Source of the DNA: Macrostomum lignano
Taxonomy: Eukaryota
Length of the DNA: 64,000 nt
Assembly: GCA_002269645.1 (NCBI GenBank)
Contig: NIVC01000739.1
Location: 124,001 to 188,000 of the forward strand
Direction of reading: 5' to 3'
Of this stretch, positions 1-64,000 are shown one piece after another. Position numbers and translations under genes: made by a program. Each line of letters starts with the position of its first letter. Position 1 is the first letter of the stretch. A model generated the notes under the pieces. It was not told the DNA's origin. It did no database searches and was given only the letters and a program-made list of their open reading frames with translations.

Positions 1-3000
1 GTATTTACAATGTGAAGTTGAACATCATTCCTCATCGCTGACCAGAATTGCAGAAATTGGCCAGAGACTGGCTCAAAGTGACGAGTTAAACGCCGGTCTT
101 CGTGAGCGCATTTTACAGCAGAAGAAAGGAATTGAAAAACTATACGGCAAATTGAAGGTTCAGCTGGAGTCTAAGAAGGTGAGTCCGTGACGTTAATGGG
201 TATACCATTTTGAACTTACTGTGGAGTTCTTCAATAAACGACATCGCCCTCTCCATCTCACAGAAAATAGCTGACAGACATAATCGGATGTGCAAGAAGT
301 TAGCCGAATTTAATTATTTGACTGACAAAGCGAAATCTTGGATGAAGAAGTGCCATCAGAAACTTGACAGGATACGCAGTAGTCTGAATATGGTCCCTGT
401 TGAAGAACGTGACGTTATGGTGAGAGCAGATCTTGTTGATGCACTTGTAAATAAGCTTGCAAATGCCGAACACTGATGCCATAAACCTGCGCAACCCAAT
501 TAGCTCATTAAATCGGAAATTAGCAACGGAAAATTACACAACCTGACGCGCGCAATCGAGGCTGGCGAGGGTCTCAAGCAGAAATCGAACTGTCCTCCCT
601 ATGTCGCTGCATATGTCAAAGAGGTCGAGGGTCTGTGGTGCTCGCTGGACTACAAGTTAACCAGAGTGCAGAAGGAGGTTAAGGATTCGATTAGAAAGCG
701 GCTCGAAGTGCGGCAGCAACTGCAGGAAGCCGACAGCAGGCTGAAAGATTTGGAGACGCTTTTCAATGATCTGTCACGGCAGAAAAAAGTTCTTCTAAAT
801 GAGCAAGTTCAACAGGTTAATGAGCTTAAGGTAAGCTGAATCAGAGAGAGTCAGATAAAATAATATATTTTCAAGAATTAGAAAGCCTTGTTCTTCTAGC
901 TTTTGTTCTAACTTTCGTGCTGTAACCATCAAGCATTCCTTCAAAATCGAATTCGGCACATTTTTCAAGGTATTCAGCTTCTAATTGTTCTATTTTCAGA
1001 CACTAAAAGAAGATGGTCATAAATTGAAGACATCACTAGAGCAACTAAACCGAAGCGCGTCAATGCAGAGGTATGGCGTCAGAGAACAACATGACTCATT
1101 ATTAAATCGTTGTCAAACGCTTCAGAAAACGGTTCAGGTAAGTTTAAACAATTTTAATCTGTGAGGGGTGTCCCAGAAGTAATGTCACTTTTTCTTGTAA
1201 AGCTTATTCTAATGGAACACTTAACTGGGAAACACATGATAAAGCGGCACAGTCTAGCTAAATTTTGACGTTGAAATTTGGAAAAAATTACACACTTTCT
1301 AGTTGTGGCAGAAAGTAAAAATGAATCTACTTCTGGGAAACCTAGTGGCGTCGCAGCTAGGACGACAGGGGGGGGGGGGTACGATCCCTCCAAGAAAAAT
1401 CTATGGGGGGGCTACCAATGCTTTGCCTTCCACCCTATCTTGTGACCAAGAGGACCAAAAAGATGGAAATAAAAAATTTTGCTTCAAGGCGTCATGATGA
1501 GTGCCTGCGGTGCCTAAATGACAATAATGGTGCAACACTGATTCCCAAAATAATACAGGAATTTAGTCATGCCAAAATCTTGGCTTTGTCCCCCCACCAT
1601 AAAATCCATAACGACGCCCCAGGGGAAACCCCGTAGTTGCAGAAGCAACAATAGTGATTCCAATCAATTGCAGACATTGCTTGACGAGCTGTCCAGCTCT
1701 GTGAAAGAGCAGCAGACTTGGACTGCTTCCGTTGAAAAGTTCAAAAGGGATGTCCAAGAATGGATGAAGCTTTGCAGTGACTGCACGGTTCAAGAAAACG
1801 ACGCAACTGAACATTCGGGAAAATGGCAGAGCCTAGCAGAACAGCTGGCCAAAACGGGCGAAGAGATGCAAGTAAACTTTGATGCAATGCAACAGAAGTA
1901 CCTAAGACTTGCAGACAGTCACCACAGCAGTCTTGATCTTCATGAACAAATGCACGAAATAAATCGTTCTTTTTGTAAAGCTAAGGACGGTGCAGCTGCA
2001 TCTCTGGTAAGTGATTAGAGTAATCAAGAGAACTACAGAGAGAATTTTGCAGCTAAATTATTTGTTTTAATTTCAGGATGCGCTGCAAAATCGAATTCAG
2101 TTGGCCGAGTTTGTTAACCAGTTCGACCATCTGGTGTCGGCTGCCTCAGACTGGGCAAATTCCATTGACGCTTTGTTGGCTGAAATCGAAAATAAAATGC
2201 TGGTAGAGCCAGTAGCCCAAGAGGAGATGCAGGTATGTAAAATCTAAACTACATTTGCATACGAAGTTTTTAAATTCAGTAATTTAAAAAATGTCACTTT
2301 TTAGTTAATTGACGACAGCTTTCCGGAGGGTGACAGCAAGTTTGACCAAGCAGTGGAAGCTGGTACCGCTCTGATGAACAAGCAGTTCTGTCCTGCTAGG
2401 GTTGGACATCAGCTTGCAGATTTGGAGGTGCAATTTCTCCAGTTAAAACAACACAAGCAGCAAGTTCAGATCAGCGTTATTGACAATTTACAAAAGGCAG
2501 AAGTTCTGAAAGATGAAATTAATAGATTGGATCCGGAGTTGATGACTGCTGAGGCCAAACTCAAGCGCTGCTGTGATCGACAAGACGCTGAGCTCGCTTG
2601 TAGAAAGCAGCAGAGATCAGAGCTGGAAGTATGTAATGTTTTATTAAATTGCTTTTAATATACAGTGCACAGATTTTTGTTTAAATAATCACACTAAAGC
2701 GAGTTGTTTCCAATTTGCTAGGCAATACTGAGCGAGATACAAGTCATGAAGAATAGATTCACAATTCTCTGCTTGGATTCTGACATTGCGTGCGCCAAGC
2801 ATGACGAGTTTCGCATTAATTCCTGCAGAGCATGGTATTATGAATTGGAAGACACAGCTCAGGTAATTATAACTTCTCTGCAAATATTTTTGTTTAACTA
2901 CGTTTTTTAATTGTCTGGGTTTCTACTTTCAGAAACATTTAGAGAAACTGAGCCAATCGATTGAGCATCATGAAAAGTTTGAGAAGAAACTGAGAGAGAT

Positions 3001-5263
3001 GCACAAAAAAGTTTGCGATATAAATAGAAAATTTGAGCAAACGAATGCTGCCAGAAACTTAGTCCAGTCACTTTCCTATGTGGATCTTCAAAAACAATTG
3101 GAGCTTTTGAGATCCTACCACTCTGATGTCGACAGTTGTTTATCAGAAAGTTCTCTGGGCAGTTTACTGAGGAATATAATTGACACAATGATTGACAAAA
3201 GACACTCTGAGCCACGCAGAACTGTTGAGGCTCAATATGAGTCACTGAAGAATGAGATTGACAATCTGAAGTCTTCGCTAACAGTGGCAGAGGTTAGTTT
3301 CTGCATCTGTACATTGCTACTTCGTACTTTTATTGAACTAACCATCACGAAAGTTTGCTCTAAAAAATTTCTTCAATCGAATTTGAATTTCTTTTTTTTA
3401 GAAAACTGTCACAGAAAAGCTGATCAAGCTTTCTGTTCAAGCGAAAAAGCAACAGTTTGATAAAGAATTTTTGCATTGCTCAAACTGGATTTCCGGAAAG
3501 TCCGAATCCTTGCCTCGAATTCAATTAACGATCTCAGACTCGGAAGACCTGAGCCTCATTGATCAGCAGGTGAAATGCCTGGCTGACCTGTGCTGCGAAA
3601 TCGATCAGTGGCAGAGCACTGTAGAAAATGTGAAGCAACTGGGCAGGGATCTCACGGAGCAGTCGGGCCAGCTAGATGCCAGGCCAGTGAGCCAACAGAA
3701 TGTCCAGGAATTGGTGACGTCGTTAGCCATCCGGTACGACTATTTGAAAGCAGACGCGGCTCAAAATATGGTGAGACACTTTTTAGTTCTTTTAAAGCTG
3801 TGACACTTTCGGCAATGTAATAAGCACCAGTAAAAACAGGTTGCGTTATTATTTAAACAAACAAGAGAAGTAAAAGCAGTTCAAAAGTTGCAATGATAGA
3901 CGGTAGAAAGCATAATTGTTGCATTTACACGTGTAAGTGCACTTGGAAAGTAAAAGTGCATTTTTGGTGCTTTTGTTTAGTTGTACTGTATTTAAACTGA
4001 AATGTAACTTATGTATTTTTACATCAGCGTCACACGCAACTTGTCTCAATCCTTTTTCATTTATCAGGCAACCGGGAAGAGATATTTCAGCCAGAAATAT
4101 GTTACTGCGTGCCGAGATTTTGAAAGACGAAGGCGGCACATCTGTGAATGGATAGAAGGCACGCTATCGAAAATCGGCGATCTCAGCTATCAGTTTGAGG
4201 ACAGGCGCCTCGATGTGAGTATTGGATTGAGTAGCTGTAATGACCCCAAAAAACTTTAACAACCATTTGGCAACTCAGTTTAATGTAAATGTATTAAATC
4301 CGCGTAAATTCAAGGCAATCGAGAACAGCATGGCAGAAGATGGAGAGCGGTGGTTGAACTCAGCCCTGAAAGCTGGCACCAGAATTCCCGCCAGGCTGCA
4401 ATCCACTTCGGGAGTCGAACCTCACCCGGAAATCCAAAGACAGTTAGAAGAGCTCATGGACCATTGGGACGTGCTTAACTCTGCTGTTAACCAGGTGTGA
4501 TTGACTTTACTACAGTACTTGTGTTTGTATAACTGAGCTGGCTATAGCCATAGGCCTACAATTACATACAGTAATATAGGCTTAATCTTCTGCATGATCA
4601 CAACCTTTTCGCTTCCACTGATGCAATCCCTTTGCTAAACCATTCTGTGTACAGGTCAGAGCAAATGCTCAGGCTGAGCAGCCTAGTCAACAAAGCGACG
4701 ACACTGCAATGAGTCGAAAATTTCTACAGTGCGCACATGTGCCCGACCGGGAACTTCGTAAAAAGTTACAATCTGGATTAAGCATGCACATTTTAAGCAT
4801 CGAAGAAATAAGGAATCCTGTTTTAGATCGACGCTTTAATGATGTTCGAAGCCAATTATTTGATAGCAACTGCCAGTCAAAGCTGCTCTTTCATGGAACG
4901 AAAGAAGAAAATGCAGAATGCATTATCAGAGATGGTTTCAGATTTGGACATCGGGGCAAGTTTGGGGTGGGAATCTACTTTGCCACCAATTTGGCGAGCT
5001 CAGCTCGGCACTCTGAGGACGCGATAAAGTGCCTGCTAGTATGCGAAGTCCTGGTGGGCTTGAAGTGGACTTGCAACGATATTAACGATGAAATTGATTT
5101 GAGCATGGTGCAAAGCCGAGGCTGCGATTCTGTCTACTCGCGATTGGAATTTCTCAACACCGCTCGAGGCGGCGCTGATGGCGAAGACAAGGATGAGTAC
5201 GTGATCTACAGGACTGAGCAGGCTACACCCCGGTATCTGGTTAAACTACTGCTTGATACTTAA
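1..5263 (+). CDS. Multi-exon spectrin-like-repeat protein with C-terminal PARP (ADP-ribosyltransferase) catalytic domain; 5' end lies before the window
   Basis: Short GT-AG introns separate helical exons (e.g. 264-419, 504-830; last exon 4655-5263). Exons show spectrin/nesprin-like helices with spaced Trp residues. The last exon has LLFHGT, GKFGVGIYFA and DEYVIYRTEQATPRYLV (PARP H-Y-E triad). Not every internal exon boundary was resolved. Confidence 0.85.
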
Positions 5264-5604
5264 ATGTAAAATCTGAATTTACTTATTGAATTATTTTAGT
5301 TGATTTTCAATTGTAACTGATTAAGATCATTTGACACTGTCTAAGACTAAAACAAACTGTTATTAAAACAAATATTTCCTTCAACGTTAAAAAGTTTGAA
5401 TAACTTGTTGCACACCTGTAGTAAGGAGAAACTCCAAAATGTTTTTGCATGCTCAACAACTTAAAAATATTCTAATTAAGAACTCTTCAAGGCAATGATT
5501 TGATTTTTATTCAATTCTTTTCTGTCTTTCATACGCTCGTAAGCTGATTGTATCGTCCTAGGAGACAAGGGGGTATAGGAGCGTCCAAACCAAGAGACAG
5601 GGAA

Positions 5605-5715
5605 ACAGGGGCGCTCACCCACAGAGAGGGGCGCCTGTATCAAGACACAGGGGCGCTCACCCACAGAGAGGGGCGCCTGTATCAAGACACAGGGGCGCTC
5701 ACCAAGAGAAAGGGC
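5605..5715. repeat. 42-bp tandem repeat, about 2.5 copies
   Basis: Unit acaggggcgctcacccacagagaggggcgcctgtatcaagac. Confidence 0.85.
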
Positions 5716-6428
5716 GCCCACTGAGAATTAAACAAATATCGGTGCCTCTTTTTGGAGGGTTAGTGGGGTAAGCCCTCCAAATAAAATTCCTGCGTACGCC
5801 ACTGCTTTTTATACAAAGGTATTCTACACTGCGGTGCGTAAAATAAAGTCTAAAAAATCTGTCAATATTTTTTGCAAGCAAATGCTTTATAAATATATAT
5901 TTGTTTTTTCTAAGTACTTTCACTTACAATTACATTGTATATAGTCGAAGACCCGTCATAATAATAGTAATGGTTTTAGTAGGTCACATTAAAGAGCACA
6001 GCGCCACAGGACGTTCCTTAATTACGTCATTCGTGTAGAGATTGCTAGCTAATAGAAGTTAGGTACATTTACACGATGTAGTGCACTTACAGTAGTAAGA
6101 GAAAGCTTTATGCAGCATAAGCACGAAGCAAAATTAACTTACACTCAGTATCAAATGACAACAAGTGCAATTTGGTAGACCAGTCTGACCAATAATTGTT
6201 ACATTTAAATAGTTGCTAAGATGCAAAGAGACGGAAATCGCGGATGTTATCTCGGCAGTTAAAAATCTTTTTGTGACGGTGTGGGCTAGGGATATAGTTT
6301 GTTCATCAACCTCAAAAGCCAAAGGTTGTTATGGATAGTAAGCTCCCTGGTTGGTAGTACTTCATCATGCGACCCAATGCGTTAGCGCATTATTAATAAA
6401 CTAACTTAGCGCGAACGTCTAAGTGGAG

Positions 6429-6655
6429 CAGGGGTCGACAAACTCCGGCCAGAGGGTCCTATGCGGCCTGCAATCCTCAACTCTATCCGGCCCTCGGGTC
6501 CTTTGAAATTTCACAATAGCAGTTCGGCCTGCTCACGGTTTGCGTCTCTTCTCAGCTCTCTAGTCGAGTCTGAAGTCTCTTTTCTCTCCTCTCCTCTGAC
6601 CCGCAGTCATGAGCTAGGTTCTCTATCTAGCCTTTCAGGTGTTTACCAACCCCTG
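6429..6655. mobile_element. hAT-type MITE, degraded
   Basis: Ends caggggtcgacaaac and gtttaccaacccctg are imperfect TIRs; right flank gtctagag resembles an hAT target, left TSD is degraded. Confidence 0.5.
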
Positions 6656-6831
6656 GTCTAGAGCATACAAAGTGCAATAGTTTTTTTAACTTGGAATGAG
6701 CTGATAGCTGTACTGTTTGTATTGAAAAGATGGAACTCGCTAAAACAGTAGCTGTAGCCGTTATAGCTGAATTGTTGAAGACAAACGCTTTTTAGAATTT
6801 GCTCTGGTTACATCTAGCAGATGTTCTTAGC

Positions 6832-7194
6832 CAGGGATGGATTTAGGAGAGGGGGCGGGGGGCGGCCGCTCTTTCCCGAAACAGCTTGATAGAACATAAT
6901 GCGCCCCCTCAAAACATAAGTTTGCGCCATTTAAACTTGATTTTTTGCCCCCTTCACGCATTTTTTGCGACCCTAAGCTTGACTCCCCCCCCTACACGCA
7001 TTTTTTGCGACCCTAAGCTTGATTCCCCCCCCCCTACACGCATTTTTTGCGACCCTAAGCTTGATTCCCCCCCCCTACACGCATTTTTTGCGCCCCAAGC
7101 TTGAAATTGGCGCCCCTCATATTGCAATTACTTATGTTGGCGCCCCAAACTTGGACCGCCCCCCACCCCAAATGAAATTCTAGATCCGACACTG
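6832..7194. mobile_element. hAT-like MITE with internal ~40-bp tandem repeat
   Basis: Ends cagggatggatttag and ctagatccgacactg; flanks ttcttagc and ttcttata (6/8 TSD match); internal repeats of acgcattttttgcgaccctaagcttga. Confidence 0.5.
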
Positions 7195-8073
7195 TTCTTA
7201 TAGCCAATGACTAAAAAAAGCTAACACGCTAAGCATTATGCAGTAGACAGTCCAAGTTGTTATACATGTAATGGATAAATTCAAAGCGATGCTGGGGCAA
7301 ATAGTACTCGGAAAACACTTTTTAATTAAGTAAATTTACGCACATCCTTGTGTACCACCAGAAAGCAGACGGTATCTCGGAAAGCATAAATATTTGTGTT
7401 CGGAATAAATTTTTTTTCTAAACGTCAGAAATTACATAAAAATCAACTGCAATTTAAAATACACCACGCAACAAAATGTTTTTAACAAGTATTGAGGGTG
7501 TCGCAACTGCAGTATACACAAACGGTCAATGAATTGATAACATGCAACTCGCAAAACGCTCATAATTAAATAAGCAAATGAATAAAGAATAGAAAAACGT
7601 GGTAACACTCTGGATCTGAAAAAACGCATTAATGCACCTTTTTCAAGCTATAGATTTTGTGTACTGGGAAACGGCATAAAAGGGTGGTGAATTTTGGTCT
7701 GAAAAGCCATTATTTGACTAACGATAATATTGCTGCCACGAATTGACTGCTAAACAATAACCTGAACCCAACGAGCTTAACCTGAAACCCAACCCTACCG
7801 AAACCTACATTAAACCATAGACAGAACCCTAATTCCTAAACCCTAACGTCGATCATCGGCAGTCAATTTGTGACAGTCGAATTGCGGCAGTCAATTTGTC
7901 ACTCTCCCTGTGCAGCAATAGTATGCCCTGGTTTAGAAAGATAACTCGCATTTGTGGCTTCTGGAATTTAGATTAAAAAGTGCCAAAAACCTCGACAAGA
8001 AAGCGGTAAAAACGCAAACTGAAAAAACATCTGTCACATGGAAATGTGGACGCGAAAAATTTCAGTGCAAATT

Positions 8074-11000
8074 TCACGTGAACTTAACCAGGTACCTCGG
8101 CGTGGCCTGCTCTGGCCGGTACACTATGTACTCATCGTTGACGACTCCTCCAGTTTTCTTGGTATTTCTTTTAGCAAACACAGAATCGTAGCCGGCAGCT
8201 CGAATCGAATCCAAGGTCAGGTCATGTCTGGGTGCTTTGCATAGCATTGTCTTGCCAAGAACAACCTCGCACAATAGCAGAGTCTTCACTCCGCTCTCCT
8301 TACAGTACTGGGCGCTCTTTGTAGTGTCGGTGGCAAAATAGATACCAGCACCGAACATGCCTTTAGATCCGATGCGAAATCCATCCTTGATGATGCTCTC
8401 AGCGCTACTGCCGGAAGTTCCGTGAATGAGCAGTTCTGGGGAGCAATTTTTTTTAAATAGTTCATTATACACATTGTACAGACGCCCATCCAGAGTTGGA
8501 TTAACAATCCTTTCAATGCTTTTCACTTGGACACTGATTTTGTGCTCCGGTTTTATGTAGCGCATTACTCTATCGTGGATTTTAACGTATTCCAAAGCGG
8601 TTTCTTCGCTGTCTTCGTTTAGTATCGTGCGCTCGGTGCCGCCTCTGCCGTCCCGACTGCCGTCAGCCAGCCGCTCCGTGTGAATCTGGGACGCCAGTGA
8701 CCAGCACTTGGAGCAAAATCGATTGTTCATTCGCCGACAGGAAGTGCGCCAGTCAAGTTCTTCAGTGTGACCGCAGTCAAAACGTCTTTTGCACTTCTCC
8801 TGCAAGAAATGGAAGGAATAATTAGCAAATTTTCTTAAAGAATAAAATATGAAAAACGTAAATGATCATACCCGAATCTGCTTTGCGATCTCTTTGAGCA
8901 CACCGTAGCTGTGCTTAAGCTGATCCACCTGCTGTTTGATCTCGTAACGGTTTCTGGGATTTAGCTTCATAATTTGTTGAGCCAATCGACCGACTTCGTC
9001 AACTCTAGTTTTGAGTCTGTCAGTCTCGGAGCACAAATCGTTTAGTCGTTTATCTTGTTGCTCCAGCAACTGACTTTGCTGCTGTTGCATCCGCTGCTCC
9101 TGTTGTTGCATGGATGGAGACGGTGCAAACATCTTTAGCAGCGCCCCTCTTTTTTGATTAAAAGGCTGACTCGATTTTTCGGCATCCTGCGCTGAAGCTT
9201 CGTTCAAGATAGCAGTCATGGTCTGTTCTATCTGAGTTGTGCACTGCCGCAGTCGTGTGGAAAACTGTTCGCGCATTTGGGCGGCCTCGCCGAAATCCGG
9301 TGGGGTGGCCGCTTCCTCTTCGTAAAGAGTTGGCGGCTGTCGTTGCTGCTGCCTATCCGCATGTTGCTTTCTACGAAAATTTTGATGGCGTCGATCGCGA
9401 AACGAGCCGGATCGGTGAAACTGTTGATGGAAATTTGTGTCTTCTTTAACTATAGCCTCGGCACCTTGAGAGCCAACACGTCCATCTGAAAGTTGCTGAG
9501 GCCCTTGCCGGTTCATTACAGCCTCAGCTTGAGCCGGCAGAGACTGCATGAAACTTGTCTGAAATAAACAGTACAAAAGGAATTCTCGATGTATAATTTA
9601 GGACACAAATATTACTGAATAGAACTCAATGAAGACTCATTTTTATCCTTACCTGTGCCGGTGTGACAGCTTCTGAGGTTGTCTTCCAGTTGTCCGAACG
9701 ATGGCTGGAGTCGCCGGTATGCGACAGCTGGAAGGGCGATAGTTTTCTCAAAATGTAGCATCTACATTGATCATTATAAGATATTTTTAAGCATCCATCA
9801 TCAACTTGTTGATAAACTTTGAACGTGTGTCAGAGCACTTGTAAAGTAATTTTAAAGCGATTAAAGCAGCTTTACTAGTACTTTGATTGATCGATCGAAA
9901 AGCCCTCACCTGCAGATGCAGATGCTCAATCGCTTCTTTCAGTCCGGCATAGCTCTCTTTTAGGTGTCGCACCTGCTGATCTATCTCACCGCACAGCTCA
10001 ACGTTACCAGAATTGCCCTTGACAAGTTGCCGTCCAAGCCAAGAAACGGTGCTCACGTTGCTCCACCGTTCTTCCACTTCGCGGCTCACGCTTGCCAGAC
10101 GGACACTCGAGTCGCCACTGAGATCGGCTGCATCGGAAATGCTTAGCACTGTCTTCATGGTGGCCTCGATCCAGGCGCGACACTCTTCCAGACTCTCGTG
10201 GTAGGAAGGTTGAGGACGCCTGCATGGGGTTTTTGAGCAGGTTTTTAAAGTTCTTTGCTTGATGTCATTAAAGTTACAGGTATTCCATTTTGTTAAGGCA
10301 GTCGTTATTTTTCCGGTGACCGGACGAATGGCCTTTTTACTATTTGTCCGGTCAAATTGCTAACTGATGAATATTCTAGATTTTTAAGACTTTTTCACGT
10401 ATACTGATTAATATTTTGTTGTATACTAGTAGACACTAGTGTACATGTATAAGAAAAGCAGTGTATTCAATTCGGCATAATTTGGTGTATAAGACAAACA
10501 CTAGTATAACAACATAATAATCAAGATACGAGTAAGAAGTCTTTGAAGTCTAGGATCACCCTTGTAGTTTCTATAAAATAGATATTTTAGCATTATCAAT
10601 TTAACCGGTCAAATAATAAAAAGCCTATTTGTCCGGTATTAACCAGATGAACGGGAAAGCAATGGCCATTATCCAGTAACCGGACAAATAACCACATCGC
10701 TATTCGTCCGGTCACCGGACATATAACAACTGCCTTTTGTTAAATTTACGCCTAGACTTTTTAGCTTTAGCTTGGTCAACGTAGTTACCAAAAAATTGTT
10801 TACCATCGCAATAATGTCAGTTTCACGAGTGACTACAATCTAAACTGATTTTAGAAAGGAATTTTCCTACATCTATAAATGGCAACTGTTGATGACAATT
10901 GACAGCTGGATTTCTGACGCAAAAAACAGCAACAGAGGCACTCACTAGCTACTGATTAGTAACAAATATGAATGCAAGCCAAGCGACAGCATCACAATGC

Positions 11001-13529
11001 AACAATATCTTACCTTTGAGCACCATAACCCCTGCTGCGACTGCCGCGCATTGATTGGCTACGAACAAAGTTTCCCATGGAGGAAGTCGGCCCTGCCGTC
11101 TTGACAGGGTTATTCTGCTAGAATGAATGAAATCACATGAATATAATAATACAAATAATATTGGATTACACCCACCTTAATGGACCGCAGCTATTGCGCG
11201 TTGCATCTGAAGGCTCATACGGCTGTTCAGTCCAAGGACTGAGGTGTCGCCACACACACCCTCAATTACCCCAGCTAATGCTGGCACCCATTTTACAGCT
11301 GGGTGAACTGAAGCAATGAAGATTTAGTGTCTTGCTCAAGGGCACAAATTGTTCCAGTGGGACCAGAATCGAACTGCCGACCTTCCAAGTCGTGAGTCCG
11401 ACGCTCTAACCACTAGGCTACAACCCTAATGTCATAAAGGTTTAATGATAGTTGTGAGCACACTGAGCACGATTGATCTGCACCTTGGACTATACTTTGA
11501 AACTACTTTGAAACAGCTCTCATACTCGTACGTGTACATGTACTCGTAGCTCGTAGTGTGATCAAAAGAATCACTTAATGTGCAGTACAATTGAAAAAGG
11601 TTCAATCACCAAAGCAATTTGCTGGAGTCTTGACAGGTCCAACTGCTACTGGATGCATTTGAGACAAGCACTTAATTGTTAAGGTTGCAGCAAATGCAGC
11701 AGAAGTTGAGCGAATAGTTCCAGTTAGTTGTAAGCTTTCGATTATCAGTAGAGCTCTGAAAAGCGACCGATAAACATTGAAAATTGTTGGTAGAGACGCT
11801 GAATTCCAGCGTTACGCAACAGCCTGCAGATGGTTGAGAGAAGGCAAGAGTTTTCCGAATGGCCTACCATTCTTGATCCAGTGGTTCATCGAATTTATCT
11901 GGATGAGACTGGACTCAAGATTCGGACTCGAAGAAAACGAGGTCCTGCACCATTCATTTATATCTAATAAGGTCATCAAGTGAATGAACTGCAAGAGATT
12001 TATTTAACCAACCAAATATTGGACTTATCTACCACAATTTTTTGAGCCAAACTATGACTGTGATCTATTTCATCAGTGCATCAATAACTGCATTAATGGT
12101 GCAGTCTACTCGACGTTAATGGACTGAATTTCCAACAACAGGCGCCCATCATTATATGGGCGCCTGTTACAAAATGGAGCTCGGATTCCGGAATTACATC
12201 AAGGCGGATTCAGCTCATCCAAATACTATCATATTCTACGATTATGAATTTATGAGAGGTAATTACCCGGTGTTGGTACAGTGACAATAGCTCAAATTAA
12301 TTGCATTACACAGCTGTAACTCGTGCTTGGGTTACATAGCCGCTATGGACAAATTAAGTGCTACTGTGCCACCATATCTTGCTACCATAGACAAAAACTC
12401 CATAACTTTAGCAGACAGACCTTGGATTAAATTCAATGTGTGCTACCGATAAATGGCACAATGGGTGCTACCCATTGGGCTGCAAAAAGCTATACCTGCG
12501 CCACTTGGTATATATTTCATAAAGGTGTTAAAGTTGTCTGCAGATTTCTAATCAAAAGTAAAAACATTAAGAAAAAGCACTTACATCTAAATGCAGCTGC
12601 TGAGCTTGACTTTGAGACTGACCCGTTCGAGTTACAGGTGCAGCTCGAACAGTTGTAGGGGCTGGCTGAGTTGTGGCAAGCTGAACTACAGGTGCAGCTT
12701 CAGCAGTTGTAGCTGGCTGAGATGTGGCAAGCTGAACTACAGGTGCAGCTCGAACAGTTGTAGGGGCTGGCTGAGATGTGGCAAGCTGAACTACAGGTGC
12801 AGCTCGAACAGTTGTAGGGGCTGGCTGAGATGTGGCAAGCTGAACTACAGGGGCAGCTTCAGCAGTTGTAGGAGCTGGCTGAGGTGTGGCAAGCTGAACT
12901 ACAGGTGCAGCTTGAACAGTTGTAGGGGCTGGCTGAGTTGTGGCAAGCTGAACTACAGGTGCAGCTTGAACAGTTGTAGGGGCTGGCTGAGTTGTGGCAA
13001 GCTGAACTACAGGTGCAGCTTGAACAGTTGTAGGGGCTGGCTGAGATATGGCAAGCTGAACTACAGGTGCAGCTTGAACAGTTGTAGGGGCTGGCTGAGA
13101 TGTGGCAAGTTGAACTACAGGTGCAGCTCCAGAAGTTTTATTCGCAGGTGCCGACTGATATTGAGCATGTAACGGAGCAGCCTGGACAACACATTTCGCA
13201 CTTTCTGAGGATTCTTGCTTGGGTAAAGTCGTGGTTTCTGCAGAGCAGTCAGCAGAAAATAGTTGAAAGCCACTGGATTCACCGCATTCGGAGCAAAACT
13301 TGCTGTCCAGTTCATCGGCTTCCTCTTCACATGAGATACAGCTCTTCCTCCACAAATCAATTTGGTGTAGGCATGGCGACGCAGAAAGCAAACATTTCGA
13401 GCAATAGTATTTAAAAAACTCTTTTTGTCCGCATCGTGCACAAAACTTAGCGTGCAACTTCTTAAGTATTGTATTGCACTTCAAACATTTTTTATACAAA
13501 TTAGTTGACAGATTATTACAACTGTTCAT
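8074..13529 (-). CDS. Double-zinc-ribbon / 18-aa repeat / spectrin-like / PARP catalytic domain protein, about 920 aa
   Basis: Phase-compatible exons 13529-12585, 11117-11014, 10219-9910, 9558-8872 and 8799-8074, all with GT/AG sites. N-terminal CxxC pairs (CLKC..CARC..CISC..CSEC), two spectrin-like helical units, and a PARP domain with LLIHGT, GMFGAGIYFA, SAQY, DEYIVYRPEQATPRY. A possible extra exon at ~9760-9652 was not resolved. Confidence 0.75.
10295..10736. mobile_element. Non-autonomous DNA transposon (MITE) in an intron
   Basis: ~37-bp imperfect TIRs aaggcagtcgttattttttccggtgaccggacgaat and attcgtccggtcaccggacatataacaactgcctt. Confidence 0.6.
11180..11425 (-). mobile_element. tRNA-derived SINE, family A
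   Basis: Reverse strand has an A-box/B-box tRNA-like head; body gctggcacccattttacagctgggtgaactgaag is shared with the copy at 25.3 kb. Confidence 0.7.
12630..13130 (-). repeat. Coding 54-bp minisatellite (18-aa unit AAPVVQLATSQPAPTTVQ), 9 copies
   Basis: Read directly from ORF 12567-13604; one copy is 17 aa. Confidence 0.9.
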
Positions 13530-15689
13530 GGCTGATAACTTTTGGTCTTTACTTTCTTGTTCAGCAGAACATAAATTGTACATAAGAAAATTTAGAAGTA
13601 ACAAATTCTTAAGTAGACTTAGAACTGCGATTCGTGGTGTTACGCCTTACGCCGTTACGGTGAAAACAGTCAAAGCAGAGCTAGAGACGATCAATCAAAA
13701 CTTACAAGCGTGAAGTTCGTATACTATTTAGAATACGAACATATATATCGAATATTAAATCCAAGACATAGAATCTGCAAATAGTTTACAAATGAACTGT
13801 CTTTTAAAGACTGCAGAAATACGGCTGACGAAGAGCACTGCACACAACTATAAGTTCCTTATTTCCGCGCCTATTTAGCCGCAAAATCGAAAATCGCCGT
13901 TCTAGGAATAAGTGTTATTTAAAAACGCACGCTTAATTTAGTATAACAAATTAAAAGCACCCAAGCAAGCAATCAAGTAAAAGTCTTGATTATTTAAGAC
14001 AAGATATTTAAAAGTTTTTTAATCTGAAACTTAATGGCTTAAAAGCGCATTTTATCGTGCTAAAACAAGCACCCACTGAACTGGCTTAATAACCTTAATA
14101 CTGAAACCACTGAAAACTGAAATCGATTGTTAAAGAATACTATACAATGGAGCTAGGCGATAGTATAGCCTAAAATTTGGCTTTTTTATAATGTATAATA
14201 CGTACTGTAATTGCTTTAAATGGGCATTAGTACCTATTCGACCATTTCCTTAAAGGACTTTTGACCATGCATAAAATTACCATGCATAAAATATTAAAAT
14301 ATGGCCGACATATAAGACAATGAAAAAGTGCTAGGCCTAACACAACAGACTTAGCAGTCTTAGCTCAGGGTATGGCCTATCTGGGTTTGGCCTGTGTTTG
14401 CACCAAAAAATGTTAAATAAAATTCTGCAAACTTGAACATATCATTGTAGTGCTCAGTGCTGTGCTGGAGTTAAAGTTGAAGTAAGGTCTAGGCCTATAT
14501 AATATAGACTAACAACTTAAGTATAAAACCTTACCTTAGTAAGCCTTGGCTGCTTTGCTGTTTGCTTAGTTTTCTGCCTGAATTATATTCTGGGCTTATC
14601 AGGTTAGGTTGTATATTCTATATTTATTAGTATGTATTTTAATTAGGCCTAGGGCCTAGCTAATTTAATTAGGCCTAAGCTAAGAAATTGAGTTGATTGA
14701 TTTATTTACTAGGCCTACTAGGCCCAGCCTATAGTATAAGCATTAGACTTGGTTGTAAACTCTAGATTCTAGATTCTTATACTTATACCTAGCTTAGGCC
14801 TACCTAACCTAGGCTAAGGCCCTAAGCCTATTTACTAAGACAATTTTTCTTGATTTAAATTTTTTTCATTAAGGCCTAGGACTAGGCCTAGGTTGGTTTC
14901 ATCATTTCATTTACTGATTTGGTCTAGCCCCTAATTACCCAAATATGACTATGCCACTTTTGGATTCTTTTATACCAAGTTTTTAAGCTATAACTATTTT
15001 TATTTGTCTTTAGTTTTGACTTATAACATAGCTAATACATAGGACTACCTATCAATAATAAAACCAACTGAATCTGAATTTCAACATAGCTATAGTCTAG
15101 ATCATGCTAGTGTATACCTAGTTGCCTACATAGCCACGCTCTCAAGTCTAAGCTAGGCATAATATTGCAATAATAAATGACTTTTGCATTATGACAATAA
15201 ATGACCTTTTTGTGCTGTATCAAAGACCCTTTTAGCTGATATTATTTATCTTTCTTGCTTATCCTAATTATAACAAAAAACTAGCAATCTTTGCCCCCCC
15301 CATAAAGGATATCTAGATAGAATCTTTGTTCTTTACAAGTAAAAAATAGACAGCAAAAAATCCCAAGACAGCAAACATCCCAGACAACAGCATGTAAATA
15401 TCTCCTAAATAGCAAGCATCCCCCAAATAGCAAGCTCCTCCCTAAATACAATAGCAAAAAGCATCTTCTAGATAGCAAACCCCCTCTCAGATAAAAAGTA
15501 CCCTCTATCCCAAGAGCAAGCATCCTCTAATATTAAGTTATCTCATATAGCAAGCATCTTTCCAATAGCAAACATCCCCCTAATAGCAATAATCTATCCT
15601 TAAATATCAAGCATCTACCAAGACAACAAGTAGCTAGTGCAATAATATCATTAGCTTTATAGTGGCTCCTTTATGTCAGGCATGAAGCT

Positions 15690-16345
15690 TCTTTTTACAT
15701 TTGAAATGGTGTTTCTTTATGTTTGACATGGTGGCTCTTTTATGCTTGACATGGTGGCTCTTTAATTTTTGACATGGAGTCACATATATGTTTGACATGG
15801 AGTCACATATATGTTTGACATGGAGTCACATATATGTTTGGCATAGAGTCACATATATGTTTGACATTGAGTCACGTATATGTTTGACATGGAATCATGT
15901 ATATATTTTACATGGTGGCTCTTTTATGTTTGACATGGCTCTTTAGTGTTCAACATGGTGGCTCTTTAATGTTTGACATGGTGGCTCTTTAATGTTTGAC
16001 ACAGTGGCTCTTTTATGCTTGACATGGTGGCTCTTTAATTTTTGACATGGAGTCACATATATGTTATGTTTGACATGGAGTCACATATATGTTTTACATG
16101 GTGGCTCTTTTATGGTTGACATGGTGGCTCTTTATGTTTGACATGGTTGCTCTTTAATGTTCAGCATGGTGTCACTTCAATGTTTGACATGGAGTCATGT
16201 ATATGTTTGACAAGGTTACTCTTTAATGTCTGACAAGGAGTCACAAATATGTTTGACATGAAGTCATATATATGTCTAACATGGTAGCTCTTTAATGTTT
16301 GACATGGAGTCACATAAATGTTTTACATGGTGGCTTTTTATGTTT
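15690..16345. repeat. ~22-bp minisatellite
   Basis: Alternating variants gtttgacatggtggctctttaat and gtttgacatggagtcacatatat. Confidence 0.85.
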
Positions 16346-17242
16346 GTAATTGTAATTGTAAAATCAATTGGCAATTAGTGACTAACAATAAAAGTGTTGC
16401 AGAACTTGCAGCATGATAATTGATAAATAAATAATATAATTTTAATGATAATTAGTAATTACCAACTCATTATAAAGTATATATATATATATGGTGAAGG
16501 CTATTTTTTATCTAAAAACTTGTTTTAAGAAAGAAAATATGTTTTTTCACCCTTGTTGACCAAAAAATGAAGTATTTATCATTTCTTTCTATAAAAATTA
16601 CATCACTATTTCATTCATTTTAAAGAAATTTTGATTGTTTGCATGTTCAAAATTTCAAAAGTATTGGACTATTGATAAAATTTGAAAATTTTATCAAAAG
16701 TTACCAAAGTCTAATATTGTCAAAAAAGTATTGGCTTCTAATACTCCGATACCCAAAATGTATTGCCAATAGTATTGGAGTATCAGAGTATCGGAATTAT
16801 GCCCAAAACTGACAATAATCCATGTCTCAGCTAGTGCAATAATATTAGTACTAATGAATATATAGCTTTCCATTTTTGAGATTTGGGTTCCTTGAATTAA
16901 AGATTAACAATTGGAACTCTATGAGTATAAGTTCTAGTTCTAAGGATCTTGGTTTAGGATAACAAAGTTTAAGGTATTTTTTATTCATTTTATTTTATTT
17001 TTATTTGAGTCACTATGGTAATTATCCTATATAATTTTAGCTACTTGGTTATTAACAAGTTAACTATTTTTAAGTATGGTCTTTTGTTAAAAAGGTGAAT
17101 TGATCATTAAAATTGCCTTGGAATTTTGAGTTTAATTTATCTCAAAATTGTGTAGACTAATTAAGAAGCCCAATAAACTAATGATATATAAAGTCTTTTG
17201 TGATTTTTCAACATAGCTACAACCACACCAGACATTCTTTAT

Positions 17243-19159
17243 TATTGCTTTTGTTGTGCTATGTGGAACAGTGGGCATGCAAAAAGGAATGGCCCATTAG
17301 AGTTCTATGGTCAAGTGTTTAAATTAACTTGAGAAAACAAGCCATAGACATCTCAATTGGTCATGCTATATGGAACAATGAGCCAGAATAAAAGGAATGG
17401 TTTGAGTTTTTCTACAATGACAACAAGACGCTTTCATTTTCTATTGGTTAGTCAAGTTAAGCTATATGTAGCTTGTATAATACAATAGGTCCACAAATAT
17501 CTATACGCAATGGATGACATATCGCTGCCACCTTGCCCTGCAAGGAAATTCAAAAAAGGCATATGTGTTAGTTTTATTAAGAGTATAAAATTCTTTTGTT
17601 CACCGCATTCGGTCAACATTTGTACAGGCCAGCAGGTTAGAAGCTGTCACTTAGCTGATTACTGCCATCAACTGGACCCTAATGGAAACTGAGCAATTTT
17701 GATGGATGGCTTGAGTTTTCACTGTAGCATATGGCGATCCCAGATCAGAACATCAGAACAGAATTTCAACATGAATCCTGATGGAGTGACACTTGAGCAG
17801 TGGAGATTCATGTTATTTGAGTGAGAGGCGGCTGAAGCTGTTGGCCAAGCAATCACTGCTGACAGTGTGCTGGCTAGGAGCTGCACTGCAACCAATATTG
17901 TGTTGTATCCCCCTTCCTCGCTGGCATGGCCGGGTTGGGCGACGGGTAGCGGTGTCGAGGTTCGGGTACTAGACTGCCCAGGGCTTACGAGCTCGATCGG
18001 CGACCCCGAGGCGTACGGACACTTCGGGGGGAGGTCAAGGTTGAGAAGTCGAGAGAGAGGGGAGGGGCGGCTGTGGGCGGGCGGCCACTCGACAGCCTGG
18101 TGAGTCAAGGAAGAGAGAGAGGGCTGTGGGCGGTCGGCCACTCGACAGCCTGGTGAATCAAGGAAAAGAGAGAGGGCTGTGGGCAGGCGGCCACTCGACA
18201 GCCTGGTGAGTCAAGGAAGAGAGAGAGGGCTGCGGGCAGTCGGCCACTCGACAGCCTGGTGAGTCAGACTGAGGAGAGAGTGAGAGAGAGAGAGATCAGG
18301 AGAGCGACCCCGAGGAACACAGGCAATTGTCTCGACAGCTTACCGGGCCGGGTCGATTATAGCACTCATACACGGGAAGGCCGATCAATTGCAATAAATT
18401 GAGTCTTCGCAGTAAGAGACCGTCTTTACGGTTGATCGCTGGTCACGTTCGTTTATTTATCGCGGTGGGCGCAAATGGGCGCAGGCACGGTGAGAAAAGG
18501 GGCGGGGTCTGAGCGTCGCCTTAAATAACGAGTAAAAAGGGGCAGGGGCGCAAACAAGGGGGGGGGGAGAAAGGGCTTAAACAATGGAGCTGATTGACAG
18601 CTGATTGGCTGCGGCGAGGGGAGGGTGGAAGCGCGCACGGCCAGGGAGAGGGAGAGAGAGCAGAGGCCCAGCCAATCAGCACGGCTAGCCAAAGGGCTAA
18701 ACAGCCAAGGCGAGAGAGAGAGAGAAAGAGAGCAGAGGCTCAGCCAAAGGGCTCATAGCTCCAGACTGGCTTGAGCCGGGGGGGGGGTAACAATAATCAA
18801 CTACCAAAGTCAACAACTATCAAAGTGCACTTGCACCAAGGGAGCACTGTGACACAGGTCACAACAATTGCTTGAACCGTGTTTGTAGCAACATCTGTTT
18901 TACTTGTAAGAGTTGACTTTTTAAAGTTTTGATGATTTTAATTTGTGACAAAATAGGTTTTATTTATATTAGTTTTTATTCTTTTTATAAATAAAACTCA
19001 AATTGTTCTTTCTATTCTGGCTCATCATTCCATATAGCATGAAAAATTGAGTTGTCTGTGGCTTGCTTTCTCAAGTTAATTCAATTGCTTAACCATAGAA
19101 TTCTATAGGCCATTCCGTTTTGCATGTCCCCTGTTCCACATAGCACGACAAAAGCAATA
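17243..19159. mobile_element. Possible non-autonomous element bounded by ~165-bp inverted repeats
   Basis: 17243-17410 matches the reverse complement of 18993-19159 (roughly 80-85% by eye); GC-rich interior with 4 copies of ggccactcgacagcctggtga; no clear TSD. Confidence 0.45.
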
Positions 19160-19546
19160 TTACTTCTGTTAAGTAGTATAAAATGTAGGTGCATGTAGTG
19201 TGCATAGGCAAAGTACACTATTTTATTGCCTATTTTGAAAAGTTGTCTTTTTAAAAACTTTCGAAGCTTTTATTCAGTCACCATAAACTGGCCCAGTGGC
19301 TCCCGAAAGTCAATTAGACCATACTGGCCTTGTTTTAAGACAGAACTGACTCAATAAAACTCAACTGTATTAAAATCTTGTCTGGTAAAAATCGCTTGCA
19401 GAAATACTTTTGAAACAAAAATATCTGTAGAAGAGAGACACATGAAATTCAGTCAATACACCAAACTGTGTATAGTATATTTGATAACAATTTTCGATTT
19501 TTTCCTGCAGTTAGTATAGCAGACAGTTCAGTAACAAATAGACTGT

Positions 19547-19852
19547 CTAAAGGCTTGTGTTACCACGTTTCAATAGCAGTCCTTGACGAGCCAGCTTGTC
19601 GCGAGTTGAAGCTGTCATGGCAAGCCAGTCGTCTGCTGTAGGACTGACGCAGCGTATCCGACGGTATTCTAGTCGAAGATAGATTATTTCTGTGTCGATT
19701 CTTCGTCTAGCTTCAAGCTTGCGCCGATTAATCAGGTCCAGTTGGTGCTGCAACGAATGCTGAATCACTTCGCGAACTTTAACGGCCGCTGTTAGTTCGC
19801 GCCTGCTCCATCCGTTAAAGCTGTTACTGCTGCCGCCTCGTTTAGCAGCCAT
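19547..19852 (-). CDS. Small basic coiled-coil protein, hypothetical (101 aa)
   Basis: ATG at 19852; GC-richer than flanks; helical segment VREVIQHSLQHQLDLINRRKLEARRRIDTEIIYLRLEYRRIR; family not recognised. Confidence 0.35.
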   Translation of the reverse strand: MAAKRGGSSNSFNGWSRRELTAAVKVREVIQHSLQHQLDLINRRKLEARRRIDTEIIYLRLEYRRIRCVSPTADDWLAMTASTRDKLARQGLLLKRGNTSL

Positions 19853-20384
19853 TGCTTCCCAATGCTTCACTGGAATGCTTGAATGCTTAATCTGTTTCCT
19901 TGACAATAGCCGGCGTTTTGGGTGATAGAGCAGAAATATAGAGATTCGGGTTTGAGTCTGAGCTGCATACTAATAAGCCGTATAAATATGGAATGCTCAA
20001 TGCAGCCCGTTCCCATGCCAAACTGGGATGAGTGGTAAATTTTGAGTTGAACCGTTAGTCATTGGCTGCTGCTGAGCTGTACTTTCTCTTACAGAGAGTA
20101 GAAACGAAGGGTATCTTGAGAGACAGAAATACAATGACAATGTCACTGGAATAGGAACTGCATCAAGTCAGAATTTGCATTCGTCTGGCATTGAGTATCG
20201 TGAATAAATACTCCAATCCAATAGCTGGGGACGAAATCAAAGGTGTGCAAAACCAATAGGCAAATTTGGAATACGGAAAGTGAGTTGCAGGTACGGAGTG
20301 ACAAACAGACTCTAGCTGCAAGATAATGGCGGATTGGAAATTGACTAGAATATGCCTAGCTCACAGATAAAACTGAGGCTACAT

Positions 20385-20540
20385 GCGCAACCTTGGTATT
20401 CACCCGGCCGTTTCTATTGGCAACACACACATGTAAGTCGCTATTGGCTGAGAGCAGTCACGTGACTACTATTCCGTCCAATAGCGACTTACATGTGTGT
20501 GTTGCCAATAGAAACGGCCGGGTGAATCCCTAGGTTGCGC
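20385..20540. mobile_element. Near-perfect palindromic MITE-like element upstream of NEK1
   Basis: 63-bp arms (20385-20447 and 20478-20540) around a spacer containing GTCACGTGAC; left end tacatgcgcaac matches the TIR of the MITE at 29171. Confidence 0.7.
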
Positions 20541-20974
20541 CCAAGCATGGGACTCGATGCGATCTAATCTGACAATAGTGTACAAGTGCCCATTTAAAAG
20601 ATAAGAAAGATTGGCAGGTATCGTCGTTTAATCTTCGAACTTTGAGTTTAAACCAAGAACAGGTCACAGAGGAAAAGCTTTATGCTTCTTGGGGTCTATG
20701 ACATTTCGTCCAACGGATACCTTTGACCGAAAGGTTGAGGTGCAAGAAAGTAAACTTTCTCCAAATAAAATTTTACTCAAAGCTTGACTCGTTTTAAACT
20801 AGATTGTCAAACAATGGAATTATTTTTGCAGAAAGTAGACAATTTTCAATTGTTTGAAGCATTTGAATTAAGAAAAAAACTTCCAAATCTTGTGCATGCT
20901 AAGCAACAGGTATATTCGAAGGTAGCCCTCATCATCTAGAATACAGTAATTTTTGTGGAGTCAGTCATCAGAAG

Positions 20975-23900
20975 ATGTCCTGTCCGTCAGCCTACGAATT
21001 TATTCGACGCATAGGCAAAGGCGCTTTCGGCAATGCCACACTAATTCGACGAAAATCAGATGGCTGTCAATGCGTTTTAAAAGAGATTTTGCTTAGCACT
21101 CTCAAAGACAAGCGCGAACAGAACTGGGCCCGTCAGGAGGTGCAATTGTTGCGCTCGTTTGAGCATCCCGGTATCGTTCGCTATTTTGATTCGTTTGTTC
21201 TGCCCACCTCACTGTGCATCGTTATGGAGTTTTGCGACGGGGGAGACTTGTGCGATCGAATTGACAATCAAAAAATGCCTTTTGCCGAAGAGTTAATAAT
21301 GGATTGGTTTGCTCAGCTCTGTCTGGCCTTGAAGTATATTCACGATAGGAGAATTATTCATAGGTATGCGATGCTAATGAATATAAGCGCTCTATATTTA
21401 ATGCATAGATACTATATTATCGAAGGACCAGAAGGATTGTCAGCAGCCTATCAAAGGACCAGAGGGGGTTGTCAGTGGCCTATCGAAGGACCTGAGGGGT
21501 TGTCAGCAGCCTATCGAAGGACCTGAGGGGGTTGTCAGCAGCCTATCGAAGGACCTGAGGGGGTTGTCAGTGGCCTATCGAAGGACCTGAGGGGTTGTCA
21601 GCAGCCTATCGAAGGACCTGAGGGGTTGTCAGCAGCCTATCGAAGGACCTGAGGGGGTTGTCAGTGGCCTATCGAAGGACCTGAGGGGGTTGTCAGCAGC
21701 CTATCGAAGGACCAGAGGGGGTTGTCAGCAGCCTATCGAAGGACCAGAGGGGGTTGTCAGTGGCCTATCGAAGGACCTGAGGGGGTTGTCAGCAGCCTAT
21801 CGAAGGACCTGAGGGGTTGTCAGCAGCCTATCGAAGGACCTGAGGGGGTTGTCAGCAGCCTATCGAAGGACCTGAGGGGGTTGTCAGCAGCCTATCGAAG
21901 GACCAGAGGGGGTTGTCAGCAGCCTATCGAAGGACCAGAGGGGGTTGTCAGAAGCCTATCGAAGGACCAGAGGGGGTTGTCAGCAGCCTATCGAAGGACC
22001 TGAGGGGGTTGTCAGCAGCCTATCGAAGGACCAGAGGGGGTTGTCAGAAGCCTATCGAAGGACCAGAGGGGGTTGTCAGCAGCCTATCGAAGGACCTGAG
22101 GGGTTGTCAGCAGCCTATCGAAGGACCTGAGGGGGTTGTCAGAAGCCTATCGAAGGACCTGAGGGTTTGTCAGTGGCCTATCGAAGGACCAGAGGGGGTT
22201 GCCAGCGGCCTATCGAAGGACCAGAAAGGGTTGTCAGTGGCCTATCAAAGGACCAGAGGGGGTTGCCAGCGGCCTATCGAAGGACCAGAAAGGGTTGTCA
22301 GTGGCCTATCGAAGGACCAGAGGGGGCTGTTAGCAGCCTATCGAAGGACCAGAGGGGGCTGTCAGTGGCCTATCGAAGGACCTGAGGGTTTGTCAGTGGC
22401 CTATCAAAGGACCAGAGGGGGTTGCCAGCGGCCTATCGAAGGACCAGAAAGGGTTGTCAGTGGCCTATCGAAGGACCAGAGGGGGTCGTCACCGGATTTT
22501 TTAAGAAATGGAGACAAACTTATAGTGTATAACTATTTTACGAGTAAAATGACTATTAAAGTCAATGATAAACTTAACACTAATCTATCAACAGGGACAT
22601 CAAACCGAAGAACATATTCCTGATGCGCAATGGAAAGGTTATTAAGCTAGGCGATTTTGGCGTTGCAAAAACTCTGGATTTTACTCAGCAACTTGCCGTA
22701 ACAGGCATTGGCACGGCTAATTATTTGAGTCCTGAGATTGTGAAGGGAGAGGCCTACAATAACAAGACTGATATCTGGTCCATGGGCTGCGTCCTGTACG
22801 AGTTGCTGGCTCTGAGAATTGCATTCTGTGCCAGAAATGTCAAGACGCTCTACATGAATATTAAATTGGGAGCATTGTCGCCTTTGCCAACAAAATACAG
22901 TGCGGAATTGCGCGCGATCTGCACCGCTATGCTGAGGAAGAATCCCAAGTGAGTGAAATACGTTTAAGTTCATTTTTTGCTACTGACAGTAGCATAATTT
23001 ATTGCTGCCCTTAACTTGTCTCCATTTGTGATGACATACACGCATTTTATATGTAGACTGTGTGTACAGTTTCTGTACTGCAGGAAAGTCCACGGAAATT
23101 CCATGGAGCTCAGAAGACCAACTTAAGCGCCTCTGTATGTACATGTACACAGTAATTTAACTTGCTCTAAATAACTTTCACTTGTTTTTTTTTATTGCAG
23201 AGATCGTCCAGGAGTTGGAGCTCTGCTAAAGAGAGACTGCTTGCGCCCGGCACTGCTCAAGACAGTGTCCGCAGATGTGAGATGGTTATTGGGATCAGTA
23301 TGGATTTGGGATGTGGGATTTTTGGGATCAGTATAGATTTGGGATTATTGGGATCAATATAGGTTTTGGGATTTTTGGGATCAGTATAGGTTCAGAGATT
23401 AGTATAGATTTAGGATTATTGGAAATATTGCATTCGTCATTGCTTCTCCAGGAGCTCGCCCAGCTTCAGCTGAAACCGGCGCCTCAAGCTTCGCCTTCGC
23501 CGTCGCCTTCGCCGTCTCCTTCGCCGAGACCAAAGACTCCAATAGCCGCCGGTGGTGCCGCCCAGAAGCGAGTGCCGCCAATCAATGTTGGCAACAACAA
23601 TCGCAAATCTCCGGCGGCTTCGCGAGCTGTCAATAATAGCCGGATTGCCGGGGCCGCCTCGCCCAGGCCGGGCACACCTGGCCGGGTGCAAACCCCAGGT
23701 CGCGTCGGTGTCGGTGGCGCCAGAGGTCCAACGGCGCAGTCCCGACAAAACGACGCCCGTCGCCGGGAAGCGGAACGCGCCGCCGCAATTCGCAAAGCCT
23801 ACGAGGTGAAAAAGCGACCGTCCCCGGCGGCCAGCCCATTGTTGAAGCAGCAACAGCAGCGCAGCAAAGCCGTGCAGAACAGAGAGATGGAGCGTCTGTC

Positions 23901-26900
23901 TAAAAAGCGCCAAGAATTGGAGGAGAAGCGGCAGCACACTTATCGGCAAGAGGGCTGGGTTAATGTGCTGTCGCCTCGGTCGCCGGCCGAGCCGACGCCC
24001 CAGCAACGGTTGCAGCAGAAGCAGCAAACACCTGCTGCTGCAGCGGCCGCCGTTTCTGCCGCTGGAGAGGCCGCCGCGGCTGGTCGCAACGCCGCAGCCG
24101 CTGGTCGCCAGGCGGCTAATCAAGCCCAGAAACTGCTGGACAATTTCTGGGAGAGAAAAAAGCAGCAGAAGGCTGGCGGCGGCGCGGCTGCTGGCATTGT
24201 TGCCGCGGCCGCTGCTGAGGTGGCGGAGGCTACTCGTGAGTCAGCGTTCTGCTGTTACTACTGTTAAAACTTTAGGTACTTTCAGGTACTCTAGGGTGCT
24301 CAGAGCCAAGCATTCTGGGGGGGGGGTTGGGTAAGCGGTGCCAGTATTCTAGGGGTGGGGTAAGCGGTGCCAGTATTCTAGGGGTGGGTAAGCGGTGCCA
24401 GTATTCTAGGGGTGGGGTAAGCGGTGCCAGTATTCTAGGGGTGGGTAAGCGGTGCCAGTATTCTAGGGGTGGATAAGCGGTGCCAGTATTCTAGGGGTGG
24501 ATAAGCGGTGTCAGTATTCTAGGGGTGGATAAGCGGTGCCAGTATTCTAGGGGTGGATAAGCGGTGCCAGTATTCTAGGGGTGGATAAGCGGTGCCAGTA
24601 TTCTAGGGGTGGATAAAGCGGTGCCAGTATTCTAGGGGTGGGTTAAGCGGTGCCAGTATTCTAGGGGTGGGTAAGCGGTGCCAGTATTCTAGGGGTGGGT
24701 AAGCGGTGCCAGTATTCTAGGGGTGGAGTAAGCGGTGCCAGTATTCTAGGGGTGGGTAAGCGGTGCCAGTATTATATATAGTTATGATAATAACCCAATA
24801 TTTTCAATCGATCGAATCAATTTAGCTCGCAAGCCAGCAGCAGCCAATAAGCCGCGGCAGCCGCCGCCGCCTCCGCCGCCGCTGTCGCAGGTGCTGCAGG
24901 AGGTGCAAGGCCCCATACAGAAAGTGAAGCTTCAGCCGCAATCGAACGATAGTAGTACTAATAGTAATGATGAAGCTAAATCTGCAGCTTCCACTACAAA
25001 TTCTTCGGCAGACGAGAGGCGTCTGCGTAAGGAGCTCATAGCTGGGAAGCGAGCAGCCGCCGCCGCTAACGCTTGGGAAGGCCGGGTAATGAACGCGAAG
25101 CACCTGGAACAGTTGCCGTTGCAGCCGGACTCGGCAACTCTGCCGCCTAGCGACACGTTGATTGTGGCCGAGGAACTGCCGTCTCCTACAGGGAATAATG
25201 GTGACGATAAGCCGTTAACTGTGGCCGCTCGTCGCGAGGCCTGGGAGAATAAGAAACCGGGATCTACTCTGCTGCGCCGCCTGGGCAATGCTCCTCTGTT
25301 GGCTGGAACTGCCGAGTTTGATAGTGAGTTTGTACACACCCTCAACCAATTACCCCATCTAATGCTGGCACCCATTTTTACAGCTGGGTGAACTGAAGTA
25401 CAGCAATTGTTCCAAATGGAATCGGGAATCGAACCCCCGACCTTCAAGTCGTGAGTCCGGACGCTCCAACCACTCGGCTACAAGCCCCTGAAACTTAGCA
25501 AACCAAAAAGTCCTTTGTCTATCGTTTTTGTTGCTTTAAAAGTGCTCAAGGACACAAATTGTTCCGAGATGGTCGAGAATCGAACCCCCGACCTTTTAGT
25601 CTTTTAGCATTCCACTTAACTCTGCATGGCTTCAGTTCAGTTTAAAGCCGGATTTTTAAATGATTTTTTAGATTTTTTAAATGATTTTTAAATCCGGCTT
25701 TTCAAGCTTCCAGATGCTTCCAAATCCCCCATGCTGTTGATGATTTTATTTGGCCAACCATATTATTAGAAAGTGCCTATCACCAACCTGTAGTTCATTC
25801 ATTAATTTGGGGCTTGTGAACACAATTTTTTTTTATTAGAGGCAGGGGGGTTGTGTGCACCCTAGCGCACTTTAAGCGACATAGGCACACAACCGGTGAG
25901 AGGCATTGCTGCCCGTTCCGCCGACTCCCCTGAGCAGGCATACAAGCGCGCGGATACGTACGCAGTCATACGCACAGGCACACACTCACACAGGAGTGTA
26001 CACAGCGGATCGAACTTTATTTATCGTTAGCCATGTACACTTCACTGTGCTTTGGGGGTTGGCCCTCAAGGCCGTTAATTGCACGAGCAGAGCCAAGCTG
26101 AGATTCCAATTCAGCCCCAAATTAATGTGACTGCACTTGGAATCGAGCCTGGGTCGCTGGCACACCAGAGCAGCTGCGCTACCGCTGGGCTACGCCCCCC
26201 TACACAAAAATTTAGCGGAAGGTGGTCGTGCGATTCACGCCCATGATACCCACCCTACATTCCCGTACACAGCCGCCGATCAGCAGGAGCGGGAGGTGCG
26301 CCAGAGCATGTTTGAGACGCTGAAGCAGCTTGAGCTGGAGGATGATGACGCCAATGAGCTGCTGGGCTCTCTGGTTGCCGAAGGTCCAGCCGCTCTGGAA
26401 AATGCAGCAGACGTCGCGGCTAATAGGCGCAAGCCCACCCCGGAGGAGCTGTGGGAAGTGATTCACGGTTTCCGGGCTATGCTAGAAGAGAAGAAGCAGC
26501 AACAGCAGCAGCAGCCGAAGCGGCAGCAGGCCAGCGCTCTGGTGCGAGCCAGCTCGATTCCCGATGGCCTCTGCAGCTTGCAGCAATTTAAGCAGCCACA
26601 GCAGCAGCAACAAAAATCTGCTGACAACGCCAAAAAAGAGGACGACGACGTATTCGATCAGGCCAACGAATATTTGAGCGTCAGGTTGTGCAAACGCGGC
26701 AAATCAGTCGGCGAAGGTCTGGACGAACTCGACGAAAATGACAACGACGAAGATAGCGAGATGGACGAAATTCACCGTTCAATAGGCGACGCGCTCGGCA
26801 AGGCGGCGGCTTTGTCGCCGTCGCCCTCGCCGTCGCCTTCGCCCTCGCCGTCGATTGCCACCACGGAATGGGACGACGACGACGGCTTGCCGATGGATAA

Positions 26901-27153
26901 CGACGACGAAAACGAGACGTCGGTTGGCGATCCCGTAGTGCTGGCCGAACGACTTCGAGCGGAACTGGAATCGGAGATCGGGTTCACCAAACTGCTGCCG
27001 GCCTACGACTTGGCTGGACAGTTGGAACGCGACGACAATGTGACCGTCGACGAGACTGAACGGCGAGTTCGCGAGGCACTTGGGCCGCAGCATGCGGGCG
27101 TGTACGATAAACTGATGCGGCTGGTGCTGTACGACAATCAGGCTGATCAGTGA
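20975..27153 (+). CDS. NEK1: NIMA-related kinase NEK1-like
   Basis: Exons 20975-21363, 22595-22948, 23201-23276, 23452-24235, 24826-25323, 26273-27153, all phase-consistent GT-AG. Kinase motifs GKGAFG, HRDIKPKN, DFG. The C-terminal RASSIPD and AERLRAELESEIGF...YDKLMRLV segments resemble the NEK1 tail. Confidence 0.9.
21420..22490. repeat. ~30-31-bp minisatellite in NEK1 intron 1
   Basis: Unit gttgtcagcagcctatcgaaggacctgagggg, more than 30 copies. Confidence 0.95.
24305..24775. repeat. ~29-bp minisatellite in a NEK1 intron
   Basis: Unit ggtaagcggtgccagtattctaggggtg. Confidence 0.95.
25330..25490 (-). mobile_element. tRNA-derived SINE family A, internally deleted copy (further fragment at ~25540-25600)
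   Basis: Shares ctaatgctggcacccatttt...cagctgggtgaactgaag and aatcgaac...gtcgtgagtcc with 11180-11425. Confidence 0.7.
25862..26200 (-). mobile_element. tRNA-derived SINE family B
   Basis: Reverse complement of the copy at 56461-56760 (gtgcagtcacattaattttgggctgaattggaatc...gcacagtgaagtgtacatg). Confidence 0.75.
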
Positions 27154-27324
27154 CGGCCTTACTGGCTATTCATGACCTTTTCATTCAGAATTTCCTGTTT
27201 ACTTGTTTCTTTAGCTTGGAGGCGTTTCTTTTATTGTGTTTAATGGGTTAAATTTTCATGTTTTCATCTGAATGAAAAGAACTGAAAATTCTGTGCATAC
27301 ATATCTCACATTCCCATGCATACA

Positions 27325-27780
27325 TATCTCTAGGGGTGAGATTTCTATGCATACATATCTCTAGGGGTGAGATTTCTATGCATACATATCTCTAGGGGTG
27401 AGATTTCTTTCTATACATATCTCTAGGGGTGAGATTTCTATGCATACATATCTCTAGGGGTGAGATTTCTATGCATACATATCTCTAGGGGTGAGATTTC
27501 TATGCATACATATCTTTAGGGGTGAGATTTCTTTGTATACATATCTCTAGGGGTGAGATTTCTATGCATACATATCTCTAGGGGTGAGATTTCTATGCAT
27601 ACATATCTCTAGGGGTGAGATTTCTATGCATACATATCTCTAGGGGTGAGATTTCTATGCATACATATCTCTAGGGGTGAGATTTCTATGCATACATATC
27701 TCTAGGGGTGAGATTTCTATGCATACATATCTCTAGGGGTAAGATTTCTATGCATACATATCTCTAGGGGTGAGATTTGT
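27325..27780. repeat. 31-bp minisatellite
   Basis: Unit taggggtgagatttctatgcatacatatctc, about 14 copies. Confidence 0.95.
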
Positions 27781-29170
27781 TGTTTTAGAATTAAGATTTT
27801 ATAGTATAGTGTGAAATTCCGGGCCCTAAATTTATTGATAAGAAATCTTTTCATTCATGAATTCTACACAATTTCTGTGAATGAAAAAAAGTGGAAAACT
27901 TGATGTCGTTGGATCAACTTGTCAGTCATAGGTGAGAAGTCGAATCGTTGCAAAATCAAAAAATGGCTGTTTTTTCTACAGCTGTTTCATTAACAGAATG
28001 TTACGCCATAACTTCTCGTGTTGTAAATGCGACTTGCCATTAGCCATCCACATTTGGGAATTGCAACGTCTGCTTTAATCATATTCGAATATTTTATGAT
28101 TTCTATGTGATTTTTTATAAACTATTCGTCTTTGAAAATTAATACTAGATAGCTATGGTACGAAGCCTCTACAATTTAGACCTTGTACTTTTTATTCTTC
28201 TCTTTGGTCTAATTATGAATTCGCTAATCTGCTTGGCTACGTTTCTACGTTTATTTAGTTCTTGAGAAACATTCCGTCCTGTTTATTTTGCTGTGATAAC
28301 TTTTACTTTTCTTATTGACAAGATCGCACTCTATTTATAGTAGATGTCTGTTTTATGTGTGCAAAAAACTTCACTTGTTTTATATAGGTTTGCGTGTTCG
28401 AATTGCACTACTTACCATTGCTGCTGTAGCGTTTGTTTTCATCTTATACAGAAATAAACTTTGCTATCAGCTAGCATGTCTTATTTATATTTTTACGGTG
28501 AAGTTGCCGTCGGTCTTGAAGTTAATTTCACTAGATTAAATTCACATAGTTCACTGTAGGTTAGTTTGAATATAATGTAGCAAATAGCCTGGAAAGTTTA
28601 TCACAGATCTCTATCTGCGAGAGGTGTCCGGAGAGTTCTGGCACTTTTAATCACAGAGCAAGAACAGTAGCAGCCGCAAGCACAACTTTGGCGTACATTT
28701 TAAAGCGGCACATCTCTTCTTACCTATGAATTTAGTCGCATTTATTTTAGTCATTTCATTCAAAAGTAATGTACCATGCACCATTATGAGTGTGCAATCG
28801 AAAAAAGGGCCAAAGGCACGGAATGCTCAAGCGATGAGTAGTGGGTTGCTACAGGTGAAGACTATGTTGAGAAGGCTGCCTTGAAGGTTGATGATGAATG
28901 ACTACAATTCGTTTCTTTGAGGACAAATTATCGCCTTTTATATTTTTTAAACTTTTACTGTAAGACTGTCGGTGGCATTGGGATGGTTTTTCACACACAA
29001 CTTTTAAATGAAATGATTAAAATGCACGCGGCTGAATTCATTGGAAAGAAGAGATGTGCTGCTTTAAAATGACACCAACGTTGTGCTTGCGGCTGCTACT
29101 GTTTTTGCTCTGGGGTTAAAAGTGTCAAAACTTTCCGGACACCCCTCGTAGTCTACATACTGTAAAAAAC

Positions 29171-29469
29171 CATACATGCGCAACAGTCGGCCGAGTCGGC
29201 CGATCCGGCCGACCGATTTGGCGGCCAACCAAGGAAGTCGCAAAAATGCCCACCCGAAAACGCCCACTACGTAGTATTAGTACTAAGTAGCTGACGAGGC
29301 ATTTTGACTTAATAAGACAGTCATAGTTACTCTTGCCGTTTACCCAAAGTTGCGTTAATTTTTCGTTGTTTTTTTTACATGTAAGTCGCATTTTTGGCCA
29401 AAAACTTCGTCGCATTTTGTTAAAACTAAGTCGCAAGGCCGACCGAATTTTGGAGGTTGCGCATGTATG
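29171..29469. mobile_element. 299-bp MITE with 8-bp TSD (hAT or P superfamily)
   Basis: Perfect 14-bp TIR CATACATGCGCAAC / GTTGCGCATGTATG; TSD TAAAAAAC at 29163-29170 and 29470-29477. Confidence 0.85.
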
Positions 29470-30282
29470 TAAAAAACCATCTGTAAATTTTATTTGTGTC
29501 GAAAACTGCATTCGATTCGAGCACTGGGTACAGGAGCCATCATAACCCTTAAAAATATCTGATAAGCAGAAATACGCTCGTATGCTTTGCTCTCAGGCAA
29601 ATAAAGCATCTTCTGGATCATATTACGCTAGTAAAAGCAACCTGTCTATTCCCAATGGCTATATTTCCTGTGCTCAGTGCTTGAATATCGAATGTAGTTA
29701 CTTAACAGAAAAAAATAACCAGTGTTTTCTTTCGGTATGCAGCGTTGACTAGAGATCGGCGCTATAACTGTAGCTGAGTAAACTTGCTCAATAGTTTATT
29801 ATAGTTGCTCTCCTGTGTGTACGATGCTGTAATTTGATCATGCATGCATACTGTCTTCTTGTGTCTACTCTGCTCAGACAATCTAGTTAGCTAGTTTTAT
29901 TGATCCACTGGAATCCCGTGTTTGAATCTCTTTTAATCCTGTTTGTCGTATTACCGTAGTTTGCCTTCTGTGTTATGTCCCGAAGCAGCTCTCATCCAAG
30001 TTGGCTTACCGGGTCTGTCTTTAAACATCTGTCATGCTTCAGTGAAACCATGACAGCGAACACCCGTCAGCCTTTGATTGTAATAGGGCTTTGTACTTTT
30101 TCGGGGAAGGACAGGAAGGAAACAGTCAGATGGAGCGGGTTTTAAAAACTCATCTTCGTCTCTCCTATTGGTCTGCATTTCATTCCGTGCTTCACTAATC
30201 CCACTGTCTTTCCTATATGGTAAGTGCAGGAAAATGTACCCGCATAAGTTACACTGAATTCAATCTGTTTTGCTGCATTGAA

Positions 30283-31610
30283 ATGAATACAGCTAGAGGC
30301 GTTGCCAACAATGAAGAAGAGTCCGATACAGCTTCCTTAGCTTCGTCGAGCTCTTTGACGGATATTACTGGATTGACAAATCGACTGCTCGGTCCTTCGG
30401 CAACCTATCCTCCTGACGCTGGCATCTACGCTGAATGTCGTTTGCTTGCTCCTTCGGTTGCCTGTTTGGCCACTGCTAATCAGAAAGCTTGTAGTGACCT
30501 TGGAAATGACAGCAATGATGCTAGTAACGATTCCGAAGACGGTAGTGGCTGGTTAGTACCACCTTCATCAGATTCTTTGCTATCGTCATCGGAAGCTGTG
30601 GCATCGAATTCGGCTTCATCATCAATGCCACCGTCGCGACTTGATGGCAAAGCCGCTCGCGAGGCTCTTCAACGCTACGTAGCAGATCGGCACGGTGTGC
30701 GGGGCCCCGACTGTCTGTGCGGCGCTGGCCGAGCCGCTGCGGCCATGGAATTGCGCGGCCTGCACCACGGCTGCTCAGTGGCCTATCGTTGCGAACTGCT
30801 AGTCGAGCGTCGTCGACTTCAATGGCGCTGTTTGCCGTATACTGATGAAGATGGTTCAAAACGTCAAGTAGTGTTAGACGCGGATGGTAGTCCAGCACCA
30901 CCGGAATCGCCATGGGATATTGTTGTACCAGGCGGCGAACTTGACGACGAACGGTTGAAGCACTGGCTAGAAGGCAAAGCTACTGTTGCCGTGCCGGGCA
31001 CGGAATCGATTCGTTCTTGCGGCTACTGTCGCGGTCGAGGTCGCATTCGATGCAGCGATTGTCGCTCGGGCGGTAAACCGCCTCAACCTTGTCCAGCTTG
31101 CGGTAGCGACAGTAAAAAGAAACCATCGACTGATGACAGCGCTTTCTGTAGTTTCTGCGGCGGTACTACCGGATTTTTACGCTGCAGTCGATGCAGCTCG
31201 AATGGAACCTACGTCTGTCCATTGTGCGAGGGTCGGCGTCGCTTAGTTTGGTACCTAGAGTTGTACGTCGTTTGGCAGCGTCGAGGTGAGACTCGCTTAG
31301 CCGAAGCTTCAATAGTGATTGACGATCCGCAGTTTCTTGGCTTGCGCTTGAGCCAATTCGGCTCGGAGATTTATCGCGACGAGGCGCGTAGGCTGGCTCC
31401 GTTGACGCCGGATCGATGCGCCGACGATAGGGCGCGCAGATTCTCGCGCGAATTGCTCCCGGCACTATTGCAGCATCAATCGGCGCTAGGGCGCGTCTTA
31501 GCTATGCGGCATAGTGTGTCAGCGTCTTCGGTTACAGCCGTGGACTGGGAGCTGTCTGGTAGGCTGTCTGGTTTCCCGATTATCCTGGGCGAGTGTGCCA
31601 GATTCTCTGA
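30283..31610 (+). CDS. SSUH2: SSUH2 homologue (DnaJ-like CxxCxGxG zinc-finger repeats), C-terminus in a shifted frame
   Basis: AREALQRYV, PWDIVVP, repeated CxxC(xG) motifs and LVWYLELYVVW match the SSUH2 layout; the tail VWFPDYPGRVCQIL* is in the -1 frame at 31566-31610; start codon uncertain. Confidence 0.75.
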
Positions 31611-32841
31611 GGCTGTGTCGTTTGCGGAATCTATTGTCAAATGTGGAAGATTCAACGCATTCTACTTTTAAATCCTTTATGCGCGAGCTTCGAATAGCTT
31701 CTATAATCTTATAGAATTTGACCTGCCGCTAAATTTCTTTTGGTCTACGGCCAACAGTCAAAAATCGTCCTTTAACAGCTCATTAAGAACCGCCACCTCC
31801 CATAAGCTGTTGCTACTAGCAATTCCGTCATAAAATCCTTAACAAAGACAGACAGACTTTTTAGGCATATTGTACTAACCTGCATTGTGCCAGTCTAATC
31901 ATAATTTTGTTTGTTTGTTTCGACGTTGTGTTATCTACTCACCTGCTTATGATTTCATCAGTTTTCTTAAGGTTAACTGCCTCCTTTGGCAGTATTGGCT
32001 TGTCCTTTCTACCTGCTTGATATCATATTTCTTGGTATATGTTTCAGTCACATGTTGAGTAAATATAAATACTGAAATCGTTATCGAACTACACTGTCTA
32101 TTGGGTACATTATCTGCCTATTTGTTTCTTATTTGGCTTCCTTTTGAGCTCGATTTTATGTCAAATTACTTTGACGTTTTATATGGTTACTAGAGTACGA
32201 TTTAGCAGCCTTGAATTTGTCCCGATTACTAAATATACTCTAAAGGATTGTGTTGTTAGCTCTGTCTCCCAGGTGGAGTGAATAGAATTGGCTGATATTT
32301 CTGTCTTTTACGAGCTAGCTCCATTTTCCAGCGTAGATAAAAGCTTTTTTGTACTTTAACGAACGATTGACACCAGTATCTTCTAGACAAAATTTCTTGC
32401 TGCTTTTGCAGACAATTTCTGCTTCTTGCAAAATCGATTCGTTCATTCGTTGGTAACTTCTAGCAGCACATTCTTTTATCTTTTCTATTCCTGATTTAGT
32501 AATTGCTCGTAAATAATTATGTTATTGAAATGGTTGACCCCATTATGGGAAATTTGCTTCTATTTAGGAAGCCAAAAATCCAAGATGTGACGGAATCTAA
32601 TTGAATCGTAATAAAGATCTATCCTATGTGTGCTATCCTCCTGTAGAATTGGGGAAATTTAGTAAACACAGTATGTTTCTCGTCAGTTTCTACAACTGCT
32701 TAATCTCAACCTATCTGATGCCTTTTTATCTCGGTCTGTCCATTTTAAACTAACTGACGGTTATCCATACACATCAATTTATAAACACCTCATTTCAATT
32801 TCCAACACCTTAAAAACCCAGCCCTACACCAAAACTTGCAG

Positions 32842-33510
32842 CCGTCACCAAACCGTACAAAGTTCAACTTAGAAGAAGCGCTCCAGCTTCTCCCAATTCA
32901 CTCTTCGCAACAAGCCGCGGTGTGCGGGTTCACCGGTACAGTGGCTTATTATCACTACGGATGCGATGGCTTGAACGACGCGGGCTGGGGCTGCGGCTAT
33001 CGGGCCTGTCAAACTCAGCTGCACTGGCTGTTGAGCAATTCGAAACTTCAGCATCCCGATCCGGAAGTGCCGGCCATACCCGCAATGCAATCGGCTTTAG
33101 TTGCTATGGGCGATAAGCCGCCCAGTTTTACTGGATCTCGCGAATGGATCGGCTGTCTAGAAGCCGCCTACCTTGCAGATAAATTCGCTAATCGAAGGTG
33201 TCAGATATTGCATCAGAATAGTCAATCGAGCGAAGTCAATGTCGATGTGAAATCGTTGAAGAAACACTTTGAGGATGTCGGCTGTCCAGTGATGATGGGC
33301 GGTCATACTGACGCGTCTGCTAAGACTGTTCTGGCTGTGTCAGGTTCCGATACGGATCTGTTGCTGTTGGATCCTCACTATGGCCGAGTGGTCAATAGTC
33401 CTCCGTTAAGTCTTAGTGGCTTAGTTCACGAAGGCTGGCTCTCGTGGCGTAGTGTTGATTCTTTAACTGAGACCGCGTTTTACAATATGTGTCTGCCTTT
33501 AACTGATTGA
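32842..33510 (+). CDS. UFSP1: UFM1-specific peptidase 1 (peptidase C78); true start unresolved
   Basis: YYHYGCDGLNDAGWGCGYRACQT (catalytic Cys), MGDKPPSFTGSREWIG, PVMMGG and LLLLDPHY (Asp-His); short single-domain form fits UFSP1. Confidence 0.85.
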   Translation, partial: PSPNRTKFNLEEALQLLPIHSSQQAAVCGFTGTVAYYHYGCDGLNDAGWGCGYRACQTQLHWLLSNSKLQHPDPEVPAIPAMQSALVAMGDKPPSFTGSREWIGCLEAAYLADKFANRRCQILHQNSQSSEVNVDVKSLKKHFEDVGCPVMMGGHTDASAKTVLAVSGSDTDLLLLDPHYGRVVNSPPLSLSGLVHEGWLSWRSVDSLTETAFYNMCLPLTD

Positions 33511-33599
33511 TTTGCTGTCAGGTTTGAAGTCTAGTGAAATGTTTAAATCTGGAGCAAGGTTATAATAAGGGTTGCTTAAGCCAGTAGTTTGTGAACTGC

Positions 33600-34160
33600 G
33601 GAGTCCTGTGTGGAAAGCTTGTCAAAATACTTAGTGAACTTTGTCAGAAGACTTGTGAAGATTGACAGAAGACTTTGTGAAGATTGGCAGAAGATTTTGT
33701 GAAGATTGCCAGAAGACTATGTGAAGCTTGGCAGAAGACTTTGTGAAGATAGACAGAAGGCTTTTCAGAAGACTTTGTGAAGCTTGGCAGAAGACTTTGT
33801 GAAGATTGCCAGAAGATTTTGTGAAGATTGCCAGAAGACTTTGTGAAGATTGATAGAAGACTTTGGGAAGATTGCCAGAAACCTTTGTGAAGATTGCTAG
33901 AAGACTTTGTGAATCTTGGCAGAACACATTGTGAAGATTGACACAAGACTTTGTGAAGATTGGCAGAAAACTTTGTAAAGATTGCCAGAAGATTTTGTGA
34001 AGATGGACAGAAGACTTTGTGAAGATTGACAGAAGACTTTGTGAAGATTGCCAGAAGATTTTGTGAAGATTGACAGAAGACTTTGTGAAGCTTGGCAGAA
34101 GACTTTGTGAAGATTGCCAGAAGATTTTGTGAAGATTGCCAGAAAACTTTGTGAAGCTTG
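33600..34160. repeat. 22-bp minisatellite
   Basis: Unit agaagactttgtgaagattgac. Confidence 0.95.
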
Positions 34161-34358
34161 AAACTTGTGTGATCTTGAAACTTATCTGCTTGAATATAAT
34201 TCGGAATTCCCTTCTAGACTGTTCCGTGATTAACTTGCATTCCAGAATTTTAAAGCAACAAAGCTTTAGAAATCGTAGATTATAGGCTAATTCTAATCTG
34301 CAGATAAGTCGTAGAGAACGCTAGCATTGATAAGCACCCCGTGTTTAACTTGCTGCCT

Positions 34359-34636
34359 AGTAGAAGGCATGAGGGGGCTTCTGGGACAAAATTTTTCACC
34401 TCCTCCATAATCCCATTAAATCCATCTATATTATCCCTGACAGAATCAGAAAAAAAGGGGGGTCGCACTCGCTCACAAAACGTCCTCCATAATCCCATTA
34501 AATCCATCCATATTATCCCCGACAGAATCATGAAAAAGTGGAGGGGTCGCACTTGCTCCGAAAACTTCGAACATAATCGTATTAAATCCATCCATATTAT
34601 CCCTGACAGAATCAGTGCATAACAGATTTCCACTAA
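34359..34636 (+). repeat. Left terminal inverted repeat of the Polinton (278 bp)
   Basis: Reverse complement of 49543-49843 with about 12 mismatches; three internal ~80-bp sub-repeats. Confidence 0.93.
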
Positions 34637-34836
34637 CACCTGTTATGTTCACTGACACTGACATAATCCACTGACATCCACCCATAGCATCTTCGAAACA
34701 ATCAGAAAAAAAATCTGCATTCTTCTCCCCATGGGGCCCACATTCAATCCGAAGCGGCGAAACCAGATCCCTAAAACTTTAAATCCCCTAACCCAGGGTC
34801 CTTACCCTTTGAAAAAAATTAAATTTTCTCTAAAAA

Positions 34837-35079
34837 ATGTTTCCAGTTGTCTCTCCAGGTTCTTATTATACTCAGCCTAATCCATTGTACAAATCCAAGT
34901 ACCAATGCAAACTTGAATGCAGCGAGTACATGAGAAAATATTGGCCCAACGTTGATATCAATGTCCCTAATATTAATCTAGCTCTCCAAAGACACTGGTT
35001 TCATAAGTATGGAGTAACCTACGTAAAAGATTACGACAGCTACTATAACTTTGCAGAAATCATTAAGCAATTGCGTTAA
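34837..35079 (+). CDS. Polinton orphan protein, 80 aa, Tyr/Trp-rich
   Basis: TAAAAA-ATG start context like the other element genes; family not recognised. Confidence 0.55.
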   Translation: MFPVVSPGSYYTQPNPLYKSKYQCKLECSEYMRKYWPNVDINVPNINLALQRHWFHKYGVTYVKDYDSYYNFAEIIKQLR

Positions 35080-35084
35080 AAACT

Positions 35085-35186
35085 GAAAGGCCAAAAGGCC
35101 AAAAGGCCAAAAGGCCAAAAGGCCAAAAGGCCAAAAAGGCCAAAAGGCCAAAAGGCCAAAAAGGCCAAAAGGCCAAAAGGCCAAAA
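35085..35186. repeat. GGCCAAAA(A) tandem array
   Basis: About 12 short units immediately after ORF 34837. Confidence 0.9.
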
Positions 35187-35460
35187 CCCTTTTCATTTTG
35201 GCCTTGCGCGAGGCCGAAATCGTTTGCATTCTGGCCTTCCCTCGAGACGGAATTCTTCCTCGGCTGGGCTCAGTTAAAGTGAAAATCTCTCTCCCCCACG
35301 CGCGCTGCGCCCACATACATACACTCCCCTCTCCCCCACACACGCGACGCCCGCGCCCACAACCTGTCAGAATGGGGTAAGAGATTTTGAGTACACATGC
35401 GCGCATTTTTTTCATACCACTCTATTCTCTGCAAGCATACTTAAAAGGGAACGCATTTTC

Positions 35461-36323
35461 TCACATTCTCTCAATGATCAACGTCAATACAAACTCTTCA
35501 CCGTTGAAATCAACACTCACCCCATCTTCAGTCTCAAGCTGTAGCACAATCTCGTGAATCTCCTTATTACTCAATACAACTCTTTTCACTGGATTTGGTT
35601 TCTCTACCACCATCTGTCCTCCAGCTACAGAGTTGGAGATGTTGTACAAAATATTAGTTCGCTTTCCTTTAAATACCCAATCAAGACTGAGATTAGTTCT
35701 GATTAGAATATTCAAACCCTTTACAATGTCTGCTATATTGGGTGCTAAGAACAAACCGCGTACACTTTCCCGGGCCATGATAACGGCCCCGTCGCTTGAG
35801 TGGCGGTCCGCGCCGCGGATTCTGCCTTATAAACTTTCTTCTCGAATCCTAATTCCCTATACCAAGTGTCATCTTTAAACTCAACCTCCGCATTTTTGTG
35901 AACTTGCATGACCACTCTCATTACAGTGAGATCATAGGTTAGTTTGACAGGGAACATTTTTTTATCTGGCTTACTCGCATCAGGTGTCTCAAAATGGCCT
36001 CTCTTAGTAAAGACATTTTCTAGAAAGTTATTGTAGGTATCCACACTCTGCGTGCTCACATGGAATACCACAGGGTCTGCTGCTGCACCTTTCCATTTGT
36101 AATAAAACTTATTATTTGCTGCCGACACATTGGGAACGTTTGACCAACCAGTGAAGTCGTTAAGATAGACATGGTAATTAGCGCCTGGATCCAGGCGAAT
36201 CGCCTGCTCTAATTTTTCAACAAACATCCCGTTTGAGTCATTAATTCGCCCAGTTATTGTAATAGGAATGCTCTCCTTGGAGTGTGAAACAATGTTGTTT
36301 AGTCTTTCGGCTATAGCTTCCAT
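35461..36323 (-). CDS. Minor capsid protein (penton-like), one frameshift; 287 aa if restored
   Basis: PNVSAANNKFYY and NILYNI...VVEKPNP...IVLQLETEDGVSVDFNGEEFVLTL motifs, adjacent to the MCP; adding one G to the G-run near 35790 joins ORFs 35745-36323 and 35461-35778. Confidence 0.8.
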
Positions 36324-36343
36324 TTTTTGTCCTAAAAAAATAT

Positions 36344-37630
36344 TTAAACTTTACTGGATGAATTGTTGATCATGTTAAGCTTCACCTTCCTCTCAAATGC
36401 ATAGATAATGTACAAGTCCACGGGTGTTGCGACAGTCCTCTCAATGTTAGTCACGATATTCACAGGGCTGTTATCAGTAGGCATTTGTCTGGCAGACACA
36501 TCAGCTCCAAACATCGGATATAGAGTTCCATATTGAAGAGCAGTGATAGCAATTCCATTGTTCTCTTTCACAGCCAAGTCGACCAACTCGCTATAAAATT
36601 TGCTAATCTTGTTCTGACTGAAATCTCCATTTTGTGGCAGTGCAGGGTAAAGATTATCACTGATTTCATGCTGAATGGACCGCACGTCTCCATGCATGTA
36701 GCGTATAATGCTATTTGGGTTTCTCATATTAATAATGATATACCTTGGATTGCTGCATGATCCCTCTTTGATGCAGATGTTTGTTCTAGTTTCGTTACGC
36801 TCATCTCGACACATGTAGGCCGTGTATGCAACATCAATGTCCTTCTCTATTGCCTTGAGATAATCTGCTTTTAGTGCAGTCTTTGGCTCAATGACTTCCA
36901 AATACAGCTCGATTCCGGTTAGCTTCACCTCCATCCTTGTGTGGTCCGCCCCAGTCCACAACACTCTACTGCGATCATCTCTAGTCATCTTAAAGGTGTA
37001 GCTAAAGTTACTAGTCAGTGGATTAAATGTATTACAGAATCCACTCATAAATCTCAGTGGTACAAATACATCAACAGACCGATACAGCGGGTTTTTAGCA
37101 GCATCATCAGCACCTTGCAATGCATAGTTGTATCTCTTCTTCCTCTTTTTATAGCCACTGTCATTGATGTCTCCTTCTTTTTCATCTGCAATAAAACCCG
37201 CACCACTTCCCAACTGAATAAAATCAGGATTCTCGATCAAACAATGAGCGTCATAGACAATTCCAAAGTTGGCGATTCGCTCCAACTCAGTGCTCCCATT
37301 CGATACACTAAACTCCTTGAACATGTACGCCCAAAAGTTACTGATCAGAGCCACATCCGCATCATGCTTGTCAACGTTAGCACGAGCCGCATCCGCACCA
37401 CCCTTTGTCTTGAATTGAAATGTCATATGGAAGCCGCTCTTAAGACTGTGCACACTAACCAAAGACGAACATCCATTGTATGTAAATGTCAGTGTTTGAC
37501 CAGGACCAAGATTAGTTTCATTCTGATTTTCCTGACTGGGAACTCTTACCTGAGTCGCTTTGATTGTGCTATCATCACTCAAAATAGGCTTGTTAATTTT
37601 GTAGAAAACTGGTGTCAGTGGGTCGTTCAT
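36344..37630 (-). CDS. Major capsid protein (double jelly-roll, hexon-like), 428 aa, intact
   Basis: Size, beta-strand-rich pattern, LISNFWAYMF...NGSTELERI segment typical of Polinton MCPs, position next to the penton. Confidence 0.8.
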   Translation of the reverse strand: MNDPLTPVFYKINKPILSDDSTIKATQVRVPSQENQNETNLGPGQTLTFTYNGCSSLVSVHSLKSGFHMTFQFKTKGGADAARANVDKHDADVALISNFWAYMFKEFSVSNGSTELERIANFGIVYDAHCLIENPDFIQLGSGAGFIADEKEGDINDSGYKKRKKRYNYALQGADDAAKNPLYRSVDVFVPLRFMSGFCNTFNPLTSNFSYTFKMTRDDRSRVLWTGADHTRMEVKLTGIELYLEVIEPKTALKADYLKAIEKDIDVAYTAYMCRDERNETRTNICIKEGSCSNPRYIIINMRNPNSIIRYMHGDVRSIQHEISDNLYPALPQNGDFSQNKISKFYSELVDLAVKENNGIAITALQYGTLYPMFGADVSARQMPTDNSPVNIVTNIERTVATPVDLYIIYAFERKVKLNMINNSSSKV

Positions 37631-37660
37631 TTTTTAACTAAAAATAAAATAAAATAAGAA

Positions 37661-38896
37661 ATGAAGCGAAAAAGTACACAGCAGATATCTGAATTGGAGA
37701 AGCTAGCACAAGCAGAGAAACGAGTTACCGGGCTAATAAATAAGGAGCAACAATCCTACAATGAGTTTGTCCAAGCAGCCACAGAGTTTCATAAGCCCGG
37801 GTATGGAGAAGCTAAGAAAAATATTGATCAGGTCAAAGAAACTATCGACGACATACAGGAAACCCAAGTGCAAAAGGTTTTGGGTAAAATTCCAGAAGCA
37901 CCACAGATACAACCGCAACCACAGACACAACCGCAACCACAACAATCACAACAACAATCACAACCACATCAATCACAACTAAAAGTGACAGATAACATTT
38001 TTGGACCAGTAGAGCGTGTCGAACATGATGGGAAATATGTATTTGGAATAAGTATGTGGAGAAGAAACATTTATAATGAACCAGTGGAATATTATATCGA
38101 CATAAATAAGAAACATATTTCTGTTGTCAAAGGCTCGGAAACTAAGAGCATTCCTTTCACAGAAACCTTACTGACTTTTATGACCAAGAACCAAGAGAGA
38201 ATCTCGGACAAACAGCTAAAGAACTATAGAGATCTAGTGACTTTTTCTCTTGCTAGAGATATAGCAATACTAAAGGCCCCAGAAGTCCTGAGACTTATGT
38301 ATGATAACGGTGTCAACCTGACTAGATTCAAAAAGTACAATCACTTTAAACAATGGTTCGATTTGCCAGATCAGGGGGAAGTCATTGATCAGATGAAATA
38401 TCTAGAACAACAACAACAACAGCAACAACAACCACAACCACAGCAGCAGCAACATTTCACAGAAGTACTCAGGCAACTGGAAAATGCAGATCCGACTCAA
38501 GTAGCTAAATATAAAAATGATCACCCAACAGACTGGCAACGCTTAGAACAACACTCTCCAGATCGAATGAATAGAATCAATCAAAGAGTTTTCACACCTC
38601 AACAAAGACAGGCACCAAATGACAGTTCCATCTCTGAAAGTGAGCAGTCTTTTGCATCACCTCCCCAGCAGCTACAAGCCCAACCAACTCCACAACCCCA
38701 AGACCAACCGCCCTCAACTGGAAAAGGAATTTCTGAAATCTACAAGCGAGTAGCGGTTCTTCTAGGAGCGGCAAAGACCGGAATGAAAGATGAAAATAGA
38801 AAAGAATTTGTCAACATCCTGGACAAAATGCTTGAGAGAAAATACATCGATAAGAGGGCGAGAGAGCTTCTGCTTTCGCGGTTCAACAAAAAATAA
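37661..38896 (+). CDS. Gln-rich Polinton protein, 411 aa, function unknown
   Basis: Long open frame; C-terminal helical motif YKRVAVLLGAAKTG...EFVNILDKML resembles a recurrent Polinton motif (from recall). Confidence 0.75.
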   Translation: MKRKSTQQISELEKLAQAEKRVTGLINKEQQSYNEFVQAATEFHKPGYGEAKKNIDQVKETIDDIQETQVQKVLGKIPEAPQIQPQPQTQPQPQQSQQQSQPHQSQLKVTDNIFGPVERVEHDGKYVFGISMWRRNIYNEPVEYYIDINKKHISVVKGSETKSIPFTETLLTFMTKNQERISDKQLKNYRDLVTFSLARDIAILKAPEVLRLMYDNGVNLTRFKKYNHFKQWFDLPDQGEVIDQMKYLEQQQQQQQQPQPQQQQHFTEVLRQLENADPTQVAKYKNDHPTDWQRLEQHSPDRMNRINQRVFTPQQRQAPNDSSISESEQSFASPPQQLQAQPTPQPQDQPPSTGKGISEIYKRVAVLLGAAKTGMKDENRKEFVNILDKMLERKYIDKRARELLLSRFNKK

Positions 38897-38912
38897 TTTA
38901 TTTCAAGTAAAA

Positions 38913-39302
38913 ATGCCTCTTATTTTCGAAAAAGACATTGACAAATACTATGACAAAGAGGAACTTAATCTCATTAAACGCGGATCTGGACTTTTCCCTG
39001 CAGGCCACTATCCAAGAAAAGAACGCTCTGGGAATGGCCTTGCTGATTTGATCGCTCAAGGGGCCAAGATTTTTAAGGTCATTGGAGAGAACAAAGAGAA
39101 CATCAAGAACGTTGCCGAAGCGGCTGGCAGTGTAGCCACAGCAGCCAAAAAGATTAAAGATACTGTAACACCTAAACAAGAGATTCAACCTCCACTGGCC
39201 CCGCTGGCCCCGCTGGCCCCAAATCCAGACAGTGTGGACCCTGCAGTCTATGAGAAGATGAGAGCAAGCATTAAAAAAGGAAGTGGTTTCAAATTTGACT
39301 AA
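38913..39302 (+). CDS. Putative virion core/precursor protein, 129 aa
   Basis: TAAAA-ATG at 38913; KRGSG, RSGNG and KKGSG are candidate adenain-type cleavage sites; amphipathic helix GLADLIAQGAKIFKVIG. Confidence 0.65.
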   Translation: MPLIFEKDIDKYYDKEELNLIKRGSGLFPAGHYPRKERSGNGLADLIAQGAKIFKVIGENKENIKNVAEAAGSVATAAKKIKDTVTPKQEIQPPLAPLAPLAPNPDSVDPAVYEKMRASIKKGSGFKFD

Positions 39303-39319
39303 AGGTACTTTCCGAGGGT

Positions 39320-39505
39320 ACAAGACTAGTCCCGAAATGACACATCTAAGTCCCAAAATGACACATTTAAGTTCCAAAATGACACATCTAAGTCCCAATA
39401 AGTCCCAAAACGACACATTCAAGTCCCGAAATGACACATCTAAGTCCCAAAACGACACATTCAAGTCCCAAAACGACACATTCAAGTCCCGAAATGACAC
39501 ATCTT
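39320..39505. repeat. 21-bp tandem array between the core gene and the ATPase
   Basis: Unit gtcccaaaatgacacatctaa with variants. Confidence 0.9.
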
Positions 39506-39543
39506 CTAAATGATTTATTATTTAATTTTTTTTCATAGAAAAA

Positions 39544-40344
39544 ATGGACTTTTCAAACGACTTCAATCCTCACTGGACACGCAATCAGATAAAATTTGCT
39601 CACAACGAGATAATTCCAGGGCACTTCCGATGCATTGTTGTTGGCTCATCTGGGTCAGGGAAAACCTTCAGAGTTTTTAACATGCTCCTCAGACCTGGAT
39701 TCCTCGATTATGACACACTACATATCTATTCACCCACTCTGTATCAAGATGAGTATAAAATGCTAGTAGCGGGCCTACAGAACAAACTCAACAAAGAGGA
39801 CATTATTCAATGTTTTAATAACCAAATGAGCCTTCCCAGTAACCCTGAAATTGTAGCTGCTGAATATGCAAAGCACCTCAAAGACAATGAAAAATGGCAG
39901 AACATTAAAGTGTTCACCTATGGAGATCCACAGGCTGATCCAAAGACCAAACTTCTACCCCAACCAGATGAGCTAGAAAAGGGGAGAAAGCATTTGATCG
40001 TCTTTGATGATTGTATGACAGGCCCACAGAAGCAGATAGAAAACTATTTTACAAGAGGACGACATAACAATTGTAATATAATTTACATTGCACAGAACTG
40101 GTTTGAACTGCCAAATAAAACAATTCGAGGTAACTGTAATTTGATTCTCCTTTTCCCAACCATACCACAAGATCGACTGAAACGATTTTATAATGAGGTC
40201 ATTGCCCCAGCTCACATTACATATCCAGCTAAGAACTCTAACAGAACAATATCACAGGAGGAATTCGTTAACATATGCTATGAAAAGTGGAACCAACCCT
40301 ATCAGTTTGTCATGATTAATAAGGAGAAAAGAATTTTACTTTAA
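39544..40344 (+). CDS. A32/FtsK-like DNA packaging ATPase
   Basis: Walker A GSSGSGKT, Walker B LIVFDD, and FTRGRHNNCNIIYIAQ. Confidence 0.93.
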   Translation: MDFSNDFNPHWTRNQIKFAHNEIIPGHFRCIVVGSSGSGKTFRVFNMLLRPGFLDYDTLHIYSPTLYQDEYKMLVAGLQNKLNKEDIIQCFNNQMSLPSNPEIVAAEYAKHLKDNEKWQNIKVFTYGDPQADPKTKLLPQPDELEKGRKHLIVFDDCMTGPQKQIENYFTRGRHNNCNIIYIAQNWFELPNKTIRGNCNLILLFPTIPQDRLKRFYNEVIAPAHITYPAKNSNRTISQEEFVNICYEKWNQPYQFVMINKEKRILL

Positions 40345-40360
40345 TTTTTCATTTAAAAAA

Positions 40361-41155
40361 ATGTCTATAAATTTTGCAGGTGAGTCAACTACAGGCAACA
40401 GCACTCTCACAACTTCCTTCCTTGACAAGCGCTACATTAACACTGATGAAGAGATCCCAGAGATCAAACTGAATAAAAACAGACTGAAAGCCCTAGAGCG
40501 CTCCATGCACCAGTTGCAAATAAACATAGAAGATCTCAGGCTTAAAGTAGCTAGACAGAAGTTTGACAGTGATAAGCTTTATGTGCCGTTGTTAAACGCA
40601 ACTAATGAACTTAGGTCAGAAATAACTTCGATAGTCTCGCTAATCAACGGCTTGAGATCATCAGTTAATCTTCTGGGAAATTCCACTGATAGACGGATGC
40701 GTATTCTCGAAGGAGGAGTTTTCACAAACACAGCTAAAGTAAATAATTTAGAAGAGTTTATGAACCAGTCAACAGCGTTGCATGATAGAATTAAAGAAAA
40801 CGTCGCAACCAACACAGTTAAAGTCAATAATTTAGAAGAGTTCATGACTCAGTCAACATCGTTGCATGATAGAATTAAAGAAAGACTTGATGCAATTAAA
40901 GTCTATTTAGATTTAATTTTTACCGAATGGCAGAAATCGTTGAGAAGAATCAGTCGTCTTGAGGGAGTACACAATCTTCCTGATATTGATACTGTTGAAG
41001 AGGCACCACAGACCACAAGGGAAATAAGTGATCCAACCGACTTGACCACTGACCACAAATTTCGTGAGCCAACCAGTTTGACCACTAACCCAAAATTTCG
41101 TGAGCCAACCGGTTTGTTTGAGATCAAGTGTAGAATGGAGCGCATAGACAAATAA
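40361..41155 (+). CDS. Coiled-coil protein with internal repeats (fibre-like candidate), 264 aa
   Basis: Heptad pattern, two 28-aa repeats (TNTxKVNNLEEFMxQSTxLHDRIKE), three ~12-aa PTxLTT repeats. Confidence 0.7.
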   Translation: MSINFAGESTTGNSTLTTSFLDKRYINTDEEIPEIKLNKNRLKALERSMHQLQINIEDLRLKVARQKFDSDKLYVPLLNATNELRSEITSIVSLINGLRSSVNLLGNSTDRRMRILEGGVFTNTAKVNNLEEFMNQSTALHDRIKENVATNTVKVNNLEEFMTQSTSLHDRIKERLDAIKVYLDLIFTEWQKSLRRISRLEGVHNLPDIDTVEEAPQTTREISDPTDLTTDHKFREPTSLTTNPKFREPTGLFEIKCRMERIDK

Positions 41156-41269
41156 ATAGGTAGATTCGAAGAGACCTGCTGGCGCCAACTGCAGACGAAA
41201 CAATCAAACGTAAAACAAATCTAACCACCACCAACGAGTTGTCAATTTTTTTTAAAAAATTCTCTAAAA

Positions 41270-41926
41270 ATGGATGCTCAAAATTCTCTTTATGATCCGA
41301 ATGCTCCCACAGCACCCACAGCACCTAGTGCACCCCAATATGAGCAACAAAAACTCTACCCCGTCATTACTTGTAACTCTCAGCAGTTTCGACTGGTGGA
41401 GATTCAAAAAATGCGTGATGATCTTGAAAAAAATATTTTCCACAACACAAAGAAAATTAAGCGCTATGACAACCACTGTAAATTTTTCGACTACAGCAAT
41501 ATGATTCTAGGATCTGTGTCTGTTCTAACTGGGTCTGCTGCAGCTGTCTCAGTGTTGCCAGCCATCACAGTCCCAATCGCAATTCCACTTGGTTCAGTAG
41601 GTGCTGCATGTGGACTTATTTCAGCAATTACTGGAGCAGTAGCGCGAAACAGGCGAAAAAAACTAAAGCAGCTACAGGAGAAGCAAGTAAAAGAGAAAGG
41701 AGTGCACACTTCAATCATAGGGTACATTTCAAGGGCAATCGAGGATAAGTTCATTTCAGAGGATGAGTTCAAAACCATTCAGGATCTTTATGAACAATCA
41801 ATTCGAATGAACTTGAACATGGTCGGTACTGATGACATGAGTCAGCTGAGAAATGAACTCGAGAAAGTTCTTCAACATTATGTGGAAAGAAGGACAACGA
41901 GAAGGACAACGAGAAATGCACAATGA
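41270..41926 (+). CDS. Putative membrane-active accessory protein (GasderminX-like of adintoviruses), 218 aa
   Basis: FRLVEI helix, two hydrophobic Gly/Ala-rich segments, basic RRKKLK, and ISRAIEDKFISEDEF; family assignment from recall. Confidence 0.65.
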   Translation: MDAQNSLYDPNAPTAPTAPSAPQYEQQKLYPVITCNSQQFRLVEIQKMRDDLEKNIFHNTKKIKRYDNHCKFFDYSNMILGSVSVLTGSAAAVSVLPAITVPIAIPLGSVGAACGLISAITGAVARNRRKKLKQLQEKQVKEKGVHTSIIGYISRAIEDKFISEDEFKTIQDLYEQSIRMNLNMVGTDDMSQLRNELEKVLQHYVERRTTRRTTRNAQ

Positions 41927-41930
41927 ACCC

Positions 41931-42330
41931 TTATGAAACACAGCCAAGAATAATTTCCTTGTAGGTCTTTCGTGTTTTGGTCATTGCATACAAAACAGTC
42001 ATGCACAGCTCACCGCAAATATCACTGCTAAGACCTTGGAGAATAAAGTCTGAGCGATAAATTTTTTTATTTTTTTCCCTTCATATAATTTCTTAGCTCT
42101 TCTGGTACTGCCGTCCCATAGCTATCGAAGTAATAACACTTGTGCTTGCGATCGGGATCAATCACCCAGCAAACCCAATGAGATCCTGGCTTATCGGTGG
42201 TGTCAAAGTTCATGATGCCGCATTCCTTTCTTAGAGGAAAATCGGGCAGAGTGTCCCTCATAAATATTCCTCTAAAGTTTGGGATTTCCAGTTCGTTAGC
42301 CAAATCTTCAAGAAAGTTATTTGTCGTCAT
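41931..42330 (-). CDS. Adenain-like cysteine protease, one frameshift; 132 aa if restored
   Basis: GSHWVC, YFDSYG, then in the +1 frame ILQGLSSDICGELC; one extra A in the A7 run at 42070-42076. Confidence 0.9.
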
Positions 42331-42406
42331 TTTTTTATGAGGTTTATTAAACTTTCTCTTAAACCTAAACCCAATCTCCTAATCTCCTAATCTCCAGTGC
42401 CCGAAT

Positions 42407-45400
42407 CTAACTTCCACCTCCTAAACCTAATCTCCAGTGCCCGAACGGTAGACTGTTAATGTTGTCATCAAAAATGAATCTCTTGTTATCTGCACCTGAC
42501 AGTCCAATCTTCTTTTGCTGAATTGTGTGAATAATATGGTTTTTAGATTGTAGCTTTGAGAACTCATGTGATGTCTTTTTGTTATAATTCAAGGCGTCTC
42601 TGTATTCAGCTTCATTAATTTCCTTCCTAACTACACGTTTCGGAATTCCCTTTGATTTTTTGATTGGGTCTGACGACTCACATTTTATAAAATAGGACTT
42701 TGCTCTCAACCCAATGAATTCAGTGATTATGTCACCAGCAATCTCGTCCTTCATTTTCCCAATCACTTTCTTGTTAGTAGCGTCAAACACTTGATCACCA
42801 TTCTGTGTCCTGCAAGATTCATCATACTCAGACAAGTCAAACAAATCTTTTTGCTGCAGCATGTCCTGATAAATGTCTTCTGTTTGAATATCCATAATAA
42901 AACTGTCTGTGTCAGTGTACAAGAGTTTCATTTTATCCTTGTACTGCTGCTTCATGCCATAGAAGAACTGGTACATCAGACGTTTTGATTCGTCGAGAAC
43001 AGTGACACCTGTATAGATCGGCTTGCGCAGCGTCACCTTGGTTTTGTAAAATATGATCACACCTAAGTAGCTATTAAAGATATGGAGTTCTTTGAATGTT
43101 GGCTTTGACATATTTGCCTGAATAACAGCAGGCTCTGATGAGGTAACAAGTTTCAGGTTTGTTCTTTTCCTCTCATTCTCAAGAGTCTTGCCATAGACAG
43201 AGTTGTTGGCAACTTAAAGAGGTTCTTGTCAAAGTCGTTGGTTGCTTTGGTCCTAAACTGGGTGTTCTTATCAATGTAGGGTTTCATCCACGCTTCCTCT
43301 GTAAATGTAAGAGCCCTGTGAACTTTGGTGACCCTGCAACCAGTGAGATAAAATACTGAAGCAGTTTGTAATGGATTTTGTAACGTGTCTTGTTGTTTAG
43401 ATTCTGTGTTAGTTTCTCTGTATGTTCTTTTTCTGTTCCTGACAGGTGCCAAGTTCCATTATTATCATTGGGAGTTTCGATTATTTTCGGGCACTTGATG
43501 TTCTCTGGGAAGGGTGGAAAGTCAGAGAAATAGTCGTGAAGCTCTGGTGGAATGTAAACATCAACCTCATAAATGGCAGCCAATGAAAAGTCCTGTTTGA
43601 ATTCTGATGAGGGTAGCCATCGAAAATCTCTAACTGGAAGATCTTGACTCATCGCCCACCCGTAGAGATTATTAGCGTCCAAGTAAGTAATGTAGTTTGA
43701 GGGCTGCTCCTTATTGTAAGATTCAATGTAGGGATTGTTTGCTTTTGCATATCTATGGGTGCAAATTGAGATCCCCCCTCGCTTTGACGATTCGACAAAA
43801 TTGTACATGTCAATGTCTGTAAGAAGTTCAATGTACCAATCTGGATCTTGATCCCATTTCATTTTAAGCAAAGATTCCCAGCTAGTGGCAGGCAGAGACA
43901 CATAATGTGCTGGATCGAGGCCATATGCTGTGTACCAGGTGTATCTGAAGGTTTCAAACACATCAGCCAGCAGAAACACATCTGTGTAGAGGTAAAGCAG
44001 GTGATACTGGAAGAAGTTTTGACAATTAAAGTAATTATAGACATGCTTCGCATGCTCATAGTCTTTGTCAGAGATTCCAGAGTCTGTTAGCTTTGAAAAG
44101 AACTTCTCCTGTGGTGGTAAACCTTCTTCAAATACGTGATACCCAGTAATATTTTCATAGGGGTAGAAGCCTTTCTTTCTTAAAAGTTTAAATGATTCAT
44201 CAGTGTTGTTAATTTTACTTGCAAACATCTTTGTATATGTACATTGTTCATCTTTTAGATTCTTGCTTAGTTCGTCTAGACTGGCAGCTAGAAATTGATA
44301 TGAATCCTTCAGTCTTATTTTACCTTTACCCGAATTATCCTGTTTAATATCAACACACTTAAACTTCTCCTTGTTCTCTGCGATGCAGTCAAGGTGTATG
44401 TCTGGAATCATGCCGATTTTTTCAATTATTAAATGCATGTCATAGTTCTTTGCGTTGTGACAAAATATCGTTAGATCATGAATGTTCGATTTTAGCTTTA
44501 GATTACAGGTGTTATGCGCTGCACCTCTAAATTTCCCAGTAAAGTGGCAGTGGTCCCTAACGGTGGGGTTTTTAATATCAGTGCAAGTTAAATGTTTCCT
44601 GCAGATGTGGCAATGAGTTGCTGATAGGAAATTACTTTCATCCTCCTCAGTCATCATTATTGGAACAGGTTGAAGGGTGCTAATAACTTTTTGCAACTCT
44701 AACATTCTGGCAATAAACTGCTCCACACACTGCTCTCCAAAGAAATAATTATACTCAACAAGTCCTTTTGTATTAATAAAGGCATATGCTACTGAATTGG
44801 GGACATGTTTTTGAGTTTGAGTTTGAGTTTGTTTTTGAGTTTGAGTTTGTTTTTGAGTTTCCGGCACGATTGAGCATTCGAAATCAGCATATACAACAAA
44901 TGGGAGCTTCTCCATCTTGTGATAGTTCTTAAACCGGAGATACTTCTCTTCAGCTGAAGGAAGAGAGCAGTTTGTTGGGTGATCCTCACATGATAATTCA
45001 TGCTCTGCTAGTTTTTCAAAGCGTTCAGGTCCACTGTAATGCTTAAGGCACAAGCGGCAGATGGCAACAGCCTCGTGATGATTATTCAACTGCTTGTGAA
45101 TGAGTCTTGAAAGATCTTTAATCCAAACATAGTGAGCCTCCTCTAGTAAATTACCAATCACTAGAAGATCCACTTCATCCGCCTTTTCCCCTCAGGATCT
45201 AAAACGTCTTTGCTACATCTGACCGGTTGAACTTTCTCAGTTTTTTCACTCCATTCAAAGACTGTGATTCTAATTTTGTTATTAAACACTTCTTCTAGCT
45301 TTGAGATCTGAGAGATCGCCAAGCCTCCTTTGTCAAACCTGATTCCCTTCTTTTCGCATTCGATAAGATAGTAGTTGAAATAATTTTGATAATTTGAGGT

Positions 45401-46257
45401 TCTTTCGGGGTGGTGAGGTACACTAATAAGTGCAGAAAGAACTGCCCATAGGGCACAGCAATTGTCTTTATTTTTAACATTTATGCAAGCTTTTTTGCCG
45501 GCTAGCTTGTGTGGGAGCTCTATATAAGAGGAGGCTTTAAGTGGGTCATATTTCATGACCATGACAGTCGCTCTTTGAATCCCTCTCACGACCCATCCAG
45601 AACCTCTGGATGTAAACGCTTCAATTTTCTTAGTGGCATCTTGAAGGAAAGGATCCAGTGTGTCTGTTGGGGTGAATGGCTTTGCCTTTGTTGTCATGTA
45701 ATACTCGAGATGCTCAGTGGGTTTCGCAGGCATATAAAACGCAATCTTGAATGATATCTGTAGTTTAAAGGTCTTGCGTGTTTTGAGTGTGTGATCAACA
45801 ACTGATTGGATGCTGTCTTTATAGTCGTAGATGTTTGCGGTGGTATCCTTAATTGGGATTGTGTACTCTATGTAATGTTCTGTAAACTTCCTCTGTGCAA
45901 AATTAATCTCTTCAATGGCAAGCTCCGACTCTTTTAAATGGATTAATTGCTCTAATTTCCTTGTTCCTGCTTATTTTGTGGGTACTTTGCTTTTTCACCA
46001 GTGAGAGTTTCGTATTTGTTAACTAAGTTGCGACTCCTCTCTTGGTGTTCCTTTGCAGAATTTTTTATAGGCGCATACTGGTTGGATTCTAATTGATTGA
46101 TGATTTCCAACTGTTTTTCATAGCTTCCCAGGTGACCAGGGTCTGTGTTAAACGTTTGTTTACATGCTTCTCTTAGTAAATTACTTTTGTCTTGAAATGA
46201 GACGCCTTTTGAAAAATATTTGTTGACTAAATCTCTTGCTGGATTGGCTTTTGGCAT
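42407..46257 (-). CDS. polB: Protein-primed family B DNA polymerase with four -1 frameshifts; 1284 aa if restored
   Basis: Exo I VYADFE, RDHCHFTGKFRGAAH, Exo II HNAKNYD, YLDANNLYG, KLANNSVYGK, YTDTDS; adding one base at ~45958, ~45185, ~43343 and ~43210 gives a 3855-nt frame. Confidence 0.93.
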
Positions 46258-46466
46258 TTTTTTCTCTAAAATAAAAAAAAATTTTGAGGGTGACCACCCT
46301 GATAGAAAAGTTGAACTGTTTCTACATCCTATCAGTAGTATTAGGTTTATGAAGCTGGATAAAGTGGGGTTTTAAACCTCATCACATGCGCATTATTGTA
46401 AACCCAGCATTGTGCAGTGTCATGATGGCTTTGACAATGTCAGACTTGCTTACAGAATTTTCATGC

Positions 46467-46838
46467 TCAAATCATCACGATCGGGCAGCCCTCAGGGCAA
46501 CCATCTCCTGCCTTAATTGTTATACCTTTATCTCTTGCAATCTTTTGCAATTCTAGCTGGTGGGCTCTATCATTCCCAGCTTTAACAGCAGTTGCTACAC
46601 CTCCAGCTACACCACCTGCGGCACTTACAGCGCCTGCAATGATCGGAATAAGAGCTGCTAATGGTAGGATTCCTCCTGACTTTTCATCTGTGATACTGTG
46701 TCTTTGTTCATTACACTGAACTATTTGCTGCGTGGGATCGATTTTTACTTTGATACCTTTAATTGATATAAGACCTGGTTTCTTTGATTCAATGATTTTA
46801 TTGAGTTTATTGATGGTTCTGGTTTCAATCTTTGTCAT
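46467..46838 (-). CDS. Adenovirus pX-like membrane/core precursor, 123 aa
   Basis: KSGG-ILPLAALIPIIAGAVSAAGGVAGGVATAV parallels adenoviral pX (MRGG-ILPLLIPLIAAAIGA). Confidence 0.7.
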   Translation of the reverse strand: MTKIETRTINKLNKIIESKKPGLISIKGIKVKIDPTQQIVQCNEQRHSITDEKSGGILPLAALIPIIAGAVSAAGGVAGGVATAVKAGNDRAHQLELQKIARDKGITIKAGDGCPEGCPIVMI

Positions 46839-46854
46839 TTTTTATTTTAATATT

Positions 46855-47892
46855 TTAATTAATTTCTGTGTCAGCTGGTATCACTAGGAGTTCAGCTCTA
46901 GTGAATGACCGTGTGGGGGATTTAGGGTTAAAGGCCTGAGATAAAAAGTAATAGTCACCGGAGTCGGAGGTAAAATGTCTGTCTATTTTATGTACATCAA
47001 GGCTGAAGTATGGATCTGTAGCTCTTCTTTTGGTGTCTTTCTCTAGCTCTCCAGGTAGATATAAAAAGCGTAGAAACTCAGAGTTTGTCAGTATGTATGG
47101 TGATTCAACTCCTGGAAGCTTAGGGTAGTTCGAGGTGTGTTTTGTGTTGTGTGTGTTGTGTGGGGTTGTCGTGTTGTTGTCTGTTTTATGAGATGACTTA
47201 AGTTCGACAGTGTCTTGTTTAATTGCATGGGACGGTTTCAATCCAGTCATACGTGTGACTTCATTGTTCAGTTGCTCTATAACAGTGGGGAGCCGGTCTG
47301 TCCATTTTGAATAGTACTGACCACTTTTTAGTTTCAGCTCCTCAGCTGTCTGCTTAGTGAATAGCCTCTTGGCTAGAGTTAGATTGAATCTCTCAACGTA
47401 CGCTTGGTCTCTGTGCAAGTTTGTTCTGCCATAGCGAATCTCTGTATTGTGCTTTTCCATAAGGGATTTCACTGCACCCATGAATTCCTTACCCGGGTCG
47501 GTCATGAACATTTCAGGGTAACTAAGGGGTGAGTTTTTATAAATATCTTGCAGTGCGCTGGCAACAACCTCTGACTTCTTCGTCTTGAGTGGGCGAGCTT
47601 CCTTATATCTGGAGGCAACATCTGTAATTGTGAGAGCATACTTGTAGCCCGAGTCATTGGGGAGAAACAGAAGATCTGCTTAGTGCGCCTCATTAGGTTT
47701 ATAAATACTGAAATGGGGCCTTTCAAATTTTACTGGTGGGAAATAGACTTGGTAGACTGCTTGCTTAGAGAGCCACTTTTCTACTTTAGCTTTTGGTTCC
47801 TTACTTAGTTCTGCGAGTTTGGTGACTGCATTTTTTCCTACAAAGAATCCTTTGTCGCTGTAGTAGAGTTTTTTAAGTTTCTGATCTGTCAT
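46855..47892 (-). pseudogene. Retroviral-like (rve) integrase with one in-frame stop
   Basis: ATG at 47892; PNEAH*ADLLFL (TAA at 47682-47680, expected Gln CAA); DDE residues in ADLL, MTDPGKEF and AYVERFNLTL. Confidence 0.9.
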
Positions 47893-47922
47893 TTTTTTAA
47901 AAAGAAAATTTAAAATAAAATA

Positions 47923-48372
47923 ATGCAACGCTCTGGTGGTAAAATAGATTCACATGGACTGATAGAAAAGCTTCCTCATCCAAACAAAGGCTGGACCATT
48001 CCCGGGTACAAATATTGCGGGCCTTTGAATCCACTTGAAATACAGTTAGATAAAAACAATAATCCAAATCCTGGGCATGAGCCTGTGAACGAGCTAGACT
48101 CTGTCTGCATGTGGCACGACGTTAAATATAGAGATTTTCCTGAGGAGAAGAATCGTTGGGACAAAGAAATGCTTAGAAGACTAGACAATATAGGGGCTTC
48201 AAGCGGGTGGAGGGAATCGATCGCTCGGAAGCTAGTTAAAGCTGTTATTTTTAGTAAGGCAAAGTTGGGGTTGGGGGTTGAAGGCGAGGGCGGGGTGGGT
48301 TTTGCATTGCACGCGCCAAGTCAAGAACTAGGAAGACTGTTGAAAGAGCTGGGGGTTGAGAGAGCAGAATGA
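47923..48372 (+). CDS. Parvovirus-VP1-type phospholipase A2 domain protein, 149 aa
   Basis: Ca-binding loop PGYKYCGP and catalytic PVNELDSVCMWHDVKY. Confidence 0.88.
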   Translation: MQRSGGKIDSHGLIEKLPHPNKGWTIPGYKYCGPLNPLEIQLDKNNNPNPGHEPVNELDSVCMWHDVKYRDFPEEKNRWDKEMLRRLDNIGASSGWRESIARKLVKAVIFSKAKLGLGVEGEGGVGFALHAPSQELGRLLKELGVERAE

Positions 48373-48381
48373 TTCTCTCTC

Positions 48382-48509
48382 CACTTGTGTGGAGCGAAAA
48401 GAAGCGAAGGCCAAAAGGCCAGAACGCAAAGGATTTTGGCCTCGAGTAAGGCCAAATTTTATCGCAAACTGGCCTTTTGGCCTTCGCTTCGCTTTTCTCC
48501 ACACAAGTG
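48382..48509. repeat. 128-bp palindrome/hairpin
   Basis: Arms cacttgtgtggag-N6-gaagcgaaggccaaaaggccag and its reverse complement; inner stem tttggcct/aggccaaa. Confidence 0.85.
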
Positions 48510-48777
48510 TACAGTCTTGAGCACACTGGTTTCGGCTACAATCTCTCTTTCCACCATGCTTCTCCTTCATGCTCCTCACCTCCTCACCCTATGCTTTGTC
48601 TATAGAGAAGTCTCACCCCTCACATTCACACACCTCATGTTCTCTCGTACACTGAGCTATATCGATTGTTTTTCCCTGCTTGACTCCAAGATTGTACAGT
48701 CTGGAATTTTCTAGAATTTTCTACGGCTAGCTGTATTTAAGCAAACCAAGAAACACTCGAGCTGCTTCTCCCCACAT

Positions 48778-49345
48778 ATGCCCTCAACTGCTACTGATAA
48801 ACGGCGACTGCAAGATCTTAAGTCAAAACTACGGACTGCACAAAATGTGACAACCGCGTTGCACGCTGATAGCGACCTCGCAACCTATCCGCTAGAGATT
48901 ATATATAATGGGTGGAGTGAAAGTTCACTTCAGAGAAATACGGATTTTTTTAAATCAATGCAGGTAAGACTCGAAATTTGTGTTTTCTGTGTATTTCTGG
49001 GTAATTTTTTATCATTAATCATGACATTGTTTCATTTCTTACTATTTGAAGGTGGTTAAAGACCTAAAGGAAAAGATTCAAATTAAAGAGAAGGAGTTGG
49101 AGAGCCGCGAGAGGGAAAACATCCCGCGTGGATGCGAATGCCCAGTGTGCTACAACTGGCTTTCGCCTTCTAGGAAGCTGGACTGCCCGCATTCGGTCTG
49201 CCTGAGATGTGTCCAAACTTTGTACAATGCGGCAGAAAATAGTATAACATGTCCAGAGTGTCGTGCGATAACATCCAAGCCGGTCAATGAACTGCCACCA
49301 AATGTGGCATTGGAGAGAGCGATTGAAAGTCATCGAACAAATTAG
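48778..49345 (+). CDS. Two-exon RING-finger (C3HC4) protein inside the Polinton, 159 aa
   Basis: Exon 1 48778-48963, 88-nt intron GTAAGA...TTTGAAG, exon 2 49052-49345, phase 0; CPVC..LDCPHSVCLRC..ITCPECR..LPPNVAL. Confidence 0.85.
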
Positions 49346-49542
49346 TTTCGATTTAAGATTCTGCAGTCGTCGTTTATTAGTAAACATAAAACACCTTTAC
49401 GAAAATAAAATATAATCTTAAATCTTAAATAAAATATAATGAGTCTTTGTTTCTTTTCTTTGCTTGAAGTGAAATTTGCATTAATGATTCAAGCATGCAT
49501 GCAAAGTGAAACTCTTACTTAGCTAGCATGACTAAGCAAATT

Positions 49543-49843
49543 TTAGTGGACACCTGTTATGCTCTGATTCTGTCAGGGATAATGCTCTGATTCTGTCAGG
49601 GATAATATGGATGGATTTAATAGGATTATGTTCGAAGTTTTCAGAGCAAGTGCGGCCCCTCCCCTTTTTCATGATTCTGTCAGGGATAGTATGGATGGAT
49701 TTGATGGGATTATGGAGGACGTTTTGTGAGCGAGTGCGACCCCCCTTTTTTTCTGATTCTGTCAGGGATAATATAGATGGATTTAATGGGATTATGGAGG
49801 AGGTGAAAAATTTTGTCCCGGAGGCCCCCTCATGCCTTCTACT
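49543..49843 (-). repeat. Right terminal inverted repeat (301 bp, includes a 23-bp tandem duplication)
   Basis: gctctgattctgtcagggataat is duplicated relative to the left TIR. Confidence 0.93.
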
Positions 49844-50454
49844 CTGCCTTATTGAGTGTAGCTACTGTTGTCTCTTTAATTCTTGTCAGTTGGATTTTGA
49901 GTTGTACGGCTTTCAGATTTGCGGTGCTTTTAAAAATTTCTGCTATACCCTTTTATTGGTGAAGGATTACTGAGATTTTGCGGATTATTAATTTTAATAA
50001 AACTCAGAATCTGAAAACCGTCATTAAATTAATAAATATAGCGTTTTGACTGACATTTTACTTTTATCTAATATAAAATCAACTATCTATAAGGCTATAG
50101 CGATGTAATACAATGTGTATATCCTTTTTTTTCGTGTGTAAACACGTGTGTAACTAAGTGTACATATTTGCTCTGCAGCTGTGGCAAGATAGGCTGAAAA
50201 ATAGATTGGCCATTCTTTCCTGTGTAGAGATCGATGTTTGCTCTTCTTTTGTATTCTCTGTATCCCTTTGTAAATCTTTCTCCCATAGTATACCTTTTCT
50301 TGCACTAATCGATTATAGCCATCAGTTAATCTATACTCTCTTCTCTCCCTAATTTACCTTCATCTTACCTGGGCTACCAGCTTCTTTGCCTAGTTTATCC
50401 TATTTTCACTTGCATTCCCTTCATTTAACTTTATCAGAGAGAAGTTAAACCCCG

Positions 50455-51340
50455 GTTCTACCCATCTTTACCTCTGCTCTACCCATCTTTACCTCTGCTC
50501 TACCCATCTTTACCTCTGCTCTACCCATCCTTTACCCCTGCTCTACCCATCTTTACCTCTGCTCTACCCATCTTTACCTCTGCTCTACCCATCCTTTACC
50601 CCTGCTCTACCCATCTTTACCTCTGCTCTACCCATCCTTTACCCCTGCTCTACCCATCTTTACCTCTGCTCTACCCATCCTTTACCCCTGCTCTACCCAT
50701 CCTTACCTCTGCTCTACCCATCCTTTACCCCTGCTCTACCCATCCTTACCCCTGCTCTACCCATCTTTACCTCTGCTCTACCCATCTTTACCTCTGCTCT
50801 ACCCATCTTTACCTCTGCTCTACCCATCCTTACCTCTGCTCTACCCATCCTTTACCCCTGCTCTACCCATCCTTACCCCTGCTCTACCCATCTTTACCTC
50901 TGCTCTACCCATCTTTACCTCTGCTCTACCCATCCTTTACCCCTGCTCTACCCATCCTTACCTCTGCTCTACCCATCCCTTACCCCTGCTCTACCCATCC
51001 TTACCCCTGCTCTACCCATCCTTTACCTCTGCTCTACCCATCTTTACCTCTGCTCTACCCATCCTTTACCCCTGCTCTACCCATCTTTACCTCTGCTCTA
51101 CCCATCCTTTACCCCTGCTCTACCCATCCTTACCTCTGCTCTACCCATCCTTTACCCCTGCTCTACCCATCCTTACCCCTGCTCTACCCATCTTTACCTC
51201 TGCTCTACCCATCTTTACCTCTGCTCTACCCATCTTTACCTCTGCTCTACCCATCTTTACCTCTGCTCTACCCATCCTTTACCTCTGTTCTACCCATTCT
51301 TACCTCTGCTCTACCCATTCTTACCCCTGCTCTTCCCTCC
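50455..51340. repeat. 20-21-bp minisatellite
   Basis: Unit ctacccatctttacctctgct. Confidence 0.95.
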
Positions 51341-51667
51341 TTTACCCCTACTATACCCTCCTGCGCCCTTAACCACTATCTTTACTCTCTGCACATCTTT
51401 ACACCTAATTATAGGGCTCATTACACTTTTCCCTAATCTACCCCATCTTACTTAAAGATTTTCTTTTTGCGTGATATATATATATATATACCCATCTTTA
51501 CTTCTAAGCTACCCTTTATCTACCCTTAGCTTTCCATAATTTACCAATCCTAATTAACTATAACTCCCCACATTCCTGATCAGATCAGTGTACTCCATAT
51601 CTGCTACGCTAATTAACAATAGATCTCAAGAACAAGCCTCGTCCTCTTAAAAGTCCGCCAGTCCGCA

Positions 51668-54600
51668 ATGACGTCATCAGCAGTGGAAGCCCCAACGGAC
51701 ATCACCGCTCAGGAGGCGGAGCTGTACGATCGCCAGATTCGTCTGTGGGGTCTGGACGCTCAGAAGCGGCTTCGGGCCTCTCGCATCCTCATGGTTGGGG
51801 CGACTCCGTTGACTGGCGAGATTGCTAAAAATCTGGTTCTAGCCGGTATCCGATCGCTCACTCTGATGGACGATAGTCCGCTATCAGCTGACGACATTGA
51901 TAGCAGCTTTATTTACGATCCCTCCTTGGCAACTGCTGCCACCACCAGAGCCGAGGCCGCGCTCTCCGCTCTCCACTCCTTGAATCCGATGGTTGAGGTG
52001 TCGGCTAAGTCTGGCCAACCCGAACAGCTCACCGCTGACGTCTTGGCCAACGAAGATTACGATGCTGTGTTGGCTATCAGCCAACCTGTTGAAGTGCTGC
52101 AATCGCTTGGCAGACTTTGTCGCAGTGTTACTTACGATGGGGAGGTTAATAGTAACGGAGCTGGTAATAATAGTAATAGCGACAGTAGTGCGAAACAACG
52201 GCGGCAGGTGCAATTCTTTGCGGCCGATTGTTTCGGTTGTCATGGTTACGTGTTTTTAGATTTGCAACGCCACGAATTTGCTACGGAACTGGCTGAGGTG
52301 AACTGAGCTGTTTTATGCTTTGATTTCAATCTTTTTTCAAAATCTACCTGTGAGATTCTTACGTCTCCAAATCTCATGTGAGATTCTCCGACATTCCTGT
52401 GTCTCATATGAGATTCTCTGGCATTCCCGAGTCTCATGTGAGATTCTCTGACATTCCTGTGTCTCATATGAGATTCTCTGCATACCCAAGTCTCATGTGA
52501 GATTCTCTGACATTCCGGTGTCTCATATGAGATTCTCTGGCATACCCAAGTCTCATGGGAGATTCTCTGACATTTCTGTGTCTCATATGAGATTCTCTGG
52601 CATACCCAAGTCTCATGGGAGATTCTCTGACATTTCTTTGTCTCATATGAGATTCTCTGGCATACCCAAGTCTCATGGGAGATTCTCTGACATTTCTGTG
52701 TCTCATATGAGATTCTCTGGCATACCCAAGTCTCATGGGAGATTCTCTGACATTCCGGTGTCTCATATGAGATTCTCTGGCATACCCAAGTCTCATGGGA
52801 GATTCTCTGACATTCCGGTGTCTCATATGAGATTCTCTGGCATACCCAAGTCTCATGGGAGATTCTCTGACATTTCTGTGTCTCATATGAGATTCTCTGG
52901 CATACCCAAGTCTCATGGGAGATTCTCTGACATTTCTTTGTCTCATATGAGATTCTCTGGCATACCCAAGTCTCATGGGAGATTCTCTGACATTCCTGTG
53001 TCTCATATGAGATTCTCTGGCATACCCAAGTCTCATGGGAGATTCTCTGACATTCCGGTGTCTCATAGGAGATTCTCTGGCATACCCAAGTCTCATGGGA
53101 GATTCTCTGACATTCCTGTGTCTCATATGAGATTCTCTGGCATACCCAAATCTCATATGAGATTCTCTGACATTCCTGTGTCTCATGAGATTCTCTGGCA
53201 TACCCAAGTCTCATGGGAGATTCTCTGACATTCCTGTGTCTCATATGAGATTCTCTGGCATACCCAAGTCTCATGGAAGATTCTCTGACATTCCGGTGTC
53301 TCATATGAGATTCTCTGGCATTCTCCAGTCTCATGTGAGATTCTCTGGCATTCCCCAGTCTCATGTGAGATTCTCTGACATTCCCGTGTCTCATATGAAA
53401 TTCTCTGGCATTCTCCAGTCTCATGTGAGATTATCTGGCATCCTCAAGTCTCCTGTGAGATTCTCTGGCATTCCCGAGTCTCCTGTGAGATTCCGACACC
53501 TTCAAATCTCTCCTGCGATATCCATGACACGAGTCCTCCATCTTCCCACTAATCCTATTTGCCTTATTCAACTCGCAGGTGCCCCCAAAGGCCGGTCAGG
53601 ACAGCTCAGTGGACCCCAAGACGGCCGCCGTCCCCGCCGCAGGTTCACAGCCAGTCGAGACCCACCTGATCAAGCGCTCAGCTGATTACGCCGATTTTGA
53701 ATCGGTGCTGCGCACTCGCTGGGACCCCGCCAAGTTGGGCAGCCTGCGGCGCCTGTCACCCGCTCTCTACCTGGCCTTCCTGCTGTTCGAATTTCAGCGC
53801 GCCAACAATGGCGCTCGCGCCGGGCCTAACGATGTGGACGCTTTGAAAACATTGTGGCGCGCCTTTGCCGAGAGTCAGCAGCTGCCAGCCAACCTGCTGG
53901 ATGAAGCGGTTCTGTCCTCCGGGCTGCAGCCGCCCAGCTGCCCCGTGCTGGCCATTGTTGGCGGGGTGGCCGCTCAGGAGGTTATCAAGGTGAGGTTGAC
54001 GGATAGCTGGTGGGATCTTAGCTAGCAAGTTTAGCTAAATGAGATTGTAACTTGAGTTTAGGGTGGGATTTCCAAGAGTTAAAAGTGAGATTTATACGAA
54101 AGTTCAGGGTAAAGTTCAGGGTTAAATTTCCAAGAAAGTTTAAACTTCAAAGTGAGACTTCCAAGAAAGATCGGGGTTAGATTATTAGGAAATTTCAGGG
54201 TGAGATTTCCGAGAAAGTTCAGGGTGAGATTTTTAGGAAATTTCAAGGTAAGATTTCTAGGAAAGTTCAAGGTGAGATTTCCAAGAAAGTTCAGGGTGAG
54301 ATTTCCAAGAAAGTTCAGGGTGAGATTTCCAAGAAATTTCAGGGTGAGATTTCCGAGAAAGTTCAGGGTACGATTTTCAGGAAAGTTAAGGGGTTGAGAG
54401 TTCAGAAAGATCAGGGTGAGATTTCAGAAAGATCGGGTTAGATTTCTAAGAAAGTTCGAGAGGTTGTAAAGAACGTTCAGGGTTTTTCAAGACAGTTAAT
54501 GGTAGATTTTTAAGAAAGTTCAGTGTGCGAATTTCTAAGAAAGTTGAGGGTAGATTTCTAAGAAAATTCATCGGGGAATTTCAAAGAAAATTCAGGACTG

Positions 54601-54825
54601 CTTTGTAGTTTCGCAATGTTTAGAAAAGTATAATGAGTTACGTAGAATTAGTTTTAATCTTAACTAATAATAGTAGTCACGCGCAAATACTACTACTCGC
54701 TACTACTTACTCCTGTTTCCCCGTTTGTTGTTGTTCAGGCCGTATCGCACAAGGACGATCCGTTTAACAATTTTTTCGTATTCGACGGCATCCAATCGTG
54801 CGGCTCTGTGCAGACTCTCGGATGA
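51668..54825 (+). CDS. SAE1: SUMO-activating enzyme subunit 1 (AOS1)
   Basis: Exons 51668-52297, 53579-53989, 54739-54825; ELYDRQIRLWGLDAQKRL, EIAKNLVLAG, IVGGVAAQEVIK, NNFFVFDG. Confidence 0.93.
52345..53500. repeat. 60-bp higher-order minisatellite (two related 30-mers) in SAE1 intron 1
   Basis: gattctctgacattcctgtgtctcatatga alternates with gattctctggcatacccaagtctcatggga. Confidence 0.95.
54060..54590. repeat. ~21-bp degenerate minisatellite in SAE1 intron 2
   Basis: Unit gggtgagatttccaagaaagttca. Confidence 0.85.
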
Positions 54826-55119
54826 CGAGCGAGCTGATTAATTATTAAATTGGCTATTCTATGAAACACTGCGTGTACTGATCCTTGCACAACCGGGTTT
54901 ATTCTATGCTAGTAATTTGCGGCAGTGCATTTTTGTTTGTACGAGTACCGTATTTGTGCTTTGCAATTATTTCTCGGCTGGCTTATTTCATTCTAGAGAT
55001 TGCATAAGGTGTGACTTTGATAATGCTGTTCTTAATTGCCTAGCTATAGTTAAATTTAATTCCTTTCAAGTCCTGCTTCAATTTACCAAATTAATTTGCC
55101 GTACTAATCCTCTGCGATA

Positions 55120-55720
55120 ATCTCCTTACTAATCCCCTGCGATAATCCCATTTCTAATCCCCTTCGATAACCTCCTTACTTATCCCCTTCGATAATCTCC
55201 TCACCAATCCCCTTCGACAATCTCCTCACTAATTCCCCTCGATAATCTCCTGTCTCACTAATCCCCTTCGATAATCTCCTCACTAATCCCCTTCGATAAT
55301 CTCCTCACTGATCCCCTTCGATAATCTCCTCACTGATCCCCTTCGATAATCTCCTGTCTCACCAATCCCCTTCGATAATCTCCTCACTAATCCCCTTCGA
55401 TAATCTCCTCACTGATCCCCTTCGATAATCTCCTGTCTCACCAATCCCCTTCGATAATCTCCTCACTAATCCCCTTCGATAATCTCCTTACTGATCCCCT
55501 TCGATAATCTCCTGTCTCACCAATCCCCTTCGACAATCTCCTCACTAATTCCCCTCGATAATCTCCTGTCTCACTAATCCCCTTCGATAATCTCCTCACT
55601 AATCCGCATCGATAATCTCTTCACTAATTCCCCTCGATAATCTCCTGTCTCATTAATCCCCTTCGATAATCTCCTCACTAATTCCCCTCGATAATCTCCT
55701 GTCCCACTAATCCCCCTCGA
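55120..55720. repeat. 24/29-bp minisatellite
   Basis: Unit actaatccccttcgataatctcctc with ctgtct variants. Confidence 0.9.
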
Positions 55721-56460
55721 AAATCTCCTCCTTAATTCTCTTTGGTAATCTCCTGTTCCATCTCCTTGGATGATTTTCCACCAAACCTTCTCGATACTCA
55801 AATCTCTAATCCATTTGAATCATAGACCTTTTATGATATATGAATCATAGGCCAGCCTGATCTCTTTAATAATCTGGCCCTAATCTCTTAGCCTTTGTAA
55901 GCTTTATGTGTTTGGTACGTAGTAATAATTATCTGTATTAATGCAATTTTTGCGTTTTAAGAGCGTAAATGCCTGTTTTTAATCTGAAATACACTGCAGC
56001 GCATTTGCTTTGCCTCTCGTATATAATAACTAAATTATTTGTTGAACCTGACACTACGCGGGTTGGGCTCAACATTCTGTCAAATCAAATCAGACTTGCT
56101 CAATGCTAATTAAACATTCTTTCTATTGTGCGTGTATTCAGTGTGTTACGAGCGTATTTATCTAATTAGTCCAGCAACTCTTAGTTATGTCCAATTATGC
56201 CATATTTGCGTCTATCTCTGCTCCCTACTCATCCTCATCTTCCCTGTCTATTCCTTTCAGAGCAGAGCGGCTGAGTCAGATAGCGTGGCCGACTATTGCG
56301 TCCGTAAGTCCCCTGAGCACCCAACTTTACATTTGAACCTTCTCAGAGTCTATCTCCTCTATCTTACATCTAATATCTCTTTTTCCACCCCGACTTCACA
56401 ACTATAAAAAAGTACTTAAAGAAAAAGGCATACATTTTTCAGCGTACATGAACTTAGACT

Positions 56461-56760
56461 TGGCGTGGTCTGATGGCCTAACGCGGCGCTCTGATGTGCC
56501 AGCGACCCAGGCTCGATTCCAAGTGCAGTCACATTAATTTTGGGCTGAATTGGAATCTTGGCTGCAGCTCTGCTCGTGCAATTAACGGCCTTGAGGACCA
56601 ACCCCAAGGCACAGTGAAGTGTACATGCCTAACGATAATTTAAGTCAGGGCCACTGTGCACTCCTGTGTGAGTGTCTGCCTTCGGGCATGACTGCCCAGG
56701 GGAGTCGTCGGTGGAATGGGCAGTAGTGACAAGTGTCGCTTAAACTACACCAGGGCCTGA
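56461..56760 (+). mobile_element. tRNA-derived SINE family B just upstream of PSTK
   Basis: A-box tggcctaacgcgg and B-box ggctcgattcc; matches the inverted copy at 25862-26200. Confidence 0.75.
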
Positions 56761-56796
56761 CTAATACAGGAATTAAAATAATAAAAAATTTCAGCC

Positions 56797-57726
56797 ATGC
56801 AACAGACAGCAAAGCCAGACGGCCAGCAGACGACGGCCCTGTTGATTGTGATGGGTCTGCCTGGCTGCGGCAAAACCACCCTGTGCAGCAGTCTGTGCCG
56901 CTCCCTCTGCTGCCAGCAGCTTCAGCACCCGACAGTGCAACTATTCGATGCCACCATGTTGAGTTCGACTCGTTCGTGCCAGACTCTGCAGTGCAGATTG
57001 GCGCTAATTACGATAGCGATGAAGCTTCATCTTGGAAGCTGGCGCGTCAGGCTCTGTTGAAAAGTCTTGATAAATTGTTATGCCGATTAGTGAACGGTAG
57101 CAAGACGTACTTTTCTGATGATGACGATGCATCTTTAGAGCCGGATTTAACCGGTCTGATGACGGAAGCTGAGATGAAGCCCGCAGATTGGGGTCGGGTG
57201 ATTCTTCTGGATGACAACTTCTACTATGCCAGCATGCGGCATGCCGTGTTCCAGCTGGCCAGGCACTGTGAGCTTCTGAGTTAAAATGCTCTTTTCTGTG
57301 TGGGATTCCGAGCTGCAGCTTTGATAGCTATTTATTAGTTTGTTGTTTAATTAGTTAGCTAGTTGTTTAGTTAGTTTGTTAGTTGTTTAGTTATTCAGTT
57401 AGTTGTTTAGTTAGTTAGTTAGTTAATTAGTTAGTTAGTTAATTAGTTAGTTAATTAATTAGTTAGTTAGTTATTTAGTTAGTTAGTTAATTAATTAGTT
57501 AGTTAGTTATTTAGTTAGTTAATTAATTAGTTAGTTAGTTACTTAATTAATTAGTTAGTTAGTTAATTAGTTTGTTAGTTAATTAGTTAGTTAGTTACTT
57601 AATTAATTAGTTAGTTAGTTAATTAACCAGTTAGTTAGTTAGTTAGTTAATTAATTAATTAATTAGTTAGTTAATTAGTTAGTTAGTTAATTAATTAGTT
57701 AGTTAGTTAGTTAGTTAGTTAATTAA

Positions 57727-57769
<43 letters not shown>

Positions 57770-59480
57770 ATTAGTTAGTTAGTTAGTTAATTAGTTAGTT
57801 AGTTAGTTAGTTAATTAATTAGTTAGTTAGTTAGTTAATCAGTCAGTCAGTCAGTCAGTCAGTCAGTCAGTCAGTCAGTCAGTCAGTCAGTCAGTCAGTC
57901 AGTCAGTCAGTCAGTCAGTCAGTCAGTCAGTCAGTCAGTCAGTCAGTCAGTCAGTCAGTCAGTCAGTCAGTCAGTCAGTCAGTCAGTCAGTCAGTCAGTC
58001 AGTCAGTCAGTCAGTCAGTCAGTCAGTCAGTCAGTCAGTCAGTCAGCCAGTCAGTCAGTCAGTCAGTCAGTTAGTCAGTCAGTCAGTCAGTCAGTCAGCC
58101 AGTCAGTCAGTCAGTCAGTCAGTCAGTCAGCCAGTCAGTCAGTCAGTCAGTTAGTCAGTCAGTCAGTCAGTCAGTCAGCCAGTCAGTCAGTCAGTCAGTC
58201 AGCCAGTCAGTCAGTCAGTCAGCCAGTCAGTCAGTCAGTCAGTCAGTCAGTCAGTCAGTCAGTCAGTCAGTCAGTCAGTCAGTTAGTCAGTCAGTCAGTC
58301 AGTCAGTCAGTCAGTCAGTCAGTCAGTCAGCCAGTCAGTCAGTTAGTCAGTCAGTCAGTCAGTCAGTCAGCCAGTCAGTCAGTCAGCCAGTCAGTCAGTT
58401 AGTCAGTCAGTCAGTTAGTCAGCCAGTCAGTCAGCCAGTCAGTCAGTCAGTCAGCCAGTCAGTCAGTCAGTCAGCCAGTCAGTCAGTCAGTCAGTCAGTC
58501 AGTCAGTCAGTCAGCCAGTCAGTCAGTCAGTCAGTCAGTCAGTCAGTCAGCCAGTCAGTCAGTTAGTCAGTCAGTCAGTCAGTCAGTCAGCCAGTCAGTC
58601 AGTCAGCCAGTCAGTCAGTTAGTCAGTCAGTCAGTTAGTCAGTCAGTCAGTCAGCCAGTCAGTCAGTTAGTCAGCCAGTCAGTCAGTTAGTCAGTCAGTC
58701 AGTCAGTCAGTCAGTCAGTCAGTCAGCCAGTCAGTCAGTTAGTTAGTCAGTCAGTTAGTCAGCCAGTCAGTCAGTTAGTCAGTCAGTCAGTCAGTCAGTC
58801 AGCCAGTCAGTCAGTCAGTCAGTCAGTCAGTCAGTCAGTCAGTCAGTCAGTCAGTCAGTCAGTCAGTCAGTCAGCCAGTCAGTCAGTCAGTCAGTCAGTT
58901 AGTCAGTCAGTCAGTCAGTCAGTCAGTCAGTCAGTCAGTCAGTCAGTCAGTCAGTCAGTTAGTCAGTCAGTCAGTCAGTCAGTCAGTCAGTCAGTCAGTC
59001 AGTCAGTCAGTCAGTCAGTTAGTCAGTCAGTCAGTCAGTCAGTCAGTCAGTCAGTTAGTCAGTCAGTCAGTCAGTCAGTCAGTCAGTCAGTTAGTCAGTC
59101 AGTCAGTCAGTCAGTCAGTCAGTCAGTCAGTTAATTAGTAAAAACCTAATCAAATTCAAATCCCCAGGGATGACATTTCCAAATGAGATTCATATACCAA
59201 AGATATGTTTTCATTTGCACACCGTCACAGACAGCTGCGGGTTCGGCACAGTCTACCTGAAGGCCAGTCTGGCCCAGCTAAAGCTAGTGAACTCGATTCG
59301 AGACAAGCCGGTGCCGCCTGCCGTGATTGACAGGATGTGGGAACGGCTGGAGGCGCCCAGTCCGGAGCGAAACCCTTGGGAAAAATTTGTCTGCCTGTTT
59401 GGCCAGAGCGATCTCGGCTTTCTGGACAGCGCTGGACAGTGAGTTGTTTCGATACATATCGCCTGATTGTGCGTGTTTGA

Positions 59481-59533
<53 letters not shown>

Positions 59534-59545
59534 CACAGACAGGGC

Positions 59546-59582
<37 letters not shown>

Positions 59583-59583
59583 C

Positions 59584-59642
<59 letters not shown>

Positions 59643-59643
59643 C

Positions 59644-59682
<39 letters not shown>

Positions 59683-59694
59683 CACAGACAGGGC

Positions 59695-59731
<37 letters not shown>

Positions 59732-59732
59732 C

Positions 59733-59791
<59 letters not shown>

Positions 59792-59792
59792 C

Positions 59793-59847
<55 letters not shown>

Positions 59848-59936
59848 GGGCAGACAGACAGACAGACAGACAGACAGACACACAGACAGACAGACAGACA
59901 GGGCAGACAGACAGACAGACAGACAGACAGATAGGC

Positions 59937-59969
<33 letters not shown>

Positions 59970-59993
59970 CACAGACAGACAGACAGACAGGGC

Positions 59994-60024
<31 letters not shown>

Positions 60025-60029
60025 TAAGC

Positions 60030-60068
<39 letters not shown>

Positions 60069-60167
60069 GAGACAGACAGACAGGGCAGACAGACAGACAG
60101 ACAGACACACAGACAGACAGACAGACAGACAGGGCAGACAGACAGACAGACAGACAGACAGATAGGC

Positions 60168-60212
<45 letters not shown>

Positions 60213-60244
60213 CACAGACAGACAGACAGACAGACAGACAGGGC

Positions 60245-60281
<37 letters not shown>

Positions 60282-60337
60282 CACAGACAGACAGACAGAC
60301 AGGGCAGACAGACAGACAGACAGACAGACAGATAGGC

Positions 60338-60370
<33 letters not shown>

Positions 60371-60870
60371 CACAGACAGACAAGCAGGCACGCAGGCGGC
60401 AGACGTACGCAAAACCACAAGAATTAGGCTTCAATCACAAGTTTCTACTCTAAAAAACACATGTTCGATACATATCGTTCCAATTTGTTGCCAGCTACTC
60501 GGACAGCAGCGTAAACGGCCGGCTCCATTCGCTAATCCGAGACTGTCTGGCAAATCCGTTCGAGCCGCCGGCGGATCCCGAATTGGCGGCCAAGCAGGCG
60601 GCAGAGGCGCGGGAGGTCTGCTCGATGTCGCTGCTGCACCAGGCCGACCTGCGGCTGCGTGCCATCGTTTCAGATTGGCTGGCCACCCAGTCTGAGTCGG
60701 AAAAGGCCGAACTGGGCAAACTGGCCGCCACCAATAAGCGGGCGGTAATGAGCGCCTTGACTAGCGGCAAGCTGAAAGTGCCGGCACCGCTAAATAGTTT
60801 CTCGCCGGATAAAAAGGATGCATTAGACAAATTTCTGATGGAAAATTTCAGCCTGCCGACTGCCAACTGA
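56797..60870 (+). CDS. PSTK: L-seryl-tRNA(Sec) kinase, with an apparent 1-bp deletion in exon 1
   Basis: P-loop GLPGCGKT (frame of 56797), then WKLARQALL and [20 protein letters not shown] (frame of 56733); exons 56797-57267, 59231-59438, 60495-60870; [13 protein letters not shown]. Confidence 0.88.
57340..59135. repeat. Compound tetranucleotide microsatellite (TTAG/TTAA)n grading into (TCAG)n
   Basis: Directly visible. Confidence 0.97.
59481..60385. repeat. (GACA)n microsatellite
   Basis: Directly visible. Confidence 0.97.
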
Positions 60871-61526
60871 TTGGCTTTTTGGCGCTTTTTTGCAATTTTT
60901 ACAAAAAATGCTTAGCTTTCTACTGCAAGTAGAGAAAATAAACTACGTGTAATTTCGATTTATTTGTATTTATAAATACATATTTTACTGGATATATATT
61001 CAACTAAAACAGAAAAAAAGCTTTTTATCAATTTTTTCTTGACTATCTTATAATTTGTTTCGATTTAGCTCGCTTGTTTTGCGTCTAGTTAGCCAAGATG
61101 AGGCATGTTAGGGACTTAAGGGCAGTTGTACCAAATATGCTTGGATTAATTAAGTTCGCGCTCCCACTAAAAAAGTCAAAAACGTTAACATCAGAATGCC
61201 CATTTCAAATATTGTTTTTCTTTTCTCTCGCTGTTATAAAACTTATATTTAGATCAATTAGCCAAATTCATTGAAAATTATAGACATCAAAGATATGCAG
61301 TAGCTACTAAAGATAGAGACATCCGATATGTATCGAAAATAGTAGTAATGCAGTTGTTAAAGTAAATGCATAATAGTTTTCATAAAATTAAAAGGTAACG
61401 CTTTCCTTAAGTTCTTTTATATCCTTAGAGTATAAGGATAACTTCCTTTAAAATTGGCTTTTTAGGTTAGAAAAAAGAGCTGTCCGTTGTTTGCAATTAA
61501 GCGATCTAAACAGGGGCAAAAATATA

Positions 61527-61598
61527 TTCCCTGACCGGGAGTCGAACCCGGGCCGCCTGGGTGAGAGCCAGGAATCCTAACCGCTAGACCATCAGGGA
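61527..61598 (-). tRNA. tRNA-Glu(CTC): tRNA-Glu, anticodon CTC
   Basis: tccctgatggtctagcggttaggattcctggctCTCacccaggcggcccgggttcgactcccggtcagggaa: 72 nt, paired stems, followed by a T5 Pol III terminator. Confidence 0.95.
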
Positions 61599-61698
61599 CT
61601 TGTTGACATTTGGCATTTCTTCTGAATTTATTCACCATGCAACCGAAAACGCTATTGCATGACTCGAGCTTTGGCCACACTCCGCAGACCACACAGAA

Positions 61699-63420
61699 AT
61701 GTATAACTGTATCAGAGTCAGCCAATTTGGTCCGTCTTCGGTGCTGCAAATGGCCTCAGCAGATGTTAGTAGCCTGTCACCCGGCCCTGGTCAGGTGTTA
61801 ATCAAAGCTCTCGCAGCTGGTGTTAATCCAGTTGAAACATACATTCGATCTGGTCAATATGCTACACTGCCAAAGCTGCCTTACACTCCTGGTTCCGACT
61901 GTGCTGGAGAGGTAAAGTCAATTTCAAAACAGGGGCATTGCCGATACGTATCGAAAATAACTATATTCAATCGTAACTTATCAATAGGTTGTAGCAGTCA
62001 GCAAAGACGTATCTAAACGACTAAAAACTGGAGAACGCGTGTACACAATGGGCACAGTGAGCGGCTCTTACGCTCAGCTGGTGCTAGCTAGCCAATCCAA
62101 TACGTTTCGACTGCCTGACAATGTCTCTTGGCTGGAGGGTGCTTGTCTAGGCGTGCCAGCTTTTACTGCTCTGCGCGCTCTGCGCACCTGCGGCGGCGCT
62201 CGTGCCGGTCAGACAGTTTTGATACACGGCGCCAGCGGCGCTGTTGGCCTGCTGTGCTGCCAACTGGCCGCTAATCTGGGCATGCGAGTGCTGGCGACTG
62301 CTGGTTGGCTTGCTAGTTACTATTTTAATTTCTTAGCTTAAATGTACACCAGCCCTTCCCCTGCCTAGATTTCCTACCCCCTCTAAATGTACACCAGCCC
62401 TTCCCCTGCCTAGCTTTCCTACCCCCTCTAAATGTACACCAGCCCTTCCCCTGCCTAGCTTTCCTACCCCCTCTAAATGTACACCAGCCCTTCCCCTGCC
62501 TAGCTTTCCTACCCCCTCTAAATGTACACCAGCCCTTCCCCTGTAGCTTTCCTACCCCCTCTAAATGTACACCAGCCCTTCCCCTGCCTAGCTTTCCTAC
62601 CCCCTCTAAATGTACACCAGCCCTTCCCCTGTAGCTTTCCTACCCTTCTAAATGTACACCAGCCCTTCCCCTGCCTAGCTTTCCTACCCCCTCTAAATGT
62701 ACACCAGCCCTTCCCCTGCCTAGCTTTCCTACCCCCTCTAAATGTACACCAGCCCTTCCCCTGTAGCTCTCCTACCCCTCTAAATGTACACCAGCCCTTC
62801 TCCTGCCTAGCTTTCCTACCCCTCTAAATGTACAGCAGCCCTTCCCCTGCCTAGCTTTCCTACCCCCCTCTAAATGTACACCAGCCCTTCCCCTGCCTAG
62901 CTTTCTTACCCCTCCAAATGTACACCAGCTCTTCCCTGTCTAACTTTCCCACTCCTCTAAATGTACACTAGCCCTTCCCCTGCTTAGCTTTGCCACCCCC
63001 TCTAAGTGTACACCAGCCCTACCCCTTGCCCAGTCTTTTTACTCGCCAACGTCACGTGACGCCACAAAACGCCCACCCGCCCCAGGCAGTCCGGAAGGCC
63101 GTCAGCTCGCTCTTGACTGCGGCGCTAACATGGCATTCGATCACCACGACCCAGACTACGCCGACGCCATCGCTGTTGAAACCGCCGACACTGACGGTGT
63201 CCATCTGACTGTGGAGATGCTGGCCAACGTTAATTTGGCCACCGACTGTCGACTGGCTTCACCTAGTGGCCGCATTGTGATTGTCGGCAATCGGGGCTCG
63301 CTGAACTTTAATCCGCGTCTGACCATGTCCAAGGAGGTCAGCGTGACCGGCGTGTTCCTGCGCCGGTCGACAGATGTTGAACTGGCCGAGTACGCCAAGT
63401 TGATCAGCGGGATGTTGAAG
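61699..63420 (+). CDS. CRYZ: Quinone oxidoreductase / zeta-crystallin; last exon beyond the window
   Basis: Exons 61699-61911, 61988-62303, 63086-63420; GVNPVETYIRSG, LPYTPGSD, VLIHGASGAVG, EMLANVNL, IVGNRG. Confidence 0.92.
62340..63030. repeat. ~45-bp minisatellite in a CRYZ intron
   Basis: Unit taaatgtacaccagcccttcccctgcctagctttcctaccccctc. Confidence 0.95.
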
Positions 63421-63519
63421 GTGAGCAGTCAGTCTTGGGTTCATTTGGAATCTACTTACCAGACTACATGCATCTGCTCATTCCCTTTTATGTGTACTTG
63501 CCCATTTGTGTGTACACTT

Positions 63520-63940
63520 ATCTGACTACCTATCTACCTTCGTATCTACCTGACACCCTAAAAACCTACTGTCGTATCAACCTACCTACCAACCAACCAA
63601 CCTACCTTCGTTTCTACCTTCCAACCTACTTTTGTATCTACTTACCTACCTACTCTCTTATCAACCTACCTAACCTACCAGTCTACTTTTGTATTTACCT
63701 ACCCACCTTACCAATCCACATCTACATGTACCTGTCTAACGACCAATCTACTTTTGTATCTACCTGACTGGCTACCAACCTACCTTCGTGTCTATCTACC
63801 TACCGACTAACCTACTTTCGTATCTACCTACCTACCTACTTTTGTATCTACTTACCTACCTACTAACCAACCTACTTTCGATTTTACTTTACCAATCACT
63901 TATTACCTACCTTTTAAACTACCTTACTTAACATGGACCT
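63520..63940. repeat. Degenerate (CTAC)n-rich low-complexity intron sequence
   Basis: Repeated ctacctac / ctactttt motifs. Confidence 0.75.
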
Positions 63941-64000
63941 GCTCTACGTACCTCTAGTCCACTTTTACCTTTTTAATCTGCTTGTAACCAACGGTGCTGT

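What the first reader, a model, noticed from the sequence alone, without database searches (positions are those of the whole stretch)
34353..49849. Complete endogenous adintovirus/Polinton with full virion module and exact boundaries
Seen: 6-bp TSD, AGT...ACT termini, TIRs, and about 14 ORFs covering replication, integration, packaging, maturation, capsid and entry, plus several unassigned ORFs. Known: Polintons encoding MCP, penton, ATPase and protease are thought to form virions, but virions have rarely been shown in animals. Inference: a candidate reactivatable virus, possibly from an undescribed lineage.
Basis: partly seen in the sequence, partly recalled or inferred. Interest (0 to 1): 0.85.

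Follow-up and report, generated by a model that had tools for sequence, protein, structure and literature searches.

The report
Decayed Polinton provirus, divergent capsid lineage
A virus-like DNA element of a well-known kind sits between two host genes with its ends intact, but four of its essential genes are broken, so this copy is a young fossil of a little-sampled branch rather than a virus ready to wake up.

Summary
The boundaries and gene list are right; 'complete and reactivatable' is not. A 15,485-bp Polinton/Maverick (34359-49843) lies between two copies of a 6-bp target-site duplication, with 262-nt terminal inverted repeats (10 mismatches). It carries protein-primed PolB, rve integrase, A32-type ATPase, adenain-like protease, double-jelly-roll capsid, penton, PLA2, a protein-X-like gene and about seven more ORFs. 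As assembled, four core genes are broken: PolB changes frame three times (probably four), penton once, protease once, and integrase has an in-frame stop ahead of its catalytic core. This copy cannot replicate, integrate or build mature particles alone; assembly error is not excluded but is the less likely reading. The lineage is distinct: PolB is PF03175 (Alpha) type but only 33-47% identical to full-length relatives, and the capsid forms a small clade with unnamed relatives at 71-77%, with 87-94% fragments showing that closer siblings exist. Oddities: PLA2 and protein X are separate genes, a RING gene seems to carry an intron, and there is a 128-bp internal palindrome. Verdict: a new, mildly decayed member of a known kind.

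The parts
34353..34358 (.). Left target-site duplication, CTGCCT
34359..34620 (+). Left terminal inverted repeat, 262 nt, starts AGTAG, holds three 82-84-nt sub-repeats
34837..35079 (+). 80-aa ORF, unassigned
   Evidence: 0 Pfam, 0 PHROG
35086..35240 (.). 8-bp tandem array plus a degenerate relative of the right-hand palindrome
   Evidence: (D6, D14, I11)
35461..36323 (-). Penton (minor capsid protein), broken: frame changes near 35790-35800
   Evidence: 9 of 9 full-length homologues align in two frames; P0141 (87-88% identical) spans the place in one frame; fold of homologue P0132 matches mavirus penton, Z 8.7, rmsd 5.2, 179 aligned
36344..37630 (-). Major capsid protein, double jelly roll, 428 aa, single open frame
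   Evidence: PF21738 E 5.7e-4, below cut-off; full-length homologues; model pLDDT 51; best solved match faustovirus MCP, Z 11.3, rmsd 6.0, 321 aligned
37661..38896 (+). 411-aa Gln/Pro-rich ORF; C-terminus resembles Polinton PZ-type proteins (recalled, untested)
   Evidence: no informative Pfam or PHROG hit
38913..39302 (+). 129-aa ORF with three G-x-G-[LF] motifs and an amphipathic helix after the second; candidate protease-matured membrane-active core protein (inference)
   Evidence: hydrophobic moment 0.57, above the 99th percentile (0.53) of windows in 16 element ORFs, a level that most of the other ORFs also reach
39307..39500 (.). 21-bp tandem array in the intergenic region
   Evidence: D8
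39544..40344 (+). A32/FtsK-type packaging ATPase, 266 aa, open, Walker A and B present
   Evidence: PF04665 E 6e-7; sequence
40361..41155 (+). 264-aa coiled-coil-like ORF with an internal 28-aa repeat; possible fibre (inference)
   Evidence: D16; only weak helical Pfam hits
41270..41926 (+). 218-aa ORF with a hydrophobic hairpin, unassigned
   Evidence: hydropathy 1.89; phrog_11791, unknown function, E 3e-4
41931..42330 (-). Adenain-like protease, broken near 42070: His/Asp half and Gln/Cys half lie in different frames
   Evidence: PF00770 E 0.003; adenovirus protease 1avp E 0.034; second frame (motif recognised from recall; 0 Pfam hits)
42407..45970 (-). Protein-primed PolB (terminal-protein region, vOTU Cys motif, endonuclease-VII-like insert, exonuclease, palm), broken near 45190-45210, 43341 and 43213
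   Evidence: tblastn of 120 homologues; pieces hit 118, 120 and 119 of 120; PF03175 E 4e-12, PF02945 E 1.5e-4
45952..46257 (-). 101-aa ORF overlapping the PolB frame by a few bases; probable PolB start behind a fourth break, or a separate gene
   Evidence: 0 of 120 PolB homologues hit it; homology in the next frame starts at residue 51, before that frame's first ATG
46467..46838 (-). Protein-X (mu)-like ORF, 123 aa, stand-alone
   Evidence: PF05829 E 3.1e-7, residues 52-84
46855..47892 (-). rve integrase with an in-frame stop at 47680-47682 ahead of the catalytic core; no chromodomain detected
   Evidence: PF00665 E 2.5e-7 on 46858-47679; match to the integrase part of P0010
47923..48372 (+). 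Parvovirus-type phospholipase A2, 149 aa, open, not fused to protein X
   Evidence: PF08398 E 1.4e-13
48382..48509 (.). 128-bp internal palindrome
   Evidence: I6; DNA fold -51.5 kcal/mol, z -11.9, 0 of 200 shuffles as good
48778..49345 (+). RING-finger gene, probably two exons with an 88-nt GT-AG intron at 48964-49051
   Evidence: PF15227 E 4.9e-7 on 49025-49342; donor and acceptor keep the frame; no transcript evidence
49582..49843 (-). Right terminal inverted repeat, ends CTACT
49844..49849 (.). Right target-site duplication, CTGCCT

Best explanation
This is a full-length but mildly decayed Polinton/Maverick provirus with an Alpha-type (PF03175) polymerase, from a little-sampled lineage, inserted between two host genes. 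Its ancestor most likely worked as Polintons are thought to: the rve integrase inserted the linear genome with a 6-bp staggered cut (the TSD is shown; the enzyme step is inferred); PolB copied it by protein priming from the inverted-repeat ends; the A32 ATPase pumped it into a double-jelly-roll shell with pentons at the vertices; the adenain-like protease matured internal proteins; PLA2, the protein-X-like product and perhaps the 129-aa amphipathic protein helped cross membranes; a RING protein acted on host ubiquitin signalling (all inferred from family knowledge). Since insertion it has gained at least five frame changes and one nonsense codon in PolB, penton, protease and integrase, so it cannot now replicate, integrate or make mature particles by itself. 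Its ends are still recognisable, so copying in trans by an intact sibling is possible but unshown.
For: Boundaries. Gene identities. PolB homologues align across four segments in three frames, one change falling at palm motif B (motif from recall). Penton split in 9 of 9 full-length homologues. Integrase stop in frame, upstream of the PF00665 match. Only 1 of 6 frame-change zones has a homopolymer of 5 or more, and the inverted repeats differ by 10 substitutions and no gaps: both point to real mutation. PMC8097293 (passages) reports 96% of vertebrate Maverick loci as degraded, so decay is the usual state.
Against: No reads were available, so the breaks are not verified. The inverted-repeat divergence predicts 6.4-7.6 nonsense codons in about 3,840 codons and 1 was seen (P about 0.004; 0.12 at the low end of the mismatch count), so the damage is richer in frame changes and poorer in stops than a simple clock gives. 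The host control is weak: 0 frame changes in 3.4 kb of Pfam-matched host frames against 2.1 expected, P 0.12, and those frames were chosen for being open. The protease break rests on a recalled motif, not on an aligned homologue. Plus-strand unassigned ORFs had no homologues to test for breaks.
Confidence: 0.8

Rival explanations
1. The copy is intact in the organism and the breaks are consensus errors of a long-read assembly in a collapsed repeat, so the first reader's 'reactivatable virus' holds.
For: Frame changes outnumber stops 5-6 to 1; stops are fewer than the inverted-repeat clock predicts; the protease break sits in a run of 7; TSD, termini, MCP and ATPase are clean. PMC11131425 (passages) notes that assemblies add frameshifts to such elements.
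Against: 5 of 6 zones lack a long homopolymer; the integrase lesion is a stop codon in an unbroken frame; the two inverted repeats differ by substitutions, 7 of 10 transitions, 4 of 10 at CpG; 1 stop in 6-7 lesions is not unusual if frame changes are 2-3 times as common as stops (P 0.26-0.53; ratio assumed).
Confidence: 0.12
2. The breaks are programmed: introns, ribosomal frameshifts, read-through or a non-standard genetic code let the element make whole proteins.
For: The element seems to use splicing in its RING gene; one break lies in an A-rich tract.
Against: Homologues align across the PolB breaks with no room for an intron; a close relative encodes the penton junction in one frame; TAA, TAG and TGA all end ordinary ORFs in the element; six independent recoding events in four genes have no precedent that I found or recall.
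Confidence: 0.03
3. The copy has been domesticated or kept by the host for the capsid, ATPase or RING products, while the genes for mobility decayed.
For: All lesions found are in PolB, integrase, protease and penton; MCP, ATPase, PLA2, protein X and RING frames are open.
Against: The broken genes make up much of the sequence that could be tested; the penton is lost, so no proper shell; both ends are intact as in a young insertion; no expression or orthology data.
Confidence: 0.05

Closest known systems
Polintons/Mavericks (Polintoviricetes; adintoviruses of Starrett et al., PMC8502044)
   Same: Size 15.5 kb, 262-nt inverted repeats and 6-bp TSD lie inside the ranges given in PMC10748475 (13-25 kb, 100-1,500 bp, 5-8 bp; passage). 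PolB, integrase, ATPase, protease, MCP and penton are all present.
   Different: Four of the six core genes are interrupted. A probable intron-bearing RING gene; PMC8097293 saw no introns in intact vertebrate elements.
Alpha adintoviruses (PF03175 PolB with OTU; Mayetiola-class virion module with PLA2X)
   Same: PF03175 PolB with a vOTU-type Cys motif; PLA2 and protein-X domains present; no gasdermin-like Pfam hit. Named PolB relatives come from corals, molluscs and ants, e.g. Corynactis coral adintovirus PolB at 35%.
   Different: PLA2 and protein X are separate ORFs on opposite strands on either side of the integrase, not the fused PLA2X. No chromodomain found on the integrase. PolB sits on a long branch with no supported sister.
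PF21738 double-jelly-roll capsid family
   Same: All 9 relatives and 15 of 16 proteins scanned match PF21738.
   Different: The window's MCP matches the model only weakly (19.6 bits, cut-off 27) and falls in a 9-row clade (support 100) on a long stem; full-length proteins outside it are 22-27% identical among the 40 rows printed.
Intact vertebrate Mavericks (Barreat and Katzourakis, PMC8097293)
   Same: Inverted repeats, perfect 6-bp TSD, AGT...ACT-type ends.
   Different: Fails their definition of 'intact' (conserved ORFs uninterrupted); different gene order; ends read AGTAGA rather than the doubled AGT.

Membership tests
Polinton/Maverick | Terminal inverted repeats of 100-1,500 bp | tested here: met
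   262 nt, 96%
Polinton/Maverick | 5-8-bp (typically 6-bp) target-site duplication | tested here: met
   CTGCCT on both sides
Polinton/Maverick | Protein-primed family B polymerase gene | tested here: met
   PF03175; 120 of 120 homologues hit the core; gene is broken
Polinton/Maverick | rve integrase gene | tested here: met
   PF00665 E 2.5e-7, just under cut-off; match to P0010; in-frame stop
Polinton/Maverick | Double-jelly-roll major capsid protein | tested here: met
   model of low confidence (pLDDT 51)
Polinton/Maverick | Single-jelly-roll penton | tested here: met
   fold of homologue P0132 matches virophage and giant-virus minor capsid proteins; window copy broken
Polinton/Maverick | A32/FtsK packaging ATPase and adenain-like protease | tested here: met
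   ATPase PF04665 E 6e-7; protease weak (PF00770 E 0.003; 1avp E 0.034) and broken
Alpha adintovirus (PolB class) | PF03175-type PolB with N-terminal OTU domain | tested here: met
   PF03175; OTU inferred from a Cys motif and from homology of the N-terminal piece to 118 of 120 relatives; not folded
Mayetiola-class (Alpha) virion module | PLA2 fused to a C-terminal protein-X domain (PLA2X) | tested here: not met
   two separate ORFs on opposite strands
Mayetiola-class (Alpha) virion module | Hexon and penton cluster with the Mayetiola cognates | tested here: inconclusive
   no named adintovirus hexon among the sequence hits; tree has no named references
Terrapene-class (Beta) virion module | GasderminX and cupiennin-like genes | tested here: inconclusive
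   no gasdermin Pfam hit; the stand-alone protein-X ORF and the 129-aa amphipathic ORF could not be compared with those genes
Intact (potentially active) Maverick, PMC8097293 | All conserved ORFs uninterrupted | tested here: not met
Active virus | Free linear DNA, transcripts or particles | not testable with these tools
   no read or expression data

The most novel reading that the evidence does not exclude
The copy marks a still-active, unnamed clade of animal polintoviruses with its own capsid and penton family, separate PLA2 and protein-X genes, a small protease-matured amphipathic entry protein like adenovirus protein VI, a spliced RING ligase, and paired internal palindromic signals for replication or packaging; intact siblings (or this copy, if the breaks are assembly errors) exist in the same host and make particles.
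Probability: 0.2. Interest if true: 0.62.

Novelty: new member of a known kind. Interest (0 to 1): 0.3.

Why it matters
Whether animal Polintons make virions is still open: PMC10748475 says none has been observed (passage), and PMC8502044 offers only indirect, unpublished evidence from insect cell lines (Discussion). This copy does not make that question testable, because it is broken. Its value is as a clean, annotated marker of a little-sampled capsid lineage with close siblings elsewhere, and as a lead to three small features (split PLA2/protein X, a probable intron, an internal palindrome) that may be traits of that lineage.

Tried and rejected
Other copies or solo ends in the window: none by blastn. 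Relatives of the MCP in bacterial and archaeal genome contigs: 49 pattern matches, 0 confirmed. Rfam on 33500-50500: 0 matches. PHROGs on 10 ORFs: 2 of 10 hit, neither naming an unassigned gene. Adenovirus protease consensus sites in 16 element ORFs or pieces: only 2 matches (in the 264-aa ORF and at the end of PolB), so maturation sites are not shown; the G-x-G-[LFIV] motif is my own relaxed pattern, found 5 times in 3 of the 16, 3 of them in the 129-aa ORF. A hairpin at the left terminus: not better than shuffles (z +1.2). The palindrome as an inserted miniature transposon: no TSD seen at its flanks. An intron to explain the extra ~20 codons in the penton relative to most homologues: rejected, since P0141 and P0138 carry an insert there. 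Non-standard genetic code: rejected. The Atlas gave no name: for homologue P0004 the nearest clusters were 'hypothetical' or double-jelly-roll proteins, the first mostly eukaryotic with nematodes commonest among 25 records; that is a lead only. Both fold searches used low-confidence models and gave no close adintovirus match, which shows nothing about absence. Host identity: not established; flanking genes are spliced, standard-code and animal-like (spectrin repeat, kinase, PARP domains, peptidase C78, ThiF). A flatworm host was a guess from recalled genome style and was not tested; searches on it found no paper describing such an element, and one preprint mentions Orthopolintovirales insertions in flatworms in general (passages). 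The origins of the unnamed relatives, and the viral and metagenome contig collections, stayed unchecked.
Full report
Observation. The element runs from 34359 to 49843 (15,485 bp). CTGCCT lies directly outside both ends; a 6-mer match at a fixed site has a chance of about 2-3e-4. The ends read AGTAG and CTACT and open inverted repeats of 262 nt that differ at 10 positions with no gaps. The repeats are built of 82-84-nt sub-repeats, and the right arm has a 23-nt duplication at its inner edge. The element is 40.5% G+C against 44.3% for the rest of the window. It lies between a peptidase-C78 frame ending at 33510 and a ThiF-family frame beginning near 51670, with host tandem arrays close on both sides. 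No other copy is in the window.

Gene content. Pfam identifies the ATPase (PF04665, E 6e-7), PolB (PF03175, E 4e-12, with a PF02945 insert), PLA2 (PF08398, E 1.4e-13), a protein-X-like ORF (PF05829, E 3.1e-7), and more weakly the capsid protein (PF21738, E 5.7e-4) and protease (PF00770, E 0.003) among 21 frames scanned, then the integrase core (PF00665, E 2.5e-7) and a RING finger (PF15227, E 4.9e-7) among 20 more. A low-confidence model of the 428-aa capsid protein (pLDDT 51) matches double-jelly-roll capsid proteins best: faustovirus MCP Z 11.3, rmsd 6.0, 321 aligned, with PBCV-1, poxvirus scaffold, ASFV p72, mavirus and Sputnik next. A model of the penton homologue P0132 (pLDDT 51) matches giant-virus capsid chains and the mavirus penton (Z 9.0-8.7) and viral minor capsid proteins in BFVD. 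Five or six ORFs stay unassigned (80, 411, 129, 264, 218 and perhaps 101 aa).

The genes are not all whole. The best 120 of 4,510 full-length PolB relatives align to four consecutive segments in three reading frames, changing near 45190-45210, 43341 and 43213, with no gap that could hold an intron. Homology in the first segment begins before its first ATG, and a 101-aa ORF overlaps it upstream, so a fourth break near 45960 is likely; 0 of 120 relatives hit that ORF, so this is inference. All 9 full-length penton relatives among the 12 hits align in two frames, and a 153-aa relative at 87-88% identity covers the junction near 35790-35800 in one frame. The protease frame ends near 42070 after the His/Asp half; the Gln/Cys half is in another frame (motif from recall, no Pfam hit). 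The integrase has a stop at 47680-47682 in an otherwise continuous frame, ahead of the rve core, with no ATG before the first acidic catalytic residue (residues assigned from recall). MCP, ATPase, PLA2 and protein X are open.

Real or artefact. Only 1 of 6 frame-change zones holds a run of 5 or more identical bases, against 11% of 308 background windows. The inverted repeats differ by substitutions only, 7 of 10 transitions and 4 of 10 at CpG. Both favour real mutation. Against this, the repeat divergence predicts 6.4-7.6 stops in about 3,840 codons and one is seen; either the ends differed before insertion or were altered later, or part of the damage is indel error. A control on host frames was weak (0 seen, 2.1 expected, P 0.12, biased selection). 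I put real decay at about 0.8. PMC8097293 (passages) found 96% of vertebrate Maverick loci degraded and defined 'intact' by uninterrupted ORFs, which this copy fails.

Lineage. PolB pieces are 26-34%, 33-43% and 34-47% identical to full-length relatives (47, 118 and 109 of 120 with over 70% cover). In a FastTree of 116 of the 120 plus the window's core piece, the window has the longest end branch (1.1; median 0.11) and no well-supported sister; its join with P0024 is flagged as long-branch attraction. That search took only proteins of 1,113 residues or more, so fragmentary close relatives could not appear. Named relatives come from corals, molluscs and ants. The MCP found 9 relatives among 4,218 candidates, 7 at 70-77% and 2 at 43-44%, all unnamed and on contigs under 4 kb. 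A profile search of 1.84 billion representatives found 538 proteins, 150 listed. In a tree of 97 near-full-length proteins of the 158 held, the window sits in a 6-row clade inside a 9-row clade (both support 100, stem 1.04); full-length proteins outside are 22-27% identical among the 40 rows printed. Two fragments, P0144 (94% over 116 aa, with a large internal gap) and P0141, show that much closer siblings exist somewhere. The capsid tree has no named references, so 'undescribed' means that no named relative was found, not that none exists; RepBase was not available.

Comparison with what is known. By PMC8502044 (passages, part 2 of the text, Discussion and the text layer of Supplementary Fig. 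S2; slide files and figure graphics not readable, file cut) the PF03175 polymerase is Alpha class, and Alpha virion modules carry PLA2 fused to protein X. Here the two are separate ORFs on opposite strands around the integrase, so I file the element as a Polinton with Alpha-class PolB but not as a Mayetiola-class module; maps that I could not see may hold split cases. PMC11161782 (passages) gives the TP-vOTU-exonuclease-palm layout used for the mechanism. PMC4028283 (passages) established the capsid and penton roles and notes split genes in some Polintons. PMC5803895 (passages) lists a weak endonuclease-VII match in insect Maverick PolB, so that insert is not new. PMC11957031 (passages) reports introners inside Polinton-like proviruses of dinoflagellates, so introns in such elements have a precedent outside animals. 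PMC7998265 (passages) gave the adenovirus cleavage consensus. Searches for RING ligases, protein-VI-like proteins and internal palindromes in Polintons (listings only) turned up no paper that plainly describes them; the library lacks most subscription papers. Searches were seen as listings.

Mechanism and state. Shown: insertion with a 6-bp duplication, the gene set, the breaks. Inferred from family knowledge: integrase-driven insertion, protein-primed copying from the ends, ATPase-driven packaging, protease maturation, membrane crossing by PLA2 and small amphipathic or hydrophobic proteins. Speculative: that the 129-aa ORF plays the part of adenovirus protein VI, that the 264-aa ORF is a fibre, and that the palindrome at 48382-48509 (z -11.9) and its degenerate partner near the left end are replication or packaging signals; the repeat word occurs 14 times inside the element and 0 times outside. 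As assembled the copy is non-autonomous.

Verdict. Observation largely right, interpretation overstated. A new, mildly decayed member of a known kind, from a little-sampled capsid lineage, with a few unexplained features. Interest 0.3; about 0.6 if an intact, active sibling family is shown.

Noticed in passing
window:48382-48509 and 35086-35240: A 128-bp near-perfect internal palindrome (z -11.9) and a degenerate partner with an 8-bp tandem array near the other end; the motif is confined to the element; no TSD or Rfam match.
   Followed up: partly
window:48778-49345: RING-finger gene with a probable 88-nt GT-AG intron inside a Polinton.
   Followed up: partly
window:34359-34620 and 49582-49843: The two ends differ by 3.8%, more than the single nonsense codon in the genes would suggest.
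   Followed up: partly
window:38913-39302: 129-aa ORF with three G-x-G-[LF] motifs and an amphipathic helix, reminiscent of adenovirus protein VI (recalled).
   Followed up: partly
P0144 against window:36350-37324: A 94-95% identical capsid fragment lacking the middle third, probably from a deleted sibling copy.
   Followed up: no
window:4622-5263 (+) and 8074-8865 (-): Two PARP catalytic-domain frames facing each other, each preceded by spectrin-like or coiled-coil exons: an inverted pair of PARP-like host genes.
   Followed up: partly
window:33627-34167, 50445-51400, 52246-53430, 57839-60430: Dense host tandem arrays (22-bp, 21/22-bp, longer and 4-bp units), two of them flanking the insertion; they create long false ORFs.
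   Followed up: no
window:12567-13646 (-): Frame with double zinc-ribbon motifs followed by a Pro/Ala/Thr tandem repeat.
   Followed up: no
window:39307-39500: 21-bp tandem array inside the element, between the 129-aa ORF and the ATPase.
   Followed up: no
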